Assembly (NCBI GenBank): GCA_964408735.1
Contig: CAYPAX010000011.1
Coordinates: 369-64,368, forward strand
DNA from: an uncultured Rhodospirillaceae bacterium
GTDB lineage: Bacteria > Pseudomonadota > Alphaproteobacteria > UBA7887
Reading direction: 5' to 3'
Length of the DNA stretch: 64,000 bases
Part shown: positions 1 to 64,000 of the stretch, piece by piece
How positions within the stretch are numbered: the stretch's first letter is position 1
Layout: every line of letters begins with the position of its first letter
Notes under the pieces: generated by a model
Seen by the model: the letters and a program-made list of their open reading frames with translations, nothing else
The model's database searches: none
What the model was told of the DNA's origin: nothing
Translations under genes and position numbers: made by a program

Positions 1-210
1 GATCGGCTCGCCGCCATAGCGCGGATGCATCTCCTCGGCAAAGCGCCGGCCATAGACGGCATAAGCGTCGCGGCCGCTGAGCCCGTCGACGCCAAAGCCG
101 TCCGCGGCACGCTCGCGATAGCGCAACAGGTTGAGCATCACAACAGGCTCGTCGAGATCGCCCTCGGCCATTGCGGCGAGCGCTTCGTGGTTCGCGTCTA
201 TGCTCGCCAT
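1..210 (-). CDS. DUF1330-like protein (partial, runs off window start)
   Basis: Not in ORF track. Translated by hand: MASIDANHEALAAMAEGDLDEPVVMLNLLRYRERAADGFGVDGLSGRDAYAVYG... The PVVMLNLLRYR...SGRDAY..Y motif is typical of this family. GGAGG RBS 9 nt upstream; overlaps the hydrolase stop. Confidence 0.7.
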   Translation of the reverse strand, partial: MASIDANHEALAAMAEGDLDEPVVMLNLLRYRERAADGFGVDGLSGRDAYAVYGRRFAEEMHPRYGGEPI

Positions 211-1241
211 TGTCTCATACCTCCCGCTGGCCAGCCGTCCGGCACCGCTGTCGCCAGCCAGGCCGCCAGGGTTGCGTTGACTTCGGCCGGCTTTTCCTGC
301 GCCATCCAATGGCCGCTCGCCACCACTCGTGTCGTCAGTTCGCGGCAAGTATCGAGCATCGGCTCGGCCAGGCGCGAGGTCATGCATTCGCAAGTGGCGT
401 CGTATTCGCCGGCAACGAAGAGCGTCGGCATCTCCAATACGCCGCCATTCACCGCGCGCTCGGCATAGGCGGCATTGGCGGCGTGGTTCATGTAATACGA
501 GCCGGGTCCGAAGAAGCCGTTGCGACCGAGCGCCGCGGCATAGGCGCACAACTCCGCCTCGCTCAGCACCGCATCGTCGCGCGGCACGTCGGGCGGCTCG
601 GCAGCGCCGCCGAACCAGCCGCCGTCGCGGCGCACGAAGGCGGTGCGCGACGGTTTCGACATGGCGGCCGGATCGCCGCGGCGAAACAGTGCCTTGATCG
701 CCTTGGCCGGAGCGGCGTCGAAGGGGGCGATGGCGGTGGCAAAATTCTCTTCGTAGAAACGCATATATTCCCATTGCCCGGCGGGAAATTCGTCCTCCGG
801 GTAGAGCTTTCGGTCGATCAGCGGCAAGAACGAGTCGAGGCCGCGTTCCAGGCCGCACGGCACACAGAGATTGGCGGCGCCATGGCAACGTTCGGGGAAA
901 TGGCTGGCAAGGCTCCAGACGACAGCCGCGCCCCAGTCGTGCCCGACCCAAACGGCACGCTCGGCGCCAAGCGCATCGAGCAGGCCGATCATATCCCCGA
1001 CCACCCGCTCCAGTGCGTAGTCTTCGTGGCGCGCATGAACGCTCGAGCGCCCGTAGCCGCGCATGTCCGGCGCCAGCGCACGAAAGCCAAGCGAACCGAA
1101 GCAAGGCAATTGGTGCCGCCAACTGATGGCAAGCTCGGGCCAACCATGGACAAAGATGATCGGCGGCCCGTCCGAAGGCCCAGCCGCCAAATAGAACGTC
1201 TGATGATCGCCCGTGCGGACGACATGTTCCGTAACAGCCAT
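198..1241 (-). CDS. Epoxide hydrolase-like alpha/beta hydrolase
   Basis: HGWPE oxyanion motif, GHDWG nucleophile Asp, C-terminal GHW His. ATG at 1241 preferred over GTG at 1253. Confidence 0.9.
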   Translation of the reverse strand: MAVTEHVVRTGDHQTFYLAAGPSDGPPIIFVHGWPELAISWRHQLPCFGSLGFRALAPDMRGYGRSSVHARHEDYALERVVGDMIGLLDALGAERAVWVGHDWGAAVVWSLASHFPERCHGAANLCVPCGLERGLDSFLPLIDRKLYPEDEFPAGQWEYMRFYEENFATAIAPFDAAPAKAIKALFRRGDPAAMSKPSRTAFVRRDGGWFGGAAEPPDVPRDDAVLSEAELCAYAAALGRNGFFGPGSYYMNHAANAAYAERAVNGGVLEMPTLFVAGEYDATCECMTSRLAEPMLDTCRELTTRVVASGHWMAQEKPAEVNATLAAWLATAVPDGWPAGGMRQWRA

Positions 1242-1281
1242 ATCCGTCACCACCTGCCCCCAATCCGCAGCTTGACTTTAT

Positions 1282-1297
1282 TGGTTCATATGAACCA
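1282..1297. promoter_or_regulatory. Perfect 16-bp palindromic operator TGGTTCATATGAACCA upstream of the HK-RR operon
   Basis: Exact palindrome read from the sequence, just downstream of a TTGACT -35-like hexamer (1272-1277). Two degenerate copies at 4110 and 4141. Confidence 0.75.
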
Positions 1298-1327
1298 GCC
1301 TACCGGTGACACGCTACCGAGGCAACA

Positions 1328-2782
1328 ATGACCGCCATTCGCTCGCTTCGCAGTTTGCAGCTGATCCACGGCCTGGCGCTGGTGCTGCTTGTGGGCATCA
1401 CGGGTGTCGCGGGCACGGTGGGGCTGGTGTTGAGCGAGCGCTGGACCGCTGAGGCCTTGCGTATCGACAGCCTGCTGCGCCTTGCCGAGGAGGCGCGCGG
1501 CGATCTTTATCGCCAGACGAAAGAGGTGTTCGACTACCACTTTCTTGGCGATCCCGATGCTTCCGACGAGTACCGCGTCTATGGCGAGGCCCTGGCGGCT
1601 AAGCTGACCGAACTCGATCGCCTGGCCCGGGAGCCGGCGGAAAAGACTGTGGTCGCCGGCCTGCTCTCGGCCCAGGCGGCGGCGCGCCTCGATGCCGATG
1701 CCATCATGGCGCGCGAGGCCGGCAGTTTCGGCGAGGCGGAGAAGCTGGCGCTGTTCGACACCGAGCTCGAGGTCGGCAGCCTCGCCGCCGTCGATGCCGC
1801 CCTGGACGCAGCGGCTGCCGAGTTCATTAGGGCGCGCAACGACCTTGCGCGGCGGGTCTCGCGGCTGTCGAACATTGCCCTGATCGTCTTGCTGGTTCCG
1901 GTTATCGCCGCGGCAGCGCTGCTGCTGTTCGCCCAGGGCTTCCTGCAGCGTGCCTTCGTCGCACCCCTGTCCGACCTCTTGCGCGCGCTGGCCGCCTTCG
2001 GCGCCGGGCGCCTGGAAAACCCCGTCGAGGAGCGCGGCGCGGCGGAAATGGTCACCTTGCAACAGGCCATCAACGCCATGACCGAGGAAGTGGCGGATAG
2101 CCGCGCGGCCCTGGTGCGCAGCGAGAAGCAGGCGGCGTTGGGCGCCCTGGTGCCGGTGATCGCGCATAACATCCGCAACCCCCTGGCCAGCATTCGCGCC
2201 ACCGCGCAGGTGCTCCCCGACGCGCCGGACGAGGCCGCCAAGAGCAAGGCCACCAAGGACATCATCAGCGCCGTCGACAGGCTCAATGCCTGGCTGACCT
2301 CCCTGCTCTCCTATCTCGATCCCGGCGGCGCCCACCGCAAGGCGGGCAGACTGGCCGACTGCGCCGATACCGCGCTCTCCCTGCTGGCCGCCAAGCTCGG
2401 CGAAAAAGGCGTCACGGTGACGCGTCAGGACTGGGAAGACGGCAGCAAGGTATCGCTGGATGCCAACCTCATGGAACAGGCCATCTACGGCCTGCTCGTC
2501 AATGCGGCCGAGGCCTCACCGCAGGGCGGGCGGCTGGAACTGGCGGCGGGCGGCGACGATGCCACAAGCTGGCTCTCGATCAGCGACCATGGCGGCGGCT
2601 TGCCTTTCGCTCCGAGCGCCGACGGCGCCATTCCCGGCCCCACTACCAAAACATGGGGCAGCGGCCTGGGCATCCCGTTTGCCTACAAGATCTGCGAGCT
2701 GCATGACGGCACACTGCGCTTCGACGAGGTCGAAGGCGGTGGCACCCGCGCCACCATCTCGCTGCCGGCGGTGTCCCCATGA
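1328..2782 (+). CDS. Membrane sensor histidine kinase (2 TM, periplasmic helical domain, HAMP, HisKA, HATPase)
   Basis: H-box IAHNIRNPL, N-box LLVNAAEA, SDHGGG and GSGLGIP G-boxes; 4-bp overlap with the regulator. Confidence 0.92.
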   Translation: MTAIRSLRSLQLIHGLALVLLVGITGVAGTVGLVLSERWTAEALRIDSLLRLAEEARGDLYRQTKEVFDYHFLGDPDASDEYRVYGEALAAKLTELDRLAREPAEKTVVAGLLSAQAAARLDADAIMAREAGSFGEAEKLALFDTELEVGSLAAVDAALDAAAAEFIRARNDLARRVSRLSNIALIVLLVPVIAAAALLLFAQGFLQRAFVAPLSDLLRALAAFGAGRLENPVEERGAAEMVTLQQAINAMTEEVADSRAALVRSEKQAALGALVPVIAHNIRNPLASIRATAQVLPDAPDEAAKSKATKDIISAVDRLNAWLTSLLSYLDPGGAHRKAGRLADCADTALSLLAAKLGEKGVTVTRQDWEDGSKVSLDANLMEQAIYGLLVNAAEASPQGGRLELAAGGDDATSWLSISDHGGGLPFAPSADGAIPGPTTKTWGSGLGIPFAYKICELHDGTLRFDEVEGGGTRATISLPAVSP

Positions 2783-4089
2783 GCGGCGCAGCCATCCTTG
2801 TCGTCGATGACGAGATCCCGTTCGCCGAGGCGGTGGCGATGCGGCTCGGGCGCGACGGCCACACGGCCCATGTCGCCGGCACGCTCGGCGCGGCGCGCGC
2901 GCATCTGGCCGGGGCGGAGACCGATCTCGTGCTGCTCGACATGCGCCTGCCAGACGGCACCGGCCTCGACCTGCTGGGCGAGATAGCCGGCGTGTCGGTG
3001 GTCGCTGTGACGGCCTTCGGCGATCTCGACAATGCGGTCGAAGCCATGAAGCGCGGCGCGGTCGATTATCTGCGCAAGCCCCTCGACCTCGACGAGCTGG
3101 CGCTGGTCGTCGAACGGGTGCTGGAATCCCGCGAGTTGCGCCGGCGCCTCGACTATTCGGCCGAACGCGAAGCGCATGCCAGCGATGCCACGGCGCTGTT
3201 GGGCGAAAGTCCTGCCATGCGCGCGGCCCGCCACGAGATCGAGACCATCGCCACGGTTGACCACGACGGCGAGGCCCCCAACCTGCTGCTGCTGGGCGAG
3301 ACGGGAACCGGCAAGTCGGTCGCGGCGCGTCTGGTGCACGACCTGGGCCCGCGCGCAGGCCGTCCTTTCGTGCGCATCGATTGTGTCGCCCTGCGCCATC
3401 TCGATGCGAACCGCGAGCTGTTCGGCGGCGGCGGCGGGCCGGGACTTCTCGAAGCGGCAGAGGATGGCAGCCTCTTCCTCGACGAGGTCTGCGAGCTTTC
3501 CGACGAGCTGCAGGCCAAGCTGCTGACAGTCTTGGAAAACCGCTCGTTACGCCATACCAACGACAGTCGCGACGTACCGTTGCGATCCCGTATCATTGCC
3601 GCCAGCAACCGCGACTTGGCGGCAGAGGCGCGCGGCGGGCACTTCCGTGCCGATCTCTATTACCGTTTGGATGTGTTGCATATCCGCTTGCCGGCCTTGC
3701 GCGACTGCCCCGGCGATGCGGCCAGGCTGGCCGAACATTTCATTGCCGAGACCGCGCGGCGCTACGGCCGCGAGGCGCCGAAGCTCTCCAAAGCGGCGGC
3801 AGCGGCGCTGGAACGCTACGACTGGCCCGGCAATGTGCGCGAGCTTGCCCATGTCATAGAGCGCGCCGTGCTGCTCGACCGCAACGGAAGATTGGAGCCG
3901 TCCGCGCTGCCGTTGGCGCAAACCGTGGCAGCAGAACGGGCCGAGCCCTTGAGCTCTCTCGCCGACACCGAGCGCGGCGCCCTCGAACAGGCACTTGGCG
4001 AAGCCGGCGGCAATGTCTCCGCCGCCGCCCGGGCGCTGGGCATCACGCGCATGACCATGCGCTATCGCATGGGCAAATATGGTCTTTGA
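2779..4089 (+). CDS. NtrC-family response regulator (REC-AAA+-Fis HTH) lacking the GAFTGA loop
   Basis: REC with VDD, LLDM (phospho-Asp) and KP; Walker A GETGTGKS; Walker B LFLDEV; WPGNVREL; C-terminal HTH GNVSAAARALGITRMTMRYRM. ELFG is followed directly by GGGGPG. Confidence 0.92.
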   Translation: MSGAAILVVDDEIPFAEAVAMRLGRDGHTAHVAGTLGAARAHLAGAETDLVLLDMRLPDGTGLDLLGEIAGVSVVAVTAFGDLDNAVEAMKRGAVDYLRKPLDLDELALVVERVLESRELRRRLDYSAEREAHASDATALLGESPAMRAARHEIETIATVDHDGEAPNLLLLGETGTGKSVAARLVHDLGPRAGRPFVRIDCVALRHLDANRELFGGGGGPGLLEAAEDGSLFLDEVCELSDELQAKLLTVLENRSLRHTNDSRDVPLRSRIIAASNRDLAAEARGGHFRADLYYRLDVLHIRLPALRDCPGDAARLAEHFIAETARRYGREAPKLSKAAAAALERYDWPGNVRELAHVIERAVLLDRNGRLEPSALPLAQTVAAERAEPLSSLADTERGALEQALGEAGGNVSAAARALGITRMTMRYRMGKYGL

Positions 4090-4109
4090 CATCCGAACGC
4101 AGCCGGTAC

Positions 4110-4156
4110 TGGTTCATATCAGCCAAAACGCGGCTCCAATTGGTTCATTTAAGCCA
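4110..4156. promoter_or_regulatory. Two degenerate operator copies (TGGTTCATATCAGCCA 4110-4125; TGGTTCATTTAAGCCA 4141-4156) upstream of the TonB-dependent receptor
   Basis: 14/16 and 13/16 matches to the palindrome at 1282; starts 31 bp apart (about 3 helical turns); followed by an AT-rich tract. Confidence 0.72.
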
Positions 4157-4207
4157 ATATATATCCTTTAAGAACAATAAGTTACGATAAAATTTTAACA
4201 TTATTGT

Positions 4208-4236
4208 TTGACCACCCCTCCGATCGCCATTACACC
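4208..4236 (+). promoter_or_regulatory. Candidate sigma70-type promoter TTGACC-N17-TACACC
   Basis: Good -35 and canonical 17-nt spacer; weak -10; lies 41 nt before the receptor ATG. Confidence 0.4.
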
Positions 4237-4277
4237 CATCGGACAATAATGACGATGTATCCTCGGGAGGGATATCC

Positions 4278-6764
4278 ATGCCACTTCGGGCCCACCGGGC
4301 GGGCCGGCCGCTTGCCGCCGCCACAGTCTTTCTTGTCGCCACCACCCCAGCTTGGAGCCAGGACGCCCCTGTGTCCGTGCTGCCGGACATCGAGGTCATC
4401 GGCACCACGCCTTTGCTGGGCACGGGCACGCCGGTCGATAAGGTGCCGGGCAACCCGCAGACCCTCTCCGAGGACGAGATCGAGCGCTACCCCAGCAATC
4501 AGCTGATCGACCAGCTGCACAGCCAGCTCAACAGCGTCACCGTGGTCGATGTGCAGAACAGCACCTATCAGAAGGACATCCGCTATCGCGGCTTTGCGGC
4601 TTCGCCGCTGCTCGGCGAGTCCCAAGGCATAGCCGTGTTCCAGAACGGCGTGCGCATCAACGAGGCTTTCGGCGACACGGTGCAGTGGGACCTGATTCCG
4701 GAGCCGGCCATCCGCAGCATGAACCTGGTCAACAACAATCCCGCCTTCGGCCTCAACGCGCTGGGCGGTGCCATCGCCATCGACATGCATGACGGCTTCA
4801 GCTTCCAGGGCATGGAGGCCGAGGCCCATGGCGGCTATTGGGAGCGCTGGGGCACCGAGATGCAGGCCGGCTGGGCCGGCGAGAATTTCGCCGCTTACGT
4901 CGCGGCCGACCACCAGAACGACGGCGGCTGGCGCAACGCATCCAAGTCCGACCTCTCGCGCCTATATGGCGACCTCGCGATGGCCGGCGACGAGTTCCAG
5001 ATCAACTTCAATTTCACCTACGCCGACACCGACCTGATCGGAAACGGCCCGGCGCCAGCGGAAATTCTGGAAGCCAATCGGCGTGCCGTGTTCACCACGC
5101 CCGACGTGACGGAGAACGAGATCTTCTTCTTCCAGGGCAACGGCAGCTACGACATCAACGACACCAGCTCGGTGCAGGCCAACGCCTATTACCGCCGCAT
5201 CACGCGCTCGACCCTGAACGGCGACGAGATCGCCGGTGAGGAATGCGATGCCGCCGCCTTGGGCGCCACCTTCGCCGGCGACGGCAATCTGGCCGCCACG
5301 GTCGGCAACGGTGCCGCCGTGGCCGCGGCACCGGGCGACTATCTTTGCGTCGAGGAAGACGACCCGACGCTGTTGATCGACCAGTTCGGCAATGCGGTCG
5401 GCGCCCCGGCCACTACCCCTGGCGCCAAGAATACGACCTCGACGCAGACCCTCACATACGGTGGTGCCGTGCAGGGCGTGCTCGAGGATACGCTGCTGGG
5501 CATGGACAACACGCTGATATTCGGCACCGCGCTCGATTTCTCGCAGACCCGCTTCCACAACGAGCAACACGTTGTCTCGATCAACTTGGCACGCGCCATC
5601 GTCGATACGGGCTCGCCGATCCTCAATCTTCAGGGCTATACCGCTGCAGTTGCCGGCGGCTCGCTGGTGGCCGGGCAAGGCACGCCAACGCAGATCAAGA
5701 ACACCACGGCCAGCCTCGGCATCTACGCCACCGATACGCTGGACGTCACCGACGACCTCAGCGTCATGTTCGCCGGGCGCTTCAACCGCACCACCAGCGA
5801 TACCAGCGACGAGTTCGTCTATAACGTGGTGCGCGCCGGCACCCTGCAAAGCTCGAGCATCTTCAGCCGCTTCAATCCGGCGCTCGGGTTCACCTATGCG
5901 GTCGCTCCCCTCGGTGCCACCGTCTATGGCGGCGCCAGCGAGAACACGCGCGCGCCGACCCCGGCCGAGCTCGGCTGCTCGGACCCGGCCGCGCCGTGTC
6001 GCTTCCCCAACGCCTTCCTCTCGGATCCGCCGCTCAATCAGGTGGTCTCGCGGACCTTCGAGGCGGGCGTGCGCGGCGCCATACCCGGCCTTCCCGACGA
6101 CCTCGACGTGAACTGGAATTTCAGCCTCTACACCACGACCAATTTCGACGACATCCTGTTCGTTTCGGCCGGCACCGGTCTCGGCGCCGGCTTCTTCAAG
6201 AACGTCGGCGACACGCGCCGCCGCGGCATCGAAGCCAGTGCCAACGGGCGCTGGGGCCGGCTCGGCTTTTATGCCAATTACAGCTTCATCGAAGCGACGT
6301 TTGAATCCGAGTTCACGGTGGCATCGGCCAACCACCCCATGGCGGCATCGCTCGGCGCCGGCCAGAGCATTCCGGTCTCCAAGGGCGACAACATTCCCGG
6401 CGTGCCCGACCACACTTTGAACCTCGGCGTCGATTATGCCCTCACCGAGGAATGGATCCTGGGCAGCACCATGGTCGCCCGCTCCGGCGTCTACCTGCGT
6501 GGCGACGAGGGCAATCTGCTGCCGCGCACCAACGGCTATGCGGTGTTCAACGCCCACACCACTTACGCCCTTGGCGACTATGTGGAGCTGTTCGGGCGCA
6601 TCGAGAACATGTTCGACTTCAATTACGAGACCTTCGGCGTGCTCGGCGAGGTCGGCAACGAGACACCGGTCTACGAGCTGCCCAACGGCATCACGGACCC
6701 GCGCTACCTGTCGCCGGGGCAGCCATTTGCCGCCTATGTCGGCGTGCGCATTAGGCTCAACTGA
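4278..6764 (+). CDS. TonB-dependent outer-membrane receptor
   Basis: Signal peptide (PAWS/QD), TonB-box-like DIEVIG, plug motifs RGFAASPLLG, NGVRINEAFGD and FGLNALGGAI, beta-barrel body, C-terminal YVGVRIRLN; GGAGGG RBS. Confidence 0.93.
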   Translation: MPLRAHRAGRPLAAATVFLVATTPAWSQDAPVSVLPDIEVIGTTPLLGTGTPVDKVPGNPQTLSEDEIERYPSNQLIDQLHSQLNSVTVVDVQNSTYQKDIRYRGFAASPLLGESQGIAVFQNGVRINEAFGDTVQWDLIPEPAIRSMNLVNNNPAFGLNALGGAIAIDMHDGFSFQGMEAEAHGGYWERWGTEMQAGWAGENFAAYVAADHQNDGGWRNASKSDLSRLYGDLAMAGDEFQINFNFTYADTDLIGNGPAPAEILEANRRAVFTTPDVTENEIFFFQGNGSYDINDTSSVQANAYYRRITRSTLNGDEIAGEECDAAALGATFAGDGNLAATVGNGAAVAAAPGDYLCVEEDDPTLLIDQFGNAVGAPATTPGAKNTTSTQTLTYGGAVQGVLEDTLLGMDNTLIFGTALDFSQTRFHNEQHVVSINLARAIVDTGSPILNLQGYTAAVAGGSLVAGQGTPTQIKNTTASLGIYATDTLDVTDDLSVMFAGRFNRTTSDTSDEFVYNVVRAGTLQSSSIFSRFNPALGFTYAVAPLGATVYGGASENTRAPTPAELGCSDPAAPCRFPNAFLSDPPLNQVVSRTFEAGVRGAIPGLPDDLDVNWNFSLYTTTNFDDILFVSAGTGLGAGFFKNVGDTRRRGIEASANGRWGRLGFYANYSFIEATFESEFTVASANHPMAASLGAGQSIPVSKGDNIPGVPDHTLNLGVDYALTEEWILGSTMVARSGVYLRGDEGNLLPRTNGYAVFNAHTTYALGDYVELFGRIENMFDFNYETFGVLGEVGNETPVYELPNGITDPRYLSPGQPFAAYVGVRIRLN

Positions 6765-7408
6765 TGGCCGAGGCCGGCATGTTCGCGAGCGCCTTCGAGA
6801 TGCTCGCCAAGGGCGGGCCGGTGATGATGGTGCTGCTTGCCGTCTCGGGCCTGGCAGCCCTCATCATCATCGCCAAGATGCTGCAATTCGCCCGCCTCAG
6901 CCTGGGCGACTTGCGCTTCGTCGATCCCGCCATGAAAGCGCTTGACGGCAGCGAGCCGAAAGCGGCGATCGCGCTGCTGGCCAAGCGCAAGCACCCTGTG
7001 GCACGGGTGATGGAAAGCGCCATCGCCAGCAGTACCGACTTTCGCCTCGCCGCTGCGGATCGGGATGCGGAGATCAGCCGCGTCGGCAGCGCCCAGATCC
7101 GCGGCCTCGAAAGCCACCTGCGCGGCCTCGAAGTGATCGCCAATCTCAGCCCCCTGCTCGGCCTGCTGGGCACGGTGATGGGCATGATCGGCGCCTTTGC
7201 CAAGCTTGAGGACGCCGGCTCCAAGGTCGACCCGGCGCTGCTTGCCGGCGGCATCTGGGAGGCACTTCTGACCACGGCCTTCGGCCTCGTCATCGCCATC
7301 CCGGCGCTGGCCGCCTACTACGTCCTGGAAGGCCGCGTGGAGAACGTGCGCGCGGCCATGAAAGATGCCGTGACACGCATACTCGGCAGCACGGTGGCAA
7401 GGCGCTAG
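6764..7408 (+). CDS. exbB: MotA/TolQ/ExbB proton channel protein
   Basis: SPLLGLLGTVMGMIGAF and GIWEALLTTAFGLVIAIPA motifs. Confidence 0.9.
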   Translation: MAEAGMFASAFEMLAKGGPVMMVLLAVSGLAALIIIAKMLQFARLSLGDLRFVDPAMKALDGSEPKAAIALLAKRKHPVARVMESAIASSTDFRLAAADRDAEISRVGSAQIRGLESHLRGLEVIANLSPLLGLLGTVMGMIGAFAKLEDAGSKVDPALLAGGIWEALLTTAFGLVIAIPALAAYYVLEGRVENVRAAMKDAVTRILGSTVARR

Positions 7409-7411
7409 AGC

Positions 7412-7819
7412 ATGGATTTCGGCGAGCAGGAACGCGCCAAGCCCCAGCTCAGCATCGCGCCGCTGATCGACGTGGTGTTCCTGCTGCTGGTCTTCTTCAT
7501 GCTCGCCGGCTCGTTCATCCGCCAGACCGCGCTCGACCTTGCCATGGGCCAACGCCCCCTGCCCGCCCAGGCGACGGCCGAGAGCGCCGGCCCTCTCTTG
7601 GTCAAGGTCGCCGGCGACGGCAACATCACCCTAAACGGCCTTGTGCTCAGCCTCGATGCGCTGGGCAGCGAGCTGCTTGGACGAGCCGAGGGCGATGCCG
7701 AGCGCAAGGTGACCTTGCGGGCCGCCGACGCCGTGGCGGTGCAGAGCCTGGTCTCGGTGATGGATCGCATCACCGGCGCCGGCTTCCACAATATCCGCCT
7801 GGCACCACCGGGCTCGTAG
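7412..7819 (+). CDS. exbD: ExbD/TolR protein (copy 1)
   Basis: IAPLIDVVFLLLVFFM with the conserved TM Asp. Confidence 0.9.
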   Translation: MDFGEQERAKPQLSIAPLIDVVFLLLVFFMLAGSFIRQTALDLAMGQRPLPAQATAESAGPLLVKVAGDGNITLNGLVLSLDALGSELLGRAEGDAERKVTLRAADAVAVQSLVSVMDRITGAGFHNIRLAPPGS

Positions 7820-7823
7820 GGCG

Positions 7824-8243
7824 ATGGAATTCAGCGGCAGGAAACGCCTGGACGGCGGCATCAACATGGTGCCGCTGATCAACATCGTCTTTCTGCTGCT
7901 GATCTTCTTCATGCTGTCGAGCACCCTGGTCACCCCCGACAGCCTCGATGTCACGCTGCCCGAGTCCGAGAGCGCGCGCGCGGCCGAGAGCCAGCCCATT
8001 GTGCTCATCGTCGACAGCGAGGGCCGCATCGCCATCAACAATCGGGACGTCCGCGCTGAAGAGGTTGCCGGACGCCTGGCGGGGTTGGCCGAGGCCCATG
8101 TCGGGGCGGGCCTGGTGATCAAGGCCGATGCGGATGCGACATATGCCGATCTTGGCACTTTCCTGCACGCCGCCAAGGGCGCCGGCATCGAGCGCATCGC
8201 GCTGGCCACGCGCGAGCCCGGGCCTGAGGAGCCCGCCCCATGA
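7824..8243 (+). CDS. exbD: ExbD/TolR protein (copy 2)
   Basis: INMVPLINIVFLLLIFFML; the conserved TM Asp is Asn here. Confidence 0.88.
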   Translation: MEFSGRKRLDGGINMVPLINIVFLLLIFFMLSSTLVTPDSLDVTLPESESARAAESQPIVLIVDSEGRIAINNRDVRAEEVAGRLAGLAEAHVGAGLVIKADADATYADLGTFLHAAKGAGIERIALATREPGPEEPAP

Positions 8244-9598
8244 GCGGCGTTCGCTCGTACGAATTCGTCGCTGCGGCCGTGCTTTCCGGCGTGGTGCATG
8301 TGGCCGCCATGGCGGGCGTCATGCTCTATCGGGTGGCGCCCGACGAGGAAGTGCCGGCGCCGATGGTCTATCTCGAGCTGGCCGCGCTCGACGCCGATGC
8401 CTCAGCCGAAGGGCCCGGCGATCCTGCCATGGCGCCAGCGCCCGATCCGCTCGACGAGACCGCCGAGCCGCTGCCGCCCGATGCCATGGCACCTGTGCCG
8501 CTGCCGCCACCGCCACCGCCTGAGCTGGCCGAGATCACACCGCCCGAAGATCTCGCCGAGCCGCCGCCGCCGGAGCTGACACCGCCACCGCCGGAAGAAG
8601 CGCCGATGCCCGAGCTGGCGCCGCCACCGCCCGAGCTGGCCGAGATCCTACCGCCGGCGGACTTGAGCGAGCCGCCGCCGCCCGACCTCGCACCGCCACC
8701 ACCCGAGGTGTTGCGCTTGCCGGATCTGGCACCGCCGCCCCTGCACGAGCTGATCGATGTGGTTTCGTCGGACGATCTTGACGAGCCACCGCCGCCAGAG
8801 CTGACGCCGCCGCCTGAGGTGCTGCGGATGCCCGATCTGGTGCCGCCGCCGCTACAGGAGCTGGCCGAGGTCGTACCGCCCGAGGATCTGGCTGAGCCGC
8901 CACTGCCGGATTTGGCGCCACCGCCGCCTGAGCGTGCGCCGCTGCCCGAGCCCATTCCGCTCGACCGTCCCGAGCCGCCGCCGTTGGAGCTGGCGGCGCT
9001 GCCGCCAGAGCTCGAGCCCTTGCCCGAGATGACACCGCCACCACCGCCTCAGGCGCTGCCCGAGACCTTGCCGCCGCCACCGCCGCGGCGCGACGAGCTG
9101 GCCGAGCTGCCGCGGCCGCGACCCAAGCCCGAGCCGCCGGTGCGCCGCGTCGAGACAGCGCCGCCGCCGGTGCCGCTGCCGGTGGCGCAGCCCGAGCGCA
9201 GGCCGCCGCCGGTCGAGGAGACTCCGCCGCCACCGCGCCAAGTCGCCAGCCTGCCGGCGCCAGTGCCACAACCAGCCCCGCCTGCCGGCCCGTCGCCGGA
9301 AGCCATTGCGGCCTATGGCGGCAGCCTGTTCCAGGCCATCAACACCACGGCAGCGCGCAATTACCCGACCCGGGCGCTACAGCGCAACCGTCAAGGCACA
9401 GTACCGGTGCGCCTGACCATCGACGCCGACGGCGCCCTGCTTTCGGTGCAAGTGCTCGACGACAGCCAGGCCCATTCGAGCCTCGTCAAAGCCGCCGTCA
9501 AGGCCGTGCAAAGGGCCGCCCCCTTCCCCGCCTTCGGCACCGACCTCGGAGGAGGCCAACGCCAGTTCGACGTGCGCATCGTCTACAAGATCCGCTGA
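8240..9598 (+). CDS. tonB: TonB energy transducer with a very long acidic Pro-rich linker
   Basis: N-terminal TM with SxxxH (SGVVH), Pro-rich spacer, C-terminal domain YPTRALQRNRQGTVPVRLTIDADG...AVQRAAPFP. Confidence 0.88.
   Translation: MSGVRSYEFVAAAVLSGVVHVAAMAGVMLYRVAPDEEVPAPMVYLELAALDADASAEGPGDPAMAPAPDPLDETAEPLPPDAMAPVPLPPPPPPELAEITPPEDLAEPPPPELTPPPPEEAPMPELAPPPPELAEILPPADLSEPPPPDLAPPPPEVLRLPDLAPPPLHELIDVVSSDDLDEPPPPELTPPPEVLRMPDLVPPPLQELAEVVPPEDLAEPPLPDLAPPPPERAPLPEPIPLDRPEPPPLELAALPPELEPLPEMTPPPPPQALPETLPPPPPRRDELAELPRPRPKPEPPVRRVETAPPPVPLPVAQPERRPPPVEETPPPPRQVASLPAPVPQPAPPAGPSPEAIAAYGGSLFQAINTTAARNYPTRALQRNRQGTVPVRLTIDADGALLSVQVLDDSQAHSSLVKAAVKAVQRAAPFPAFGTDLGGGQRQFDVRIVYKIR
8510..8953 (+). 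repeat. Four tandem ~111-bp (37-aa) repeats within tonB
   Basis: Units begin near 8510, 8621, 8732 and 8843; consensus PPP(P/L)xELxxxxPPxDLxEPPPP(E/D)LxPPPxExxxxPxLx. Confidence 0.85.
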
Positions 9599-9611
9599 GA
9601 ATTCCGAAGAC

Positions 9612-11015
9612 TCAGCCCTGGTAGTCCATGGCCAGGTCGCCGTTCGCCGCGCAATAGCCGCCCGGACCCGGAGAGCCCGCAAACTCCGACGTTGCTATGG
9701 AGCGCAGAGTGTCCACCCAACCGGGATTGCTGCTCTCGCGGCTCGATATCAGCCAGGTCACGGCGCCGTGGGGCTCGGCGAAGCCGGTCCAGCGGCATTC
9801 CAGGCGGTAGCAGAATTTCACCAGCCGCTGCTCTCCGCTGTCAGCGGCCAAGGCGGCTCTCTCGTCGTCGCCGAGCGGCGCCGCCGCCAGGCTGGCGGTA
9901 CAGGCGAGATCGCTCTCTTCGCTGTGGGCGTCGGCGTTGTCGGGAAACAGCGCCACCAGGCCCTGCTCCGGGGCATCGGAGCGCCAGTGGCCGACCGCGT
10001 TCAGCCGCTCCGCCGCGGCCTCGGGGGCAAGGCCTTCGCTCTCGGCCTGCGCCAGCCAGCCCGAGATCCCTTCGTCGGCCTCCGAGAACACGCCGATCGA
10101 CGATACCCCCGAAAGGCTCATTACGACTCCGGTAGCAAGAATTCCGCCCAATCCCGCCGCGACCATTGCCAGCCCCGGGAGTGCCACCGACACAGCCAGC
10201 CAGCCATTCGTCGGGCGACCCTTGTCCGCCGCAGTATCGCCAGCCGCGCGCGTACGCGCCTCGTAAAGCCGGCAATACTGAGCTCTCATTGCCGGCAGGG
10301 TCGCCAGAGCCAGAGCCGCTCCGACGAGCACGAGCAAGGTGTTGGGATAGTTGATGAGCACACCATAGGCACTATCGCCCCAGGAGAGATTGCTCTCCAA
10401 CGCCAGCTCGCCGACGATATCGCCGACAGCGATCAGAGAAAGGGTGCCTACCAGGGAAGCAAATATTGGCACGAATCCAAACAGGAAATCCCACACAAGC
10501 ATCGGCGGCCGGCCGCGCAAGCCCGGCCAGGTGGCCAGCCGCCGCAGCATCCTGGAGCGGGGAAAAAGCGCGAATACCAGGGTGGCGAGCGCAAAGCAGC
10601 CGGCGGGCAGCACGATCACCAGGATGATCACCGTTTGGATCATCTCGTCGCGCAACTCCAGGGTTCTGATCGCGCCCCACAGCACCGGGTGGGCAAGGTT
10701 GGCGATGGCGACCACGCCGACAAAGGTAACGACCGTCAAGGCGAAGGCGGAGCACGCTACCGTCGCCAACGACAGCGCGCCGAGCCATGGCCGCGGCATC
10801 TCCGGAAGGGGCGTGTCAGCGTCCGCCGCCGGCGGCTTGATCCCGTACGGCACCACGATGGCGACGACGAGAGCGAGCACCACATTCACCACGCTGCCGA
10901 CCATGAAGCCGAGCGCTATCACCGACAACACAAAGACCGCCAGCACAATGACGGCACTGGCGCCAAGGCCGATGTTGGAAGCCAGAGGCCGCGGATCAGG
11001 CAATCGCATGCGCAT
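9612..11015 (-). CDS. Hypothetical multi-pass membrane protein with a C-terminal Cys-containing soluble domain
   Basis: 467-aa ORF with roughly 8 hydrophobic segments; family not recognised. Confidence 0.65.
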   Translation of the reverse strand: MRMRLPDPRPLASNIGLGASAVIVLAVFVLSVIALGFMVGSVVNVVLALVVAIVVPYGIKPPAADADTPLPEMPRPWLGALSLATVACSAFALTVVTFVGVVAIANLAHPVLWGAIRTLELRDEMIQTVIILVIVLPAGCFALATLVFALFPRSRMLRRLATWPGLRGRPPMLVWDFLFGFVPIFASLVGTLSLIAVGDIVGELALESNLSWGDSAYGVLINYPNTLLVLVGAALALATLPAMRAQYCRLYEARTRAAGDTAADKGRPTNGWLAVSVALPGLAMVAAGLGGILATGVVMSLSGVSSIGVFSEADEGISGWLAQAESEGLAPEAAAERLNAVGHWRSDAPEQGLVALFPDNADAHSEESDLACTASLAAAPLGDDERAALAADSGEQRLVKFCYRLECRWTGFAEPHGAVTWLISSRESSNPGWVDTLRSIATSEFAGSPGPGGYCAANGDLAMDYQG

Positions 11016-11122
11016 ATCCTTCTAGGCTTTGCGATATCGTGGGAGATCGATAACGGCGGCCATCACGGTAGCGGATAGCGAGGGACGCTGTCAGCACTTT
11101 CGCTGACCGACTTCAGGCGCTA

Positions 11123-11527
11123 TCAGGCCATGGCCTGAATTATGTCGGTCCACTCATCGATCGATTTTGCGAACGCACGCGTCGTGAGGCCTTCCAAATA
11201 GGCCTGCCCATGATCCGAAATCGCGTGCACGTGACAGGCGACGCCAACGCGGGTCCGCTGCGGGCCATCCGGCGTGCACTGCACATCGACGAAGGCCACT
11301 CGGGAGGCGGGCGTCAGCCTCAGATAGCGCACATGCCATTGCTCGGGCTGCCACAAGAGGCAGGTCCAGAACGTCTTCTCGTCACCCTCTCCGGTGATGA
11401 AGAGCATCTCCTCGCAGGCTTCGCCGCTCTCGGGCCGGATATAGGTGGGGCTCCAGCCCGGCAGCCATGCCTCTTCGCCCTTTGGCGTGAACAACGGGAA
11501 CGCCTCGGACGCGGAGCGAGGCAGCAC
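11123..11527 (-). CDS. Hypothetical SRPBCC/polyketide cyclase-like protein
   Basis: AFPLFTPxGExxWxPGW motif; GTG start; an in-frame ATG-TAG lies 9 codons upstream. Confidence 0.6.
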   Translation of the reverse strand: MLPRSASEAFPLFTPKGEEAWLPGWSPTYIRPESGEACEEMLFITGEGDEKTFWTCLLWQPEQWHVRYLRLTPASRVAFVDVQCTPDGPQRTRVGVACHVHAISDHGQAYLEGLTTRAFAKSIDEWTDIIQAMA

Positions 11528-11572
11528 TATCTCGTGAGAATACGTTTTCTACATGGATTCAAGGGGACACCC

Positions 11573-12304
11573 TCAGTCGTCGCACTCCAGCTCCGCCAGA
11601 CGCATCTCGGCCTGCTCTGTGACGATGTTTTCGTAGGCGTTGTTGGCCGGCAACGTCGCGGCGGCGGTGAGCAGGTCGCGGGCCCGGGGGCAGTAGTCGT
11701 CGTCGAGCAGGGTCAGGCCGATGGCGTATTCGAGATTGACGCCATTATGCTCCGGGGCCAGGGCGTAGGCCTTCTCGAAGGCGGCCAGCGCCCCCTCCTC
11801 GTCGGCGTCGTAGAGCATGCTGGCCATGAGGCTGCCGGCGGCGGCGACGATCTCGGCGTTCCAGGCGCCGATGCTCAACAGCGCCGGCACCATGTTCGGA
11901 TCCAGCGCCAGGGCCTTGTCCATGGCGTCGCGGGTCAACCCGGCATAGCCCTCGCTGAGGGCGTCCACCACGCCGATGGTCTGGGCGTAGCGGCCCATGG
12001 CATGGGAATGCTGCAAGTGGGCCTGGGGATTGGCCGCATCCTCGGCCACGGCGCGCTCGGCAAGTTCGACCGCGCGCACGAACAGCGCCTGCTTGTCGTC
12101 CTCGGCGGCCAGGTAATAGCCGTGCAGGGCAAGGGATTCCGCCGCCATGGCCAGGGAGGCGGAGGTCGCGACCGCCTCACCCAGGTCGGCGGCTTCGAGG
12201 AAACGCCCCTCGTCGTACGCGGCCTGCACCTCAGGCGAGACTTGCGCCAGAACAGGCGATGCCGCGAGCATTGCCGCGACGAAGGTGAGAATCAGGGCTT
12301 TCAT
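11573..12304 (-). CDS. Exported TPR-like helical repeat protein
   Basis: Signal peptide ending VLA/Q; Ala-rich helical repeats with ALALDP and AYALAP TPR ends. Confidence 0.75.
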   Translation of the reverse strand: MKALILTFVAAMLAASPVLAQVSPEVQAAYDEGRFLEAADLGEAVATSASLAMAAESLALHGYYLAAEDDKQALFVRAVELAERAVAEDAANPQAHLQHSHAMGRYAQTIGVVDALSEGYAGLTRDAMDKALALDPNMVPALLSIGAWNAEIVAAAGSLMASMLYDADEEGALAAFEKAYALAPEHNGVNLEYAIGLTLLDDDYCPRARDLLTAAATLPANNAYENIVTEQAEMRLAELECDD

Positions 12305-12307
12305 GTC

Positions 12308-12694
12308 TCAGTCCTCCACGACCGCTTCGGCCTCGATCTCGACTGTCAGCTCGGGCAGCACCAGGGCGCTGATCTCGACCAGGGTCGAGGCCGGCCGCGC
12401 ATCGCCGAAATAGCGCTGACGGATGGGATTGATGCTCTCGCGTTCGGTGATGTCGGTGAGATAGACCACGACCTTGGTGACCTGGTCCGGCGCGCCGCCG
12501 GCCGCCCGCAGCACCGTATCGAGGTTTTGCATGGCGACCTCGAACTGGCCGACCGTGTCGGCGGGAATGCTGCCGTCCTCGGCAATGCCCACGGTGCCGG
12601 ATATCCAGATGCGGTCGCCCGCGCGCGTGGCGTGGCAGTAATGGCTCACCGGCTCGTGCTGACCGGGAACCATGAAACGCTCGATCTTGGCCAT
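12308..12694 (-). CDS. RidA/YjgF family protein
   Basis: YCHATRAG, WISGTVG, RPASTLVEISALVLPELTVEIEAEA. Confidence 0.9.
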   Translation of the reverse strand: MAKIERFMVPGQHEPVSHYCHATRAGDRIWISGTVGIAEDGSIPADTVGQFEVAMQNLDTVLRAAGGAPDQVTKVVVYLTDITERESINPIRQRYFGDARPASTLVEISALVLPELTVEIEAEAVVED

Positions 12695-12766
12695 TAAGTC
12701 CTCCCCTTGGCAGTTGGCGCATCATACCCACCGACGGCGCAATGCAAAGCGGTTAGCATGCCCGCC

Positions 12767-13432
12767 ATGACACGACGATCGGACGAGCGCTGGGCGGTCT
12801 ACTTCGTGCCCGAGCCGGACGGGCAGCTGGCACAGCTCGGCCAGGCCTGGTTCGCGGCCTATGACCGCACGCCATATCTGGCCTCGCCCCAGCGCTACGG
12901 CTTCCATGCCACCCTGAAGGCGCCGTTCCATTTGCGGGCAGACGCGACGGCGGACGGCCTGCGGCTCAGCGCCCGGCGACTGGCAATGCGTATCGAGCCC
13001 GTGGCGCTGCCGGGCCTGCAGGTGGCCGTCATGGGCCGCTATCTGGCTCTGATGCCCGAACGCCCCTGCCCGGCCATCGCCGAGCTGGCGCAAAGGCTGG
13101 TGGTCGGTCTCAGCTCCTTTCGCGCCCCCGCCCGGCGGCACTGGACCGGGCTGACGCCGCGCCAGCGCCACAATGCCCGGCAATGGGGTTATCCCTGGGT
13201 CGGGCGCGAATACCGCTTTCACATGACCCTGGCCGGGCCTTTTGCGGGCCGACCGGATGCGGCCTGGCATGCGCGGGCGCGGCGGCATTTCGCGCCGCTC
13301 GCCGGGCAGAGCGTGCACATCGGCACGATCTCGCTTTGCCGGCAGCCGGCGGCCGGGGTGCATTTCTCCGAGGTCGTGCGCCTGCGGCTTGGCGGGGGCT
13401 TGCGCAAGGCAGGGTCGCACAGTGTAAGCTGA
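12767..13432 (+). CDS. DUF1045 family 2H-phosphoesterase-like protein
   Basis: RYGFHATLKAPF and YRFHMTL, two H-x-T motifs; start chosen at ATG 12767. Confidence 0.85.
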   Translation: MTRRSDERWAVYFVPEPDGQLAQLGQAWFAAYDRTPYLASPQRYGFHATLKAPFHLRADATADGLRLSARRLAMRIEPVALPGLQVAVMGRYLALMPERPCPAIAELAQRLVVGLSSFRAPARRHWTGLTPRQRHNARQWGYPWVGREYRFHMTLAGPFAGRPDAAWHARARRHFAPLAGQSVHIGTISLCRQPAAGVHFSEVVRLRLGGGLRKAGSHSVS

Positions 13433-13482
13433 CGGTCTCTCTCGCCCGGGTTTGGGGAGGGACAGCAGGAGCCATCAACACC

Positions 13483-16400
13483 ATGGCTGAGGCACCAGGG
13501 GCAATCAGGGGCTGGCTGGAAGGCCTGGGCCTCGGTCAGCATGCTGAGGCCTTCGAAGCCCAGGAGATCGATCTCGACGCCCTGGCGGACGTCACCGAAG
13601 GCGACCTCAAGGAGATGGGCATTCCCATCGGCCCGCGCCGCAAGATCCTCAGGGCGATCGCGGAACTGGGAACAGCAGCCCAGACAGCGCCCGCGCCCGC
13701 CCGACCGCAGGAAGCCGAGCGGCGGCAGATCACAGTGATGTTCTGCGATCTGGTGGGCTCGACGGCACTCTCCGAAAAGCTCGACCCGGAAGACCTCCGT
13801 AGCCTTATGCAGGACTACCAGAAGGCCTGCGGCGGCGTCATAGAGCGCTACGAGGGCCACGTCGCGCAATATCTCGGCGATGGCCTGATGACCTACTTCG
13901 GCTGGCCCAGGGCGCATGAGGACGACGCCGAACGGGCGGTCAGGGCGAGCCTGGAGATCGTCGAGGCCGTGGGCACGATGGAGCTGCAGGTGCGCATCGG
14001 CGTCGCCACTGGCCCGGTGGTGGTCGGCGAGACCGGCGCCGGCGACGCGTCCGTGCCGAAGCTTGCTGTCGGCGAAACACCGAACCTGGCCGCGCGACTG
14101 CAGGGGCTGGCGTCGGCGGACGAGATCGTCGTCGGGCCCTCCACGCGGCGGCTGCTGGGTGGCACGTTCGAGCTGGACGATCTGGGCGAGCAGGCGCTGA
14201 AGGGCATCGTCGAGCCGGTGCCGGCGCACCGGGTTACGGGAATCGCCGCCACCGAGGGGCGTTTCGAGGCGCAGCACCAGTACCTCACGCCGCTGGTCGG
14301 GCGCGAGGCCGAGATGGCCATGGTGATGGCGCGCTGGGAGCAGGCATGCGCCGGCGAAGGCCAAGTCATCGTGCTCGGCGGCGAGCCGGGCATTGGCAAG
14401 AGCCGGATTACGCAGGCATTCCGCGAGCGTGTCGAAGATGAACCCCACACGCGCCTGCGCTATCAGTGCAGCCCGTATCACACCAACTCGGCTTTGCATC
14501 CGGTCATCGAGCAGATCGAGCGGGCGGCCGGCTTTACCCGCGACGACGAGCCGGACAACAAGCTCAACAAGCTCGACAAGCTGGAACAGCTCATCCCGAA
14601 TGGCGCGGGCCGCGCGCTCATCGCGTCTCTCTTGTCGCTGCCGGTCGAGCGCTATGCCGCGCTGGCGATGAGCCCGCAGAAGCAGAAGGAAGAGACACTG
14701 CGGATGCTGGCGGAACAGGTGACGGCGCTGGCAGCTGACACGCCTGTGCTGCTGATTTTCGAGGACGCTCACTGGATCGACCCGACCAGCCAGGAATTGC
14801 TCGACCTGGTGGTGCCGATGGTCGCGGCTCATCGCGTGCTCGCTGTGATCACCCACCGTCCCGAATACACCCCGCCCTGGACCGGCCGGGGCCATGTGGC
14901 ACCGCTGGCGCTCACGCGCTTGGGCCGCGCCGAGGCCGCGGCGATGGTCGCGCGTGTGTCGGACAAGCCGCTGCCAGACGACGTGCTCGATCAGATCGTC
15001 GCCAAGACCGACGGCGTGCCGCTGTTCGTCGAAGAGTTAACCAAAACTGTTGTCGAAGGAGGTATCCAAACAGCCGACTCGATTCCCGAAACTCTCCAAG
15101 ACAGCTTGATGGCACGCCTCGACCGCCTGATGACAGTCAAAGACGTTGCCCAAACAGCGGCTTGCATAGGCCGAGAGTTCTCCCAAGAGCTTATCGTAGC
15201 CGTTTCCCCCCTCGACACTGCTGCCCTTGAAGACGCCATCCAACAGCTCGTGACCGCCGAGCTGATATTCCGCGCCGACGCCAACTACGTTTTTAAGCAT
15301 GCACTTGTCCAAGACGCCGCCTACAACAGCCTGCTGAGGAGCAAACGCCAGCAGATTCACGGGGTCATCGCTGAGGCTCTGCAAGATCTGTTTTCCGATA
15401 TCCGTGACATCGAGCCCGAACTCGTCGCACAGCATTACACAGAGGCCGGTTCCGGCTCGGATGCCATCAGCTGGTGGATCGCAGCAGGCAAGATTGCCAT
15501 CGAACGCATGGCAATGGTCGAGGCTCTGGCACATCTCGAGCGCGCATTGGCCATCAATGAAAGCCTATCTCCCAATTCGAGGAACGACCGGCAGGAGCTG
15601 GAAATACGTAACGCGCTGGGGGTGGCTCATACCGCAGTCAACGGGTGGGCGTCGGAAAAGATATTCGAAAGCTTGAGCCCGGCCGTATCGATCGCAAAGC
15701 GCCTCAACGATTCCGAGGCTTTGCTGCCGCTCCTTTGGGGATTGGCATTGAAGGATACATGTCAAGCAAACTTCGATACGGCGCACGGTTGGATTTCGAA
15801 TATGGTGATGGACACACAGTCCGATCCTATATCAAGCCTTGCCATCACTGGGCATAGCATGGGCAGCGGCCTGTATTTCATGAAGGGAGATAATGCCCTG
15901 GCGCGATATCACGGTGACCGAGCCATAGCGGAATACGACCCAGACCGCCATGGCAGTGTGGTAAGCGTAATAAACCATGACCCACGAATATTTGCGTTGC
16001 TTTGGGAAAGTCATTTTCTTTGGGCGCTCGGCTATCCTGACCAAGCCGCACGGGCGAGCGATGATGCGTTGGAATATGCTCACGAATTGGATCATGTCTT
16101 CATGCGCGGCATGGCTCTGACAACGGCCTGCGGCGCCTATATTTACCGACGCGAGCCAGAGATGGTGCTCCGACGGACAGAAGAAGCCTTGGTCCTGGCG
16201 CGCGAGCACGACTTGCCTATCTTCGAGTTTACCGCCCGTGAATGGGGCTGCTGGGCATTGTTGCAGGCGGGACGCGCTCGCGAAGCCTACGAGGCAGCCA
16301 AGCAGGCAGCAGACGAGTGGGAGGCCATGCAAGGTCGTATTCAAGTTCCCTTCATGCGGTCGGTAATGTCTCTCGCGCTGGCGGAGATGGGCGAGGTGGA

Positions 16401-16755
16401 GGATGCGGTCGCTGCTATGGGTGATGCCCTGGCATATATCGAGGATACGAACGAGCGTTGGTTCGAGGCGGAGACGAACCGAATAAGCGGAGAGCTGTTG
16501 CTCATTCTTCCTGATCCTTGTCTCGAAGAGGGAGAGCGCTGTTTCCGCAAGGCCGTTGAAGTGGCTCAGGGCCAGTCCAACAAAGGCTGGGAGCTGCGCG
16601 CCGCCACCTCCCTCGCCCGCCTCTGGCAGTCCCAGGGCAAGAGCCGGGAAGCCCACGACCTCCTCGCCCCCGTCTACGGCTGGTTCACGGAAGGCTTCGA
16701 TACAGCCGACCTGAAGGAAGCCAAGGCGCTGTTGCAGGCGCTGGAGGCAGCCTAA
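13483..16755 (+). CDS. SAM-class III nucleotidyl cyclase-AAA/STAND NTPase-TPR protein
   Basis: SAM (WLEGLGL...LKEMGIPIGPRRKIL), cyclase (MFCDLVGST, LGDG, NLAARLQ), Walker A GEPGIGKS, Walker B LLIFED, TPR tail ending FTEGFDTADLKEAKALL; AGGAG RBS before ATG 13483. Confidence 0.9.
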   Translation: MAEAPGAIRGWLEGLGLGQHAEAFEAQEIDLDALADVTEGDLKEMGIPIGPRRKILRAIAELGTAAQTAPAPARPQEAERRQITVMFCDLVGSTALSEKLDPEDLRSLMQDYQKACGGVIERYEGHVAQYLGDGLMTYFGWPRAHEDDAERAVRASLEIVEAVGTMELQVRIGVATGPVVVGETGAGDASVPKLAVGETPNLAARLQGLASADEIVVGPSTRRLLGGTFELDDLGEQALKGIVEPVPAHRVTGIAATEGRFEAQHQYLTPLVGREAEMAMVMARWEQACAGEGQVIVLGGEPGIGKSRITQAFRERVEDEPHTRLRYQCSPYHTNSALHPVIEQIERAAGFTRDDEPDNKLNKLDKLEQLIPNGAGRALIASLLSLPVERYAALAMSPQKQKEETLRMLAEQVTALAADTPVLLIFEDAHWIDPTSQELLDLVVPMVAAHRVLAVITHRPEYTPPWTGRGHVAPLALTRLGRAEAAAMVARVSDKPLPDDVLDQIVAKTDGVPLFVEELTKTVVEGGIQTADSIPETLQDSLMARLDRLMTVKDVAQTAACIGREFSQELIVAVSPLDTAALEDAIQQLVTAELIFRADANYVFKHALVQDAAYNSLLRSKRQQIHGVIAEALQDLFSDIRDIEPELVAQHYTEAGSGSDAISWWIAAGKIAIERMAMVEALAHLERALAINESLSPNSRNDRQELEIRNALGVAHTAVNGWASEKIFESLSPAVSIAKRLNDSEALLPLLWGLALKDTCQANFDTAHGWISNMVMDTQSDPISSLAITGHSMGSGLYFMKGDNALARYHGDRAIAEYDPDRHGSVVSVINHDPRIFALLWESHFLWALGYPDQAARASDDALEYAHELDHVFMRGMALTTACGAYIYRREPEMVLRRTEEALVLAREHDLPIFEFTAREWGCWALLQAGRAREAYEAAKQAADEWEAMQGRIQVPFMRSVMSLALAEMGEVEDAVAAMGDALAYIEDTNERWFEAETNRISGELLLILPDPCLEEGERCFRKAVEVAQGQSNKGWELRAATSLARLWQSQGKSREAHDLLAPVYGWFTEGFDTADLKEAKALLQALEAA

Positions 16756-16765
16756 GCCCCCGCCC

Positions 16766-17422
16766 CTATTCCGCCGCGTCGCGCGCCGCGTTCTCCGCCA
16801 TCTGCGCCAGCGCTATCTCCAGGTCTCGGCTGTTCCGGCCCAGGCCGTTGCGGACCATGTTATCGCGCATGGGGTTGCCGTTGCCGGAATGGGCGACCAT
16901 CTCCGCGGGCGGGGTCGGGTTGGTCACCGCCGGCCAGTGGCCGGGCTGGGGGTCGGGGCCTTCGGCGGCGATGGCGAGCGGGTCATCGTCCTCGATCACC
17001 GGCACCTTGGCGACATCGACGCAGTTCCAGCTCGCCTCCAGGGGGATGTTGTTGGGATCGAAGAAATAGATCGACCAGATGGTGCCGTGGTCGACGGCGC
17101 CGGTGACCTCTATGCCGGCGGCTTCGAGGCGGTCCTTGAGGGCGAACAGGGCCTGGCGGTCCGGCACCGTGAACGAGACGTGGTCGTAGCCGATGGGCTC
17201 CTCGGTCATGGCGCCGTGGAACTTGTCGTAGGCCATGGTCTTGGCGCCGTCATATTCGAAGAAGGCGACCGCGCCATCGCCGACCTGGAAGAAATAGTGG
17301 CGGTAGCCGTCATGGCCGATGCCGGCGACAAGCGGCATCTCCAGCAGGTCGCGATAGAAGCGGATGGTCTTGTCCATATCGGGCGTGATGAACGCCAGAT
17401 GATTGAGGCCGGTGAAGATCAT
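16766..17422 (-). CDS. VOC/glyoxalase family protein
   Basis: LNHLAF, FYRDLLEMPL, DHVSF, SIYFFDPNNIPLE; GGAGAGGAG RBS. Confidence 0.88.
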   Translation of the reverse strand: MIFTGLNHLAFITPDMDKTIRFYRDLLEMPLVAGIGHDGYRHYFFQVGDGAVAFFEYDGAKTMAYDKFHGAMTEEPIGYDHVSFTVPDRQALFALKDRLEAAGIEVTGAVDHGTIWSIYFFDPNNIPLEASWNCVDVAKVPVIEDDDPLAIAAEGPDPQPGHWPAVTNPTPPAEMVAHSGNGNPMRDNMVRNGLGRNSRDLEIALAQMAENAARDAAE

Positions 17423-17516
17423 GGCCGTCTCCTCTCCAATTCGCACCCCCGTGTCTGCGAGGATAGCGCGGCGGCGCGTTTGTGCCTATAGCTTGAGGGG
17501 ACAAGGAGACATCACG

Positions 17517-18890
17517 ATGCCGCGCGCGCGTATACACGATCTCGATAGCATCATCGCCCGCCTCGACACGCTGGGCCGGCTGGCGCGGGTTCACAGCACC
17601 GTCGATCCCGTGCATGACTTGGCGGCCATCGCGGCGGCTTATGAAGGCGGGCCGCGGGCGGTGCTGTTCGAGTCGGTGGCGGGCAGCGATTATCCCGTCT
17701 TTACGGGGCTTTACTGGTCGCGCGACCTGCTCGGCGCGCTCATGGGCCAGGACGAAGGCGCGCTGCCGGGCTATGTCGGCGAGCGCATCGCGCGCTGGCA
17801 GAAGCGCCCGCGCCCGCCGGTCGTCCGCGACGACGGCCCGGTGCTCGCCAGGCGCCAGAAGCGGGTAAATTTGGCCAAGCTGCCCATCCCCACCCACGCG
17901 CTGGAGGACGGCGGGCCCTATCTCGATGCCGGCGTGGTCATCGCCCGCGACCCCGAAACCGGCGTGCGAAACGCCTCCATTCAGCGCTTCATGGTTGCAA
18001 ATCGCAATACCCTGGTGGTCAACATCGATGCCGGCCGCCACCTCGAGGCCTATCTGGCGAGCGCCGCGGCGCGGGGGGAAACCTTGCCCTTATCTATCAA
18101 TATCGGGGTCGGGCCCGGCCTGCATTTCGCGGCCGCCACACCGGCCGAGGCGGCCCCCATCGACAGCGACGAGCTCGGCATCGCCAGCGAGTTCCACGGC
18201 AAGCCGCTCGAGCTCGTGGCCGGCACTCGCCCGGGCGTCGAGCTGGTGGCGCACGCCATGTTCGCGCTCGAATGCGAGATGGTGCCCGGCGAGCTGGCCG
18301 ACGAAGGCCCCTTCGCCGAAGTCACCGGCTACTACGCCCTGCGCGAGCCGCGCCCGGTGGTGCATGTCAAAGCCGTGCACCATCGCGACACCCCGGTCTT
18401 CCAGACCATCATCTCGGGCGCCGAGGTGTTCAACTCCGTCGGCCTGCTCGGTGAGGCCAACGTGCTGGCGCTGGTGCAACGCCAGGTGCCGGGGGTGCGC
18501 GACGTCTATTTCAGCCATGGCGGCTGCGGCTTCTATCACGCCGTGGTGCAGATGACGCAAACCCGGGCCGGCTGGAGCAAACAGGCCATCCTCGCCACCT
18601 TCGCCGCCTTCCCGCCGCTGAAGATGGTCACCGTGGTCGACGACGACGTGGATATCCGCGATCCCGCAGATGTGGAGTGGGCCATGGCAACGCGCCTCGA
18701 CCCGGCGCACGGCATTCTCACCGTGGACAAGACTTTCGGCCACGGCCTCAACCCGAGCTTCCCCGACTATCTCGGCGCCAAGGTCGGCTTCGACGCCACC
18801 CGGCGCTTCCCCTTCGAGGCGGTGCACCACCGGGCCAAGCTCAAGTCCGTGTCGCTGGAGAGTGTCGAGATAACCGTGCCGGAGGTCTAG
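17517..18890 (+). CDS. UbiD-family prFMN-dependent (de)carboxylase
   Basis: DGGPYLDAG, IQR, EGPFAEVTGYY, VVDDDVDIRDPADVEWAMATR; AAGGAG RBS. Confidence 0.9.
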   Translation: MPRARIHDLDSIIARLDTLGRLARVHSTVDPVHDLAAIAAAYEGGPRAVLFESVAGSDYPVFTGLYWSRDLLGALMGQDEGALPGYVGERIARWQKRPRPPVVRDDGPVLARRQKRVNLAKLPIPTHALEDGGPYLDAGVVIARDPETGVRNASIQRFMVANRNTLVVNIDAGRHLEAYLASAAARGETLPLSINIGVGPGLHFAAATPAEAAPIDSDELGIASEFHGKPLELVAGTRPGVELVAHAMFALECEMVPGELADEGPFAEVTGYYALREPRPVVHVKAVHHRDTPVFQTIISGAEVFNSVGLLGEANVLALVQRQVPGVRDVYFSHGGCGFYHAVVQMTQTRAGWSKQAILATFAAFPPLKMVTVVDDDVDIRDPADVEWAMATRLDPAHGILTVDKTFGHGLNPSFPDYLGAKVGFDATRRFPFEAVHHRAKLKSVSLESVEITVPEV

Positions 18891-20566
18891 GACTCCGCCG
18901 GGGCGCGCCAGTTGTCTGCGAGGCGCCGCGCCGCATCGCGCTCGGCCTGGCTGGTCGTCGCCTCCAGCTTCGCCAAGGCGTCGTCCGCCGGGGCGTAGCC
19001 GCCGTCCGACGCCAGCATCAGCCACATCACCCCCCGCACCACGCTCGGCTCCTCGCCCCTACCCTCGGACAGCAGCAGGCCGAGATTGTACTGGCCTGCC
19101 GGCTCGCCAGCCGCCGCCGCCTGGCGGAACCAGGCCGCCGCCTGGCGGGGGTTGGCCTCGACGCCGCGGCCGCGCAGATAGAGCACGCCGAGATTGACCT
19201 GCGCCAGCGCATGCCCCGCCTCGCCGGCCGCGCGATACCAGTCGAGAGCGGTTTGCAGCTCGGCAGCACTGGCGCGCGCGCCGCTATGCAGGACGCCGAG
19301 ACGGAACTGGGCGCCGAGGTGCCCGCCCGTCGCCGCGGTCTGGTACCAGTCCTTCGCCTGGGCCGGGTCGATGCCCGTGCCATGGCCGCTCTCGTGCATG
19401 ACACCGAGATTGTACTGGGCGCGGATATCGCCGCCGGCGGCAGCCTTGAGGAACCAGGCCATGGCCTCCTGGTAACGCAGCTCGCCGCCCCTGCGATATG
19501 TCACATAGCCATAGCGGAATTGCCCTTCCGGATGATCGGCCATGGCGGCGCGCAGGTACCATTCCTCCGCCTTGCCGGGATTGCGTGCGACGCCGGCTCC
19601 GGATTCGTAGAGCCGTCCCAAGGCCACCTGAGCATCGGCATCGCCGGCCTCGGCCGCAAGGAGATACCATTCGGCGGCGATAGCGGCATTGGCCAGCACG
19701 CCCTCGCCGTATTCGTACATGCCGCCGACATTGAATTGCGCCGCGACATTGCCGGCCTGCGCCGAGAGCCGGAAATAGCGCAGAGCCGCGGCATGGTCCT
19801 GGTCGACTCCGCGCCCGAGGTAATAAAGCAAGCCAAGATCGGCGAGAGCGTTGCTGTCGCCCTGGTCGGCGGCAGCGAGGAAATAGACCCGTGCCGCCTC
19901 GGAGTCCTCAGCGCCGCCGAGCCCGTCGTCCAACAGCTCGCCAAGCCGGGTCTGGGCCGACGCGAAACCCGCCTCCGCCGCTTGCGCCAGCCACTGCCGG
20001 GCCTCGGCATAGCCTGTCGGATCGCTGCCGTCGGCCAGCATCAGGCCGAGCCTGGCCGCAGCCTCCGCATCGCCCGCCTCGCCAGCCCTGCGATACCACT
20101 GCTGCGCCGTCTCGCGGTCCGTGCCGACGCCAAGACCGCGCTCGTACAGCACTCCGAGATTGTATTGCGCCAGGGCATAGCCCTTGTCGGCCGCCATCAG
20201 GTACCAGGCGAGCGCCTGGCCGAAATCCTGCCCGACACCGCTGCCCGACTGATAGAGCACACCGAGATTGGTCTGCGCCCGCACATGGCCGTGGCCGGCC
20301 GCCATGCGGTACCAGCGCGCCGCCTCGGAATCGTCCTCATCGGTGCCAAGGCCGTTATCGTAGATCAGACCGAGGTTGAATTGCGCCTGGGGATCGCCGT
20401 TTTCGCCCAAGGGGGTGAACTCGCGCAACGCCGTGACGTAGTCACCACGGTCATAGGCCGCCAGGGCGTGTTCGAAATCCGCCTGGGCAGGCACCGCGGC
20501 AAGCATTGCGCCTACGACCGCCCATGCCGGAAGCCGTGTCGCTTTGAGCCACGCGATGCGGTGCAT
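18887..20566 (-). CDS. Exported Sel1-repeat protein
   Basis: Signal peptide, then about 14 repeats of AQxNLGxxYxxGxGvxxD...AxxWYxxAA. Confidence 0.92.
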   Translation of the reverse strand: MHRIAWLKATRLPAWAVVGAMLAAVPAQADFEHALAAYDRGDYVTALREFTPLGENGDPQAQFNLGLIYDNGLGTDEDDSEAARWYRMAAGHGHVRAQTNLGVLYQSGSGVGQDFGQALAWYLMAADKGYALAQYNLGVLYERGLGVGTDRETAQQWYRRAGEAGDAEAAARLGLMLADGSDPTGYAEARQWLAQAAEAGFASAQTRLGELLDDGLGGAEDSEAARVYFLAAADQGDSNALADLGLLYYLGRGVDQDHAAALRYFRLSAQAGNVAAQFNVGGMYEYGEGVLANAAIAAEWYLLAAEAGDADAQVALGRLYESGAGVARNPGKAEEWYLRAAMADHPEGQFRYGYVTYRRGGELRYQEAMAWFLKAAAGGDIRAQYNLGVMHESGHGTGIDPAQAKDWYQTAATGGHLGAQFRLGVLHSGARASAAELQTALDWYRAAGEAGHALAQVNLGVLYLRGRGVEANPRQAAAWFRQAAAAGEPAGQYNLGLLLSEGRGEEPSVVRGVMWLMLASDGGYAPADDALAKLEATTSQAERDAARRLADNWRAPAES

Positions 20567-20580
20567 GTCAGGCCTGCTGG

Positions 20581-20877
20581 CTAACCGCCCGACGCCCTAT
20601 GACCAACGGCGCCGGGGTCCAATGGTGCGGGCTTGTATGTCGCGCCCATCCAATTCTCGTCCTGGGGCCAGACGAAAGCGATAACCTGTTTGTTGATCAT
20701 CACGTAGCGGCCATCCGAGTGCTCGAAGGGCAAGAACGGCTCCTTGCCGTTCAACAGATCGAGCACGCGTTCGTGCCCCGCCACGAAGACATAGCCGTCA
20801 AGGGCCGTGCCGTCGCCTTGTTGCAGCTCGACGCGTATCTTGGTCTTGGGCCTGATTATGTCGCTTGAGCGATACAT
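20581..20877 (-). CDS. Small hypothetical protein (DUF6812-like)
   Basis: G.VF....R.LDLLN...FLP....G....INK..I pattern recalled from small conserved proteobacterial proteins. Confidence 0.6.
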   Translation of the reverse strand: MYRSSDIIRPKTKIRVELQQGDGTALDGYVFVAGHERVLDLLNGKEPFLPFEHSDGRYVMINKQVIAFVWPQDENWMGATYKPAPLDPGAVGHRASGG

Positions 20878-21104
20878 GCGCGCCTGCTCTCGACCGTCAA
20901 CTTCAATCTTTCCCCATCCAGGCAACTACCACAAAGACGGCTGAGCCCGAATACTAAAATTGTAGGGCGTGGAATGCATTTGTCGAGAGGCTTGCGCAAA
21001 TAGCTCGAATTGGCTAGCGCATGGGGAGGCCTTATGTTGACCGCCAGGACCATGCTGCAAGAATGCAAACAATCGTGGGAAACCTATCCGAACCAGGGGA
21101 ATCA

Positions 21105-21926
21105 TTGACTGACAGCGCAGCAACTTTGCGGGTCGGCGTGGCAGGCCTTGGTGCCATAGGCATGGCCGTGGCACGAGGTCTCGATCGGGGCATCCCAGGC
21201 CTCACGCTCTCGGCCGTCGCCGCTCGGGATCTCGAACGGGCCGGCAAGCGAATGAGGGGATTCGCTGGTCCTCTGCAAGTGGTGGAGTCGGCGCGCCTCG
21301 CCGCGCTCGCCGATATTGTCGTCGAATGTGCGCCGGCCAGCGCTTTTCGCGATATCGCCGAGCCCGCCCTCTCAGGCGGGCGTACGCTGATTCCCGCCAG
21401 CATCGGCGCCTTGCTTGCCCATGAAGACCTGATCGGGCTGGCAGAGCGTAACGGCGGGCGAATCATCGCGCCGACAGGCGCCTTGATCGGTCTTGACGCG
21501 GTTCGTGCCGCGGCCGAGGGCGAAATCGCCTCCGTGCGCATGACCACACGCAAGCCACCGGCCTCCTTGGCGGGCGCACCGTATCTGACCGAGCACGATA
21601 TTCGTCTCGATGGCCTGACGGCGCCGACAAAGATATTCGACGGCAATGCCCGCGATGGCGCGCGGGGTTTCCCTGCCAACGTCAATGTCGCGGCAGCGCT
21701 GAGCCTGGCCGGAATCGGGCCCGAGCGCACGCACTTGGAAATCTGGGCCGACCCCGCCCTCAGCCGCAATACGCACCACATCGAGGTCGAAGCCGATAGT
21801 GCGCGCTTCTCCATGACCATCGAGAATATTCCAAGCGAAGAGAACCCGCGCACGGGCCGCATCACCGCGCTGAGCCTGCTGGCCACGCTGCGCCGGCTGA
21901 CCGGCACGCTCACCGTTGGAACCTAG
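21105..21926 (+). CDS. nadX: L-aspartate dehydrogenase
   Basis: GLGAIG Rossmann motif, VVECA, FPANVNVAAAL, NPRTG; probable TTG start. Confidence 0.85.
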   Translation: MTDSAATLRVGVAGLGAIGMAVARGLDRGIPGLTLSAVAARDLERAGKRMRGFAGPLQVVESARLAALADIVVECAPASAFRDIAEPALSGGRTLIPASIGALLAHEDLIGLAERNGGRIIAPTGALIGLDAVRAAAEGEIASVRMTTRKPPASLAGAPYLTEHDIRLDGLTAPTKIFDGNARDGARGFPANVNVAAALSLAGIGPERTHLEIWADPALSRNTHHIEVEADSARFSMTIENIPSEENPRTGRITALSLLATLRRLTGTLTVGT

Positions 21927-22014
21927 TGTCTGTCTCGGGATCGCCTTGAGCGGGACATAGTGTCGCCGAATAGCGCTGGCGTAATGCCCATCCCTTCCCC
22001 GACAGAGGCAGGTC

Positions 22015-23352
22015 ATGGACACGCGCACCCTATTCAGCGATCCCCGCTCATATGCCTATATCAAGCTTGCGGTCATCGCCGCCTTGTGCCTGGCGAGCCT
22101 GGTGCCGTTGCAAAGCATTCGGGCATTGATCGCCGAGCGCCAGCAGAACGGTGCCGCCGCAGCCGAAGAAATCGCCCAGGCCTGGGGTGGCGAGCAACGG
22201 GTGATCGGCCCGGTTCTGGTCGTCCCCTACACCGTCAGTGCCTGGCATGTGGAGCAAGGATGGGTGCCGACAGATGCGCAGAAATATCTGCTCGTGCTGC
22301 CGGAGACGTTGCGCGTGGAAGCCGTCTCGCAAACCCAAACCCGCCATCGTTCGATTTACGAGACCGTGGTCTACGGTGCCGACGCGACTCTGAGCGGCCA
22401 ATTGGCGTTCCCCAACCTGGCGGAACTGGGCATCGCCGAGGACACGTTGAGGTGGGACGAGGCGCGCCTGGATATCCTGGTCAGCGACCTCGCCAATATC
22501 GTGGACGTGCGCGAGGCCCGATGGAGCGACAGCGCACTCACCTTCCACGTTCCCCACGCGGCTCGCGATACGATATCGGCAACCCTGCCGGCTTTGCCCG
22601 GCGACGAGAGCGCCTGGCCGCTCGATTTCTCTCTGACGCTCGACATTCGCGGCAGCGGCTCGATCGGCTTTCTGCCCATCGGCGCGCGCACGGATGTGAC
22701 ACTTGCGGCCGACTGGCCCCATCCGAGCTTCGCCGCGCCCCATCTGCCGGACAGCATGACCATTACCGATGACGGGTTCAGCGCCACCTGGCAGATATCG
22801 CGCTTCGCCCGAGCTTTGCCGCAAGCCTGGACCAGCGACGTCGCCGCCGCCGAAACCTTGCGCCGCGAGCTTGCCGGCAGCGCCGTGGTCACGCGCCTGG
22901 TCGACCCCGTGGATCATTACCTGAAGGGCGAGCGCTCGGTAAAATACGGCGTGCTGTTCGTCATTCTCATCGCCTGCTCATTGTTCGTTTTCGAAACCGT
23001 ATCGGGTCTGCGCTTCCACCCGGTGCAATACGCGATGGTGGTGGCGGCACTCTGCCTGTTTTTCCTACTCTTGATATCGCTGTCGGAGGTGGTTGGCTTC
23101 GCCGCCGGATATGGGCTCGCCGCGACTGCGACCGTTATCCTGCTCGGGCACTACGTCTCCGCCATCGCCCGCAGCCGTGCCCGAGGCGCTGTCCTTGCCG
23201 GACTGCTCGGCACGGTCTATGGCGCCCTCTTCGTGGTCTTGCAATCCGAAGCACACGCGCTTCTGCTGGGCTCGGGACTGCTCTTCGCCAGCCTCGCCCT
23301 GACCATGCTGTTGACCCGGAATCTAGATTGGTACGCCCTTGGCGCCGAGTAG
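22015..23352 (+). CDS. creD: Inner membrane protein CreD
   Basis: IAQAWGGEQ..GP.LVVPY, ERSVKYG.LF, HPVQY, LLLISLSE, TRNLDWY. Confidence 0.9.
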   Translation: MDTRTLFSDPRSYAYIKLAVIAALCLASLVPLQSIRALIAERQQNGAAAAEEIAQAWGGEQRVIGPVLVVPYTVSAWHVEQGWVPTDAQKYLLVLPETLRVEAVSQTQTRHRSIYETVVYGADATLSGQLAFPNLAELGIAEDTLRWDEARLDILVSDLANIVDVREARWSDSALTFHVPHAARDTISATLPALPGDESAWPLDFSLTLDIRGSGSIGFLPIGARTDVTLAADWPHPSFAAPHLPDSMTITDDGFSATWQISRFARALPQAWTSDVAAAETLRRELAGSAVVTRLVDPVDHYLKGERSVKYGVLFVILIACSLFVFETVSGLRFHPVQYAMVVAALCLFFLLLISLSEVVGFAAGYGLAATATVILLGHYVSAIARSRARGAVLAGLLGTVYGALFVVLQSEAHALLLGSGLLFASLALTMLLTRNLDWYALGAE

Positions 23353-24492
23353 GTCGGGCAATCGGGCGAAAAGATCTTCGCTGCCGAATCCGCCAGCCTT
23401 GGTAACAAGCCATAACGTGCAGCCCCGGTAACAGAGGCGGGACAAGGGCACGCCAGGCGCCACCTCGCCAATGAGAGTGACAAGCGGCGTGCCCAGCGCA
23501 GCCAGTACCGCAGCCGCCGTGTCGCCACCGGTCAGCAGAAGCGTGCCGAACCGGCGCCGCTCCATTACGGCGGCAACGCTGGCACCAAGGGCGGCGGCAA
23601 CGTCTTCCGCCGGCGGGTCGTTTTCGCCACTGGGGACATGGAGCAAAGCGTCGCCGGTTCCCGCCCCTAGAGACTCCGGATCAAACCGGCCAGCGGGCGC
23701 CAACCAATCTTCGCAATCGCCACGCGCCAGCAGAAACTTGGCCTGACGCCGGCCGACAGCGGCACGCGAGCCCAGTACGGTCAGAATCGGCCCCGCCACA
23801 GGGCCCGGCAGGGGCATCGAGACGGCGGCCGGCGCCAACGCACCGGCTATGGCATTACCGAGCCCGGCCGCACCCGCCAGCAGAGCGGTGTCCGCCCGCC
23901 GCATGGCCCATTCGGCGATGTCCGCAAGATCGGCATCGTCAGCGGCATCGGCAATCCAGGCGCCACGGCCGCCCGCGGGCGGCTCGCTATTGACCACCTG
24001 ACAGACAAGGGACGGATCCGCTGCAGCGAGCTGGGCCGCCAGCGGCTGGCTCGATGCCGCCGATACCGCGTCATGAACGAACTCGGTCTGCTCCAACGGC
24101 ACACCGTTGACGTGGACCTTGCCACCGACCACGGTACGACCTTGCGCCGGAATCGCGGACGCGACGACCAGCTCTTGCCGCCCACTGGCGGCGAGCTCGG
24201 CCACGAGTTCGGCAGCGACATTGCCGCGCAAAGTCGAATCTATCTTCTTGAACCAGAGTCTTGGCGACAGCTTGGCCACGGCAGTGCTCGCTACCCTCAC
24301 CGCCGCAGTCGCCTCAGCCGCGCCAAGATGCCGCGAGGCCGTGCTGAGCGAAACGACCTCGATGTCGGTGCCTACCAGATCGAGCGCCGCCGGCGTGGTC
24401 GCGACCGCGGTCGCCATGCCGTGCGCGGCAAACGGTGCCGCGGCGTCGAAGGCGCCGGTCAGGTCGTCGGCGACGATAGCGACTTGCGTCAA
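23323..24492 (-). CDS. Four-carbon acid sugar kinase (DUF1537, DtnK/YgbK family)
   Basis: IVADDLTGAFD, FKKIDSTLRGN, LTGGDTA, VTKAGGFG; TTG start overlaps the pdxA stop. Confidence 0.88.
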   Translation of the reverse strand: MTQVAIVADDLTGAFDAAAPFAAHGMATAVATTPAALDLVGTDIEVVSLSTASRHLGAAEATAAVRVASTAVAKLSPRLWFKKIDSTLRGNVAAELVAELAASGRQELVVASAIPAQGRTVVGGKVHVNGVPLEQTEFVHDAVSAASSQPLAAQLAAADPSLVCQVVNSEPPAGGRGAWIADAADDADLADIAEWAMRRADTALLAGAAGLGNAIAGALAPAAVSMPLPGPVAGPILTVLGSRAAVGRRQAKFLLARGDCEDWLAPAGRFDPESLGAGTGDALLHVPSGENDPPAEDVAAALGASVAAVMERRRFGTLLLTGGDTAAAVLAALGTPLVTLIGEVAPGVPLSRLCYRGCTLWLVTKAGGFGSEDLFARLPDLLGAKGVPI

Positions 24493-25460
24493 ACGGTCTC
24501 CAGCGGCGGCGCCACGGCAATCCGCCGGCCATAGGCGAGCGCGGCCAGCATATTGGTGTGATCCGCCTTGCCGGTCCAAGCGATATCGAAGGCCGTGCCG
24601 TGGTCGACCGAGGCACGCTGGATGGGCAGGCCCAGGGAAACGTTCACCGTCGTCTCGAAAGCGATGAGCTTGGTCGGGATATGGCCCTGGTCGTGATAGT
24701 TCGCCACCACCAGATCGAACTCGCCGCGATGAGCACGGGAAAACACCGTATCGGGCGGATAGGGTCCGCTCGCCTCGATGCCCTCGGCCCGGGCCGCCTC
24801 GATCGCCGGGACGATCTCGCGCGTGTCCTCGTCGCCGAACAGGCCGCCCTCGCCGCAATGGGGATTGAGCCCGGCACAGGCAATGCGCGGCTTGGCGATT
24901 CCAAGCCTCTGGAAATGGGCATTGCCCGCCCGGATGGTCTCCAGCACGCGCTCCTTGCGTGTGCGCCTGATGGCCTCGGCGAGGGAGACATGGGTCGAGA
25001 CATGAATGCAGGACAAGGTCTCGGAATAGAGCAGCATGAAAGACGACGGCGCGCCGCAGAGATGCTGGATCAATCCGGTGTGGCCGTCATATTCGTGCCC
25101 GGCCCGGTGCAGCGCCGCCTTGTTGAGAGGCGCCGTGACGATCACCGATATCTCGTCCGCCTTCGCCATCTCCACCGCCTTGACCACATAGCCATAGGCC
25201 GCATGGCCGCCACCGGGAGAAATCTCGCCGTCGCGGATGCTATCTTGCTCCGGCGTATCGACGGCAATGACACGCACGCCGTCGCCATCGTCGAAGCGCA
25301 CCCCGGCGCCCGTCACTTCGTTGGCGCGGGCGAGTATCCGGGGATTGCCGATGACGACGATGCCGGCGCGCGTCTCCGCCGGCAATGCCGCCAGGGCCTT
25401 GCAAATGATCTCAGGGCCGACCCCGCTGGGGTCTCCCATGGTGATTCCAAGAGGTTTCAT
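24489..25460 (-). CDS. pdxA: PdxA/PdxA2 4-phosphothreonate/4-hydroxythreonine-phosphate dehydrogenase
   Basis: ITMGDPSGVGPEI, TAPLNK, GLNPHCGE, YHDQGHIP, SVDHGTAFDIA; the adjacent DUF1537 kinase favours PdxA2. Confidence 0.88.
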   Translation of the reverse strand: MKPLGITMGDPSGVGPEIICKALAALPAETRAGIVVIGNPRILARANEVTGAGVRFDDGDGVRVIAVDTPEQDSIRDGEISPGGGHAAYGYVVKAVEMAKADEISVIVTAPLNKAALHRAGHEYDGHTGLIQHLCGAPSSFMLLYSETLSCIHVSTHVSLAEAIRRTRKERVLETIRAGNAHFQRLGIAKPRIACAGLNPHCGEGGLFGDEDTREIVPAIEAARAEGIEASGPYPPDTVFSRAHRGEFDLVVANYHDQGHIPTKLIAFETTVNVSLGLPIQRASVDHGTAFDIAWTGKADHTNMLAALAYGRRIAVAPPLETV

Positions 25461-25516
25461 GGGGCGCGAACCTAGAGGCTTTTTTGACCTATGGGAACCG
25501 TCAGAAACGCCTCGTA

Positions 25517-26038
25517 TTACCTGCCGCAAAGATACTCGAATTGCTCGAAGCGTTTGTCGAAGCGCGCCGATCCCTCGACATAGGCAAAGCCCTCGGCACA
25601 GGCAAGCGGCGCACTGACGCAGTCGTAGGCGATTCCCTCGGCAATAAGATGGCCAGGGATCTGCCGGTACGCAAACGGCAACCGGCAGACACCTGTCCGC
25701 GGTACCCTCACCTCGCGGCGCGACTCGCAAACATAGATCGCCTGATCCTGCTCTATCCGATGCGAGCCCTCCCTGGCGCGAAGGGGCACGTTGCAGCCGT
25801 CGGCACCACTGGCCCCCCAGCTGCGGCAGAAATAGCGCTTGCGCGAGGTCGGATGGACAGCGATATCGAAACCTTCCAGGCAATCGCCGTGGATCACGCC
25901 GAGCCGGCTGGCCAAGCCCGGGGGGGCAGGCGCGGTTAGGTCCGACTCGCCGGGTTGCAGCAGCTGCGGCGCGTCCTCCTCCTGCGCCAGGACAGGATAT
26001 GCGGCGATCAAAACGGCAATGGCGGTCAGGAATCGCAT
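25517..26038 (-). CDS. Exported 173-aa protein with 8 Cys in four C...YxC repeats
   Basis: C-terminal third of track ORF 25517..27196. Own ATG at 26038 followed by signal peptide MRFLTAIAVLIAAYPVLA; fills the gap between pdxA and the tartrate dehydrogenase gene. Confidence 0.7.
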   Translation of the reverse strand: MRFLTAIAVLIAAYPVLAQEEDAPQLLQPGESDLTAPAPPGLASRLGVIHGDCLEGFDIAVHPTSRKRYFCRSWGASGADGCNVPLRAREGSHRIEQDQAIYVCESRREVRVPRTGVCRLPFAYRQIPGHLIAEGIAYDCVSAPLACAEGFAYVEGSARFDKRFEQFEYLCGR

Positions 26039-26134
26039 ACGCCGAGAGACTATCACGAGAAGCGCTTGCGCAGCGTGCGGCTTTATGCTGTCTGCCAGCC
26101 TCCGGGGGCCTAAAGCAGACATAAGGAGGCGCGA

Positions 26135-27208
26135 GTGACGCGCACGCACAAGATCGCCGTTATCGGCGGTGATGGAATCGGACCTGAAGTGGCAAGCGCG
26201 GGCATGCGCGTCTTGCAAGCGGTGGCGGGCCTCGACGGCTTTGCCCTGGAGACCGAGGACTTCCCCTGGGGCTCGGACTACTGGCACAAGAACGGCGTGA
26301 TGATGCCGGCCGACGGCGTCGATGCCCTGCGCGCCTTCGATGCCATCTATTTCGGCGCCGTGGGCGATCGTAGCATCCCCGACGACGTGACCCTTTGGGG
26401 CCTGCGCCTGGCCATCTGCCAGGGCCTGGACCAATACGCCAATCTGCGCCCGGCACGGCTGCTGCCCGGCCTCGACGGGCCTTTGCGCCCGGAGCTCGGC
26501 CAGCATGTGGACTGGCTCATCGTGCGCGAAAACAGCGAAGGCGAATATGCCGGCATCGGCGGGCGCAGCCACCGCGGCACGCCCATCGAGACCGCCATGG
26601 AGAGCACGGTCTTCACCCGTACGGGCGTCGAGCGTATCTTCCGCTTTGCATTCGATACTGCTCGAAAGAGGCCGCGCAAGCATTTGACCTGCGTGACAAA
26701 ATCCAATGCCCAAAAGCACGGTATGGTGATGTGGGACGAGATCTTCCGCGAAGTTTCGGCTGATTATCCCGACATCGAGACCGGAAGCGTGCTGGTCGAC
26801 GCCTGCGCCGCGCTGATGGTGCTCAATCCAGCTGCCTTCGACGTGGTGGTCGCCACCAACCTGCATGCGGACATTCTCTCGGACCTCGCCGGGGCCCTGA
26901 GCGGCAGCCTGGGCATGGCGGCGAGCGCAAATCTGGATCCCGAACGCCGCGGCCCGTCGATGTTCGAGCCCGTGCACGGCTCGGCGCCGGATATCGTCGG
27001 CAAGGGCATCGCCAATCCGCTCGCAGCGGTTGCCAGCGGCGCCATGATGCTCGACCATCTCGGTGAAGCCGAGTCGGCAACGCGTTTGCATGGTGCCATC
27101 GAGCGTGTGGCCCGCGAAGGCAGCGTGCTGCCCCCTGACCTCGGCGGCGAGGCGACGACCGATCAGGTCGCCGATGCGGTGATCGCGGCTCTCCAAACGG
27201 GGAATTAG
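26135..27208 (+). CDS. ttuC: Tartrate/D-malate dehydrogenase (decarboxylating)
   Basis: GDGIGPEV, LRLAICQGLDQYANLRP, RENSEGEY, TKSNAQ, MFEPVHGSAPDI; AAGGAGG RBS. Confidence 0.85.
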   Translation: MTRTHKIAVIGGDGIGPEVASAGMRVLQAVAGLDGFALETEDFPWGSDYWHKNGVMMPADGVDALRAFDAIYFGAVGDRSIPDDVTLWGLRLAICQGLDQYANLRPARLLPGLDGPLRPELGQHVDWLIVRENSEGEYAGIGGRSHRGTPIETAMESTVFTRTGVERIFRFAFDTARKRPRKHLTCVTKSNAQKHGMVMWDEIFREVSADYPDIETGSVLVDACAALMVLNPAAFDVVVATNLHADILSDLAGALSGSLGMAASANLDPERRGPSMFEPVHGSAPDIVGKGIANPLAAVASGAMMLDHLGEAESATRLHGAIERVAREGSVLPPDLGGEATTDQVADAVIAALQTGN

Positions 27209-27272
27209 CGGCCAACTTGATCGCCTGCCGGCGCGCTCCTATCATCGCCCCGGGGATTGAGGGAGCTGTGCC

Positions 27273-28184
27273 ATGTCTTTGGAAATCGAACCGCTCGACG
27301 CGACGCCGGGGGCCGTGGTCCACGGCGTCGCGTTGTCCGGCACGCTGGCGGAAACGGCCTTCGACGCCATCATGGCGGCATGGCACGAGCATGCCGTGCT
27401 GGTCTTCCCGAACCAGCACTTCGACAACGAGACCCAGGCCGCCTTCAGCCGCCGCATCGGGCCGCTCGAAAATGTATCGATCTTCAAGTTTCAAGGGGCC
27501 GATACGCCGAATGGCGAGCGCCTGGAATTCGCCGACCTCACCAACCGAGGCAGCGACGGCGGGCTGGTCGCGCCGGGCACCTCCGAGAAAAAGCTGCTCG
27601 ACGGCAATACCTTCTGGCATTCCGACAGCTCTTTCAAAGCTGTGCCCGCGAAGGCCTCGCTGCTGTCCGCACGCGCGGTGCCATCGCAGGGAGGCGAGAC
27701 CGAATATGCGGACATGCGTGCCGCCTATGACGCACTCGATCCTGATATGCAGGCCTGGCTGGAGGACAAGACCGCGATCCACTCCTACGCCTACAGCCAG
27801 AGCCCGGTCGGCGGCACCGAATTGGTGGTGGATTTTTCGCTGTTGCCGCCTGTCGAGCACCCCCTGGTGCTCACTCACCCCATCAGCGGGCGCAAGGCGC
27901 TGTATCTCGGGCGACACGCCAGTCACATCGTCGGCGAGGACGAAGACGAAGGCCGCGCCCTGCTCCGCCGTCTCTGCGACGAGGCCTGCCAGGCGCAGCG
28001 CACGTACAAGCACCAATGGCGCGAAGGCGACGCGGTACTGTGGGACAATCGCAGCGTCCTGCATCGCGGACACAGCTGGCCGGCGGACGAGCTGCGCCGC
28101 ATGGTGCGCACCACGATAGCCGGCAACGCCTCGGACAACGCCTGGCTCTTCGATACCGACATCCCTGTCAATGCCGCCACCTGA
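27273..28184 (+). CDS. TauD/TfdA-family Fe(II)/2-oxoglutarate dioxygenase
   Basis: WHSDSS (HxD), GGETEYAD, WDNRSVLHR. Confidence 0.9.
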   Translation: MSLEIEPLDATPGAVVHGVALSGTLAETAFDAIMAAWHEHAVLVFPNQHFDNETQAAFSRRIGPLENVSIFKFQGADTPNGERLEFADLTNRGSDGGLVAPGTSEKKLLDGNTFWHSDSSFKAVPAKASLLSARAVPSQGGETEYADMRAAYDALDPDMQAWLEDKTAIHSYAYSQSPVGGTELVVDFSLLPPVEHPLVLTHPISGRKALYLGRHASHIVGEDEDEGRALLRRLCDEACQAQRTYKHQWREGDAVLWDNRSVLHRGHSWPADELRRMVRTTIAGNASDNAWLFDTDIPVNAAT

Positions 28185-28190
28185 CGGCGT

Positions 28191-29384
28191 ATGAGCAATA
28201 GCGTCGCCCTGATCGGCGCCGCCGCCTGTCCGGTGGGCCGCCTGCAGTCACGCCCCGAGGATCCCATCCAGGTCGTCGAGCACGAAATCCTGACCGGCTT
28301 GGTGCTCGATGCGGTGGCCGATGCCGGCGTGACCAAGGAGCAGATCGACGCATTGGTGCTGGCGCAATGTCGCTCGGGCACTGTGCAGAAGTATTTCGCC
28401 ACCTTCATGGCGGACCTGCTGCGCCTGCCTATGGATGGTGCGGTGATGGAAGTGCTGGGCAACGGCATGACCGGCGGCCTCGCCTTCGACCAGGCGGTCA
28501 AGGAAGTGCGGCTCGGCCATGCCGAGGTGGCGCTGGCGCTCGGCATCAACATGGAATCCGCCATGACTGCCGGCGAGCAATCGAACGAGACCATGCGCAT
28601 GACGGGGGATGTGGATTTCCACACGCCGTTCGGCTTCACGCCGATCTCCTGGTACGCCCTGGATGCCATGCGCTACATGCACGACTTCGGCGCCACCCGC
28701 GAACAATTGGCGAGCGTCGCGGTCAAGAACCGCCGCCATGCCTCCCTCAACCCTCTCGCCCACTTCCGCAAACCCATCACTGTCGAGGATGTCGTCGCCC
28801 AACGCCCGATCGTCGAGCCGCTCGGGCTTTACGACGTGCCGGCGCGCGACGACGGCGCGGTCTGCCTGGTGGTGGCAAGCGAGGCTGTCGCCAAGGCCAG
28901 CGGCCGGCCCTACGCGAGGCTGCGCGGGCGTGGATTCCACCACGAGGGCGTCCACCAGATCAGCGAGTTGCCCAACGACATGACGGCCTTCGCGGCGGCA
29001 ACCCGCGCGGGCAACGCTGCCTGCGAGGCGGCGGGCATCGCCATGGATGATATCGATTTCGCCGAGCTCTACGCCCCCTGCACCATCACCGAGGTGCTGG
29101 TCAGCGAAGCGCTCGGCTTCTGCGACCGCGGCCGTGGCGCGGCGCAGGCGGAGGCTGGCGAGACGACGCTCGGCGGTCGCATTCCCATTTGCCCCTCGGG
29201 CGGCTGTCTGTCGCGCGGCCACCCCCCTTTTGTCACACCGCTCTACGACACCTATGAATGCCTCGAACAGCTGCGCGGAGATGCAGGCAAGCGCCAAGTC
29301 AAAGACGCGGCGCTGGCGCTGACCTGCTGCGAGCTCGGCAATTACAACGCCGCCCTGGTGCAGATCCTGGAGGCGGTGCGATGA
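28191..29384 (+). CDS. Thiolase-like protein (SCP-x/Ltp2 type, no nucleophilic Cys)
   Basis: KNRRHASLNPLAHF, DDGAVCLVV, AELY, SGGCLSRGHP; GNGMTG stands where CASG is canonical. Confidence 0.85.
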   Translation: MSNSVALIGAAACPVGRLQSRPEDPIQVVEHEILTGLVLDAVADAGVTKEQIDALVLAQCRSGTVQKYFATFMADLLRLPMDGAVMEVLGNGMTGGLAFDQAVKEVRLGHAEVALALGINMESAMTAGEQSNETMRMTGDVDFHTPFGFTPISWYALDAMRYMHDFGATREQLASVAVKNRRHASLNPLAHFRKPITVEDVVAQRPIVEPLGLYDVPARDDGAVCLVVASEAVAKASGRPYARLRGRGFHHEGVHQISELPNDMTAFAAATRAGNAACEAAGIAMDDIDFAELYAPCTITEVLVSEALGFCDRGRGAAQAEAGETTLGGRIPICPSGGCLSRGHPPFVTPLYDTYECLEQLRGDAGKRQVKDAALALTCCELGNYNAALVQILEAVR

Positions 29385-29812
29385 GCAACAGCCTGCCAAG
29401 TCTTGAAGTGGCGCGCAAGCGACCTTGGCCACCGCGCATCACGGCCTTTACCGAGCCGTTTTGGCAAGCGCTTAGCGATAGCCGGCTCACCACGACGCGC
29501 TGCACGGCCTGCGAGCTGCCGACATTCCCGCCCAAGCCCTACTGCCCTTCATGCTGGTCGCAGAACATGCGCTGGATAGCGCTATCCGGACATGGCCGGC
29601 TCTATTCGCGCACCGTGATCCATGTGGTCCCAGCGGATTTTGCAGAAGAGGCACCGTTGCACAACGGCATTGTCGATCTCGACGAAGGCCTGCGCGCGGC
29701 CGCCCGCTTGATCGGAGATACGCCCATTCCGCTGGACACCGCCGTCGAAGCGGTAGTGTTGCGTTACGAAGACGGGCCGCTGTTCGCATTTCGGCTGGCG
29801 TCCGCCGCCTGA
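29381..29812 (+). CDS. DUF35 Zn-ribbon/OB-fold protein
   Basis: RCTAC...PPKPYCPSC, G.LYSRTVIH; 4-bp overlap with the thiolase-like gene. Confidence 0.88.
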   Translation: MSNSLPSLEVARKRPWPPRITAFTEPFWQALSDSRLTTTRCTACELPTFPPKPYCPSCWSQNMRWIALSGHGRLYSRTVIHVVPADFAEEAPLHNGIVDLDEGLRAAARLIGDTPIPLDTAVEAVVLRYEDGPLFAFRLASAA

Positions 29813-31221
29813 AGCGCTTTATAGACCACCTGGGCCTCGGCAGGTGGCTTCAAGGATGGCTTGTCCGCCGATTGAATTCTCTGCGCAAACGCTTCCAACC
29901 GCGACGGTTCCAGATTCACTGCCTGGGCCAAATTGCGTAAGCCGATGGCAGGATCGCGGCACAACAGGTCATGATCGAAGAACACGACATCACTGCGATG
30001 GTGGCGCAAGATATATCCGTAGACATCCGCCCAGTAATGCAGCCAGTAGTCCACGGTTAGGGGCGAATCTCCGCCTCCCGGTTCGGAATCGCCGAGGAGA
30101 AACGGCCGCATGTTCGCACCAAACTCGAAATGCCCGAGCCAGGTCATATATCGCAGGCTAAACGGATCCCGGGCATGCAGCTCCAAAAAGTTCAGATGTT
30201 GCCGCAACAGCGATTGAGCGTGATCGACCGGGTTGCGGAACGGCACCAGCACAATGGCATCTGGAAAAGCCTTCTTGAGCGCGCCGATGCGCAGGACATT
30301 GTTGTTGTTCTTCGACAGGTACCTGCTCTCACCCGACGTGTCGGAAGCGGCGACTACGTTTCGAACGTAATGGCGGAATTCGCTGATCGTCTCGTCGTCG
30401 GGCGCATGCGGGCACGATCCGGCCTTCCGCAAGAAGTCCTGCCGCCCCGCCGTTAGCCAGAAAACCTCCTCGAACGCCTCCGGACTGTCATAGCCCACTT
30501 CTATGCCGTCGCCATGAGCCCGCTCCTTGCGAATGTCGCCTGAGCGAAGCCCCGACGACAGGCGCGACCAAAGCAGCGGCGCATGCACGAACGGCATGTT
30601 CCGATAGGTCAAACTGGAAAACGCCCCCGTCGAATACAACGCTTCCAAGACGATGGTCGTGCCCGAGCGCGCCAGGCCAGCGACGAAAACGGGTCTAGGG
30701 GACGGAGCCGCTTTGCCCTTGCCGAGGCTGATATCGATGTCCAGCGCAACGCGGCGCAGAAAGGGGCTGTCCAGTGCAAATGCGTGAAACGCTCTCTCCA
30801 GGAAATTATAGGCGCTGCCGGTCTTGTTTTGCCGTCCATCCCATGCGAAGTACAGGCAGCCAAGCAACAGGGCACAGAGATTTAGTTGCCAGTGCAACAT
30901 GCGAGATAGCACCTTTGCCGGATCGCCGAGAAACGGCCACAAAACGACAAAACTTGCAGCGCCGAATGCCACAAGCAAAATGAGTAAGAAAACGAGAATC
31001 CGCGAGCTTTCGAGAAATACACTGCCCGCATAGGACGGCAGCACCCGCTCCTTCCAATGATCCGATATTCGCCGAGATGTGATTGTGGCAATCGACTTGC
31101 GGAGGGTTCGCCGTAGTGAAAGGACGGCGGGACGGAGCGGCAGGAGGCGGAGCAGCGAGATCGCGGCTGCCAGCCCGGCGACGGCAGCCAGGCCATCCAG
31201 AAGCAGATCAGTCGGCGTCAA
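29764..31221 (-). CDS. Membrane-anchored PAPS-dependent sulfotransferase
   Basis: 5'-PSB VFVAGLARSGTT, KNN, 3'-PB FRNP.DHAQS; N-terminal TM helices. Confidence 0.85.
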   Translation of the reverse strand: MTPTDLLLDGLAAVAGLAAAISLLRLLPLRPAVLSLRRTLRKSIATITSRRISDHWKERVLPSYAGSVFLESSRILVFLLILLVAFGAASFVVLWPFLGDPAKVLSRMLHWQLNLCALLLGCLYFAWDGRQNKTGSAYNFLERAFHAFALDSPFLRRVALDIDISLGKGKAAPSPRPVFVAGLARSGTTIVLEALYSTGAFSSLTYRNMPFVHAPLLWSRLSSGLRSGDIRKERAHGDGIEVGYDSPEAFEEVFWLTAGRQDFLRKAGSCPHAPDDETISEFRHYVRNVVAASDTSGESRYLSKNNNNVLRIGALKKAFPDAIVLVPFRNPVDHAQSLLRQHLNFLELHARDPFSLRYMTWLGHFEFGANMRPFLLGDSEPGGGDSPLTVDYWLHYWADVYGYILRHHRSDVVFFDHDLLCRDPAIGLRNLAQAVNLEPSRLEAFAQRIQSADKPSLKPPAEAQVVYKALQAADASRNANSGPSS

Positions 31222-31435
31222 GCTTGTCCTCCGCCGACTTCACGGACTTCGACATCTTCTTCAACATGCGTTTGACGGGGTACCAGACGAGTCCCACGGT
31301 GAGCAACACGACGGCAGCCAAAATGCCTATCACGGTGCCGACCGCCCCCAGCCCGAGGCCGGGGCCGAGATAAGCGAACGCCGTGGCAGGCGACATGAAT
31401 ACGATTGCGGCTGCCAGAGCCGTTGAGCGAATCAT
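31208..31435 (-). CDS. Small membrane protein with AFAYLGPG motif
   Basis: Signal-like N-terminus, YLGPG, TM helix and basic tail; overlaps the sulfotransferase start. Confidence 0.7.
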   Translation of the reverse strand: MIRSTALAAAIVFMSPATAFAYLGPGLGLGAVGTVIGILAAVVLLTVGLVWYPVKRMLKKMSKSVKSAEDKLDAD

Positions 31436-31654
31436 CGAAGATCTCGCCTGAGGGGACATCCCGACATTTCCACCTGACCCCTCATGAATGAAGGCATTAC
31501 GTTCACGTACCAGGACTTTAACTCAGCCCAACTGAAGGTCACTGCAACAGCATTCCTACGGCACGACTTTTCAGCCAATATCATCAACGCCAATTCACGG
31601 TTCGGCAAGAGCCTATGACGAACGAAAATCCCCTTGAAATCAGGGAAAACGGAT

Positions 31655-33001
31655 ATGCGAAATTCCGAAAAAATTAAACCCGAGTCATCCCGTTTGATAT
31701 CTCTGGTCTCCGCCGCCCTTATTCTATTGATTGTTTCGTTTGGGTTCGGGATGCATTCCGGGCACAGTCATAATTCCGTTTACGACCTCATTCTGTCCCT
31801 CAAAAAGACGCTGGAGCTTACCTATCGCCATGTCATGAATGTGCGGGACGAGATTCTCTTCTCGGACGTCGATGCCAATGAACCGGCTATCACGACGATC
31901 TTTCCGGATCGTTTGAACGCAGGCCTGATATTGCTGGCGGGGATGGACGCGAAAAGCCGCAACACCATACGTGTCGTCACGCGCGACGGAACGCTGGTCC
32001 ATGATTGGCAGCCCGACTGGTTCGAAATCTGGGGCGACAGGGGAGCATTCCCGGACTCCCGTTGGATAGGCTCGCAACCTGGCTCGTTCGTTCACGGCAT
32101 CGAGATGCTGCCGTCCGGCGATATCGTTTTCAACTTCGAGCATTTGAGCACCGTGCGCATGGACCCATGCGGCGAGGTGGTATGGAAGTTGGAGAACCTA
32201 GGTCATCATTCGGTTCATCTCGCCGAAGATGGCATGCTCTGGGTGCCTGCCGAGACCTATTACGAGCAAGAGCCGACAGGTCAGCGGAACCACGAGGCGC
32301 CGTTGCGATCCTGGACTTTGCAAAAGATATCACCGGCAGGAGAGATACTCGAAACACTCGATGTCATAGATATCCTGGAGATGAACGATCTGCACGGGCT
32401 GCTGTTCCTGTCGTCGTTGGAGAATGACGAGACGGTGGTTTCCGGCGATACGCTTCACTTGAACGATATCGATATCTTCCCCGCCGCCTTGCAATCCGAG
32501 ATCTTCTCACCCGGCGACATCATGTTCTCGCTGCGGAACATAAACACGGTGATCGTGATAGATGCCGAGACCCACCAGGTAAAATTTCGCGCAACCGGAC
32601 AGTTTCTCCGTCAACACGACCCGGATTTCGCCCCAGGCGACCGAATATCGCTGTTCGACAATCGCACTATGCTGCCCGCCCGGGGACAGGCTTGGACCGC
32701 CAGCCGAATACTCGAATTGGATACACGTAGCGGCGAGGCCACGGTCATATCCGATATTGACGGAGATGCGGCGTTCTCTACGGCAATCATGGGGACCCAT
32801 CAGCGCCTGGAGAATGGCAATATTCTCGTTGTCTCGGCGCGAGAGGGACGAATATTGGAAATCCTTCGGGATGGCTCGCTGGCATGGGAATTTCAGCACC
32901 GTGTCGACGAAGGCCGAAACGGCCTGGTGACGATTGGGACGCTGTTGCCGCCGGAGATGGATGAAGCTTTTTTTGCCGGGCTGGCTGCGGCCTGCGACTA
33001 G
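31655..33001 (+). CDS. Arylsulfotransferase (ASST-like beta-propeller)
   Basis: N-terminal TM; HHSVH, HLNDID, RQHD and GTHQRLENGNILV motifs. Confidence 0.82.
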   Translation: MRNSEKIKPESSRLISLVSAALILLIVSFGFGMHSGHSHNSVYDLILSLKKTLELTYRHVMNVRDEILFSDVDANEPAITTIFPDRLNAGLILLAGMDAKSRNTIRVVTRDGTLVHDWQPDWFEIWGDRGAFPDSRWIGSQPGSFVHGIEMLPSGDIVFNFEHLSTVRMDPCGEVVWKLENLGHHSVHLAEDGMLWVPAETYYEQEPTGQRNHEAPLRSWTLQKISPAGEILETLDVIDILEMNDLHGLLFLSSLENDETVVSGDTLHLNDIDIFPAALQSEIFSPGDIMFSLRNINTVIVIDAETHQVKFRATGQFLRQHDPDFAPGDRISLFDNRTMLPARGQAWTASRILELDTRSGEATVISDIDGDAAFSTAIMGTHQRLENGNILVVSAREGRILEILRDGSLAWEFQHRVDEGRNGLVTIGTLLPPEMDEAFFAGLAAACD

Positions 33002-33056
33002 AGCGGCCGGGCATAAGAGCCTATTCTGCTTACGTGGCAATGACGAGGGATCGACA

Positions 33057-34412
33057 ATGAACCTGTCCAGACTGTTGGCGGCGCGGGCCGAGGCCGGCGA
33101 GCCGGTGCGAGCTGGCATTATTGGCGCCGGCAAGTTCGGCACCATGTTTCTGGCCCAGGCCCGGCTGACGACCGGCCTGCAAGTGCTCGGCATTGCAGAC
33201 CTCGACGTGGCAAAGGCAAAGACCAATTGCCGTGGTGCCGGTTGGAGCGAAGAGCAACTCGCCGCGCCGGACCTCGATAGCGCTGCGAAGACAGGCGCAA
33301 CGCATGTCGGCGGCGACGCGCAGGCCTTGCTGTCCCACCCGGCGCTTGAGGTGCTGATCGAGGCCACAGGCGATGCGCGCATCGGCATTCGCCATTGTCT
33401 GGCCGCCATCGACAACGGCAAGCACGTCATCATGGTCAATGTCGAGGCGGACGTGGTGGCCGGGCCCCTGCTGGCGCGCCGCGCCGAGCGCGCCGGTGTC
33501 GTCTACAGCCTTGCCTGGGGCGACCAGCCGGCCCTCATCGCCGAGCATGTGGACTGGGCGCGGGCTTGCGGCTTTAGCGTGGTCTGTGCCGGCAAGGGCA
33601 CGCGCTATCACCCGGACTTCCACCGCTCCACACCCGACACGGTCTGGGACAACTTTCATTTCGGACGTGAGACGGCGGAGCGCGGCGGCATGAATCCGAA
33701 GATGTTCAACTCGTTCATCGACGGCACCAAGTCCGGCATCGAGATGACGGCGGTATGTAACGCCACGGGCCTGACGCCGCAGCCCGATGGACTGTCCTTC
33801 CCGCCCTGCTCCCAGGGAGAGCTGGCCGAAGTGCTCAAGCCCAAGGCCGCCGGCGGCTGCACCAACCATGCCGGCACGACGGAGGTGGTGTCATCCCTCC
33901 ACCGTGACATGACGCCGGTCGAGAACGACTTGATGATGGGCACTTATGTGGTCATCGAAGGAGACAACGATTATGTGCGGCACTGCTTCGAGGAATACCG
34001 CATGCTGCCGGACGCCAGCTTCCACTACGCCGCGCTATACAGACCCACCCACATGATCGGTCTCGAACTCGGCATATCCGTCGCCTCGGCGGCGCTGCGG
34101 GGCGAGCCGACGGGGTCGCCGACGGGCTTCCGCTCCGATGTGGTGGCCTGCGCCAAGCGCCCCCTCAAGAAAGGCGAGATGCTGGATGGCGAGGGCGGCT
34201 ACATGGTCTGGGGCAAGCAGGTGCCGGCGTCGGAGTCCCTTGCCATGGGCGGCCTGCCGCTGGGCCTTGCCGGCGAGGTCGCCCTGACCCGCGACATCGC
34301 CGAAGGCGAATTGCTGACCTGGTCCGATGCTGCGATCGACGATAGCGATGCGGCGGTCCGCGTTCGCCGCGAGATGGAAGCGGCTTTCGGGCGCAGCAAT
34401 ACAGCCGTGTGA
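33057..34412 (+). CDS. NAD(P)-binding homoserine dehydrogenase-like oxidoreductase with C-terminal SAF domain (COG4091-like)
   Basis: GAGKFG, MVNVEAD, GDQPA, MFNSFIDGTKS, KGEMLDGEGGY.VWG. Confidence 0.85.
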   Translation: MNLSRLLAARAEAGEPVRAGIIGAGKFGTMFLAQARLTTGLQVLGIADLDVAKAKTNCRGAGWSEEQLAAPDLDSAAKTGATHVGGDAQALLSHPALEVLIEATGDARIGIRHCLAAIDNGKHVIMVNVEADVVAGPLLARRAERAGVVYSLAWGDQPALIAEHVDWARACGFSVVCAGKGTRYHPDFHRSTPDTVWDNFHFGRETAERGGMNPKMFNSFIDGTKSGIEMTAVCNATGLTPQPDGLSFPPCSQGELAEVLKPKAAGGCTNHAGTTEVVSSLHRDMTPVENDLMMGTYVVIEGDNDYVRHCFEEYRMLPDASFHYAALYRPTHMIGLELGISVASAALRGEPTGSPTGFRSDVVACAKRPLKKGEMLDGEGGYMVWGKQVPASESLAMGGLPLGLAGEVALTRDIAEGELLTWSDAAIDDSDAAVRVRREMEAAFGRSNTAV

Positions 34413-34419
34413 ACGGCTC

Positions 34420-35229
34420 TTATACCGGCTGATAGACGCCGCGATGCCCGTCCACGCGCTTGAAGGATTCGGTAACGCCGATCACCGTTTCCGAACCGCC
34501 AAGGAAGAGATAGCCATCGTCCGTCATGCGCTTGCGAATATTGTCCAGGACGCGCTTTTTCGTATCCGGATCGAAATAGATCAGGACATTGCGGCAAAAT
34601 ACCGTATCGAATTTTCCCAAGGCGTCGAAGCTTTGCAGCAAATTGAGATTTCGGAATGTCACCATGGCACGAATGGCACTATCGATCTGCCAGGTCTCAT
34701 TGACCTGTTTGAAGTGGTCCATCAACATCTTGACGGGCAAGCCGCGCTGCACTTCGAACTGAGAATATAATCCGACCTTGGCTTTGCCCAACGCTTCGTT
34801 CGACAGGTCCGTCGCCACAATATCGTTTCGCCAGCCAAGCAGCTCCGCGGCCGCATCCTTGAGGATCATGGCGAGGGAATACGGCTCCTGGCCCGTGGAG
34901 CAGGCCGCGCACCAGATGCGCATCTTCTTTTGTGTGTGCCGCGCCTCGCGCAGCGACGGCAGCACGAAGTTCTTGAACTCCTCAAAGGGACGGGTATCGC
35001 GGAAGAAAAACGTCTCGTTCGTGGTCATCGCCTCGACCACGTCGTTGATCAGCGCTTCCGAGCCATTGCCGCGAACCTTGGTAATGAGCTGATCCACCGA
35101 TTCGACACCATGGCCCCGCGTCAGTGGCATCAGGCGCGATTCCAGCAGGTAGGTCTTTTCCTTGGTCAGGACCAGTCCCGACCTGTCCCGGATCAGAGTG
35201 CTGATGAACTCGAAATCCTGGGGTGACAT
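34420..35229 (-). CDS. cheR: Chemotaxis methyltransferase
   Basis: TTNETFFFRD, WCAACSTGQEPYS, FCRNVLIYF. Confidence 0.95.
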   Translation of the reverse strand: MSPQDFEFISTLIRDRSGLVLTKEKTYLLESRLMPLTRGHGVESVDQLITKVRGNGSEALINDVVEAMTTNETFFFRDTRPFEEFKNFVLPSLREARHTQKKMRIWCAACSTGQEPYSLAMILKDAAAELLGWRNDIVATDLSNEALGKAKVGLYSQFEVQRGLPVKMLMDHFKQVNETWQIDSAIRAMVTFRNLNLLQSFDALGKFDTVFCRNVLIYFDPDTKKRVLDNIRKRMTDDGYLFLGGSETVIGVTESFKRVDGHRGVYQPV

Positions 35230-35231
35230 GA

Positions 35232-36413
35232 CTACTTGGCCCCAAACACTTTTAGAACAAAGGCAGCGATGTCATCCTTCGGCAGCACCGCGCAACACAA
35301 GCCCGCCGTCGCCACGGCTCCGGGCATCCCCCAAACAATGCTGGTCGCTTCGTCCTGGGCCACAGTGCAGCCGCCCAGTGCGCTCAGCTTACGCACGCCC
35401 TCCAAACCGTCATGCCCCATGCCTGTCATGATGAGGGTCAGCACCTTGCTGCCATAGACCTCGGCCAAGCTGCGCAACATGGGATCGACAGCGGGCCGGC
35501 AGAAATTCTCCGGCGGCGACTGGGTAAGGCGCAGGCGCCCGACCTTGCCATCGGTCTCGGCAATCATGTGATAATCGCCTGGTGCGACATAAATGCGGCC
35601 GCCCGAGATCACATCGCCGTCGGCCGCCTCGTCGGCCGGGATGCCGGTCACGCGCTGCAGCCGTTCGGCAAAGATTTTCGTGAATGTCGGCGGCATGTGC
35701 TGAGTGATCAGGATGGGGTAGCGGAAGCCGCGAAAATCCTTGAGTAGATCCAACAAGGCCTGCGGCCCGCCGGTCGAAGAGCCGATCGCGAGTATTTGAG
35801 GGGGGATCGTCGGCGCCTTGGTGAGAACGATGGACGCGCCGCCATAGAGAGACTTCTTAACGGCACCCTCGGCCTTGGGCGCCGCCGCCGTCTCTTTGGC
35901 GCCCGCCGCCGTCGCCGCCGCTCGGCCGCTACCAGCCCGAGACTTGCCGTCGCCCTCGGAGGGTTTGCGCGCCTTACCGCCATGCTGGCCGTGCACACGC
36001 ACTTTTTCCACGACCTCACGCTGAAAGTCGTAGGCGCCGCCGATCCGCCCGGTGGTCGGTTTCGGCACGTAATCCGCCGCCCCGTCGTCAAGCGCCTTCA
36101 AGCTGATGGAAGCGTTCCGATCGGTCAGCGTCGAGGCCATGATGACTTTTACGGAGGGATCGACCTTGAGGATTTTCGGCAGCGCCTCCAAGCCATCCAT
36201 CACCGGCATCTCGATATCGAGGATGACGATATCCACATCGCCTTTGCCGATCCGATTTACCGCAGCCTTGCCGTTGGGCACCGCATCGACAACGGTAATG
36301 TCGTCTTCCTGTTCGAGGAATCGTCGCAAGATTCCGCGAACCACTGCCGAATCGTCGCAAATTAGGACCTGAATGGAACCCGATGGCGCGGCGGAGTTCG
36401 ACACGTCAGTCAA
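35232..36413 (-). CDS. cheB: Chemotaxis methylesterase response regulator
   Basis: REC plus GSSTGGP, QHMP and MTGMG.DG. Confidence 0.95.
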   Translation of the reverse strand: MTDVSNSAAPSGSIQVLICDDSAVVRGILRRFLEQEDDITVVDAVPNGKAAVNRIGKGDVDIVILDIEMPVMDGLEALPKILKVDPSVKVIMASTLTDRNASISLKALDDGAADYVPKPTTGRIGGAYDFQREVVEKVRVHGQHGGKARKPSEGDGKSRAGSGRAAATAAGAKETAAAPKAEGAVKKSLYGGASIVLTKAPTIPPQILAIGSSTGGPQALLDLLKDFRGFRYPILITQHMPPTFTKIFAERLQRVTGIPADEAADGDVISGGRIYVAPGDYHMIAETDGKVGRLRLTQSPPENFCRPAVDPMLRSLAEVYGSKVLTLIMTGMGHDGLEGVRKLSALGGCTVAQDEATSIVWGMPGAVATAGLCCAVLPKDDIAAFVLKVFGAK

Positions 36414-36774
36414 TCAGCCCGACTTGGGCAAACTTCGACTGAACGATGTCGCCGTCGAAGGGCTTCATGATGTACTCGTTTGCACCCATGGACATGGCCT
36501 CGACGATATGCGCCATGTCATTTTCCGTGGTGCAAAAAATCACCTTTGGCGCATCCCCGCCGGGCATCTTGCGCAACGCGGTTATGAACTCCAGCCCGTT
36601 CATGACGGGCATGTTCCAATCGAGCATGATGGCATCGGGCATCGCTGCCTCACATGCCTCCACTGCCTTCTCGCCATTCTCGGCTTCGATCACCTCGAAA
36701 CCAATTTCTTCGACGATACGCCGAGCGACCGTCCTTACCACTTTGGAGTCGTCAACGACCAGACAGGTCTTCAT
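36406..36774 (-). CDS. cheY: Chemotaxis response regulator
   Basis: Single REC domain: VDD, LDWNMP, KPF. Confidence 0.93.
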   Translation of the reverse strand: MKTCLVVDDSKVVRTVARRIVEEIGFEVIEAENGEKAVEACEAAMPDAIMLDWNMPVMNGLEFITALRKMPGGDAPKVIFCTTENDMAHIVEAMSMGANEYIMKPFDGDIVQSKFAQVGLID

Positions 36775-36849
36775 GAGGCAACCGTCATAGAAAAAGGGGA
36801 GTATAGCTTACGCGCGAAGGTAACGTCAGGACCGTGCCTCGGCAGCAGT

Positions 36850-37350
36850 CTAGTCGCCGAAGTCCAGTATTCTCCCCACGTCTAGCACTGCCAGCAACTC
36901 CGCGTCGAGTCTGTATATCCCAACGGAAACCGCGCGCCAAACCGGATCCAGGGTGGATGGGTTTCTCTCGATCCAATCGTCCGGGAGACTCATGACGTCG
37001 CCGACGGTATCGAATATCAAGCTGTAGAGTTCGCCTTCGTATTCGACCACCACACTCATGGGCTTCTGGTCGCTGTCCAACGGCTCCAATCCCAGACGAA
37101 CGCGCATATCGATTGCCGTGACGATACGGCCACGCAAATTCAGCGACCCCGCCACCTCCGGCCGCGCCAAAGGTATGTTCGTGATGGCATCAGGTTGGAA
37201 AATATCCTGAACCGACAGAATGGGCAGGCCAACTTTTTGACCGGCGACCGCCATGGTCACGAAATCGCTGCTGGCAACCTGATCCGCGTCCAGCTCATGC
37301 AGATCGTTGCTGGATGATGGTGTCTTTTCCAATGTCTGTACGTCGTTCAT
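36850..37350 (-). CDS. cheW: Chemotaxis coupling protein
   Basis: GSLNLRGRIVTAID motif. Confidence 0.93.
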   Translation of the reverse strand: MNDVQTLEKTPSSSNDLHELDADQVASSDFVTMAVAGQKVGLPILSVQDIFQPDAITNIPLARPEVAGSLNLRGRIVTAIDMRVRLGLEPLDSDQKPMSVVVEYEGELYSLIFDTVGDVMSLPDDWIERNPSTLDPVWRAVSVGIYRLDAELLAVLDVGRILDFGD

Positions 37351-40136
37351 GCGGCAACCTCCTCCTTGGACGCGATCGTCTTGCTGATGGCGCTCATCAG
37401 GGTGTCGCGATCGAATTTGGCGACGAAATCGTCAAAGCCCACACTACGCCCCATGTCGAAGTTCTCAGGGGTTGCGTAAGCCGAAAGCGCTATCATCGGG
37501 GTGCGCTGCCATGGCCCGCGGCCTCGGCATTCCCGAGCGAATTCGAAACCGTCGGCGCCGGGCATCTCGATATCGCTGATGATGAGGTCGAATTCCTGGC
37601 CCCTGTCGCGCCTCGCCAGCGCCTCACTGACGTTCTCGGCAACCTCGACATCATAGCCTTCGATCCTGAGCAGTGGCTGCACGAGATTGCGGAAGAATTG
37701 GCTGTCATCGACGAGAAGGACACGTGGGCTAGGCTTCGTAGCGCTCTCGCTTGCCGTGGCATGGGCGCCGTACCAGTCGCCATAGGCCAAATTCAGGAAA
37801 TGCGCGATATCCAGCACCGTGTGGGTGCGGCCATCGAGCAACGCTCCGCCGATAAAGCCCGGCGTCTTGTCAGTCGCATATTCGATGTTGAGGACTTCTT
37901 CGACGATATCGTTAATCTGATCGACGACGAGGCCCATCTTGTGCTGCTCGTCGGCGAACACGAGCACCGGCTTGATGCCGGATCCACCGTAGGGGTTGGA
38001 CCCGTCTACCAAGACCAGAGGCATAAGCTCGCCGCGATACTGGATCACCGACAGCCCCGACGAAGACTCGACCTTGGCAAGGTCGACCTCTTCCAGCCGC
38101 GATATGAGGCTCAGCGGCACGGCTTTCGGCTCGTCCCCGGCGGCCTCGAACAACAGCATCGATACCGCTACGTCCTCGCCGGCAACATCCTTTTGCAACT
38201 GTTTGCCGTCCGTGTCCGCGTCTTCGCCCATTTGCATGTCGCCAACCAGGCCTGACAGCCCGTTGGGATCGAGGATCATCACGACACTGCCGTCACCAAG
38301 GATGGTATTGCCCGAGAACAAGGTGATGTTCCGCAGAATGGGCGAGGTCGGCTTGACCACGATCTCCTCTGTATCGAAGACACGGTCGACGATCACGCCG
38401 AAACGCTGCGCGCCCACATTCACGACAATGATGAACAGCTCGGAATCGGCATCGATCGGCTTGCCGTCGTCCAGGTTCAGCGCGGCGCTCAATGTGATCA
38501 GCGGCAACAGCCTGTCACGCAACCGCAACACGGGCGTTTCGTTGACCTTTTCGATCCTGTGCTCGCTGCGAGGCGAGGCCCGCACCAATTCGATAACGCT
38601 GATCTGCGGCATGGCGAACCGCTCACCACCAACTTCGACGATCAACGCCTGAACGATCGCCAGGGTGAGCGGGATCTTGATCGTGAAGGTCGAGCCGGTC
38701 CCTTCGATCGACTTCATCTCCACGGTGCCACCGATCTTTTCGATATTGGTGCGGACCACGTCCATGCCGACACCGCGACCGGAAACATTGGTCACTGCCG
38801 TTGCGGTCGAGAGCCCCGCATTGAAGATATATTGCTGGATCTGATCGTCGCTCATGGTGTCGAGCTGGGATTCGGTCGCTAAGCCATTTTCCAATACTTT
38901 GGCGCGTACCCTCTCGACCGAAACGCCGTTACCGTCGTCCTTGATCTGAATGATGATCTGTCCGCCCTCGTGGAAGGCACGAAGGGTGACAACACCGGTT
39001 TCCGGTTTGCCGGCCGCTACCCTGTCTGCTGGGCTTTCGAGGCCGTGGTCGGCCGAATTGCGTACCATATGCGTGAGCGGATCCTTGATCAGCTCAAGCA
39101 CTTGGCGATCAAGCTCGGTATCGGCGCCGACCATCTTAAGCTCGATCTTCTTGTCTAGCTCGAGAGCAAGGTCGCGCACGATCCGCGGCAGCTTCGCCCA
39201 GGCATTGCCAATGGGCTGCATCCGCGTCTTCATGACGCTTTCCTGAAGCTCGGTAGTGATGTGGTTGAGGCGCTGCAGAGGTGCAGCGAACTCGCTGTCC
39301 TCCATATGGCGGACCATCTGCAGCAATTGATTGCGCGACAGCACGAGCTCGCTGACCGAGGTCATCAAGTCTTCCAGCAGCCCGACATGGACGCGGATGG
39401 TCTGGTTGGCGACGCCTCCGTCCTTGGCGCCTTGCTTGTCACCATCGCCGCCGGCACGCTTGGCCGGCGTCTTTGCCGCCGGCTTCTTTTCCGCCGCAGC
39501 CGGCGCGGGCTCAGGTGGCGGCGCCGGTTCGGGTGCGACCGCTTCAGCCTCTTGCCCGGTTTGCCCGGCAGGGACCGGCACAAAACCGTGCTCGTCTTCT
39601 TCCGCAGCCGGCTCCGGTGCCACATCCACGCCTGTCTGATCGGCGGGCACGGGAACGAAGCCGAACTCATCCGGTTCGTTGGCAGCAGGTGCGGGCTCCG
39701 GCTCGGGCTCGGGCTCGGGCTCTGGCGCAGCACTCTCGGCATCGCTCATCGAGGTGCCGCCACTGTCAGCAAAAGCGTTCAGCCGCTTTATCAGCTCGGC
39801 ATCGTTGCCTTCGGGCTCGGCCTCCGTGTCTTCCAGGATCGCCAAAAGCTCCTTGATCTGGTCAAGGCATTCCAGGATCAGCGTCACCCCATCTTCGTTG
39901 ACGGTTATCTCGCCGTCCCTGAACTTGCCGAGGATGTTTTCGCCGGCATGGGCAACCGACTCAAGCCTGGGCAACCCCAGAAAGCCGCAGGTGCCCTTAA
40001 TCGTGTGCACCAGCCGGAATATGTTGCCAAGCAGTCCAGGATCATTGGGATCCTGCTCCAGCTTCACCAGCTCCATGTCGAGCTGATCCAAGCTTTCTCC
40101 AGTCTCTGTGAGAAATTCGACTAGCAGATCATCCAT
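37347..40136 (-). CDS. cheA: Chemotaxis kinase CheA with two CheW-like domains and a C-terminal REC
   Basis: Hpt [28 protein letters not shown], terminal REC (VDD, SDIEMP). Confidence 0.95.
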
Positions 40137-40373
40137 AATTTCGCTCCGCACCATCCGGCCATTTTGCCGGGCACCCTCGCTCCACAATTGCCGGGACACA
40201 CGACGAATTGTCCTCAGCCATCTTCGGCGTTCATGCTTGTATTTAGACCACGCGAGCGGGTAAGCAACAGCCAGACCGATGGGAATTCATCCGCCTGCCC
40301 GCTTGTGACGGTTTCCGTCTTGTTATATACGGTCATATATAGCCGATTGCCGGCTGGCAGGGAGACGTCAGGC

Positions 40374-41363
40374 ATGATCGATGGCTTCGGGCGTCAGGTC
40401 ACATATTTACGGATATCGGTGACCGACCGATGTGATTTCCGCTGCCTCTACTGCATGGCGGAAGACATGACGTTCCTGCCCAAGACCGAGGTTCTCAGTC
40501 TCGAGGAACTCGACCGGGTAGCCAGTGCCTTCGTGGAGCTTGGGGTGCGCAAATTGCGCCTGACAGGCGGCGAGCCACTGGTCCGCAAGAATGTCATGGG
40601 CCTGATCCGCAATCTCGGACGGCATTTGGATTCCGGCGCTCTTGACGAGCTTACGCTCACCACCAACGGCAGCCAGCTCGCGCGCTTCGCCGATGAGCTC
40701 TACGACTGCGGCATCCGGCGCATCAACGTGTCGCTCGATACGCTGGATGCGGAGAAATTTGCCGAGATCACCCGTTGGGGCCGCATCGAACAGGTCATGG
40801 AGGGCCTGGCCGCGGCGAAAGCCGCCGGACTGGCCATAAAGATCAATGCCGTCGCTCTCAAAGCCGTCAACGAGCACGAGATCGGCGACATGGTGGCCTG
40901 GTGTGGCGACGAGGGCTACGACATGACCCTCATCGAGACCATGCCACTCGGCGACATCACCTGCCAGCGCACGGACCAATACCTGCCGCTTTCCCTGGTT
41001 CGCAAACGGCTGCGAAAGACCTGGACGCTGACAGAAACCGATTATCTCTCGGGAGGGCCTGCCAGATATGTCCGCGTCGAGGAAACCGGAAGGCGCCTCG
41101 GTTTCATAACCCCGATGACCCATAATTTCTGCGAATCCTGCAATAGGGTGCGGTTGACCTGCACCGGCACCTTGTTCATGTGCCTTGGCCAGGAAGACGC
41201 CGTCGACCTACGAACGCCGTTGCGCGCCAGCGAGACCAACGGCCCGCTTATTGACGCCATCCACGAGGCCATCGACCGCAAGCCCAAGGGACACGATTTC
41301 GTCATCGACCGGCGCACAGAGCGGCCGGCATTGTCGCGCCATATGAGCCTCACGGGCGGTTAG
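40374..41363 (+). CDS. moaA: GTP 3',8-cyclase
   Basis: [23 protein letters not shown]...MCLG, C-terminal GG. Confidence 0.95.
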
Positions 41364-41382
41364 CCGGAGTAGGCCCCTGCCC

Positions 41383-42150
41383 TTGAGCGCCTGCAAGATC
41401 GCATTCGTCGCGACCGACAACGCCGAGGCCCAGGCGGCTTTCGACGAGCTCTCGGCCGCCTATGGAAATGTCGCCCCGGAACAGGCGGAGGTCGTTGTCG
41501 CCCTGGGCGGCGATGGCTTCATGATCGAGACGCTTCATCGCTTCATGGACCTTTCCGTGCCGATCTATGGCATGAACCGCGGCACCGTCGGCTTCCTCAT
41601 GAATGTTTATGAGACCGATGGCCTGCCCGAGCGTATCAATTTGGCTGAGCAGTCAGTGCTGAAGCCGTTGCACATGCGCGCCACGGATTCGGAAGGTCAC
41701 GTCGCCGACGCTCTTGCCATCAACGAGGTATCGCTGCTGCGGCAAAAACGCTACGCCGCGCATCTGGCCGTATCGGTGGACGGCCGAACGCGGCTTGAAG
41801 AACTTGTCTGCGATGGTGTGATCGTGGCAACGCCCGCCGGCAGCACCGCCTATAACCTGTCCGCGCACGGGCCAATCCTGCCGCTCGGCTCGCACTTGCT
41901 CGCATTGACACCGATTTGTGCCTTTCGGCCAAGGCGTTGGCACGGCGCCCTGTTACCGGAGACGGCGACCGTGGTAGTCGATATTTTGCGCGCAGACCAT
42001 CGCTCCGTCAGCGCGACCGCCGATTTTACAGAAGTCCGCGACGTCGTTAGGGTCGAGGTCAGGCAAGATCCCGACAGACAACTGCGCCTTCTGTTCGACC
42101 AGGAGCACAATTTGGAAGAGCGAATCCTGCGCGAGCAATTCGTTCCCTAG
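41383..42150 (+). CDS. nadK: NAD kinase
   Basis: [20 protein letters not shown]. Confidence 0.93.
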
Positions 42151-42178
42151 ACGGCCTTAGACCAAGGAGACGGCAAGA

Positions 42179-42946
42179 ATGGACTTCACGACCTGCCACG
42201 CAGTGGTAACCGGCGGCGCATCGGGGCTTGGCGCTGCGACGGTAGCCCACATCGTCGCATCCGGCGGCAAGGTGACCGTGCTCGACCGCGATGGCGAGCT
42301 CGGCCCGGCCACCGCGGCAAAATTCGGCGACAGCGCCCGCTTCAGCCAGCTGGATGTGACCGACGAGCAGGGCATGGTCGATGCCATCGCGGCCTCGGTG
42401 GAGGCGTTCGGCCCGCTGAGCCTGGCCGTGGCCTGCGCCGGCATCGGCACGCCGGGACGGGTCCTCAGCCGCAAAGGGCCGCTGCCGCTCGAGACCTATG
42501 CCAATGTCATCAACGTCAACCTGATCGGCACCTTCAATACGATGAAGGCCGCCGCCGACGCGATGCAGTCGAACGAGCCCGACGAGGACGGCTCGCGCGG
42601 CGTGGTGGTCTGCACCTCGTCTGTCGCCGCCTATGAAGGCCAGGTCGGCCAGGCAGCCTATGCCTCGTCCAAGGGCGGCATCGTCGGCCTGACGATTTCC
42701 GCGGCCCGCGATCTGGCGCAGTTTGGCATCCGTGTGATGACCATCGCGCCGGGGTTGTTCCTGACACCGCTGATGGCGGGCCTGCCCGAGGACGTCCAGG
42801 CCTCGCTGGCCGCCGCGACGCCCTTTCCGCAGCGCCTCGGAACGGCCGAGGAGTTCGCCAGCCTGGTCGGCACCATCTTCGAGAACAACATGCTCAACGG
42901 CGAAACCATCCGCCTCGACGGTGCCGTGAGACTGGCCGCACGCTGA
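42179..42946 (+). CDS. Short-chain dehydrogenase (3-hydroxyacyl-CoA dehydrogenase type II-like)
   Basis: [13 protein letters not shown] (YxxxK), [13 protein letters not shown]. Confidence 0.9.
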
Positions 42947-42956
42947 GGCGAGGCCG

Positions 42957-44075
42957 TCAGGCGTAAGCCGCGAGGCGGACGGGCTGGCGTCTGGCGCCCC
43001 AATTGCCGGCGCGCTCTTCGAAGACGCCGGCGCAGGCGGCACCGCATCTCGCGCAATTCGCGTCCGGAGTGAGTTTCCAGTCGGACAGCACATACCAGTC
43101 GCGACCAATCAACATCTCGCCGCAGCCGTGGCAATAGGTGCTGTCCGCCTGCCGATCGTGCACATTGCCGACATAGGCGTAGCGCACGCCGTTCTTCATG
43201 GCGATGCGCCGCGCACGCCGCAACGTGCCAGGCGGCGTCCGCGCATGCTCGCGCATCTTCCAGTCGGGATGAAAGGCCGAAAAATGCATGGGCACGTCCG
43301 GGCCGAGCTGTTCGACGACCCATTGCGTCATGCGTTCAAGCTCGTCATTCGAGTCGTTCTCGCCCGGGATAAGCAGCGTAGTGAGCTCGAACCAGACATC
43401 CGTCTCGTGCCTCAGGTACTGCAAGGTCTCCAGGACCGGGGCCAGCGCGCCGCCGCAGATCTTGCGGTAGAATTCCTCGCTGAACGCCTTGAGATCGATA
43501 TTGGCAGCGTCGATCTGGCGGAACAGCTCGGCGCGCGGCTCGGCGCACACGTAGCCAGCGCTGACCGCGACCGTCCTGATACCCGCAGCGCGACACGCGG
43601 CTGCCGTATCGACGGCATATTCGAGAAAGATTACCGGGTCGTTGTAGGTGAAGGCGACGCTGCGACAGCCGAGCGCCCCGGCGGCACGCGCGATGGTCTG
43701 CGGCGGCGCTGCGTCGGCCAAGGTATCTATATCCCGCGACTTGCTGATGTCCCAGTTCTGACAGAACTTGCAGGTCAGGTTGCAGCCCGCCGTGCCGAAG
43801 GATAGCACGGGCGTGCCCGGCAGAAAGTGGTTGAGCGGCTTCTTCTCGATGGGATCGACGCAATAGCCGCTGGAGCGGCCGTAGGTGGTCAGCCGCATGC
43901 GATCGCCCTGGCGCGCGCGCACGAAGCACAAGCCGCGCTGACCATCGCGCAGGCGACAGAGACGCGGGCAAAGATCGCATTGGATGCGTCCGTCCTCGAG
44001 GGCGTGCCAGTAGCGGCCCTCTGTGCCGGCGCCTGGCGCCGCGCTAAGCTGGAAGACGCGATCCCCAATACCCAT
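42957..44075 (-). CDS. amrS: AmmeMemoRadiSam system radical SAM enzyme
   Basis: CDLCPRLC, DPIEKKPL.HF.PG, CNLTCKFCQNW, FTYNDP, YAYVGNV. Confidence 0.9.
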   Translation of the reverse strand: MGIGDRVFQLSAAPGAGTEGRYWHALEDGRIQCDLCPRLCRLRDGQRGLCFVRARQGDRMRLTTYGRSSGYCVDPIEKKPLNHFLPGTPVLSFGTAGCNLTCKFCQNWDISKSRDIDTLADAAPPQTIARAAGALGCRSVAFTYNDPVIFLEYAVDTAAACRAAGIRTVAVSAGYVCAEPRAELFRQIDAANIDLKAFSEEFYRKICGGALAPVLETLQYLRHETDVWFELTTLLIPGENDSNDELERMTQWVVEQLGPDVPMHFSAFHPDWKMREHARTPPGTLRRARRIAMKNGVRYAYVGNVHDRQADSTYCHGCGEMLIGRDWYVLSDWKLTPDANCARCGAACAGVFEERAGNWGARRQPVRLAAYA

Positions 44076-44131
44076 GTGTGGCACATGGGAACGGCAGCCG
44101 CCTCATGCAACGCAGCGCGGGAGGACATGAC

Positions 44132-44944
44132 ATGGCTAGCGCGGCGACCACCACGATCAGCGAACCGGCCGTGGCGGGGCTATTCTACCCCGACGATGCC
44201 GATACGCTGCGCCGAGACCTGAGCGCTTACCTCGAGCAAGCCCTTAAGACCGTGACCGCGTCCGAAGCCCTGCCGAAGGCGGTCATCGCGCCCCATGCGG
44301 GCTACGTCTATTCCGGGCCGATCGCGGCCAGCGCCTATGCGCGCCTGCTTACTACCGCAGCAGGGATCGGCCGCGTGGTGCTGCTCGGCCCCGCGCATCG
44401 ACTGGCATTCACGGGGTTGGCGTTGCCGCAGGCCGACGCCTTGCGCACGCCGCTCGGCACCGTGCCCCTCGACGCTGAGGGCGTGGCGCGGCTCGCGCGC
44501 TTGCCGCAAGTTCGCGTCTCGGCGGCAGCCCATGAGGGCGAGCACAGTCTCGAAGTGCAACTACCGTTTCTGCAAACCGTGCTGGGGCCCTTCTCGATCA
44601 TACCCCTGCTCGTCGGCAACGCCGGCGCCGGCGACGTCGCCGAGGTGCTGGAGGCCGTATGGGGCGGCGGCGAGACGCTGATCGTCGTCAGCACCGACCT
44701 CAGCCATTACCGGGACTACCGCACGGCACAGCAGAGGGATGCGGCGACTACTGCCGCCATCGAGCGCCTCGACGAGCGCGGCATCGGCCCGCATGATGCG
44801 TGCGGTTGGCTGCCGCTATCCGGCCTCTTGACCGCCGCGCGCCGGCACGGTCTCGCGGCGCGAGTGTTGGACGTACGCAATTCGGGCGATACGGCGGGTA
44901 CGCTTGAGCGCGTCGTCGGCTATGGCGCCTATGTCCTGCGCTGA
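44132..44944 (+). CDS. amrB: AmmeMemoRadiSam system protein B (MEMO1 family)
   Basis: PAVAGLFYP, PHAGYVYSG, EHSLEVQLPFLQ, STDLSHY, SGD...VVGY; GGAGG RBS. Confidence 0.9.
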   Translation: MASAATTTISEPAVAGLFYPDDADTLRRDLSAYLEQALKTVTASEALPKAVIAPHAGYVYSGPIAASAYARLLTTAAGIGRVVLLGPAHRLAFTGLALPQADALRTPLGTVPLDAEGVARLARLPQVRVSAAAHEGEHSLEVQLPFLQTVLGPFSIIPLLVGNAGAGDVAEVLEAVWGGGETLIVVSTDLSHYRDYRTAQQRDAATTAAIERLDERGIGPHDACGWLPLSGLLTAARRHGLAARVLDVRNSGDTAGTLERVVGYGAYVLR

Positions 44945-45509
44945 GCATTTGCGCGCGAAGCTGGCGCCGCACGCCACCACGCTGCACGATATCGCGCGCC
45001 AGGCCATCGCGCTCGGGCCTACCGTCCACGGCATTTCTGAGGCGCGGCGGCGCAGTTGCTCGACGGCGCTCAAGGAACCCAGAGCGAGCTTCGTAACCTT
45101 GCGTCACCGCAGCGCCCTGCGCGGCTGCGTCGGGTCGGCCGACGCGATCAGACAGCTAGCCGACGATGTCGCCTGCAATGCCGTCCGTGCCGCATATTGC
45201 GATACGCGGTTTCAACCGCTCGCGCCGTCCGAGTTCGCCGAGTTGCGCATCGAGATCGCAGTGTTGACCGCGCTCGAGCCGATCCCCTTCGCCGACGAGG
45301 CCGCGCTCACGGCAAGGCTCGTGCCGGGGCGCGACGGGCTGTGCTTGCGATGCGACGAGCGGCGCGCGCTGTTCCTGCCGCAAGTCTGGCGCAGCCTACC
45401 CGACAGCCGAGCGTTTCTCGACTGCCTCAAAGATAAGGCCGGCTTGCCGCCGCAGCCGCTGGCGCCAGTCGTTCGGGCCTATCGCTTCGAGGTCGCCGAA
45501 TTCGTCTGA
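44931..45509 (+). CDS. amrA: AmmeMemoRadiSam system protein A (AMMECR1 family)
   Basis: ASFVTL...LRGCVG, D.RF.P, ALFLPQVW, L..KAG; start uncertain. Confidence 0.85.
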   Translation: MSCAEHLRAKLAPHATTLHDIARQAIALGPTVHGISEARRRSCSTALKEPRASFVTLRHRSALRGCVGSADAIRQLADDVACNAVRAAYCDTRFQPLAPSEFAELRIEIAVLTALEPIPFADEAALTARLVPGRDGLCLRCDERRALFLPQVWRSLPDSRAFLDCLKDKAGLPPQPLAPVVRAYRFEVAEFV

Positions 45510-45516
45510 TGGAAAT

Positions 45517-45592
<76 letters not shown>

Positions 45593-45683
45593 GGCCTTGG
45601 AATGCCCCGGTTCGGGGCGAGGCGGTTATAGAGAATGCGGTCGCGGCTGTCCAGGGTTTGACGGCTCTCGACATGGCATTTCC

Positions 45684-45902
45684 TCAATATTCGTCATCGT
45701 CTTCCTCGCCCAAGCCCGGGGCGCGGCCGGGAATGGCATAATTGCCTTTGAGCCAACGCCCGAGATCCACGTCGCGACAGCGCTGAGAGCAGAATGGGTG
45801 CTGCGCGGCGGCGGCTGGTTGACCGCACACAGGGCATGGCCGCCCCCTGCCGCGGGCCCGGCCTTCGACCGTTGCGGGTTTGTGACCTGGCTTATCGCTC
45901 AT
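45684..45902 (-). CDS. yacG: DNA gyrase inhibitor
   Basis: CPVC...[15 protein letters not shown]. Confidence 0.92.
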
Positions 45903-47221
45903 TGGCTTATCACCTCGAACTGCTCGCGCTCGCCATTGATATTGTCTTCGATGGTCACTGCTGCGGCTACAGCGCGTTTCAATGCCTCGAAAGAGTCATG
46001 CAGCTCACCCTCGAACAGCGCCGCGACGTCAGGCGCCGCGCGCACGACCAAAGGCCGTCCGGGGCGTGTCGCTGCTTCCCGGTGAGCAGCACGCAGCACC
46101 GCCGCAGCGATCATCCGCCGGCTTGGCAGGTGCCCAAGCCCAGCGCAATGCGCGCAGGGCTCGCTCAACACGTCCGGCAGGCTGGCGCGCACGCGCTTGC
46201 GGGTCAGCTCGACGACACCGAAGCGCGATATCGGCGCGAGGTGCACGGGCAAAGGATCGGCCGCCACCGCTCCCATAAGAGCCTCGGTCACGCTCTGCCG
46301 TGCCGCGTCACTGGCCATGGCAATCAAATCGACGGCAACGAGCCCGGCGATGTTGCGCAACACGAGCTGACGCGCGATCTCCGTCACCGCTTCCAGATTC
46401 GTTGCAAGCGCAAGGTCCCCGCCTCGGCCCTCGCTGTTCTCGCCGCTATCCACATCGATGGCACAAAGCGCGCGGGTCTGCTCGATGGTCAAGCGACCGC
46501 CGGACGGCAGGCGAACCTCTGACCCTGAGAGAGCTTCAATGTCCGCTTCGATGCCATGGGCTTGAAACAGGGTCTGGGGACCGGCATGCAGTTGCGCCTC
46601 GCCGGCAAGCAGCGCCCGGTCATCGACGACCACCTCCCCGGCATCGACCAGCGCGCGCTCCGCCGCGCCAGGGCCTCGGGCGAGCAGAGCGGGCGGCTTT
46701 GCCGTCTCTGCCTCGGCTGCAAGACTCCGCCAGCGCGTGGCCAAAGCAGTAACGGTGTCCGCCGCAAACTCGCCGTCAACGACCAACCCACCGGGCACAT
46801 CCTCCATGGCCGCCTCGCCCCGCTCGGCAAGGCCACGGCGTTCAGCGCGATTGCCGGTCTGTCCTGCCACGCGCACACCGCTGGATGCGGGCTGATACGT
46901 TACGCCACCGGCGCTCAGGACCGGCTTTGCCGTAAGCCTGGCAGCTTTTTCGGCATAGGCATCCTTGACGACCTGCACGATCAACGCCTGGCCCTCGTGC
47001 AGCGGCATGTCCGCAATCGGCAGATAGCCTGGCCGCGCTAGGCCGCAGGCCACGAAAGCCGCCTCGATCTTCGGCAACACCCGGGTGACGCGGCCAAGGC
47101 GGATATCGCCTATGTGACTACGCGCCGCATCGTATTCGACCTCATAGCTTTGCAGCCGGCCATCGACGAGAACGGCTATGCGGGTCTCGCCGCCGCCACG
47201 GCTGATCAAGGTGCGGCGCAC
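45899..47221 (-). CDS. Ribonuclease E/G family protein
   Basis: S1 domain ([15 protein letters not shown]), [29 protein letters not shown]. Confidence 0.88.
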
Positions 47222-47224
47222 GGC

Positions 47225-47836
47225 TCAGCCCTCGCCTGCGGGCAAACCATCGACCGGATAGCCGAGGCCCCCGAGCAGCGCGCGGGTTTCGTAGAGCGGC
47301 AGGCCGATGACGTTCGAGCTGGAGCCGTCTATGGCAATGACGAAGGCGCCGGCAAGGCCCTGAATGGCATAGCCGCCCGCCTTGCCGCGCCACTCGTCGC
47401 TGGCCAGATAGATCGCGATGTCAGCGTCGCTGAGGGATTTGAAGCGCACCCGGGTCAGCACCAGGCGCGTTGACGAGCGCCCATCGGGTGCGATGGCCGA
47501 GACGGCGGTATAGACCCGGTGGCGGCGACCGGAGAGCAGACGCAACGTGGCGCGGGCAGCATCGGTGTCGGCAGGCTTGGGCAGGATGCGCCGGCCGCAG
47601 GCGACGACCGTATCGCCGCCAAGCACAAAGGCGCCGGCATGGCGCGGCGCCACCGCCGCAGCCTTGGCCGCAGCGAGGCGACGGGCGAGGTCGCGCGGCA
47701 GCTCTTTCGCAAGCGGCGCTTCGTCGATATCGGCAGGGTCGAGCGTGTCAGGCGCAAGCCCTATCCGCGCCAGCAAATCACGGCGGCGCGGCGAGGCCGA
47801 GGCAAGCACCAGAGGCGGTGCGGCAGTCCGGCTCAC
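47225..47836 (-). CDS. maf: Maf-family nucleotide pyrophosphatase
   Basis: [33 protein letters not shown]. Confidence 0.93.
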
Positions 47837-48051
47837 TTATGGCGGAAAGTGATGCGGCCCTTGGTCAGGTCGTACGGTGTCATCTCAACCGTGACCCGGT
47901 CGCCCGCAAGCACGCGAATGCGATTCTTGCGCATGCGCCCAGAGGTATGGGCCAGGATCTCGTGGTCGTTCTCCAAGACCACGCGGAACATGGCGTTAGG
48001 AAGGATTTCCTTCACCACGCCCTGAAACTCGATCATTTCTTCTTTCGGCAT
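47833..48051 (-). CDS. infA: Translation initiation factor IF-1
   Basis: [12 protein letters not shown]...[29 protein letters not shown]. Confidence 0.97.
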
Positions 48052-48142
48052 CGATCCCCCTGGGTTCAACTGGGCCGCCTCGCGGCCGCTAGAAAATGGT
48101 CCGAGGCCGGCAATCGGTCAACCGTTGTTTCGCTCTCTCCGC

Positions 48143-48592
48143 TCATATTGGCCGGGCAGCACGCACGAAACGACCTTTCAGGCGCTCCATCAGGCCATCG
48201 CGCACCAGGCGATACGCATTCAGCCGCGTCTCCCGGTTGCCTTCCGTCAACGAAGGATCGAAGGTATTCCAGAACTCGACCTCGCAGGCCATGGTCCGCG
48301 TCAGCTCTACCGCAGCGTGCTGCGCTTCCGGCGACAGCGAGATGATGACGTCGAACGAGGTGTCCTCCAGGTCGTCGAAGGTCTTCGATTTGTGCTGCGA
48401 GACATCGATGCCGAGCTCGTCCATCACCTCGATCATGAAGCCGTCCGGGTCGCCTGCCCGCACGCCTGTGGAATCGACATAGATGGACTTGCCGAAGAGA
48501 TATTTCGTAATCGCCTCCGCCATCGGCGAACGAAGCGAATTGTTGGTGCAGCAAAACAGCACGCTGCCCGGATTTTCAGGGCCAGCCATCAA
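48143..48592 (-). CDS. Low-molecular-weight phosphatase/ArsC family protein
   Basis: CTNNSLRS P-loop (Cx5R) and DP motif. Confidence 0.88.
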
Positions 48593-49068
48593 TGACGCAG
48601 ATGCAGGACGCAGAACAGGGTGAAGAGGCGCCGCGAGGTGTCGAAATCAATATCGATCTTGCCGTCGAGGCGCTCGCGCAACAGGGTCGAGCCTTCGTCG
48701 TGCAGGCCCCGCCGGCCCATATCCAAGGCCTCGATACGCGACGGCGCGGCGTTCCTGATGGCATCGAAATAGCTCTCGCAGACCGTAAAATAGTCGCGCA
48801 CGATGCGGCGCAAGGATGTCGTCGCCAGACCGATCGTGACCAGCTCGGCCTCGTCGTCGGCTGCGCGTATCTCGAAGATCAGGCGGCTTTCCTGGATCGA
48901 CAGGTGCAAGGCATAAGGGCCGGCCGGCACACCGATCGGCGAGAAGCTGTTGGCTTCGAGCAAGTCGAATATCGCCACCTCGCGCTCGTGGTCGATCTCT
49001 GGATTCCAGCGTACGACGCTGCCCTCGTCGAGGGTGACGGCGACCAGGCGTTGGCTGTCCTCGCTCAC
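48589..49068 (-). CDS. UPF0262 family protein
   Basis: [39 protein letters not shown]. Confidence 0.9.
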
Positions 49069-50363
49069 CTCGGGTCGGCCAGGCGAACCGCGATCGAGCG
49101 CGCGTGGGCATCGAGCCCCTCGGCTTCGGCCAAGGCACGGGCAGCGGGCGCCAGCGCGGCAACGCTCGTGGCATCGCAGCGCACGATACTGGAGCGCTTG
49201 ACGAAGTCGAGCACCGACAGCCCCGACGAGAAGCGCGCGCTGCGCGCCGTCGGCAGCACGTGATTGGGGCCGGCGACATAATCGCTGACCGCCTCGGGCG
49301 TATAGCGCCCGAGGAAGATCGCGCCAGCGTGTCGCACCTCGGCGGCAAGCACATCCGGATCGGCCACGGCCAGCTCCAAATGCTCAGGCGCCACCCTGTC
49401 TATCAGTGGCGGAGTGTCGGCCAGGTCGGGCACCAGGATGACCAAGCCATGGTCGCGCCAGCTCGCCCCTGCAATCTCGGCGCGGGGCAAAGCCGCAAGC
49501 TCTTGCGCCACAGCAGCTTCGACGCGGTCGGCGAATGCCGCATCGTCGGTCATCAAGATCGACTGCGACGCGGTGTCATGCTCAGCCTGGGCCAGCAGAT
49601 CGAGGGCGATCCAGCGCGGGTCGTTGTCGGCATCGGCGACCACCAGCACTTCGGACGGCCCGGCGATCAGATCGATGCCGACGGTGCCGAAAACCTGGCG
49701 CTTGGCAGCCGCGACATAGGCGTTGCCCGGCCCCACCACCTTGTCCACGGGTGCGATGCTCTCGGTGCCGTAGGTCAGGGCCGCGATCGCCTGGGCACCA
49801 CCGACGCGGTAGATCTCTTCGATGCCGGAGGCCGAGGCGGCCGCCAGCACCAGCGGGTTGATCTTGCCATCCGGCGTTGGCGTTACCATCGCCAGGCGCT
49901 CGACGCCCGCAACCATCGCCGGCAGCGCGTTCATCAGCACGGAACTGGGATAGGCCGCCGTGCCCCCGGGCACATACAGACCGACCGCGGCCAGGGGCCG
50001 CCAGCGGGCGCCAAGCTCGACACCGGTGTCATCTCGATAGGCGAGATCGTCAGGCATCTGATGGCGGTGATAGGCCGAAATGCGCTCACGCGCGGTCTCC
50101 AACGCCGCCAGCAGCTCGCTGCTGATCTCGGCTCGCGCCGCTGCGATCTCGTCGGCGCCGATGCGCAGGCTCGTCGCGTCCAGGCTCAGGCGATCGAAGC
50201 GCTCGGTGTAGTCGAACAGCGCCGCATCGCCTCGCCGACGGACATCGGCGATGATATTGGCGACAACCTCACCGACATCGGCCGCCGTCTCGCGCTTCTC
50301 CGACAGCGCCTGGGCGAAGGCGGCTACGAAACCCGCGTCCCGCGTATCAAGCCGCCGCGCCAT
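49065..50363 (-). CDS. hisD: Histidinol dehydrogenase
   Basis: [48 protein letters not shown]. Confidence 0.96.
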
Positions 50364-51015
50364 TGACCACCTCCCGGAAGCTCTCGATCCAGCCGCCGAC
50401 CTCGCCCGGACGTGTCTTCCAGGCAGCGCGATTGACGATCAGCCGCGAGGTGATATCGGCAATGCGCTCGACCTCGACCAAACCGTTCGCCTCCAAAGTC
50501 GCCCCCGTAGACACCAGATCGACAATACGCCGGCAAAGCCCCAGGCCGGGTGCCAGTTCGAGGGCACCGTTGAGCTTGATGCATTCCGCATGCACGCCAC
50601 GGGCAGCGAAGTGCCGGCGCGTGGTTTCTGGATATTTGGTCGCCACGCGCACGTGGCTCCATTTGCGCGGGTCGTCGCCATGGGCTAGCGCCACCGGCTC
50701 CGCCACCGAGAGATGGCAGCCACCGATACCGAGGTCGAGGGGGGCGTAGACCTCTTGGTAATCGAATTCCAGCAGCACGTCGCGACCGGCAACGCCAAGC
50801 TGCGCGGCACCGAAGGCCACGAAGGTCGCAACGTCGAAACTGCGCACCCGGATCAGCGACAGTCCGGGAATGTTGGTGGCGAAGGAAAGCTGGCGCGCGT
50901 CGGGATCGTTGAACGCTCCTTCCGGCTCGATGCCAGCCTGGTTGAGCAGCGGCACAAGCTCCTTGAGAATGCGGCCTTTGGGAACCGCCATCACCAATCC
51001 GTCACGCGCGCTCAT
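50347..51015 (-). CDS. hisG: ATP phosphoribosyltransferase (short form)
   Basis: [28 protein letters not shown]. Confidence 0.95.
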
Positions 51016-51481
51016 TGCCCGCCCTCCTTCACTGTGGCAGGACTGCCGTCATGTTCCGGTGCGAGCGGTGTCGGCACCGGCTCGCCAATGTCTTCCAGCA
51101 GGCAAACCGGCGGCTCGCCGCTGATCTCGATGACGCCGCCGCCGGCAAAGGTCAAATGCACCGCACCGTCATCCGCCGGCGCCACGGTCAGCAGCTCAAG
51201 CACCTGGCGCTTGTCCGCCTGATCGATGTCGCGCAAGCGAACCGCGCGCACATGCTCCAGACGCAAGGCCGATTGGATGACGAAAGGCGGCCGGCCGATG
51301 CAGCCTTCGCCGCCGCAATGCTCCCACATGAAGCGGTCGAAGACGGCGACGAAGCGGCTCTCGCGCGGCAGATAGGCCATTTCGCGCAGGGGCATCAGCG
51401 CGTCCTGCAGGCAGGCGGCAACGACGGCATAATCCTCCGCCGCTTCGGCCCGCAGGCGCAAGGTCGCCGGCCGCAAGCCCA

Positions 51482-51485
<4 letters not shown>
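51012..51485 (-). CDS. DUF2948 family protein
   Basis: [27 protein letters not shown]; usual position between murA and the his genes. Confidence 0.88.
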
Positions 51486-52741
<1,256 letters not shown>

Positions 52742-52817
52742 GTCTCAAAGATGCGCCTTCTGTTCGAACGTGTGCCGCTGCGCGGCCGCTCGTTATATAC
52801 GAAGGCGCGGCGAGATT

Positions 52818-53036
52818 TTAAGCTTCGAAGTCCGTCAGATGCGTTTCGCTCGGCACGCTACCGGTCTCATCGTCGCGTTTGCTGCGCTCTGCCATGGCCT
52901 GGCGCTCGCGCTTTTGTTGCCGTCGTCTGCGCAAATTGGCGCGCAAGGCCTCGGCAAGCCGCCAAAACCTCAGTTCCTTGTCGGAATCGGCTGTGGGATC
53001 CGGAACGCCGCCCGAGGCTTCCACGGGATCGCTCAT
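52818..53036 (-). CDS. Small hypothetical protein upstream of murA
   Basis: RLAEALRANLRRRRQQKRER motif, recalled from small alphaproteobacterial genes at this position. Confidence 0.55.
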   Translation of the reverse strand: MSDPVEASGGVPDPTADSDKELRFWRLAEALRANLRRRRQQKRERQAMAERSKRDDETGSVPSETHLTDFEA

Positions 53037-53182
53037 GGCTTTCTGTCCTTATTCCTGCCGCATTCTGCGACATCGTTTCGCCTACCTAATATAGGGATTC
53101 CGGCAAAAATGTGAAGGTGGCAGACTTGCTTGCGCCAGTGTCGGGGCTGTGGCATGGTCCGCGCCGCTCACGAGAACCGGAT

Positions 53183-53257
53183 GCCGCCGTAGCTCAGGGG
53201 TAGAGCACACCCTTGGTAAGGGTGGGGTCGGGTGTTCAATTCACCCCGGCGGCACCA
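53183..53257 (+). tRNA. tRNA-Thr (GGT)
   Basis: GCCGCCG acceptor stem, CACCC/GGGTG anticodon stem with loop TTGGTAA, TTCAATT T-loop, CCA; 75 nt. Confidence 0.97.
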
Positions 53258-54567
53258 CCTTTCATGAGTCCTAGCACCATATCGGTCGTGGCGCTCCAGG
53301 CCTCGGCAACATCGCCCGTATAGGCACTCGGACCGAGGATCGCCTCGATGGTCTCGAGCATGACGGTGCGGAACAACTCGTAGTGCCCCTCCTCGACGCC
53401 ATATGCCACGTGCTTCGCCCCGAGGTCGTGCAGACCCAGCGCCAGGTGATTGCTCCGCCCGAGCCCGAAAACCACCCCCCGCAGAATATATTCCAGCATC
53501 TGCCCCTGGGCCTCGACCCCGTTTACGAACATCTTTTCAAGCGCCGGGTCGAGTACAAACAGACGTGCGTAGAACGCCTCGGCAAAGCCGCTGTCGGCGC
53601 CTAAGAGAGGCTGCATGGTACGCTGGACGACCAAGAAATTGTCGAGACTCAGAAAGCCGTCGACGGCGTAGACGCGAATGCTTTCCTTGCGGCCGCGCAA
53701 TCGAGTCATCTGGGTTTCGGCTATCGAAAGCGTATCCGCGGGCAAATGCTCGATAACGTCCTGCGACACCAGCAGGTTCGACTCCACCGACTTGGTCAGC
53801 GTTTGAATGCGGCTTGCCGTGTTCACGTTATCCCCGACGACGGAAAACTGACGGCGCACAGGATGGCCGACCTTGCCGACGACCAGCGGGCCGTAATGGA
53901 CGCCGATGCCGATGGCAATGCCGACACCAAACTCCGCCTCCAAAGTCTCGTTGAGCGCGTTCAGGGAATCGCGCATGCCCAGCGCCGCCCGAATCGCGGC
54001 CTCGCAGGCACGGCGTGCCGAGCCGCCGTCGAGCCCGAACAGCCCGGAGATCTCGTCACCGACATATTGGTAGATGATGCCGCCATTGACGAGGATCGGC
54101 TCGCCGACGGCAGCGAAGAACCGGTTGAGGATATGCACCACGTCGAATGCGCTGTGGGCTTCGGCAAAGCGGGTGAACCCACGCATGTCGCAGAACAGCA
54201 GGGCGACGGTCCGCTCCTCGCCAGTGTCGCCACCAACAGTCTCGAGCTGGATCTGGCTGGTATCGGCGCCACGCAGCACGATGCGCTCGACTGTCGCCTC
54301 ACCCAGCAGACGCGTCTGACACGCCAGGCGCACGGAAGCGTCCCAGCCCCGCGACTCGGCGATCTCTTTTTCCCGCTCCGAGCGCGGGCTAAGGTTCGCC
54401 GACCCCTCCAAAACTCGCACGCGACACGTAGTACAACGCGCATTGCCCCCGCACTCGCGCCAGTGCGGGATCTTGTTGGACACCGAAATGTCCAGAAGCG
54501 TTTGCTCGCCGGCGCTTGTTTTTACGGTCTTGTTCAGGCAGGCGTAGCGCAGATGCGTAAGCGTCAA
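53236..54567 (-). CDS. 2Fe-2S ferredoxin-class III nucleotidyl cyclase-globin fusion
   Basis: CGGNARCTTC...RLAC; LFCDMRGFT, YVGDE, VGDNVNTASR; globin AFYARLF, EKMF, AQGQML, LGAKHVAYGV. Confidence 0.85.
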   Translation of the reverse strand: MTLTHLRYACLNKTVKTSAGEQTLLDISVSNKIPHWRECGGNARCTTCRVRVLEGSANLSPRSEREKEIAESRGWDASVRLACQTRLLGEATVERIVLRGADTSQIQLETVGGDTGEERTVALLFCDMRGFTRFAEAHSAFDVVHILNRFFAAVGEPILVNGGIIYQYVGDEISGLFGLDGGSARRACEAAIRAALGMRDSLNALNETLEAEFGVGIAIGIGVHYGPLVVGKVGHPVRRQFSVVGDNVNTASRIQTLTKSVESNLLVSQDVIEHLPADTLSIAETQMTRLRGRKESIRVYAVDGFLSLDNFLVVQRTMQPLLGADSGFAEAFYARLFVLDPALEKMFVNGVEAQGQMLEYILRGVVFGLGRSNHLALGLHDLGAKHVAYGVEEGHYELFRTVMLETIEAILGPSAYTGDVAEAWSATTDMVLGLMKGGAAGVN

Positions 54568-54751
54568 TCCACTCTCCAGCTTCTCGCCAAGCCAAGCTAC
54601 CTCAACACGCGGGATATGCCCACGATGGATGTTGAGGCGAGTTAGACGCTCTCACACCTACACACATCTCCGTGAGAGTCTGGGCTGGTGCGCCCATCGA
54701 CAGTATCTTTCCTTTTAACGACCAGTGGCATTTGGGGGTGGGTATTGGTAG

Positions 54752-56329
54752 ATGACAGCAAATTCAGGGGAGCGCCCGAGCCAGCCGAGTCCTGATCAGC
54801 CGGTGAGCGTCGGTGGGCCTCGGCTGTTCATCGCGAGCCGCGTCGGCATGCGGCTGGCGCTGGCGGTATTCCTCACCATCGTGCTGGTCGAGGCGACGAT
54901 CCTCGTGCCTTCCTACCTCATTCAGAAACAAGCCTTGGTGGACCGCCTGACCGACGGCGCTTTTGCCGCGGCAGATGCAGGGCTCGGCGCCCATGGCCAC
55001 GACCGCGACCGCGACCTTCGCGTCTACGCCGCCATTCTGGCCCATGGCAACGACATGATCATGGGGGCCAGCCTGTTTCACGGTGACGGCTCGCAAATCA
55101 GCACCACCGGTGATGCGCCGGCGTTGGATTTCGCCGCGACGCAAGACGGGACCATCCAGCAAAGAAGCGGCGACGGCGACTGGCTGGACATTGCCTGGTT
55201 GAAAGAGCAAAGCGGCTTGCCTTTCATATTGATCATGCGGCTCGATGCCCGTGGTATCGACGAAGAGCTCATGGCCTATGTTGGGCGCGTCATGGCCATC
55301 GTGCTGTTGTTGTCGGTGGTGGTTTGCGCAACAACCATGCTGATCTTCGACTGCATGGTTCTGTCGCCGATCCTGCGTCTCGGCCGGCGTCTCAACGCGG
55401 TGCGCCAGGATCCCGTCAATGCCACGGCGCTTTTGATCAAGGTCAACCGCAAGGATGAGATCGGCGAGCTGCAAGAAGCCTTCAATCATACCGTGACCGG
55501 CCTGTCCGACACGGTCAACATGCTCGAAGAGGCCCTTAACGCCCTCAAGCAGGCCAAGACGGATCTCGAACACAAGGTGACAGACCGCGAGGCGGCACAG
55601 GAAGCCGCGGCGGAGGCCAATCACGCCAAGTCACAATTCCTCGCGGCCATGAGCCACGAATTACGCACGCCGCTCAATGCCGTGCTCGGCTTCGCGCAAC
55701 TGCTGCAGTCCTATTCGGACAATCCCCTGACCAAGGAACAGCAGGAATATGTCGAGCACATCCTGAGCGGCGGCAATCATCTGCTGACGCTGGTAAACGA
55801 GGTTCTCGACCTCTCGAAAATCGAATCCGGCCGCGTGGATCTCGAAATGCAACACGTCCAACCGACAATGGTCATAAACGAGGCCATCGCCATGGCCCAG
55901 CCATTAGCGGAACAACGTGGCGTGTCCTGGAAAATCGATCTCGACGGCGCCTCGCATCACACCGTCTCGGCCGACCCGGACCGGCTCAAGCAGGTGCTGC
56001 TGAATCTGCTCTCCAATGCGGTCAAGTACAACCGTGACAACGGCTCGGTATCGGTAGCGGCCGCCCTCACCGATGACGGCCAGCTCCGCATGAGCGTGAC
56101 TGATACCGGGCCGGGCATTCCTGCAGCGGAATTCGACGGCGTCTTCGAGCCCTTCTCGCGCCTCGGTATGGAAAGCTCGACGATCGAGGGAACCGGCATC
56201 GGTCTGACCATCAGCCGCGAGCTTGTCGAGAGCATGGGCGGCAAGCTCGATTTCGAGAGTGCTGTCGGCCAGGGCACGACGTTCTGGCTTGAGCTTCCCA
56301 TCGACAAGCCCGCATCGAGCCCCGCATAA
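54752..56329 (+). CDS. Orphan membrane sensor histidine kinase (HAMP-HisKA-HATPase)
   Basis: AKSQFLAAMSHELRTPLN, NLLSNAVKY, DTGPGI, GTGIGL; no REC domain and no adjacent regulator. Confidence 0.92.
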   Translation: MTANSGERPSQPSPDQPVSVGGPRLFIASRVGMRLALAVFLTIVLVEATILVPSYLIQKQALVDRLTDGAFAAADAGLGAHGHDRDRDLRVYAAILAHGNDMIMGASLFHGDGSQISTTGDAPALDFAATQDGTIQQRSGDGDWLDIAWLKEQSGLPFILIMRLDARGIDEELMAYVGRVMAIVLLLSVVVCATTMLIFDCMVLSPILRLGRRLNAVRQDPVNATALLIKVNRKDEIGELQEAFNHTVTGLSDTVNMLEEALNALKQAKTDLEHKVTDREAAQEAAAEANHAKSQFLAAMSHELRTPLNAVLGFAQLLQSYSDNPLTKEQQEYVEHILSGGNHLLTLVNEVLDLSKIESGRVDLEMQHVQPTMVINEAIAMAQPLAEQRGVSWKIDLDGASHHTVSADPDRLKQVLLNLLSNAVKYNRDNGSVSVAAALTDDGQLRMSVTDTGPGIPAAEFDGVFEPFSRLGMESSTIEGTGIGLTISRELVESMGGKLDFESAVGQGTTFWLELPIDKPASSPA

Positions 56330-56396
56330 GCTCTTGCCGCGCGCGCATTTTCCGACGATGTTCTTGGCCGTCGAAAACGGTCCCGGGGGGAATGCC

Positions 56397-57230
56397 ATGG
56401 CGAGCAATCGCGAAACGCTGCTACGCAATCTGAATGACAAGGCGCGGCGCATCCGGCGTGGTAGCTGGCGGGCCCTGCACGCGGCAGGCTCAGGCCACAT
56501 GGGCGGTGCGTTGTCGGCGGCGGAACTGCTGGCCGGCCTTTACTTCCATCACCTGCACCTGCGCCCAGATGAACCCGACTGGCCCGAGCGCGACCGTTTC
56601 GTGCTTTCGAAAGGCCACGGCAATGCGGCGCTGGCAGCGGTGCTGGCGGAAGCCGGCTTTATCGACGAGCATTTGCTGGATCGTTTCTACGGCTTCGAAT
56701 CCCCCCTCGGCATGCATCCCGACATCAAGGTGGCGGGCGTCGAGATGAGCACCGGCGGGCTCGGCCACGGTCTTTCCATCGGCCTCGGCATGGCGCTGGG
56801 CGCACGCCTGCAAGGCAAGGACTTCCGCACCGTCGTTATGATCGGCGACGGCGAACTGCAGGAAGGCTCCAACTGGGAGGCGGCGATGGCCGCCGCGCAC
56901 CACGGCGTCAGCTCGCTGACCGCCATTCTCGATTACAACAAGGTGCAGCAGAGTGGCCATGTGGACGCCATGCTGTCGCTGGAGCCGGTGGCGGAGCGAT
57001 GGCGCGCCTTCGGCTGGGCAGTGCGCGAGGTCGACGGCCACGACATGGCCGAGGTGGTCGATGCGCTCGACGCCCTGCCTTATGCAACCGATGCGCCCTC
57101 GGCGCTGATCGCGCATACGGTCAAGGGCAAGGGCGCAAGCTTCGCCGAGGACAGCTATTTGTGGCACAACAATATGGTCGATGACGAGGTCTACGCCAAG
57201 GCGCTGGCCGAGCTGGAGGATGCGGAATGA
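56397..57230 (+). CDS. Split transketolase, N-terminal (TPP-binding) subunit
   Basis: GHMGG, RDRFVLSKGH, GGLGHGL, GDGELQEGSNWEA, HTVKGKG. Confidence 0.92.
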   Translation: MASNRETLLRNLNDKARRIRRGSWRALHAAGSGHMGGALSAAELLAGLYFHHLHLRPDEPDWPERDRFVLSKGHGNAALAAVLAEAGFIDEHLLDRFYGFESPLGMHPDIKVAGVEMSTGGLGHGLSIGLGMALGARLQGKDFRTVVMIGDGELQEGSNWEAAMAAAHHGVSSLTAILDYNKVQQSGHVDAMLSLEPVAERWRAFGWAVREVDGHDMAEVVDALDALPYATDAPSALIAHTVKGKGASFAEDSYLWHNNMVDDEVYAKALAELEDAE

Positions 57231-58171
57231 GCGCCCTGCCCGACTGGCCAGCCATGGCCAACCAGTCACGCCTTGCCTTCGGCCAGGCCGTCACCGCCAT
57301 GGCCGAAAGCGACGAGAGTGTCGTCGCCATCTCCGCCGACACCATCGATCTGATGGGGCTGCGGGCGATGATGGCGGCAGCGCCGGATCGCGTCATCGAG
57401 GCCGGCATTGCCGAGCAGAACGCCATGGGCATGGCCTCGGGCATGGCCACCACTGGCATGCGGCCGTACATTTGCGGCTATGCGCCGTTCATCACCGCGC
57501 GCTCGCTCGAACAACTGCGCAACGATGTCGCCTATGCCAATCAGCGGGTGGTGGTTGGCGCCGCGGCGAGCGGCGTCTCGCTCGGCGTCGCCGGTGGCAC
57601 CCACCACGCCCTGGAAGACCTGGCGCTGCTGCGCGGCGTGCCCAACATGACCGTGGTGGTGCCGGCGGACGCGCATCAAGCCTGGCACGCGACGCTCGCC
57701 AGCGGCGACCTGGATGGCCCGCTCTATGTGCGCCTCGGAGGCCGTGTCGAGGAACCGCCTGTTACGGCACAGGACGCGACGTTTACACTCGGCAAGGCCG
57801 ATGTGCTGCGCGAGGGCGAGGATATCGCCATAATCGCCTGCGGCGCACTCGTCGGCCCGGCATTGGAAGCGGCGGAAAGCCTCGGCGCTTCTGCCCGCGT
57901 GATCAACATGCACACCATCAAGCCCCTCGACGAAGCGGCGGTGTTGGCGGCCGCGAAAACGGGCGCTATCGTCACCGCCGAGGAGCATCACCTCACTGGC
58001 GGCCTCGGCGGCGCCGTCGCCGAGCTGCTGGCGCGCGAACACCCCACGCCCATGCGCATGATAGGCATGCCCGACGCTTACGCCGTCGTCGGCCCCACCG
58101 GCAAGGTGCGTGAAAAATACGGCATGAGCGCCGCGGCCATTGTGGCGGCGTGCCGGGAGCTGCTGGGTTAA
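57227..58171 (+). CDS. Split transketolase, C-terminal subunit
   Basis: [35 protein letters not shown]. Confidence 0.92.
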
Positions 58172-59655
58172 GCGCTACGGGTACGCGCTATCGCAGCCCG
58201 CCAATCGCTAAGTAACGAGGCTCGCCGGTCGCTCGCCATGTCCGGCTCGAAGCGGCGCTCGCGGCGCCAGCGGGCGGCGATGTCGTCCAAGGAGGTGAAC
58301 AGGCCCGCCTGCAGGCCGGCTAGGTAGGCGGCGCCTAGGGCTGTGGTCTCCATTACGGCAGGGCGATCCACTGGAATGTCCAGAATGTCGGCCATAGTCT
58401 GGACAAGCCAATCGTTGGCCACCATGCCGCCATCGATCCGCAGCGCGGAGGGCGTGACACCGTCGGCGGCCATGGCGGCCAATAGGTCGTGGGTCTGGAA
58501 ACACACGGATTCGAGGGCGGCACGCGCCAGCTCGGCCTTGCCTGTGGCGCGCGTGATGCCATAAAGCGCGCCGCGCGCGTCCGGGTCCCAATGGGGCGCG
58601 CCGAGACCTGTGAAGGCGGGCACCAGCATGACCCCACCGGTATCGCCGATGCCACGCGCCAGGGCTTCGGTCTCAGGCGCATTGCTGATGATGCCGAGAC
58701 TGTCGCGCAGCCATTGCACCGCGGCGCCGGCGACGAAGATCGAGCCCTCGATGGCGTAGCTCGGCTTGCCCCCCAGGCGATAGGCGACCGTGGTCAGCAA
58801 ACGATGCTGCGAGACCACCGCTTCCTCGCCCGTGTTGAGCAGCAGGAAAGCGCCGGTACCGTAGGTGCTCTTGACGGCGCCCGGCGTGAAACAACCCTGG
58901 CCGATGGCGGCAGCCTGCTGGTCGCCGGCAATGCCGAGGATGGGGATGGGACGGCCGAACAACTCGGGCTCGGTCTCGCCGAACTCGGCGGCGCTGTCGC
59001 AAACTTCCGGGAGGCACGCGCGGGGGACACGAAAGGCTGACAAAAGCTCGTCGTCCCAGGCCTGAGCGTGAATATCGAACAGGCTGGTGCGGCTGGCATT
59101 GGTGGCTTCGGTGAGATGGACACGCCCGCCGGTCAACCGCCAGAGCAGAAATGAATCCACCGTGCCGAAGGCGATCTCGCCGCTCTCGGCCCGGCCGCGC
59201 GCCGAGGCTACGTGGTCGAGCATCCAGGCGATCTTGGTGGCGGAAAAGTATGGGTCGAGCAGCAGCCCGGTGCGCGCTGCAACCACATCCTCCAGTCCTT
59301 CCCCTCGCAGGCCGGCGCAAACCTCCGCGGTGCGCCTGTCCTGCCAGACGATGGCGTTGTGGATGGCCTCGCCCGTGTGCCGATCCCAGAGCAATGCCGT
59401 CTCGCGCTGATTGGTCAGACCGATGGCGACGACGCGACGCCCGCCCTGCTCGGCCGCGGCAAGTGCGCCACGCGAGACCTCCAGTGACGAGCGCCAGATA
59501 TCCTCCGGATCGTGCTCGACCCAGCCGGGTTGCGGATATTTCTGCGGGAACTCTTCCTGCGACAGCGCCACCACCTCGCCCGCCCCGTCGAAGACGATGG
59601 CGCGGCTGCTGGTGGTACCCTGGTCGATGGCGAGAATGAGCGCGTCGTCGGTCAT
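58168..59655 (-). CDS. glpK: Glycerol kinase
   Basis: [49 protein letters not shown]. Confidence 0.92.
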
Positions 59656-59678
59656 GATGTGGGTTATATCAAGACGAC

Positions 59679-60083
59679 ATGACTTTCTGGCGGGAAATGG
59701 CGATGACGGAGATGTCTCCCGCAGAGTGGGAGATGCTCTGCGACGGCTGCGGGCTGTGCTGTCAGTTGCGCGTCGAGGACGAGGATACCGGCGAGATCGC
59801 GCTCTCCGACGCCGCCTGCCGCCTGCTCGACCTGGAAACCCATAACTGTAGCGACTATGCCAACCGGCGCGCCCGCGTTGCCGACTGCGTCAAGGTCAGG
59901 CCGGAAAACGTGCTCAAGCTCGATTGGCTGCCCCACACTTGCGCCTACCGCCTGGTGGCCCAGGGCTACGACCTGCCGGACTGGCATCATCTGGTCTGTG
60001 GCAACCGCGAGCGCGTGCACACCGACGGCCCATCCATGCGCGGCGACCTGGTCAGCGAAGACGACGTGGACTGGGACGACTAA
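59679..60083 (+). CDS. YcgN (UPF0260) cysteine-cluster protein
   Basis: WE.LCDGCG.CC, CRLLD...C..Y, WLP.TCAYR. Confidence 0.92.
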
Positions 60084-61081
60084 GCAAAGGGCGTGCGGAA
60101 AACCTTGTAGCGGTCTTCCGAGCGCAGCAGCAGCTCGACGGCCGCGCCTTCGCGGACAATGGTCAGCGGCACCATGACGCCCGCCTCACCGAGGCTCCAA
60201 AGCCGCTCGTAGAGGTCGGCAAGGTCGGCGACAGGATGCTTGGCGACCCGCAACACCACGTCGCCCGCTGCCACCCCGCCTCGCGCGGCCGGGCTGTTCT
60301 CGCCGACATGGGTCACCAGCAAGGCACCTTGGGTGTCCATGGTGAAGACGCCGAGCCAGGGCCGCGATGGCCGATCGACGCGCCCGTTGGCGATCAATTG
60401 ATCGAGGATGGGCGAGAGCAGGTCCGTGGGCACGAACATATTGCCCTGACTGGGCTGCTGCTCGGCAGCGTCCTCCACCAACAACGAGCCGATGCCGCCG
60501 ACCTTGCCGTCATTGCCGATCAGCGCCGAGCCGCTCCAATTGGGATAGGCAGGCGTGGTGAAGATGGCGTTGTCGAGCTGGTACTCCCAATAGCCGGAGA
60601 AGGGCCGCCGCGATGCCACCGTGACCGCCATGGCGCGCTCGCGCCCGCCGCGCCCGGCAACAAGCGCCTGCTTGCCTTGCTTGAGCGCTGCCGTGGTGCC
60701 GAACGGTGCCGGCCCGATGCCGAGCGGCGCGCCGGCGCGGGCCAGCCCGAATCCGGTCTCGAAATCGTAACCGACGTAGTCCGCCTCGACCCAGCGGCCT
60801 TCCGAATCGGCGATCTCGATGGCGCCGCATTCGAGCATCAAATAGCCGATGGTCAGCGCCAGCCCGTTATCGTCGATGATGACCGCATTGCCCTCGCGCT
60901 CGGTGCCTAGCACCGCCGCAGTTTGCGCCTCGTCCGGAATCTCGGCGCGAAAGCCGGTGACCGCCAGCACCGCCGCCTCGGCCCGCTCGGGCAACTCGGG
61001 CACCCCCACACCCCCCGCCGGGCCCAGGGTTTGCATCAGTCCCTCGGGCTTGTGCCCGTTTATCTTCTTGTCTTCCGCCAT
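60080..61081 (-). CDS. S1C/HtrA-like trypsin-PDZ protein, atypical active site
   Basis: GNAVII, LTIGY, WSGSAL, C-terminal PDZ (WLGVF...SPAARGGV..GDVV); no signal peptide. Confidence 0.82.
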   Translation of the reverse strand: MAEDKKINGHKPEGLMQTLGPAGGVGVPELPERAEAAVLAVTGFRAEIPDEAQTAAVLGTEREGNAVIIDDNGLALTIGYLMLECGAIEIADSEGRWVEADYVGYDFETGFGLARAGAPLGIGPAPFGTTAALKQGKQALVAGRGGRERAMAVTVASRRPFSGYWEYQLDNAIFTTPAYPNWSGSALIGNDGKVGGIGSLLVEDAAEQQPSQGNMFVPTDLLSPILDQLIANGRVDRPSRPWLGVFTMDTQGALLVTHVGENSPAARGGVAAGDVVLRVAKHPVADLADLYERLWSLGEAGVMVPLTIVREGAAVELLLRSEDRYKVFRTPFA

Positions 61082-61157
61082 GCTCCGCCGCCGTGCCAGT
61101 GATCTCCGCGCCGGAGTATACCCGTTCGCGAAAAAGAAAGGGTCACGTCGTATTTGT

Positions 61158-62861
61158 TCAGGCCTCGCGGCCCGCAGGCGCCGCACTATCCCGCGACGCG
61201 ATCCGTGCGGATGGCCCTGGCGATCCATCTGTCCCGTTCTTGGAGAGAATCAGGCCCTCATAGCCGCTTTCAGCGACCTCGTTGATGGTGGCCACGTACT
61301 TCGGCGTGCCGCCGTTGTAGACCATGTAGCGGATCTTACCGGCCTCATGCCCCGCCACGTTGGAATTGTAGCCGGTGAACCAGGACTTGGCCTTCCGCAT
61401 CAGCATCTTCGAATACATCTTGGTGACGTGGCCGGTCCAGCGATCTTCGGCCTCGCCTGTCGCGTCGGCGCGTGTGTGCCCGCCGGCCCAAACGTGCTCC
61501 AGGAAGTCGGTGCACCAACCGACCCCGATTTCGATGCCGCGGGGAAAGTTGGTCGAGGCCGAGCCGCTTTGCGGCCCGTTCGGCATCAGAAAATTGGGAA
61601 AGCCGTGGACGAACATGCCGAGGAATGTCTTCGGACCGTCGCGCCAGCGATCGTGCAAGGTCTGGCCACCCACGCCGCGAATATCGATATGGTCGTAGGC
61701 ACCGGTTATCGCGTCGAAGCCCGTGGCATAGACAATGATATCGAAAGCATAGTCCCGGTCACTCGTGCGGATGCCGCTTTCGGTGATACGCTCGATCGGG
61801 GTCTCGTTGATGTCGACCAACTGCACATTGTCCCGGTTGTAGGCTTCCAGATAATGCGTTTCCAGCGGCACGCGCTGAACGCCGAATCCATGGTCGCGGG
61901 GGATCAGCTTTTCCGCCACCGCGGGATCGTTGACGCGCTGGCGAAAGCGGTCCGCGATATATGCCGAGAATTCCTCGTTCGCCGCTTCGTCGGTAAATAT
62001 TTCGCGGAAATTGCTTAGCCAGATACCAAACCCGGGCTCATCGTAAAGCCGGTCCCATAACGCCATGCGCTCTTCCCGGGAGACCTCGAAGAAGCCGCGC
62101 CGGTCGGGCTCGTGCTCGAAGCCGCCCGGCGTACGAGCGCAGGTGGCGAAGATGTCGTCGTAGCGTGAGCGGATATCGGCCATCTGCCCGTCCGTTATTC
62201 GGCTGTTGTTCAATGGCGCGCACCAATTGGCGCGGCGCTGAAAGACCGTCAGCTCGCCAACCTTGTCGGCAATCTCCCCGATTATCTGGATGGCCGTGGC
62301 GCCGGTACCGATGATTGCCACTTTCTTCCCGGCCATCGGCACGGGCTCGTGCGGCCAGTGGAAGGTGTGAAAGGCGCGGCCCTTGTAGTCCTGCCTGCCC
62401 TCGATGCGCGGCAGCGTCGGCATGGACAACAGGCCGAGGGTCATGATGACGAAGCGGCAGGTCAGCGCGCGCCCGTCGCTGACCGTGAGGCGCCAGCTGT
62501 CGCTCGCCTCGTCGAAATGCGCGGCCTCGACCCGGCAATTGAACTGCATGTGCCGACGCAGATCGAACTTGTCCGCGACGAAGTTCAGGTAACGCAAATT
62601 TTCGGGCTGGCCGGAATAGCGCTCCTTCCAGTGCCACTCGTCCAGTAGCTCCTTGGAGAACGAGTAGCCGTAGGTATAACTTTCCGAATCGAAGCGCGAG
62701 CCGGGATAGCGATTGTTGTACCAGGTGCCACCAAGGTCTGCCGCAGCCTCGAGCACGGCCGCGTTTACGCCGAGATCGACAAGCCGCTTGATTTGGTAGA
62801 TCCCGGCAACGCCGGCACCGATTACGATGACTTCGTAGTCAAGCTCGTTCCGTTGCGCCAT
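61158..62861 (-). CDS. Baeyer-Villiger-type flavin monooxygenase
   Basis: GAGVAG, GGTWYNNRYPG, YKGRAFHTFHW fingerprint, GTGATAIQ, ATGFD. Confidence 0.92.
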   Translation of the reverse strand: MAQRNELDYEVIVIGAGVAGIYQIKRLVDLGVNAAVLEAAADLGGTWYNNRYPGSRFDSESYTYGYSFSKELLDEWHWKERYSGQPENLRYLNFVADKFDLRRHMQFNCRVEAAHFDEASDSWRLTVSDGRALTCRFVIMTLGLLSMPTLPRIEGRQDYKGRAFHTFHWPHEPVPMAGKKVAIIGTGATAIQIIGEIADKVGELTVFQRRANWCAPLNNSRITDGQMADIRSRYDDIFATCARTPGGFEHEPDRRGFFEVSREERMALWDRLYDEPGFGIWLSNFREIFTDEAANEEFSAYIADRFRQRVNDPAVAEKLIPRDHGFGVQRVPLETHYLEAYNRDNVQLVDINETPIERITESGIRTSDRDYAFDIIVYATGFDAITGAYDHIDIRGVGGQTLHDRWRDGPKTFLGMFVHGFPNFLMPNGPQSGSASTNFPRGIEIGVGWCTDFLEHVWAGGHTRADATGEAEDRWTGHVTKMYSKMLMRKAKSWFTGYNSNVAGHEAGKIRYMVYNGGTPKYVATINEVAESGYEGLILSKNGTDGSPGPSARIASRDSAAPAGREA

Positions 62862-62933
62862 CAGCCGCCCTCGCCTGTTCTCCTGCGTTGGCCATGATGA
62901 AAGGCCATGCCCCGGCGAATTTCAAGGCCGGCG

Positions 62934-63941
62934 TCAGGCCGGGTCCGGCGCCACCCGCACCATGCGCTTGCCGCGATTCTCACCGGCAAGAAGGCCGACC
63001 AAGGCGGCAGGCGCGTTCTCCAGACCCTCCACGATATCTTCAACCACGGCGATCTTGCCCTCATCCACCCAGGCACGCAGCGCCGCTTCGGCCTCAGCGT
63101 CCCGGTCGGCGAAGTCCATGACGATGAAACCTTCCATGCGCAGGCGCTTGACCACCAACATGCCCGGAAGGTTGCGCGGGCCGCTCGGGGCGTTGGCGTT
63201 GTACTGGCTGACCGCGCCGCAGCAGACTATGCGCCCGCGCATGTTCATGCCGAAAAGCACCGATTCCAGGATCGGCCCGCCGACATTGTCGAAATAGATG
63301 CCTATGCCGTCGGGGCAGGCGCTCCTCAGGGCTTTGGACCACTTGCCTGCGCGATAATCGACGCAGGAATCGAAGCCGAACTGGCTCGTGACGAAGTCGC
63401 ACTTCTGCGGCCCGCCAGCGATACCGACCACCCGGCAACCGAGGGCCTTGGCGATCTGGCCGACAAAGCCGCCCACGGATCCCGCGGCCGCGGACACCAC
63501 CACCGTCTCCCCCGCCTTCGGGCGGCCGATATGGACGAGGCCGTGATAGGCGGTCTTGCCGGCGATGCCGAAAACCGACATGAGGTGGGACAGCGGGCGT
63601 TGGTCCGGCAGCTTTCGCGCCGCGGCGCCGTCCACGGCGACATATTCCGCCCAGCGCGATTCCGCGGCGACGATATCGCCTGCGGTCAGCGCCGGAGAGC
63701 GGCTCTCGACCACCTCGCCGATGGCATAGGTGTGCATGACGTCGCCGGCGTTCACCGCTTCCCGATAGGTGGCGCCCTGCATCCAGGCGCGGTTGGCCGC
63801 ATCGATCGACATGAGGATGGTGCGCAGCATCACTTGGCCGTCTTCCAGCTCCGGCATATCCCCGTCACGGATTGCGAAATGATCGACGGTCAAGTTCCCG
63901 GCGGGCAGCTCACGAACGATGACCTGACGGTTTCCTGTCAT
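62934..63941 (-). CDS. NADP-dependent alkenal/prostaglandin reductase (MDR family)
   Basis: SIDAANRAWM, VSAAAGSVG, YFDNVGG, CGAVSQY, G.NRGK. Confidence 0.9.
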   Translation of the reverse strand: MTGNRQVIVRELPAGNLTVDHFAIRDGDMPELEDGQVMLRTILMSIDAANRAWMQGATYREAVNAGDVMHTYAIGEVVESRSPALTAGDIVAAESRWAEYVAVDGAAARKLPDQRPLSHLMSVFGIAGKTAYHGLVHIGRPKAGETVVVSAAAGSVGGFVGQIAKALGCRVVGIAGGPQKCDFVTSQFGFDSCVDYRAGKWSKALRSACPDGIGIYFDNVGGPILESVLFGMNMRGRIVCCGAVSQYNANAPSGPRNLPGMLVVKRLRMEGFIVMDFADRDAEAEAALRAWVDEGKIAVVEDIVEGLENAPAALVGLLAGENRGKRMVRVAPDPA

Positions 63942-64000
63942 TGCTGCCTTCCCTTGCGCTTCATGTCAGGCCCGCGCCGAGGCATCGAAGCTTGGCAAGG

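Follow-up and report, generated by a model that had tools for sequence, protein, structure and literature searches.

A conserved dyad shared by a GAFTGA-less NtrC-family two-component system and a TonB-dependent uptake operon as the predicted operator of a sigma-54-independent regulator

Introduction

At glnAp2 of Escherichia coli, two strong sites for NtrC dimers lie three helical turns apart and more than 90 bp upstream of the activated promoter, and at glnLp a single site overlaps the sigma-70 promoter of NtrC's own operon and confers autorepression. Among systems associated with TonB-dependent receptors, PfeR and PirR of the Pseudomonas PfeSR and PirSR pairs are OmpR-type regulators, and FecA-type receptors (FecIRA) signal via an N-terminal extension to an anti-sigma factor. 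Several atypical enhancer-binding proteins (bEBPs) without a functional GAFTGA motif, including NtrY/NtrX, Caulobacter NtrC, HupR, TyrR/PhhR, HsfA, and VpsR, are sigma-70 activators or repressors (PMC6158489). Precedents exist for bEBPs without GAFTGA at sigma-70 promoters and for NtrC-type proteins that repress the operon encoding them (PMC6158489; bioRxiv 10.1101/2023.06.06.543975). Rhodobacter capsulatus NtrB/NtrC is described as an enhancer-binding system that activates housekeeping RNA polymerase independently of sigma-54 and with the use of ATP (Bowman & Kranz 1998, cited in bioRxiv 10.1101/2023.06.06.543975). In the literature searched, none of the atypical bEBPs named above is known to govern both a TonB-dependent receptor and an ExbB-ExbD-ExbD-TonB set of its own.

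The locus described here lies in a window of 64 kb (the whole stretch of DNA that was analysed; 64.5% GC), to which gene calls and a Pfam domain search were applied. By sequence, it resembles the E. coli NtrC arrangement in having distant paired sites and a single site at its own promoter; E. coli NtrC carries GAFTGA and activates a -24/-12 promoter, whereas the regulator described here has lost the loop and its target operon has no such element. Like the PfeSR/PirSR and FecIRA-type systems, it is a sense-and-import module in which a TonB-dependent receptor gene has a sensor of its own, but the receptor has no N-terminal extension, and its regulator is a bEBP derivative predicted to drive a private ExbBDD-TonB set as well. 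With R. capsulatus NtrC it has in common a REC-AAA+-HTH response regulator with a deleted L1/GAFTGA loop and retained ATPase motifs, tandem dyads approximately 100 bp before a promoter predicted not to be of the sigma-54 type, and the cognate kinase gene directly upstream. Unlike R. capsulatus NtrC, the regulator is not an orthologue (NCBIfam ntrC, 244 versus 558.6 bits), its deletion is of independent origin, its operator is TGGYTSATATSARCCA, and its target is a TonB uptake machine rather than nitrogen genes; its sensor kinase sits in the membrane and carries a periplasmic domain, whereas NtrB is cytoplasmic. Most likely, the window system is an unstudied example of a known switch type, working like R. 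capsulatus NtrC.

Results

Gene calls matched the boundaries that a sequence-only reading of the window had proposed for kinase, regulator, receptor, exbB, the two exbD genes, and tonB (Table 1). The histidine kinase (HK) consists of TM1 (~12-36), a ~140-aa helical periplasmic domain, TM2 (~180-206), and HAMP-HisKA-HATPase_c (Pfam; hydropathy scan), a two-TM topology that suggests a periplasmic ligand. The start of the response regulator (RR) gene overlaps the HK stop (ATGA), and the exbB start overlaps the stop of the receptor gene. This gene order is common to L081, L082, L084, L087, L096, and L097. The upstream neighbour varies among loci (hydrolase, porin, RidA/DUF1330), and comparison of gene content found no second transcription-factor gene kept across the orthologous loci.

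Table 1. Coordinates of genes and of observed or predicted regulatory features in the window.
Feature	Position	Strand	Basis or remark
CTTGAC, -35-like box of the HK-RR promoter	1271..1276	+	exactly 5 nt before O-HK; invariant in 7 loci
Operator O-HK, perfect palindrome TGGTTCATATGAACCA	1282..1297		pattern scan, orthologous sites
Sensor histidine kinase (HK)	1328..2782	+	Pfam; hydropathy scan
NtrC-family response regulator (RR), REC-AAA+-HTH_8	2779..4089	+	Pfam, alignment
Distal upstream dyad O1, TGGTTCATATCAGCCA	4110..4125		centre ~-126 from predicted start site
Proximal upstream dyad O2, TGGTTCATTTAAGCCA	4141..4156		centre ~-95 from predicted start site
AT-rich tract, 17.6% GC	4157..4207		contains IHF-like GAACAATAAGTTA at 4172-4184
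Predicted sigma-70-type core promoter TTGACC-N17-TACACC	4208..4236	+	conserved columns, 9 loci
TonB-dependent receptor, Plug + barrel	4278..6764	+	Pfam
ExbB	6764..7408	+	gene call, Pfam
ExbD, copy 1	7412..7819	+	Pfam
ExbD, copy 2	7824..8243	+	Pfam
Long TonB, 452 aa, C-terminal TonB_C domain	8240..9598	+	Pfam, NCBIfam

In the receptor, Plug (53-165) and barrel were the only Pfam domains, with no N-terminal signalling (STN) extension, and gene calls and Pfam identified no sigma or anti-sigma gene in the locus. A FecA-type TonB-dependent transducer was rejected because both the STN extension and an ECF sigma/anti-sigma pair are missing. Assignment to a named receptor family (siderophore, haem, B12, PqqU) was likewise rejected since every NCBIfam match fell far under its cut-off, the top scores being 52 bits versus 317 (haem) and 50 bits versus 1200 (PqqU). 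The receptor sequence had no PDB match. Judged from these searches, the receptor subfamily is uncharacterised.

The RR contains PF00072, PF00158 (E 1e-37), PF25601, and PF02954 (Pfam) and combines REC, AAA+, and Fis-type HTH_8 domains. It lacks the GAFTGA loop, as had been noted from the sequence, and reads ELFGGGGGPGLLEAAEDGSLFLDE. Where relatives have ELFGHxxGAFT[SG]AxxxRxGLIEAAE, the RR reads ELFGGGGGPGLLEAAEDG, a deletion of 9 residues. Invariant in an alignment of 19 sequences are Walker A G173-K179, Walker B D235-E236, N277, R290/R296, and R354; the Arg fingers and the receiver residues D11/D54/K100 are invariant. The RR has accordingly lost the L1 loop and kept the motifs for ATP binding and hydrolysis, which is a trait of atypical, sigma-54-independent bEBPs of the R. 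capsulatus NtrC type. A canonical sigma-54-dependent NtrC-class bEBP was rejected, given an RR without the L1/GAFTGA loop and a target without a -24/-12 element. Orthology to NtrC, NtrX, AtoC, or ZraR was rejected because the RR falls under every NCBIfam equivalog cut-off (bits/cut-off: AtoC 273/714, NtrX 267.6/600, NtrC 244/558.6, ZraR 240/760, TyrR 169/576). It is like the atypical bEBPs in being a member of the bEBP superfamily without GAFTGA, and it is set apart from NtrX and TyrR by these cut-offs. The best reading of the protein sequence is that of an atypical sigma-54-independent enhancer-binding response regulator.

The elements picked out by the sequence-only reading, namely TTGACT (1272-1277), TGGTTCATATGAACCA, TGGTTCATATCAGCCA, TGGTTCATTTAAGCCA, and GAACAATAAGTTA, are all present at the positions it gave, and the starts of O1 and O2 are 31 bp apart in the window. 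The pattern TGGTTCATNNNARCCA has three matches in 64 kb, which are O-HK, O1, and O2, and none in 100 dinucleotide shuffles of the window. The impression by eye that there was no further copy was upheld: none exists with up to 2 mismatches, and a weight matrix found no other site of at least 9 bits. The three dyads are non-random.

Orthologous loci with regulators 51-86% identical to the window RR were compared. Their consensus dyad is YGGYTSATATNARCCA, and in each of the 10 receptor-bearing loci 1-3 dyads occupy the intergenic region that runs from the RR stop to the receptor gene. On the HK side, CTTGAC-N5-TGGyTgATATnAACCA is the sole conserved stretch upstream of HK in 7 loci (L001, L081, L082, L084, L096, L097, L091), which represent at least 3 diverged lineages and have site scores of 24-27 bits. 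The DNA flanking the dyads is otherwise unconserved. Conservation of the motif upstream of orthologous HK and receptor genes, which had been proposed as a test, was therefore found in all receptor-bearing lineages examined, and the conserved sites bear out the claim that a shared operator links the HK-RR operon with the receptor-exbB-exbD-exbD-tonB operon. The 31-bp spacing of the tandem dyads held in the window and close relatives only and is 19-21 or 40 bp elsewhere; what the receptor-side dyads conserve is not this spacing but the helical phase that they keep with the -35 element. Close relatives (85% RR identity) contribute little, since their intergenic DNA is 90% identical.

A matrix trained on 5 loci and run on 70 kb of 5 held-out loci found 13 sites of at least 14 bits, 12 of which reached at least 16 bits, the exception being a site in L096 (8454-8469, 14.1 bits). 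Each is located either before HK or in the RR-receptor intergenic region, apart from the site in L098, a locus in which the HK-proximal dyad is absent. In the control, 899 kb from 79 unrelated NtrC-paralogue loci, there were 7 sites, approximately 24-fold fewer per length than in the held-out loci. In one sub-clade (L083, L085), the HTH is almost the same, yet dyads and receptor are both missing. In metagenomes, 4 of the 8 matches to the HK-promoter pattern were in unrelated low-GC contexts, and a search for the locus in metatranscriptomes found no match. Related marine bacteria have the dyad at matching positions, so it most likely serves as the regulator's binding site, and we consider it very probable from the sequence comparison that the adjacent GAFTGA-less RR binds these predicted sites.

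As L086 and L100 show, the motif goes with the regulator family and not with the genes under its control. A GAFTSA paralogue in L086 has CGGTTGTTATCAACCA approximately 105 bp upstream of a perfect TGGCACGCATATTGCT, before different genes, and L100 (49% identity) has tandem TGGTTGAT half-sites. The same dyad at a sigma-54 promoter of a different target operon ties the motif to the HTH of the regulator family.

For the receptor operon, a scan of window positions 1-12000 for -24/-12 elements (TGGCAC-N5-TTGC, up to 2 mismatches) gave matches in coding sequences and no intergenic match; as a positive control, it recovered the perfect site in L086. Instead, the -35 box and a 'TA' 17 nt downstream (TTGAC-N17-TA) are the sole conserved columns across 9 loci. 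In 7 of these loci the -35 is 67-71 nt from the receptor ATG; L096 (51 nt) and L098 (40 nt) have shorter distances. The tandem dyads and the TTGAC-N17-TA frame are present, but the -10 is weak, and no promoter was called in 1100-9800 when the sigma-70 consensus was applied strictly. The distance from dyad centre to -35 ranges from 59.5 to 144.5 bp at a phase of 4.5-8.0 of the 10.5-bp turn throughout, a clustering that comes from approximately 5 independent lineages and from our own calls of the -35 positions. Such a constant helical phase is expected if activation depends on the face of the helix. Sequence and layout make it probable that the RR activates the receptor operon and that the promoter used is not of the sigma-54 type.

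In all orthologous loci, the RR-receptor intergenic region is AT-rich, with a GC content of 0.36-0.43 (0.51 in L098) where the locus has 0.59-0.66. In the window, the AT-rich tract holds other -10-like hexamers, for example, TAAAAT at 4185-4190. The IHF-like GAACAATAAGTTA has 2 mismatches to WATCAANNNNTTR and lies within AT-rich DNA, which makes it weak evidence by itself; a candidate IHF site at 4172-4184 is plausible. TCAA-N4-TT elements resembling it were seen by eye in the AT-rich tracts of other lineages.

Upstream of HK, no -10-like hexamer is recognisable 16-19 bp after CTTGAC in any lineage, so that occlusion of this promoter is predicated on the assignment of the -35. Judged by its position, the HK-proximal dyad would, on balance, repress the HK-RR promoter.

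Discussion

We propose that the membrane HK senses a periplasmic cue and phosphorylates D54 of the RR, and that RR dimers are the occupants of the three dyads. The phosphorylated RR would fill the tandem dyads ~95 and ~126 bp upstream of the receptor-exbB-exbD-exbD-tonB start and act across the AT-rich, probably bent tract on the weak sigma-70-type promoter TTGACC-N17-TAcacc, activating housekeeping RNA polymerase in the manner of R. capsulatus NtrC. The single O-HK dyad, 5 nt after CTTGAC, would cover the spacer and -10 region, most likely for negative autoregulation as with NtrC at glnLp. Here we infer the binding protein, the sign of regulation at each promoter, the start sites, and the signal and substrate. 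Taken as a whole, the statement that the dyads are RR sites and that the RR activates the uptake operon at a sigma-70-type promoter and represses its own promoter is moderately probable.

Were the RR instead a pure repressor at both promoters, the signal would free the uptake operon from repression. NtrX, an atypical bEBP, is a repressor at its own promoter (PMC6158489), the HK-proximal dyad overlaps the promoter core, and the -10-like hexamers beside O2 could put it near an alternative promoter; with a start from TAAAAT (4185-4190), O2 would fall near -48. We nevertheless regard pure repression as decidedly unlikely. On the receptor side, the dyads are placed 60-145 bp before the sole conserved -35/-10 frame, their phase to the -35 is kept across lineages although the distance shifts by whole turns, the ATPase motifs are strictly conserved, and a sister paralogue has the same dyad as an apparent activating upstream site at a sigma-54 promoter. 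The weak -10 of the receptor promoter is typical of activator-dependent promoters and therefore also counts against pure repression. Activation of the uptake operon could also be combined with positive autoregulation, whereby the RR, bound between -35 and -10, aids RNA polymerase at a promoter without a usable -10. This would account for the missing -10-like hexamer, and auto-amplification is common among two-component systems. It remains an unlikely reading of O-HK, as the dimer centre ~17.5 bp downstream of the first -35 base is a classical occluding position over the spacer and the -10, and repression of their own operon is on record for NtrC-type proteins.

The dyads might also belong to an unlinked transcription factor such as a global nutrient regulator, in which case their nearness to HK-RR would be coincidental. 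Binding by the RR is predicted, the pattern is also found in the four unrelated low-GC metagenome contigs, and the L083/L085 regulators have nearly the same HTH without dyads. Nevertheless, the motif tracks the regulator family through a changed upstream gene and target operon (L086), the neighbourhood has no second conserved regulator gene, the loci of unrelated NtrC paralogues have ~24-fold fewer high-scoring sites, and a 16-bp dyad suits a Fis-type HTH dimer, which together make such a factor very improbable. Chance or non-regulatory repeats, for example, mobile-element remnants or a recombination site, have their low copy number as the sole point in favour; this explanation is effectively refuted by dyad conservation, which is position-specific between unconserved flanks at 51-58% protein identity, and shuffles produced no match.

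Operator, promoter layout, and regulator are now experimentally addressable for an uncharacterised TonB-dependent uptake module that is widespread among uncultured marine Alphaproteobacteria and known from metagenomes only. As a probe, the operator can help to define the regulon of any member of the group that has a complete genome and, with a reporter, to screen for the inducing substrate. Current understanding is not overturned; a known mechanism is extended to a new family and a new target, and an independently derived GAFTGA-less clade joins the small number of enhancer-binding proteins known to be independent of sigma-54. The 33 loop-deleted proteins fall into a single clade, and by sequence the L1-loop deletion arose independently within a clade whose sisters carry GAFTSA. 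These close sisters share DNA specificity, which makes this a favourable natural system for studying how such ATPases came to serve housekeeping polymerase.

Tentatively, the family may be a natural record of a bEBP rewired from sigma-54 to sigma-70. Three points fit this idea: L086, where a GAFTSA-bearing sister has the same dyad with a perfect -24/-12 promoter, the promoter type of L087, and the single loop-deleted clade. The recognition helix, the TGGYT-N6-ARCCA operator, the tandem upstream layout, and the porin-HK-RR-receptor-exbBDD-tonB locus would then predate L1 loss, a possibility we hold as no firmer than the rewiring itself. If rewiring took place, swaps of L1 loop and core promoter between natural pairs could show the minimal changes that turn a sigma-54 into a sigma-70 activator. 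L087, which has a GAFTSA-bearing orthologue in an identical locus with a -35/-10-type promoter and no -24/-12 element, could be an intermediate in this switch.

Gene content and candidate operators of the module

The genes for a sensor histidine kinase and an adjacent NtrC-family response regulator are followed by those for a TonB-dependent receptor, ExbB, two ExbD proteins, and TonB. According to the sequence-only reading, three 16-bp palindromic dyads constitute a shared operator of this regulator and link the kinase-regulator and receptor operons. Conservation of the dyad at both places and its association with the regulator family support this core claim. Binding, the sign of regulation, start sites, signal, and substrate of the module are what we infer.

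Features of the kinase-regulator-receptor module and its candidate operators (window coordinates)
Feature	Position	Strand
Alpha/beta hydrolase, divergent from kinase gene	198-1253	-
O-HK, kinase-proximal dyad, perfect palindrome TGGTTCATATGAACCA	1282-1297	
Histidine kinase, HAMP-HisKA-HATPase_c	1328-2782	+
Response regulator, Response_reg + Sigma54_activat + AAA_lid_14 + HTH_8	2779-4089	+
O1, receptor-side dyad TGGTTCATATCAGCCA	4110-4125	
O2, receptor-side dyad TGGTTCATTTAAGCCA, start 31 bp beyond O1 start	4141-4156	
IHF-like element GAACAATAAGTTA	4172-4184	
TonB-dependent receptor, Plug plus barrel	4278-6764	+
ExbB	6764-7408	+
ExbD, first	7412-7819	+
ExbD, second	7824-8243	+
TonB, 452 aa	8240-9598	+

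All sequences cited in that reading were confirmed in place, including a TTGACT hexamer at 1272-1277. The pattern TGGTTCATNNNARCCA matches three times in the 64-kb window, at O-HK, O1, and O2 only, and gave 0 matches across 100 dinucleotide-preserving shuffles. The remark that the window contains no other full copy also held: there is no extra site at up to two mismatches in the 64 kb, over which a weight-matrix scan returned no further site of at least 9 bits. For the proposed self-contained regulon, the region covered comprised this window and orthologous loci of 10-15 kb.

The reported loss of the GAFTGA motif was borne out as well. The regulator reads RELFGGGGGPGLLEAAEDGSLFLDEV where relatives have ELFGH(V/E)(R/K)GAFT(S/G)A....GLIEAAE, and has lost the L1 loop by deletion. 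In the alignment, both Walker motifs (A and B) are invariant, as are the arginine fingers and receiver residues D11, D54, and K100. The protein scored below the NCBIfam cut-off for all named orthologous groups, including AtoC, NtrX, NtrC, and ZraR. Two hydrophobic segments of the kinase (approximately residues 12-36 and 180-206) enclose a helical domain of about 140 amino acids, which makes a predicted role as a periplasmic sensor plausible. The receptor fell far below all NCBIfam cut-offs (haem, siderophore, B12, PqqU), and a PDB sequence search returned no relative. A lanthanide or PQQ link of the receptor gains no support from the PqqU score.

Conservation of the dyads across orthologous loci

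Metagenomes hold many relatives of the regulator. We compared loci whose regulators are 86% (L081), 85% (L001), approximately 84% (L091-L093), and 54-58% (L082, L084, L096, L097, L098) identical to that of the window, and added L087, the locus of an orthologue bearing GAFTSA (50% identity). The nearest relatives, with 90% identical intergenic DNA, are weak witnesses, and the informative lineages are those at 54-58%. The gene order kinase-regulator-receptor-ExbB-ExbD-ExbD-TonB is common to all compared loci, the L098 contig stopping in the gene after the receptor.

Conservation upstream of orthologous kinase and receptor genes was the test that the sequence-only reading had itself named. On the kinase side, a CTTGAC-N5-TGGyTgATATnAACCA block with unconserved flanks recurs in seven loci, which represent three or more diverged lineages. 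The kinase-proximal dyad is missing in L098. Between the regulator stop codon and the receptor gene, each locus contains one to three dyads, and the dyad consensus across loci is YGGYTSATATNARCCA.

A matrix trained on five loci was run on five other loci (70 kb), where it identified 13 sites of at least 14 bits, all at the two expected places; 12 of the 13 reached at least 16 bits, the exception being L096 8454-8469 with 14.1 bits. As a control, we used 899 kb around 79 generic NtrC paralogues (32-42% identity), obtained from a contig search with the regulator that also returned one true orthologue, L001. The same matrix found seven sites of at least 14 bits in these 899 kb, a density about 24-fold lower than in the held-out loci. 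Scanning of metagenomes with the kinase-promoter pattern TTGACNNNNNTGGYTSATATNAACCA gave eight matches, four of them at orthologous kinase-regulator loci. The other four lie in unrelated low-GC contexts, one being intragenic and one having three tandem dyads, and we judged them to reflect chance or another system. On the low-GC metagenome contig L090, three tandem TGGTT...AACCA-like dyads (TTGGTTAACATAAAC, TTGGTTCATATTGACCA, TTGGTTGATATCAACCA) occur at 1150-1260 in a context without a kinase or regulator homologue, and are probably the operator of another regulator.

Assignment of the dyads to the adjacent regulator

The locus has no second regulator gene that is conserved. The dyad is kept with the kinase and regulator genes as the upstream neighbor varies from a hydrolase (window) to DUF1330/RidA (L081) or a porin (L082, L084, L096, L097). 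The palindrome can thus be ruled out as an operator of the divergent alpha/beta hydrolase gene, given that orthologous loci retain it beside different upstream genes. At L086 (8478-8604), the locus of a GAFTSA paralogue, a dyad CGGTTGTTATCAACCA lies about 105 bp 5' of a perfect sigma-54 promoter TGGCACGCATATTGCT, and the downstream operon is a different one, comprising unannotated genes, a Peripla_BP_6 protein, an ABC-2 permease, and NosR. L100, with a regulator of 49% identity, has tandem TGGTTGAT half-sites. Across these changes of neighbor, in L086, and in L100, the motif tracks the helix-turn-helix of the regulator family, which is nearly invariant (...GNVSAAAR.LGI(T/S)RM.MRYRM.K(Y/H)G), rather than any target gene. 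By sequence comparison, the dyads are very probably binding sites of the adjacent regulator.

An exception is the sub-clade represented by L083 (5230-8486) and L085 (5242-8464), with the loop-deleted regulators P0015 and P0020, where exbB-exbD-exbD-tonB directly follows the regulator gene. These loci lack a receptor gene and the dyads although the helix-turn-helix is near-identical. L083 retains the CTTGAC-N5 frame, followed by GGGCGGGGCGGGGCCA.

Promoter geometry at the two operator positions

Counted from the first base of CTTGAC, the center of the kinase-proximal dyad is 17.5 bp downstream. With CTTGAC taken as the -35 box, a dimer bound there would lie over both the spacer and the -10 region, and this geometry argues for autorepression, as documented for NtrC-type regulators (bioRxiv 10.1101/2023.06.06.543975), over positive autoregulation through the same dyad. 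The regulator may nevertheless, with lower probability, activate its own operon, since no -10 element is recognizable 16-19 bp after CTTGAC, where all lineages have CCAnnn.

Before the receptor gene, anchored alignments of nine loci revealed two conserved blocks only, ttnTTTGAC and a TA located 17 nt 3' of the -35 hexamer. In L096 and L098, ttnTTTGAC lies 51 and 40 nt, respectively, before the receptor ATG; the spacing is 67-71 nt in the other seven loci. The window version, TTGACC (4208-4213)-N17-TACACC (4231-4236), is the predicted core promoter. An AT-rich tract precedes its -35 box (4157-4207, 17.6% GC compared with 64.5% for the window), and GC content between regulator and receptor genes is 0.36-0.43 (0.51 in L098) compared with 0.59-0.66 for whole loci. 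Within window 1-12 kb, intergenic DNA contains no -24/-12 element; the three two-mismatch hits in this stretch all fall within coding sequence.

Relative to the predicted promoter, O2 and O1 are centered at about -95 and -126. Among lineages, the distance from dyad center to -35 box ranges from 59.5 to 144.5 bp, in steps of near-integral helical turns. All phases fall within 4.5-8.0 of a 10.5-bp repeat, and clustering is kept for repeats of 10.3-10.7 bp, for approximately five independent lineages and with -35 boxes of our own assignment; this matches the expectation for an activator facing RNA polymerase. Across lineages the -10 sequences (TACACC, TAAATG, TAAGTA, TATACC) are weak, and a strict sigma-70 consensus scan called no promoter, which is consistent with an activator-dependent promoter with a putative start site. 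Among metatranscriptomes, no run was found to contain the locus, and four runs compared with it yielded zero reads. The IHF-like element, situated in AT-rich DNA, departs from the consensus at two positions; TCAA-N4-TT strings resembling it were recognized in other lineages by eye only. A putative IHF site is plausible.

Loss of the L1 loop and relation to known regulators

Of the 120 best homologues placed in a tree, 33 with the loop deleted make up a single clade (support 99), and one more loop-deleted protein clusters with P0052, the regulator of L087. The other 86 bear GAFT[SGNDH]A or GAYT[GS]A; these loop-bearing proteins (P0025-P0121 range) mostly have GAFTSA, GAFTNA, or GAFTDA, not the canonical GAFTGA. 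P0052 has kept GAFTSA in an identical porin-kinase-regulator-receptor-exbBDD-tonB locus with the same dyads, indicating that locus and operator are older than the loop loss. L087 (8461-8687 and 5158-5173) has TTGACA-N18-TTTAAA before the receptor gene and no -24/-12 element there; the sole sigma-54-like site noted in this locus, TGGCACAGAAATTGCG, is about 220 bp 5' of the kinase-proximal dyad. The proposal that the family was rewired from sigma-54 to sigma-70, which rests on locus and operator predating the loop loss, strikes us as rather doubtful.

GAFTGA-less enhancer-binding proteins acting at sigma-70 promoters are known, for example Rhodobacter capsulatus NtrC, Caulobacter NtrC, NtrX, HupR, TyrR/PhhR, HsfA, and VpsR (PMC6158489; bioRxiv 10.1101/2023.06.06.543975). 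The present regulator would resemble R. capsulatus NtrC in its proposed way of working. It is not orthologous, having its own deletion event and its own operator, and its target differs, being a receptor with a private ExbB-ExbD-ExbD-TonB set. XibR of Xanthomonas, an orphan NtrC-like iron regulator, is not comparable. Our literature search found nothing specific on this regulator family or on NtrC-type control of exbB/tonB.

Neighboring features

A scan detected no terminator 3' of tonB. A gene convergent with tonB (9612-11015, minus strand) encodes a predicted multi-pass membrane protein of 467 amino acids without a Pfam or NCBIfam match, and the gene is not kept beside the module at other loci. 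At 4255-4277, an imperfect hairpin GTATCCTCGGGAGGGATATCC takes in the receptor Shine-Dalgarno sequence; L001 and L081 carry it unchanged, and it is missing from more distant lineages.

In L082, L084, L087, L096, and L097 (approximately 3400-5470), the gene immediately 5' of the kinase gene encodes a Porin_O_P protein, of the phosphate-selective porin family. We rejected a regulatory role for this porin gene, as no dyad precedes it in the five loci. An NMT1-type ABC transporter is encoded 5' of the kinase gene in L098 and L086. The porin and NMT1-type neighbors may point to an anionic substrate.

Follow-up and report, generated by a model that had tools for sequence, protein, structure and literature searches.

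This locus raises the question of what a single polypeptide that carries an iron–sulfur domain, a nucleotidyl cyclase and a globin may do. It lies within a 64,000-nucleotide stretch of DNA from an uncultured Rhodospirillaceae bacterium (the window), and its complete coding sequence occupies positions 53236..54567 of the minus strand (443 amino acids plus stop, with a TTG start). The assignment as a Fer2–cyclase–globin fusion was based on the open reading frame, Pfam matches and full-length homologs and, since the latter reached E values of 1e-120 to 1e-190 in the homology search, it is far beyond chance. A Shine-Dalgarno sequence, GGAGAG (54572..54577, minus strand), was read 4 nt 5' of the TTG, and the N-terminus of the protein aligned in register with those of its homologs. 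The cluster representative P0002 was 100% identical to the 443-aa protein. DNA runs of marine or seawater origin, 8 in all, contained the gene, while none of its sequence words was present in the metatranscriptomes associated with those runs. A pseudogene or artefact was rejected, as the reading frame is unbroken, several metagenome runs carry the identical sequence and no functional residue is missing.

An earlier note, made from the sequence alone, had described a three-domain protein consisting of a 2Fe-2S ferredoxin, a nucleotidyl cyclase and a C-terminal globin, and had suggested an architecture search as a check. In line with this description, Pfam called Fer2, Guanylate_cyc and Globin in the 443-aa protein, each above its own gathering cut-off. 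An AlphaFold model of the whole chain as a monomer was compact and of high confidence (pLDDT 91, pTM 0.88), which points to a defined packing between the domains. Conservation was monitored in an alignment of 48 sequences and in a larger set of 185 distinct family members. All residues that the earlier note had singled out were invariant in the former and 99–100% conserved in the latter; these are the four cysteines of the ferredoxin, D127, D171, N249 and R253 of the cyclase, and Y333, F347, Q354 and H386 of the globin. Conservation at this level across the three sites indicates that all three modules are jointly under purifying selection.

The ferredoxin domain comprises residues 13–87 (54307..54531, minus strand), with a Fer2 match of 39.7 bits against a cut-off of 21. 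Its four iron–sulfur ligands, already recognized in the earlier note, are C39, C45 and C48 (codons C39–C48 at 54424–54453) and C83 (54319–54321). They follow the adrenodoxin-type spacing Cx5Cx2Cx34C. Both the four cysteines at Cx5Cx2Cx~35C and the beta-grasp of an adrenodoxin-type [2Fe-2S] ferredoxin were found. The PDB matches nearest to this domain were E. coli Fdx (1i7h), terpredoxin, putidaredoxin and adrenodoxin; the last three donate single electrons to haem enzymes (P450s). Given the ligands, the domain is predicted to hold a [2Fe-2S] cluster. It is followed by a linker of residues ~97–116 (54220..54279, minus strand), delimited by AlphaFold secondary structure and conservation, which contains one short helix (100–110 in the model). 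Within the homolog alignment, E109 of this linker was invariant and L106 near-invariant, and we regard it as a candidate signal-transducing element.

The catalytic domain of a class III cyclase follows at residues 119–302 (53662..54213, minus strand), as defined by Pfam, PDB alignments, Foldseek and conservation. Guanylate_cyc (PF00211) matched these residues with 74 bits against a cut-off of 21.9, and the top Foldseek matches were the class IIIb cyclases CyaC and Cya2, with TM scores of 0.85–0.90 on the target; hence both the profile and the fold are those of a class III nucleotidyl cyclase. The metal-binding aspartates and the N...R transition-state pair reported in the earlier note could be placed by alignment with Cya2 and OaPAC as D127 (codon 54187–54189), D171 (54055–54057), N249 and R253 (N249–R253 at 53809–53823), all on the minus strand. 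With all class III catalytic residues present, the cyclase is complete on sequence grounds, and catalysis itself is predicted. By analogy with other class III cyclases, it should form a homodimer.

The product of this cyclase is a separate matter. The earlier note had read the ATP-specifying lysine as glutamine (YQYVGD) and had doubted that cAMP is made. Alignment to solved cyclases confirmed this reading: Q167 (iyQyvGD; codon 54067–54069, minus strand) aligns with the GTP-specifying glutamate of Cya2 (idEfmGD), and with the lysine of both OaPAC and the engineered Cya2 adenylate cyclase. The protein thus has neither the purine-site lysine of an ATP-specific adenylate cyclase (accompanied by Asp in class IIIa or by Thr/Ser in class IIIb) nor the glutamate of a GTP-specific guanylate cyclase. 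The doubt proved justified family-wide, since this position was Gln in 83%, His in 13% and Leu in 4% of the 185 members, and never Lys or Glu, so that the sequence does not tell which product is made. The partner position, S242 (the Asp/Thr site; codon 53842–53844, minus strand), was S, A, T or G across the family, which is IIIb-like. Rv0386 is reportedly a Gln/Asn precedent for the purine site. In the four globin-less Fer2–cyclase paralogs that were read, the site is Glu/Thr, in contrast with Gln/Ser in the globin-bearing protein. As a side observation, the purine-site glutamine lies one base change away from the glutamate of these paralogs.

The C-terminal domain is a 3/3 globin with helices A–H at residues 310–443 (53239..53640, minus strand), an assignment supported by Pfam, NCBIfam, PDB matches, model helices and conservation. 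The Globin profile (PF00042) matched residues 331–431 with 33.7 bits against a cut-off of 22, and the AlphaFold model showed seven globin helices over residues 310–442. The flavohaemoglobin-type signature described beforehand also held, with F332–Y333 at B9/B10 (Y333 codon 53569–53571), F347 at CD1 (53527–53529), Q354 at E7 (53506–53508) and H386 at F8 (53410–53412), all on the minus strand. The nearest solved relatives were the "Hell's Gate" globins of Methylacidiphilum (HGbI, HGbIV and HGbRL; PDB 3s1i, 3ubc, 3wfw), followed by flavohaemoglobins, and also included Vitreoscilla hemoglobin; the family profile matched 3s1i at 5e-26 and flavohaemoglobin 1cqx at 7e-19. With these relatives and with Hmp, the protein shares both lineage and the pocket residues Tyr-B10, Phe-CD1, Gln-E7, Leu-E11, His-F8 and Tyr-G5. 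The globin belongs to the M/F lineage rather than to the sensor globins: it combines the PF00042 profile and the 3/3 fold with His-F8 and Phe-CD1. An S-family globin-coupled sensor was not indicated, as the globin is C-terminal and of PF00042 type; Protoglobin had no Pfam match in the 443-aa protein at E <= 1, and no S-family structure was named among the best 60 PDB profile matches of the family. The invariant ligand and pocket residues predict that haem b is bound. However, Glu-H23 of the flavohaemoglobin proximal triad, in contrast with Hmp, showed no conservation in the Fer2–cyclase–globin family, and the haem chemistry may therefore differ from that of NO dioxygenases.

We also asked how far this architecture extends. 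Genomes of at least 79 species, distributed over several phyla, encoded full-length Fer2–cyclase–globin proteins, always by a stand-alone gene, and cultured carriers included Variovorax, Mesorhizobium, Algoriphagus, Maribacter and Christiangramia. An oddity of the source genome was consequently rejected in favor of a large conserved family across several phyla. The family is already machine-annotated in databases as 'class 3 adenylate cyclase/hemoglobin-like flavoprotein'. Full-text literature searches and globin and cyclase reviews, a corpus in which subscription literature is incompletely covered, yielded no experimental or descriptive paper on such proteins. Four homolog contigs were viewed, and all neighbors were clustered over 80 genome loci. 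No conserved operon partner emerged over the 80 loci, where no neighbor cluster occurred in more than 10 and those few reflected lineage-specific synteny; neither a ferredoxin reductase nor any other conserved partner adjoined the gene in the four contigs or the 80 loci. At the source locus the neighbors are a divergent HAMP histidine kinase (54752–56329) and hisD-hisG-DUF2948-murA, which were rejected as functional partners since the association is not kept across the 80 loci.

Taken as a whole, we consider it reasonably probable that the protein is a homodimeric class III (IIIb-like) cyclase ruled by the ligation and oxidation state of its haem, with the [2Fe-2S] cluster as an electron relay or a second redox input. 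Such a protein would be a soluble homodimer with two redox cofactors per chain, in which the Tyr-B10/Gln-E7/His-F8 pocket would bind haem b, in a pocket type suited to tight O2 binding and NO reactivity. The haem state (deoxy, oxy, NO-bound or ferric) would be transmitted to the neighboring catalytic domain, where it would set the rate of cNMP synthesis. The adrenodoxin-type cluster might deliver single electrons to the haem, keeping or resetting it in a ferrous, ligand-competent form after autoxidation or NO dioxygenation and thereby standing in for the FAD reductase module of a flavohaemoglobin; alternatively, it might act as a second redox input through the short helical linker. In either case, the output would be a cyclic nucleotide reporting O2/NO together with cellular reducing power, be it cAMP, cGMP or both, given that the purine-selecting lysine is glutamine. 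The gating by two cofactors, or the internal electron path, envisaged in the earlier note is consistent with the adrenodoxin-type ferredoxin and the compact model, and what we infer here extends to the direction of regulation, electron transfer, the product and cofactor occupancy. A point against this reading is that globins with Tyr-B10 and Gln-E7 usually bind O2 very tightly, so that a plain O2 sensor of this kind would saturate in oxic seawater. A more specific version, which is speculative and something of a long shot, is a self-resetting, turnover-coupled NO/O2 sensor: NO would oxidize the oxy-haem by dioxygenation, the ferric state would switch the cyclase, and the [2Fe-2S] cluster would re-reduce the haem, so that signal duration reports cellular reducing power and the output is perhaps cGMP, mixed or otherwise non-cAMP.

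A rather unlikely alternative assigns the primary sensing to the ferredoxin, where the redox state or integrity of the cluster (responding to electron flux, oxidants, NO or iron supply) would control the cyclase via the N-terminal linker, as in globin-less Fer2-cyclases, and the globin would be an accessory, either supplying or withdrawing electrons or contributing a gas input. In class III cyclases, regulatory domains are normally N-terminal to the catalytic domain, which is where the Fer2 domain lies, and the presence of invariant residues in the linker also favors this view. Further, the Fer2–cyclase core is common to a separate, globin-less architecture that is more widespread than the globin-bearing one. 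In this globin-less architecture the homologous core has 36–42% identity over residues ~20–305 and the same Cx5Cx2C motif. The source genome itself encodes, at another place, a paralog of this kind, which has an equivalent of C188, a cyclase residue conserved in the globin-bearing family as well. In place of a globin, the paralog has a hydrophobic N-terminal domain of ~270 aa, which in the paralog and its relatives is His-rich and measures ~270–310 aa. This domain order is that of cluster 1 of Beltz et al. 2016, a 6TM cytochrome-b-like anchor followed by Fer2 and a class IIIb cyclase, for which a di-haem anchor was predicted (PMC4821796). The paralog's hydrophobic domain had no Pfam match, and its cytochrome-b likeness is the prediction of Beltz et al.; if the anchor is indeed of the di-haem cytochrome-b-like kind, haem module, Fer2 and cyclase would be a recurring combination, which speaks for the cyclase ruled by its haem. 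The protein studied here is not a member of that class, which is likewise uncharacterized experimentally: it starts 12 residues before Fer2 and hence has no membrane anchor, and its predicted haem module is a C-terminal soluble globin instead of an N-terminal membrane domain. Against a leading role for the ferredoxin, conservation is just as strict in the globin pocket as at the iron–sulfur ligands. Moreover, the globin is joined to the last cyclase strand by a connector of only ~5 residues with high model confidence (AlphaFold), which makes a merely passive role unlikely for it. This alternative overlaps with the preferred reading of a haem-ruled cyclase, the sole difference being which cofactor dominates.

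The genome-wide search detected no Hmp in the source genome, where this gene carries the only Pfam Globin, and this would suit the haem-ruled cyclase as well as an enzyme of NO/O2 chemistry, that is, a 'reductase-less flavohaemoglobin' acting as an NO dioxygenase, with the haem reduced by the built-in adrenodoxin-type ferredoxin and the cyclase serving mainly as a dimerization scaffold. Its Tyr-B10/Gln-E7/Leu-E11/Tyr-G5 pocket resembles that of flavohaemoglobins, and the best NCBIfam match was Hmp itself (NF009805, NO-inducible flavohaemoprotein), yet this match covered the globin part alone and, at 36.5 bits, fell far short of the cut-off of 432. The fusion of a redox domain to a globin is a trait shared with Hmp, and HGbRL likewise has its globin fused to a signalling domain. 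However, Hmp sets its globin N-terminal to a FAD/NAD(P)H ferredoxin-reductase-like domain, whereas here there is a [2Fe-2S] domain, with the cyclase between it and the C-terminal globin. Pfam found no FAD or NAD domain in the chain, and a NAD(P)H/FAD module is also absent from the conserved synteny. Since the cyclase metal aspartates, Asn, Arg and Gly-Asp motif are essentially invariant in the 185 members, which would be unexpected for a mere scaffold, we hold this reading to be highly improbable. Scarcely credible is a haem-less globin that serves for ligand binding or protein interaction, like those of RsbR or photoglobin type, and leaves the Fe-S cluster as sole redox cofactor: non-haem globin families do occur in bacterial signalling (PMC8717448), but His-F8, Phe-CD1, Tyr-B10 and Gln-E7 are 100% conserved in the 185 sequences and the nearest solved relatives are all haem-bound.

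Returning to the cyclase ruled by its haem, its order of Fer2, cyclase and globin is the reverse of that in globin-coupled sensors and in HemAC-Lm. The globin of HemAC-Lm is N-terminal. Both proteins are soluble and unite a haem-globin with a class III cyclase on one chain, but HemAC-Lm is eukaryotic and has no ferredoxin domain, while here the M/F globin is C-terminal and the Lys site is Gln. In Leishmania major, the haem-globin of HemAC-Lm controls the adenylate cyclase, and O2 raises the cAMP output (Sen Santara et al. 2013; PMC4534343), which provides a precedent for a class III adenylate cyclase under haem-globin control. The globin-coupled sensors rely on an S-family (protoglobin-type) globin at the N-terminus, linked to GGDEF, MCP or kinase outputs (PMC7475203). 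In HemAT, DosC/YddV, BpeGReg, AfGcHK and the NO-sensing soluble guanylate cyclase, a haem gas sensor also drives a signalling output, but none of them has an Fe-S domain. Soluble guanylate cyclase senses through H-NOX rather than through a globin.

Many microbes monitor O2, NO and their energy state via haem- and redox-regulated second-messenger enzymes; in bacteria, most of those known either produce c-di-GMP or rely on H-NOX, PAS or sensor-globin domains. The family described here combines one class III cyclase with an adrenodoxin-type Fe-S domain and a globin of the flavohaemoglobin lineage and, with copies in so many species genomes including those of cultured strains, it is experimentally accessible. 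If the proposed function is true, M/F globins would be newly used as sensors, in a domain order reversed with respect to globin-coupled sensors and, once established, it would give a first tested role to the Fer2 domain, which bacterial cyclases contain repeatedly. Bacterial cGMP signalling might also be widened by whichever nucleotide is produced when Gln, His or Leu occupies the purine site of a cyclase. Should the self-resetting NO/O2 sensor prove true, it would constitute a bacterial NO-to-cGMP pathway built from parts unrelated to H-NOX and soluble guanylate cyclase, and present in several phyla.

The open reading frame at 53236..54567 on the minus strand comprises 443 codons in an intact frame and opens with a TTG start, four bases upstream of which a GGAGAG motif was read on the same strand. 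In an alignment of 48 diverse sequences the predicted N-terminus coincides with the N-termini of homologs, which makes the start credible. As the earlier note had proposed, the product joins a ferredoxin, a cyclase and a globin, all over their curated Pfam cut-offs: Fer2 (residues 13-87; 39.7 bits vs. 21), Guanylate_cyc (residues 119-302; 74 bits vs. 21.9) and Globin PF00042 (residues 331-431; 33.7 bits vs. 22). The best NCBIfam match was to the model of the NO-inducible flavohaemoprotein, over its globin part only, at 36.5 bits vs. a full-length cut-off of 432. Because the globin part alone matched, and far under the cut-off, the globin is of the flavohaemoglobin type, in agreement with the first proposal, yet the whole protein is not a flavohaemoglobin.

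The globin was placed by comparing a family profile with PDB sequences and by single-domain searches. Both found it nearest to the Methylacidiphilum infernorum globins 3s1i, 3ubc and 3wfw, the last of which is fused to a Roadblock/LC7 signalling domain, followed in the PDB searches by flavohaemoglobins, Vitreoscilla haemoglobin and plant non-symbiotic haemoglobins. No sensor-family globin was named among the best 60 PDB profile matches. An exhaustive globin-only search mainly returned single-domain globins of 130-180 aa, multi-unit globins and family members matching at their C-terminus. These similarities fit the recruitment of a globin of the M/F lineage to the end of a cyclase. The proteins nearest to this globin subtype in a 50%-clustered library (P0122-P0129) include giant multi-unit globins of 1000-3690 aa with up to 14 globin repeats.

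The nearest neighbours of the cyclase domain, in both sequence and fold, were the class IIIb enzymes Spirulina CyaC, Synechocystis Cya2, P. aeruginosa CyaB and the photoactivated cyclases. For the ferredoxin domain, PDB searches gave E. coli Fdx, terpredoxin, putidaredoxin and adrenodoxin as the closest matches; the last three are one-electron donors to haem enzymes. The AlphaFold monomer model built from the family alignment had a mean pLDDT of 91, with no segment below 50, and a pTM of 0.88 over the three-domain chain, which implies that the predicted domains are packed in a defined arrangement.

Residue conservation was analyzed first in the 48 diverse homologs and then in 185 distinct family members. 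The residues that the earlier note had singled out are present and nearly invariant: the Fe-S ligands C39, C45, C48 and C83 (Cx5Cx2Cx34C) are kept in 184-185 of the 185 members, the cyclase metal-binding residues D127 and D171 in 185 and 183, the N249/R253 pair in 183 and 184, and globin Y333 (B10), F347 (CD1), Q354 (E7) and H386 (F8) in every one. Globin Y389 is likewise kept in all 185, and L358 (E11) and Y396 (G5) are conserved in most members; C126, adjoining the first metal Asp, is invariant and C188 is kept in 179/185.

Alignment to solved cyclases places Q167 (iyQyvGD) exactly at the purine-selecting position, where the guanylate cyclase Cya2 has Glu (idEfmGD) and both OaPAC and the engineered Cya2 adenylate cyclase have Lys. 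S242 falls at the partner position, occupied by Thr in OaPAC and by Gly in Cya2. In the family as a whole, the purine-selecting site is Gln in 154 members, His in 24 and Leu in seven, and the partner site varies among Ser, Ala, Thr, Gly and Cys. Since Lys and Glu never occur at the former, the doubt already raised about cAMP as the product is well founded; the protein is neither an adenylate nor a guanylate cyclase of the canonical kind, and its cyclic nucleotide product cannot be called from sequence. A precedent is M. tuberculosis Rv0386, whose two sites are Gln/Asn and which Castro et al. (2005) reportedly described as an adenylate cyclase with a guanylate cyclase side activity.

A single base change separates Glu from the Gln of this protein at the purine site. 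A paralog on another contig of the genome (C29:33302-35041; 803-2542 of locus L091) carries a hydrophobic, His-containing N-terminal domain of ~270 aa, for which Pfam gave no match, then Fer2 and the cyclase, without a globin. This type of architecture was described bioinformatically by Beltz et al. (PMC4821796), who predicted two haems in a cytochrome-b-like anchor. The paralog and three relatives (L008-L010) have Glu at the purine site and Thr at the partner site (NEFVGD/ITVVGD), a guanylate-cyclase signature, which hints that the ancestral Fer2-cyclase core may have been GTP-specific. The class is called adenylate cyclases despite this signature in the four read.

The 4.58 Mb, 100% complete genome contains 148 six-frame Guanylate_cyc matches over cut-off, many in frames of ~600 and ~1100 aa, and only eight cNMP_binding domains. 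Class III cyclases are thus extremely expanded and the receptor side of the signalling load is unaccounted for. The only Pfam Globin is that of the three-domain gene, and therefore there is no Hmp. The window encodes a second cyclase of 1190 aa (13183-16755, plus strand) with SAM, Guanylate_cyc and AAA_16 (STAND-like ATPase) domains, an architecture that also adjoins a three-domain homolog on another metagenome contig (L001). A region of lower GC (~29700-41400; 0.57-0.62 vs. ~0.65 elsewhere) carries genes for two sulfotransferase-family proteins, a DRL-type oxidoreductase, a chemotaxis set of CheR, CheB and a CheA-CheW-REC hybrid, and MoaA.

The architecture is common. The top 120 matches in a 5.8-billion-protein collection were all full-length relatives, nearly all recorded with the three Pfam domains and some machine-annotated as 'class 3 adenylate cyclase/hemoglobin-like flavoprotein'. 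When each species was represented by a single genome, scanning yielded at least 500 relatives; 79 of the best 80 loci were full-length, spanning Alphaproteobacteria (Geminicoccaceae, Mesorhizobium sophorae, Rhodospirillaceae), Betaproteobacteria (several Variovorax), Gammaproteobacteria, many Bacteroidota (Algoriphagus, Echinicola, Maribacter, Flagellimonas, Christiangramia, Saprospiraceae), Rhodothermales, Myxococcales and Thermodesulfobacteriota, and a Cyanothece MAG member appeared separately among protein matches. In the 41 genomes related to that of the window, occurrence was patchy: a same-genus genome has an ortholog (G002:C490:3069-4393, L006; 83-86% identity) in two overlapping frames split near residue 184-193, which points to a frameshifted pseudogene or else to an error of assembly; a full-length copy at 38% identity occurs in one genome of the same family, and most others match over the Fer2-cyclase part only. 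Eight marine/seawater metagenome runs contain the sequence essentially identically; it was absent from small metatranscriptomes of the same studies.

The gene is stand-alone. In the window it lies between murA/DUF2948/hisG/hisD and a divergently transcribed HAMP histidine kinase gene, none of which recurs as a partner at other loci; four homolog contigs had unrelated contexts, and clustering all neighbours of the 80 loci gave no family in more than 10. The 184-bp intergenic region towards the kinase gene contains a 7-bp inverted repeat (CTCTCAC-N16-GTGAGAG; 54649-54678), which could be a candidate operator, though a repeat so short may be due to chance. A divergent large-subunit catalase gene adjoins a homolog in a Rhodospirillaceae MAG (L004 3678-5783), and a 186-aa neighbour, OsmC-like by eye, occurs at six Bacteroidota loci (L083 etc.); such oxidative-stress genes are suggestive, in numbers too low for a conserved context.

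The evidence best supports a homodimeric cyclase that would be governed by how the globin haem is ligated and oxidised, with the adrenodoxin-type cluster either relaying electrons to the haem from within the chain or acting as a second redox input; we infer that the cofactors are bound and that electrons are transferred, as well as the product and the direction in which activity is regulated. This reading draws on the strict joint conservation of ligands, pocket and catalytic residues, the compact and confident predicted fold, a ferredoxin type that includes donors to haem enzymes, a second architecture that likewise couples a predicted haem module to the Fer2-cyclase core, and the precedent of HemAC-Lm (PMC4534343). 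A sensor led by the cluster, with the globin as accessory, overlaps with it and is a less probable though real contender. That the protein detoxifies NO, with the cyclase as scaffold, is improbable given the invariant catalytic residues, and a globin without haem is more improbable still, as His-F8 and the pocket are invariant. For the haem-governed cyclase, since Tyr-B10/Gln-E7 pockets normally bind O2 with very high affinity and dioxygenate NO fast, ambient O2 may not be the physiological signal, which may instead be micro-oxia or NO; if it is NO, the ferric haem would be reset by the cluster.

Of the systems already known, the protein comes closest to HemAC-Lm, to the membrane-anchored Fer2-cyclases, themselves only predicted, and to flavohaemoglobin with the single-domain M/F globins; globin-coupled sensors and soluble guanylate cyclase resemble it in logic only. 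It lacks the FAD/NAD module of flavohaemoglobin, the N-terminal S-family globin of globin-coupled sensors and the membrane anchor of the Beltz cluster, and hence belongs to none of these; a mode of action like that of a haem- and redox-regulated cyclase is plausible nonetheless. Flavohaemoglobins are the only chimeric F globins in current globin classifications (PMC7475203), and our literature search found no paper on the Fer2-cyclase-globin architecture. The gene is real and ordinary-looking, and its family, large and unstudied, is a variation on a known kind of sensor enzyme; its interest lies mainly in experimental accessibility and in the question of its product and signal.
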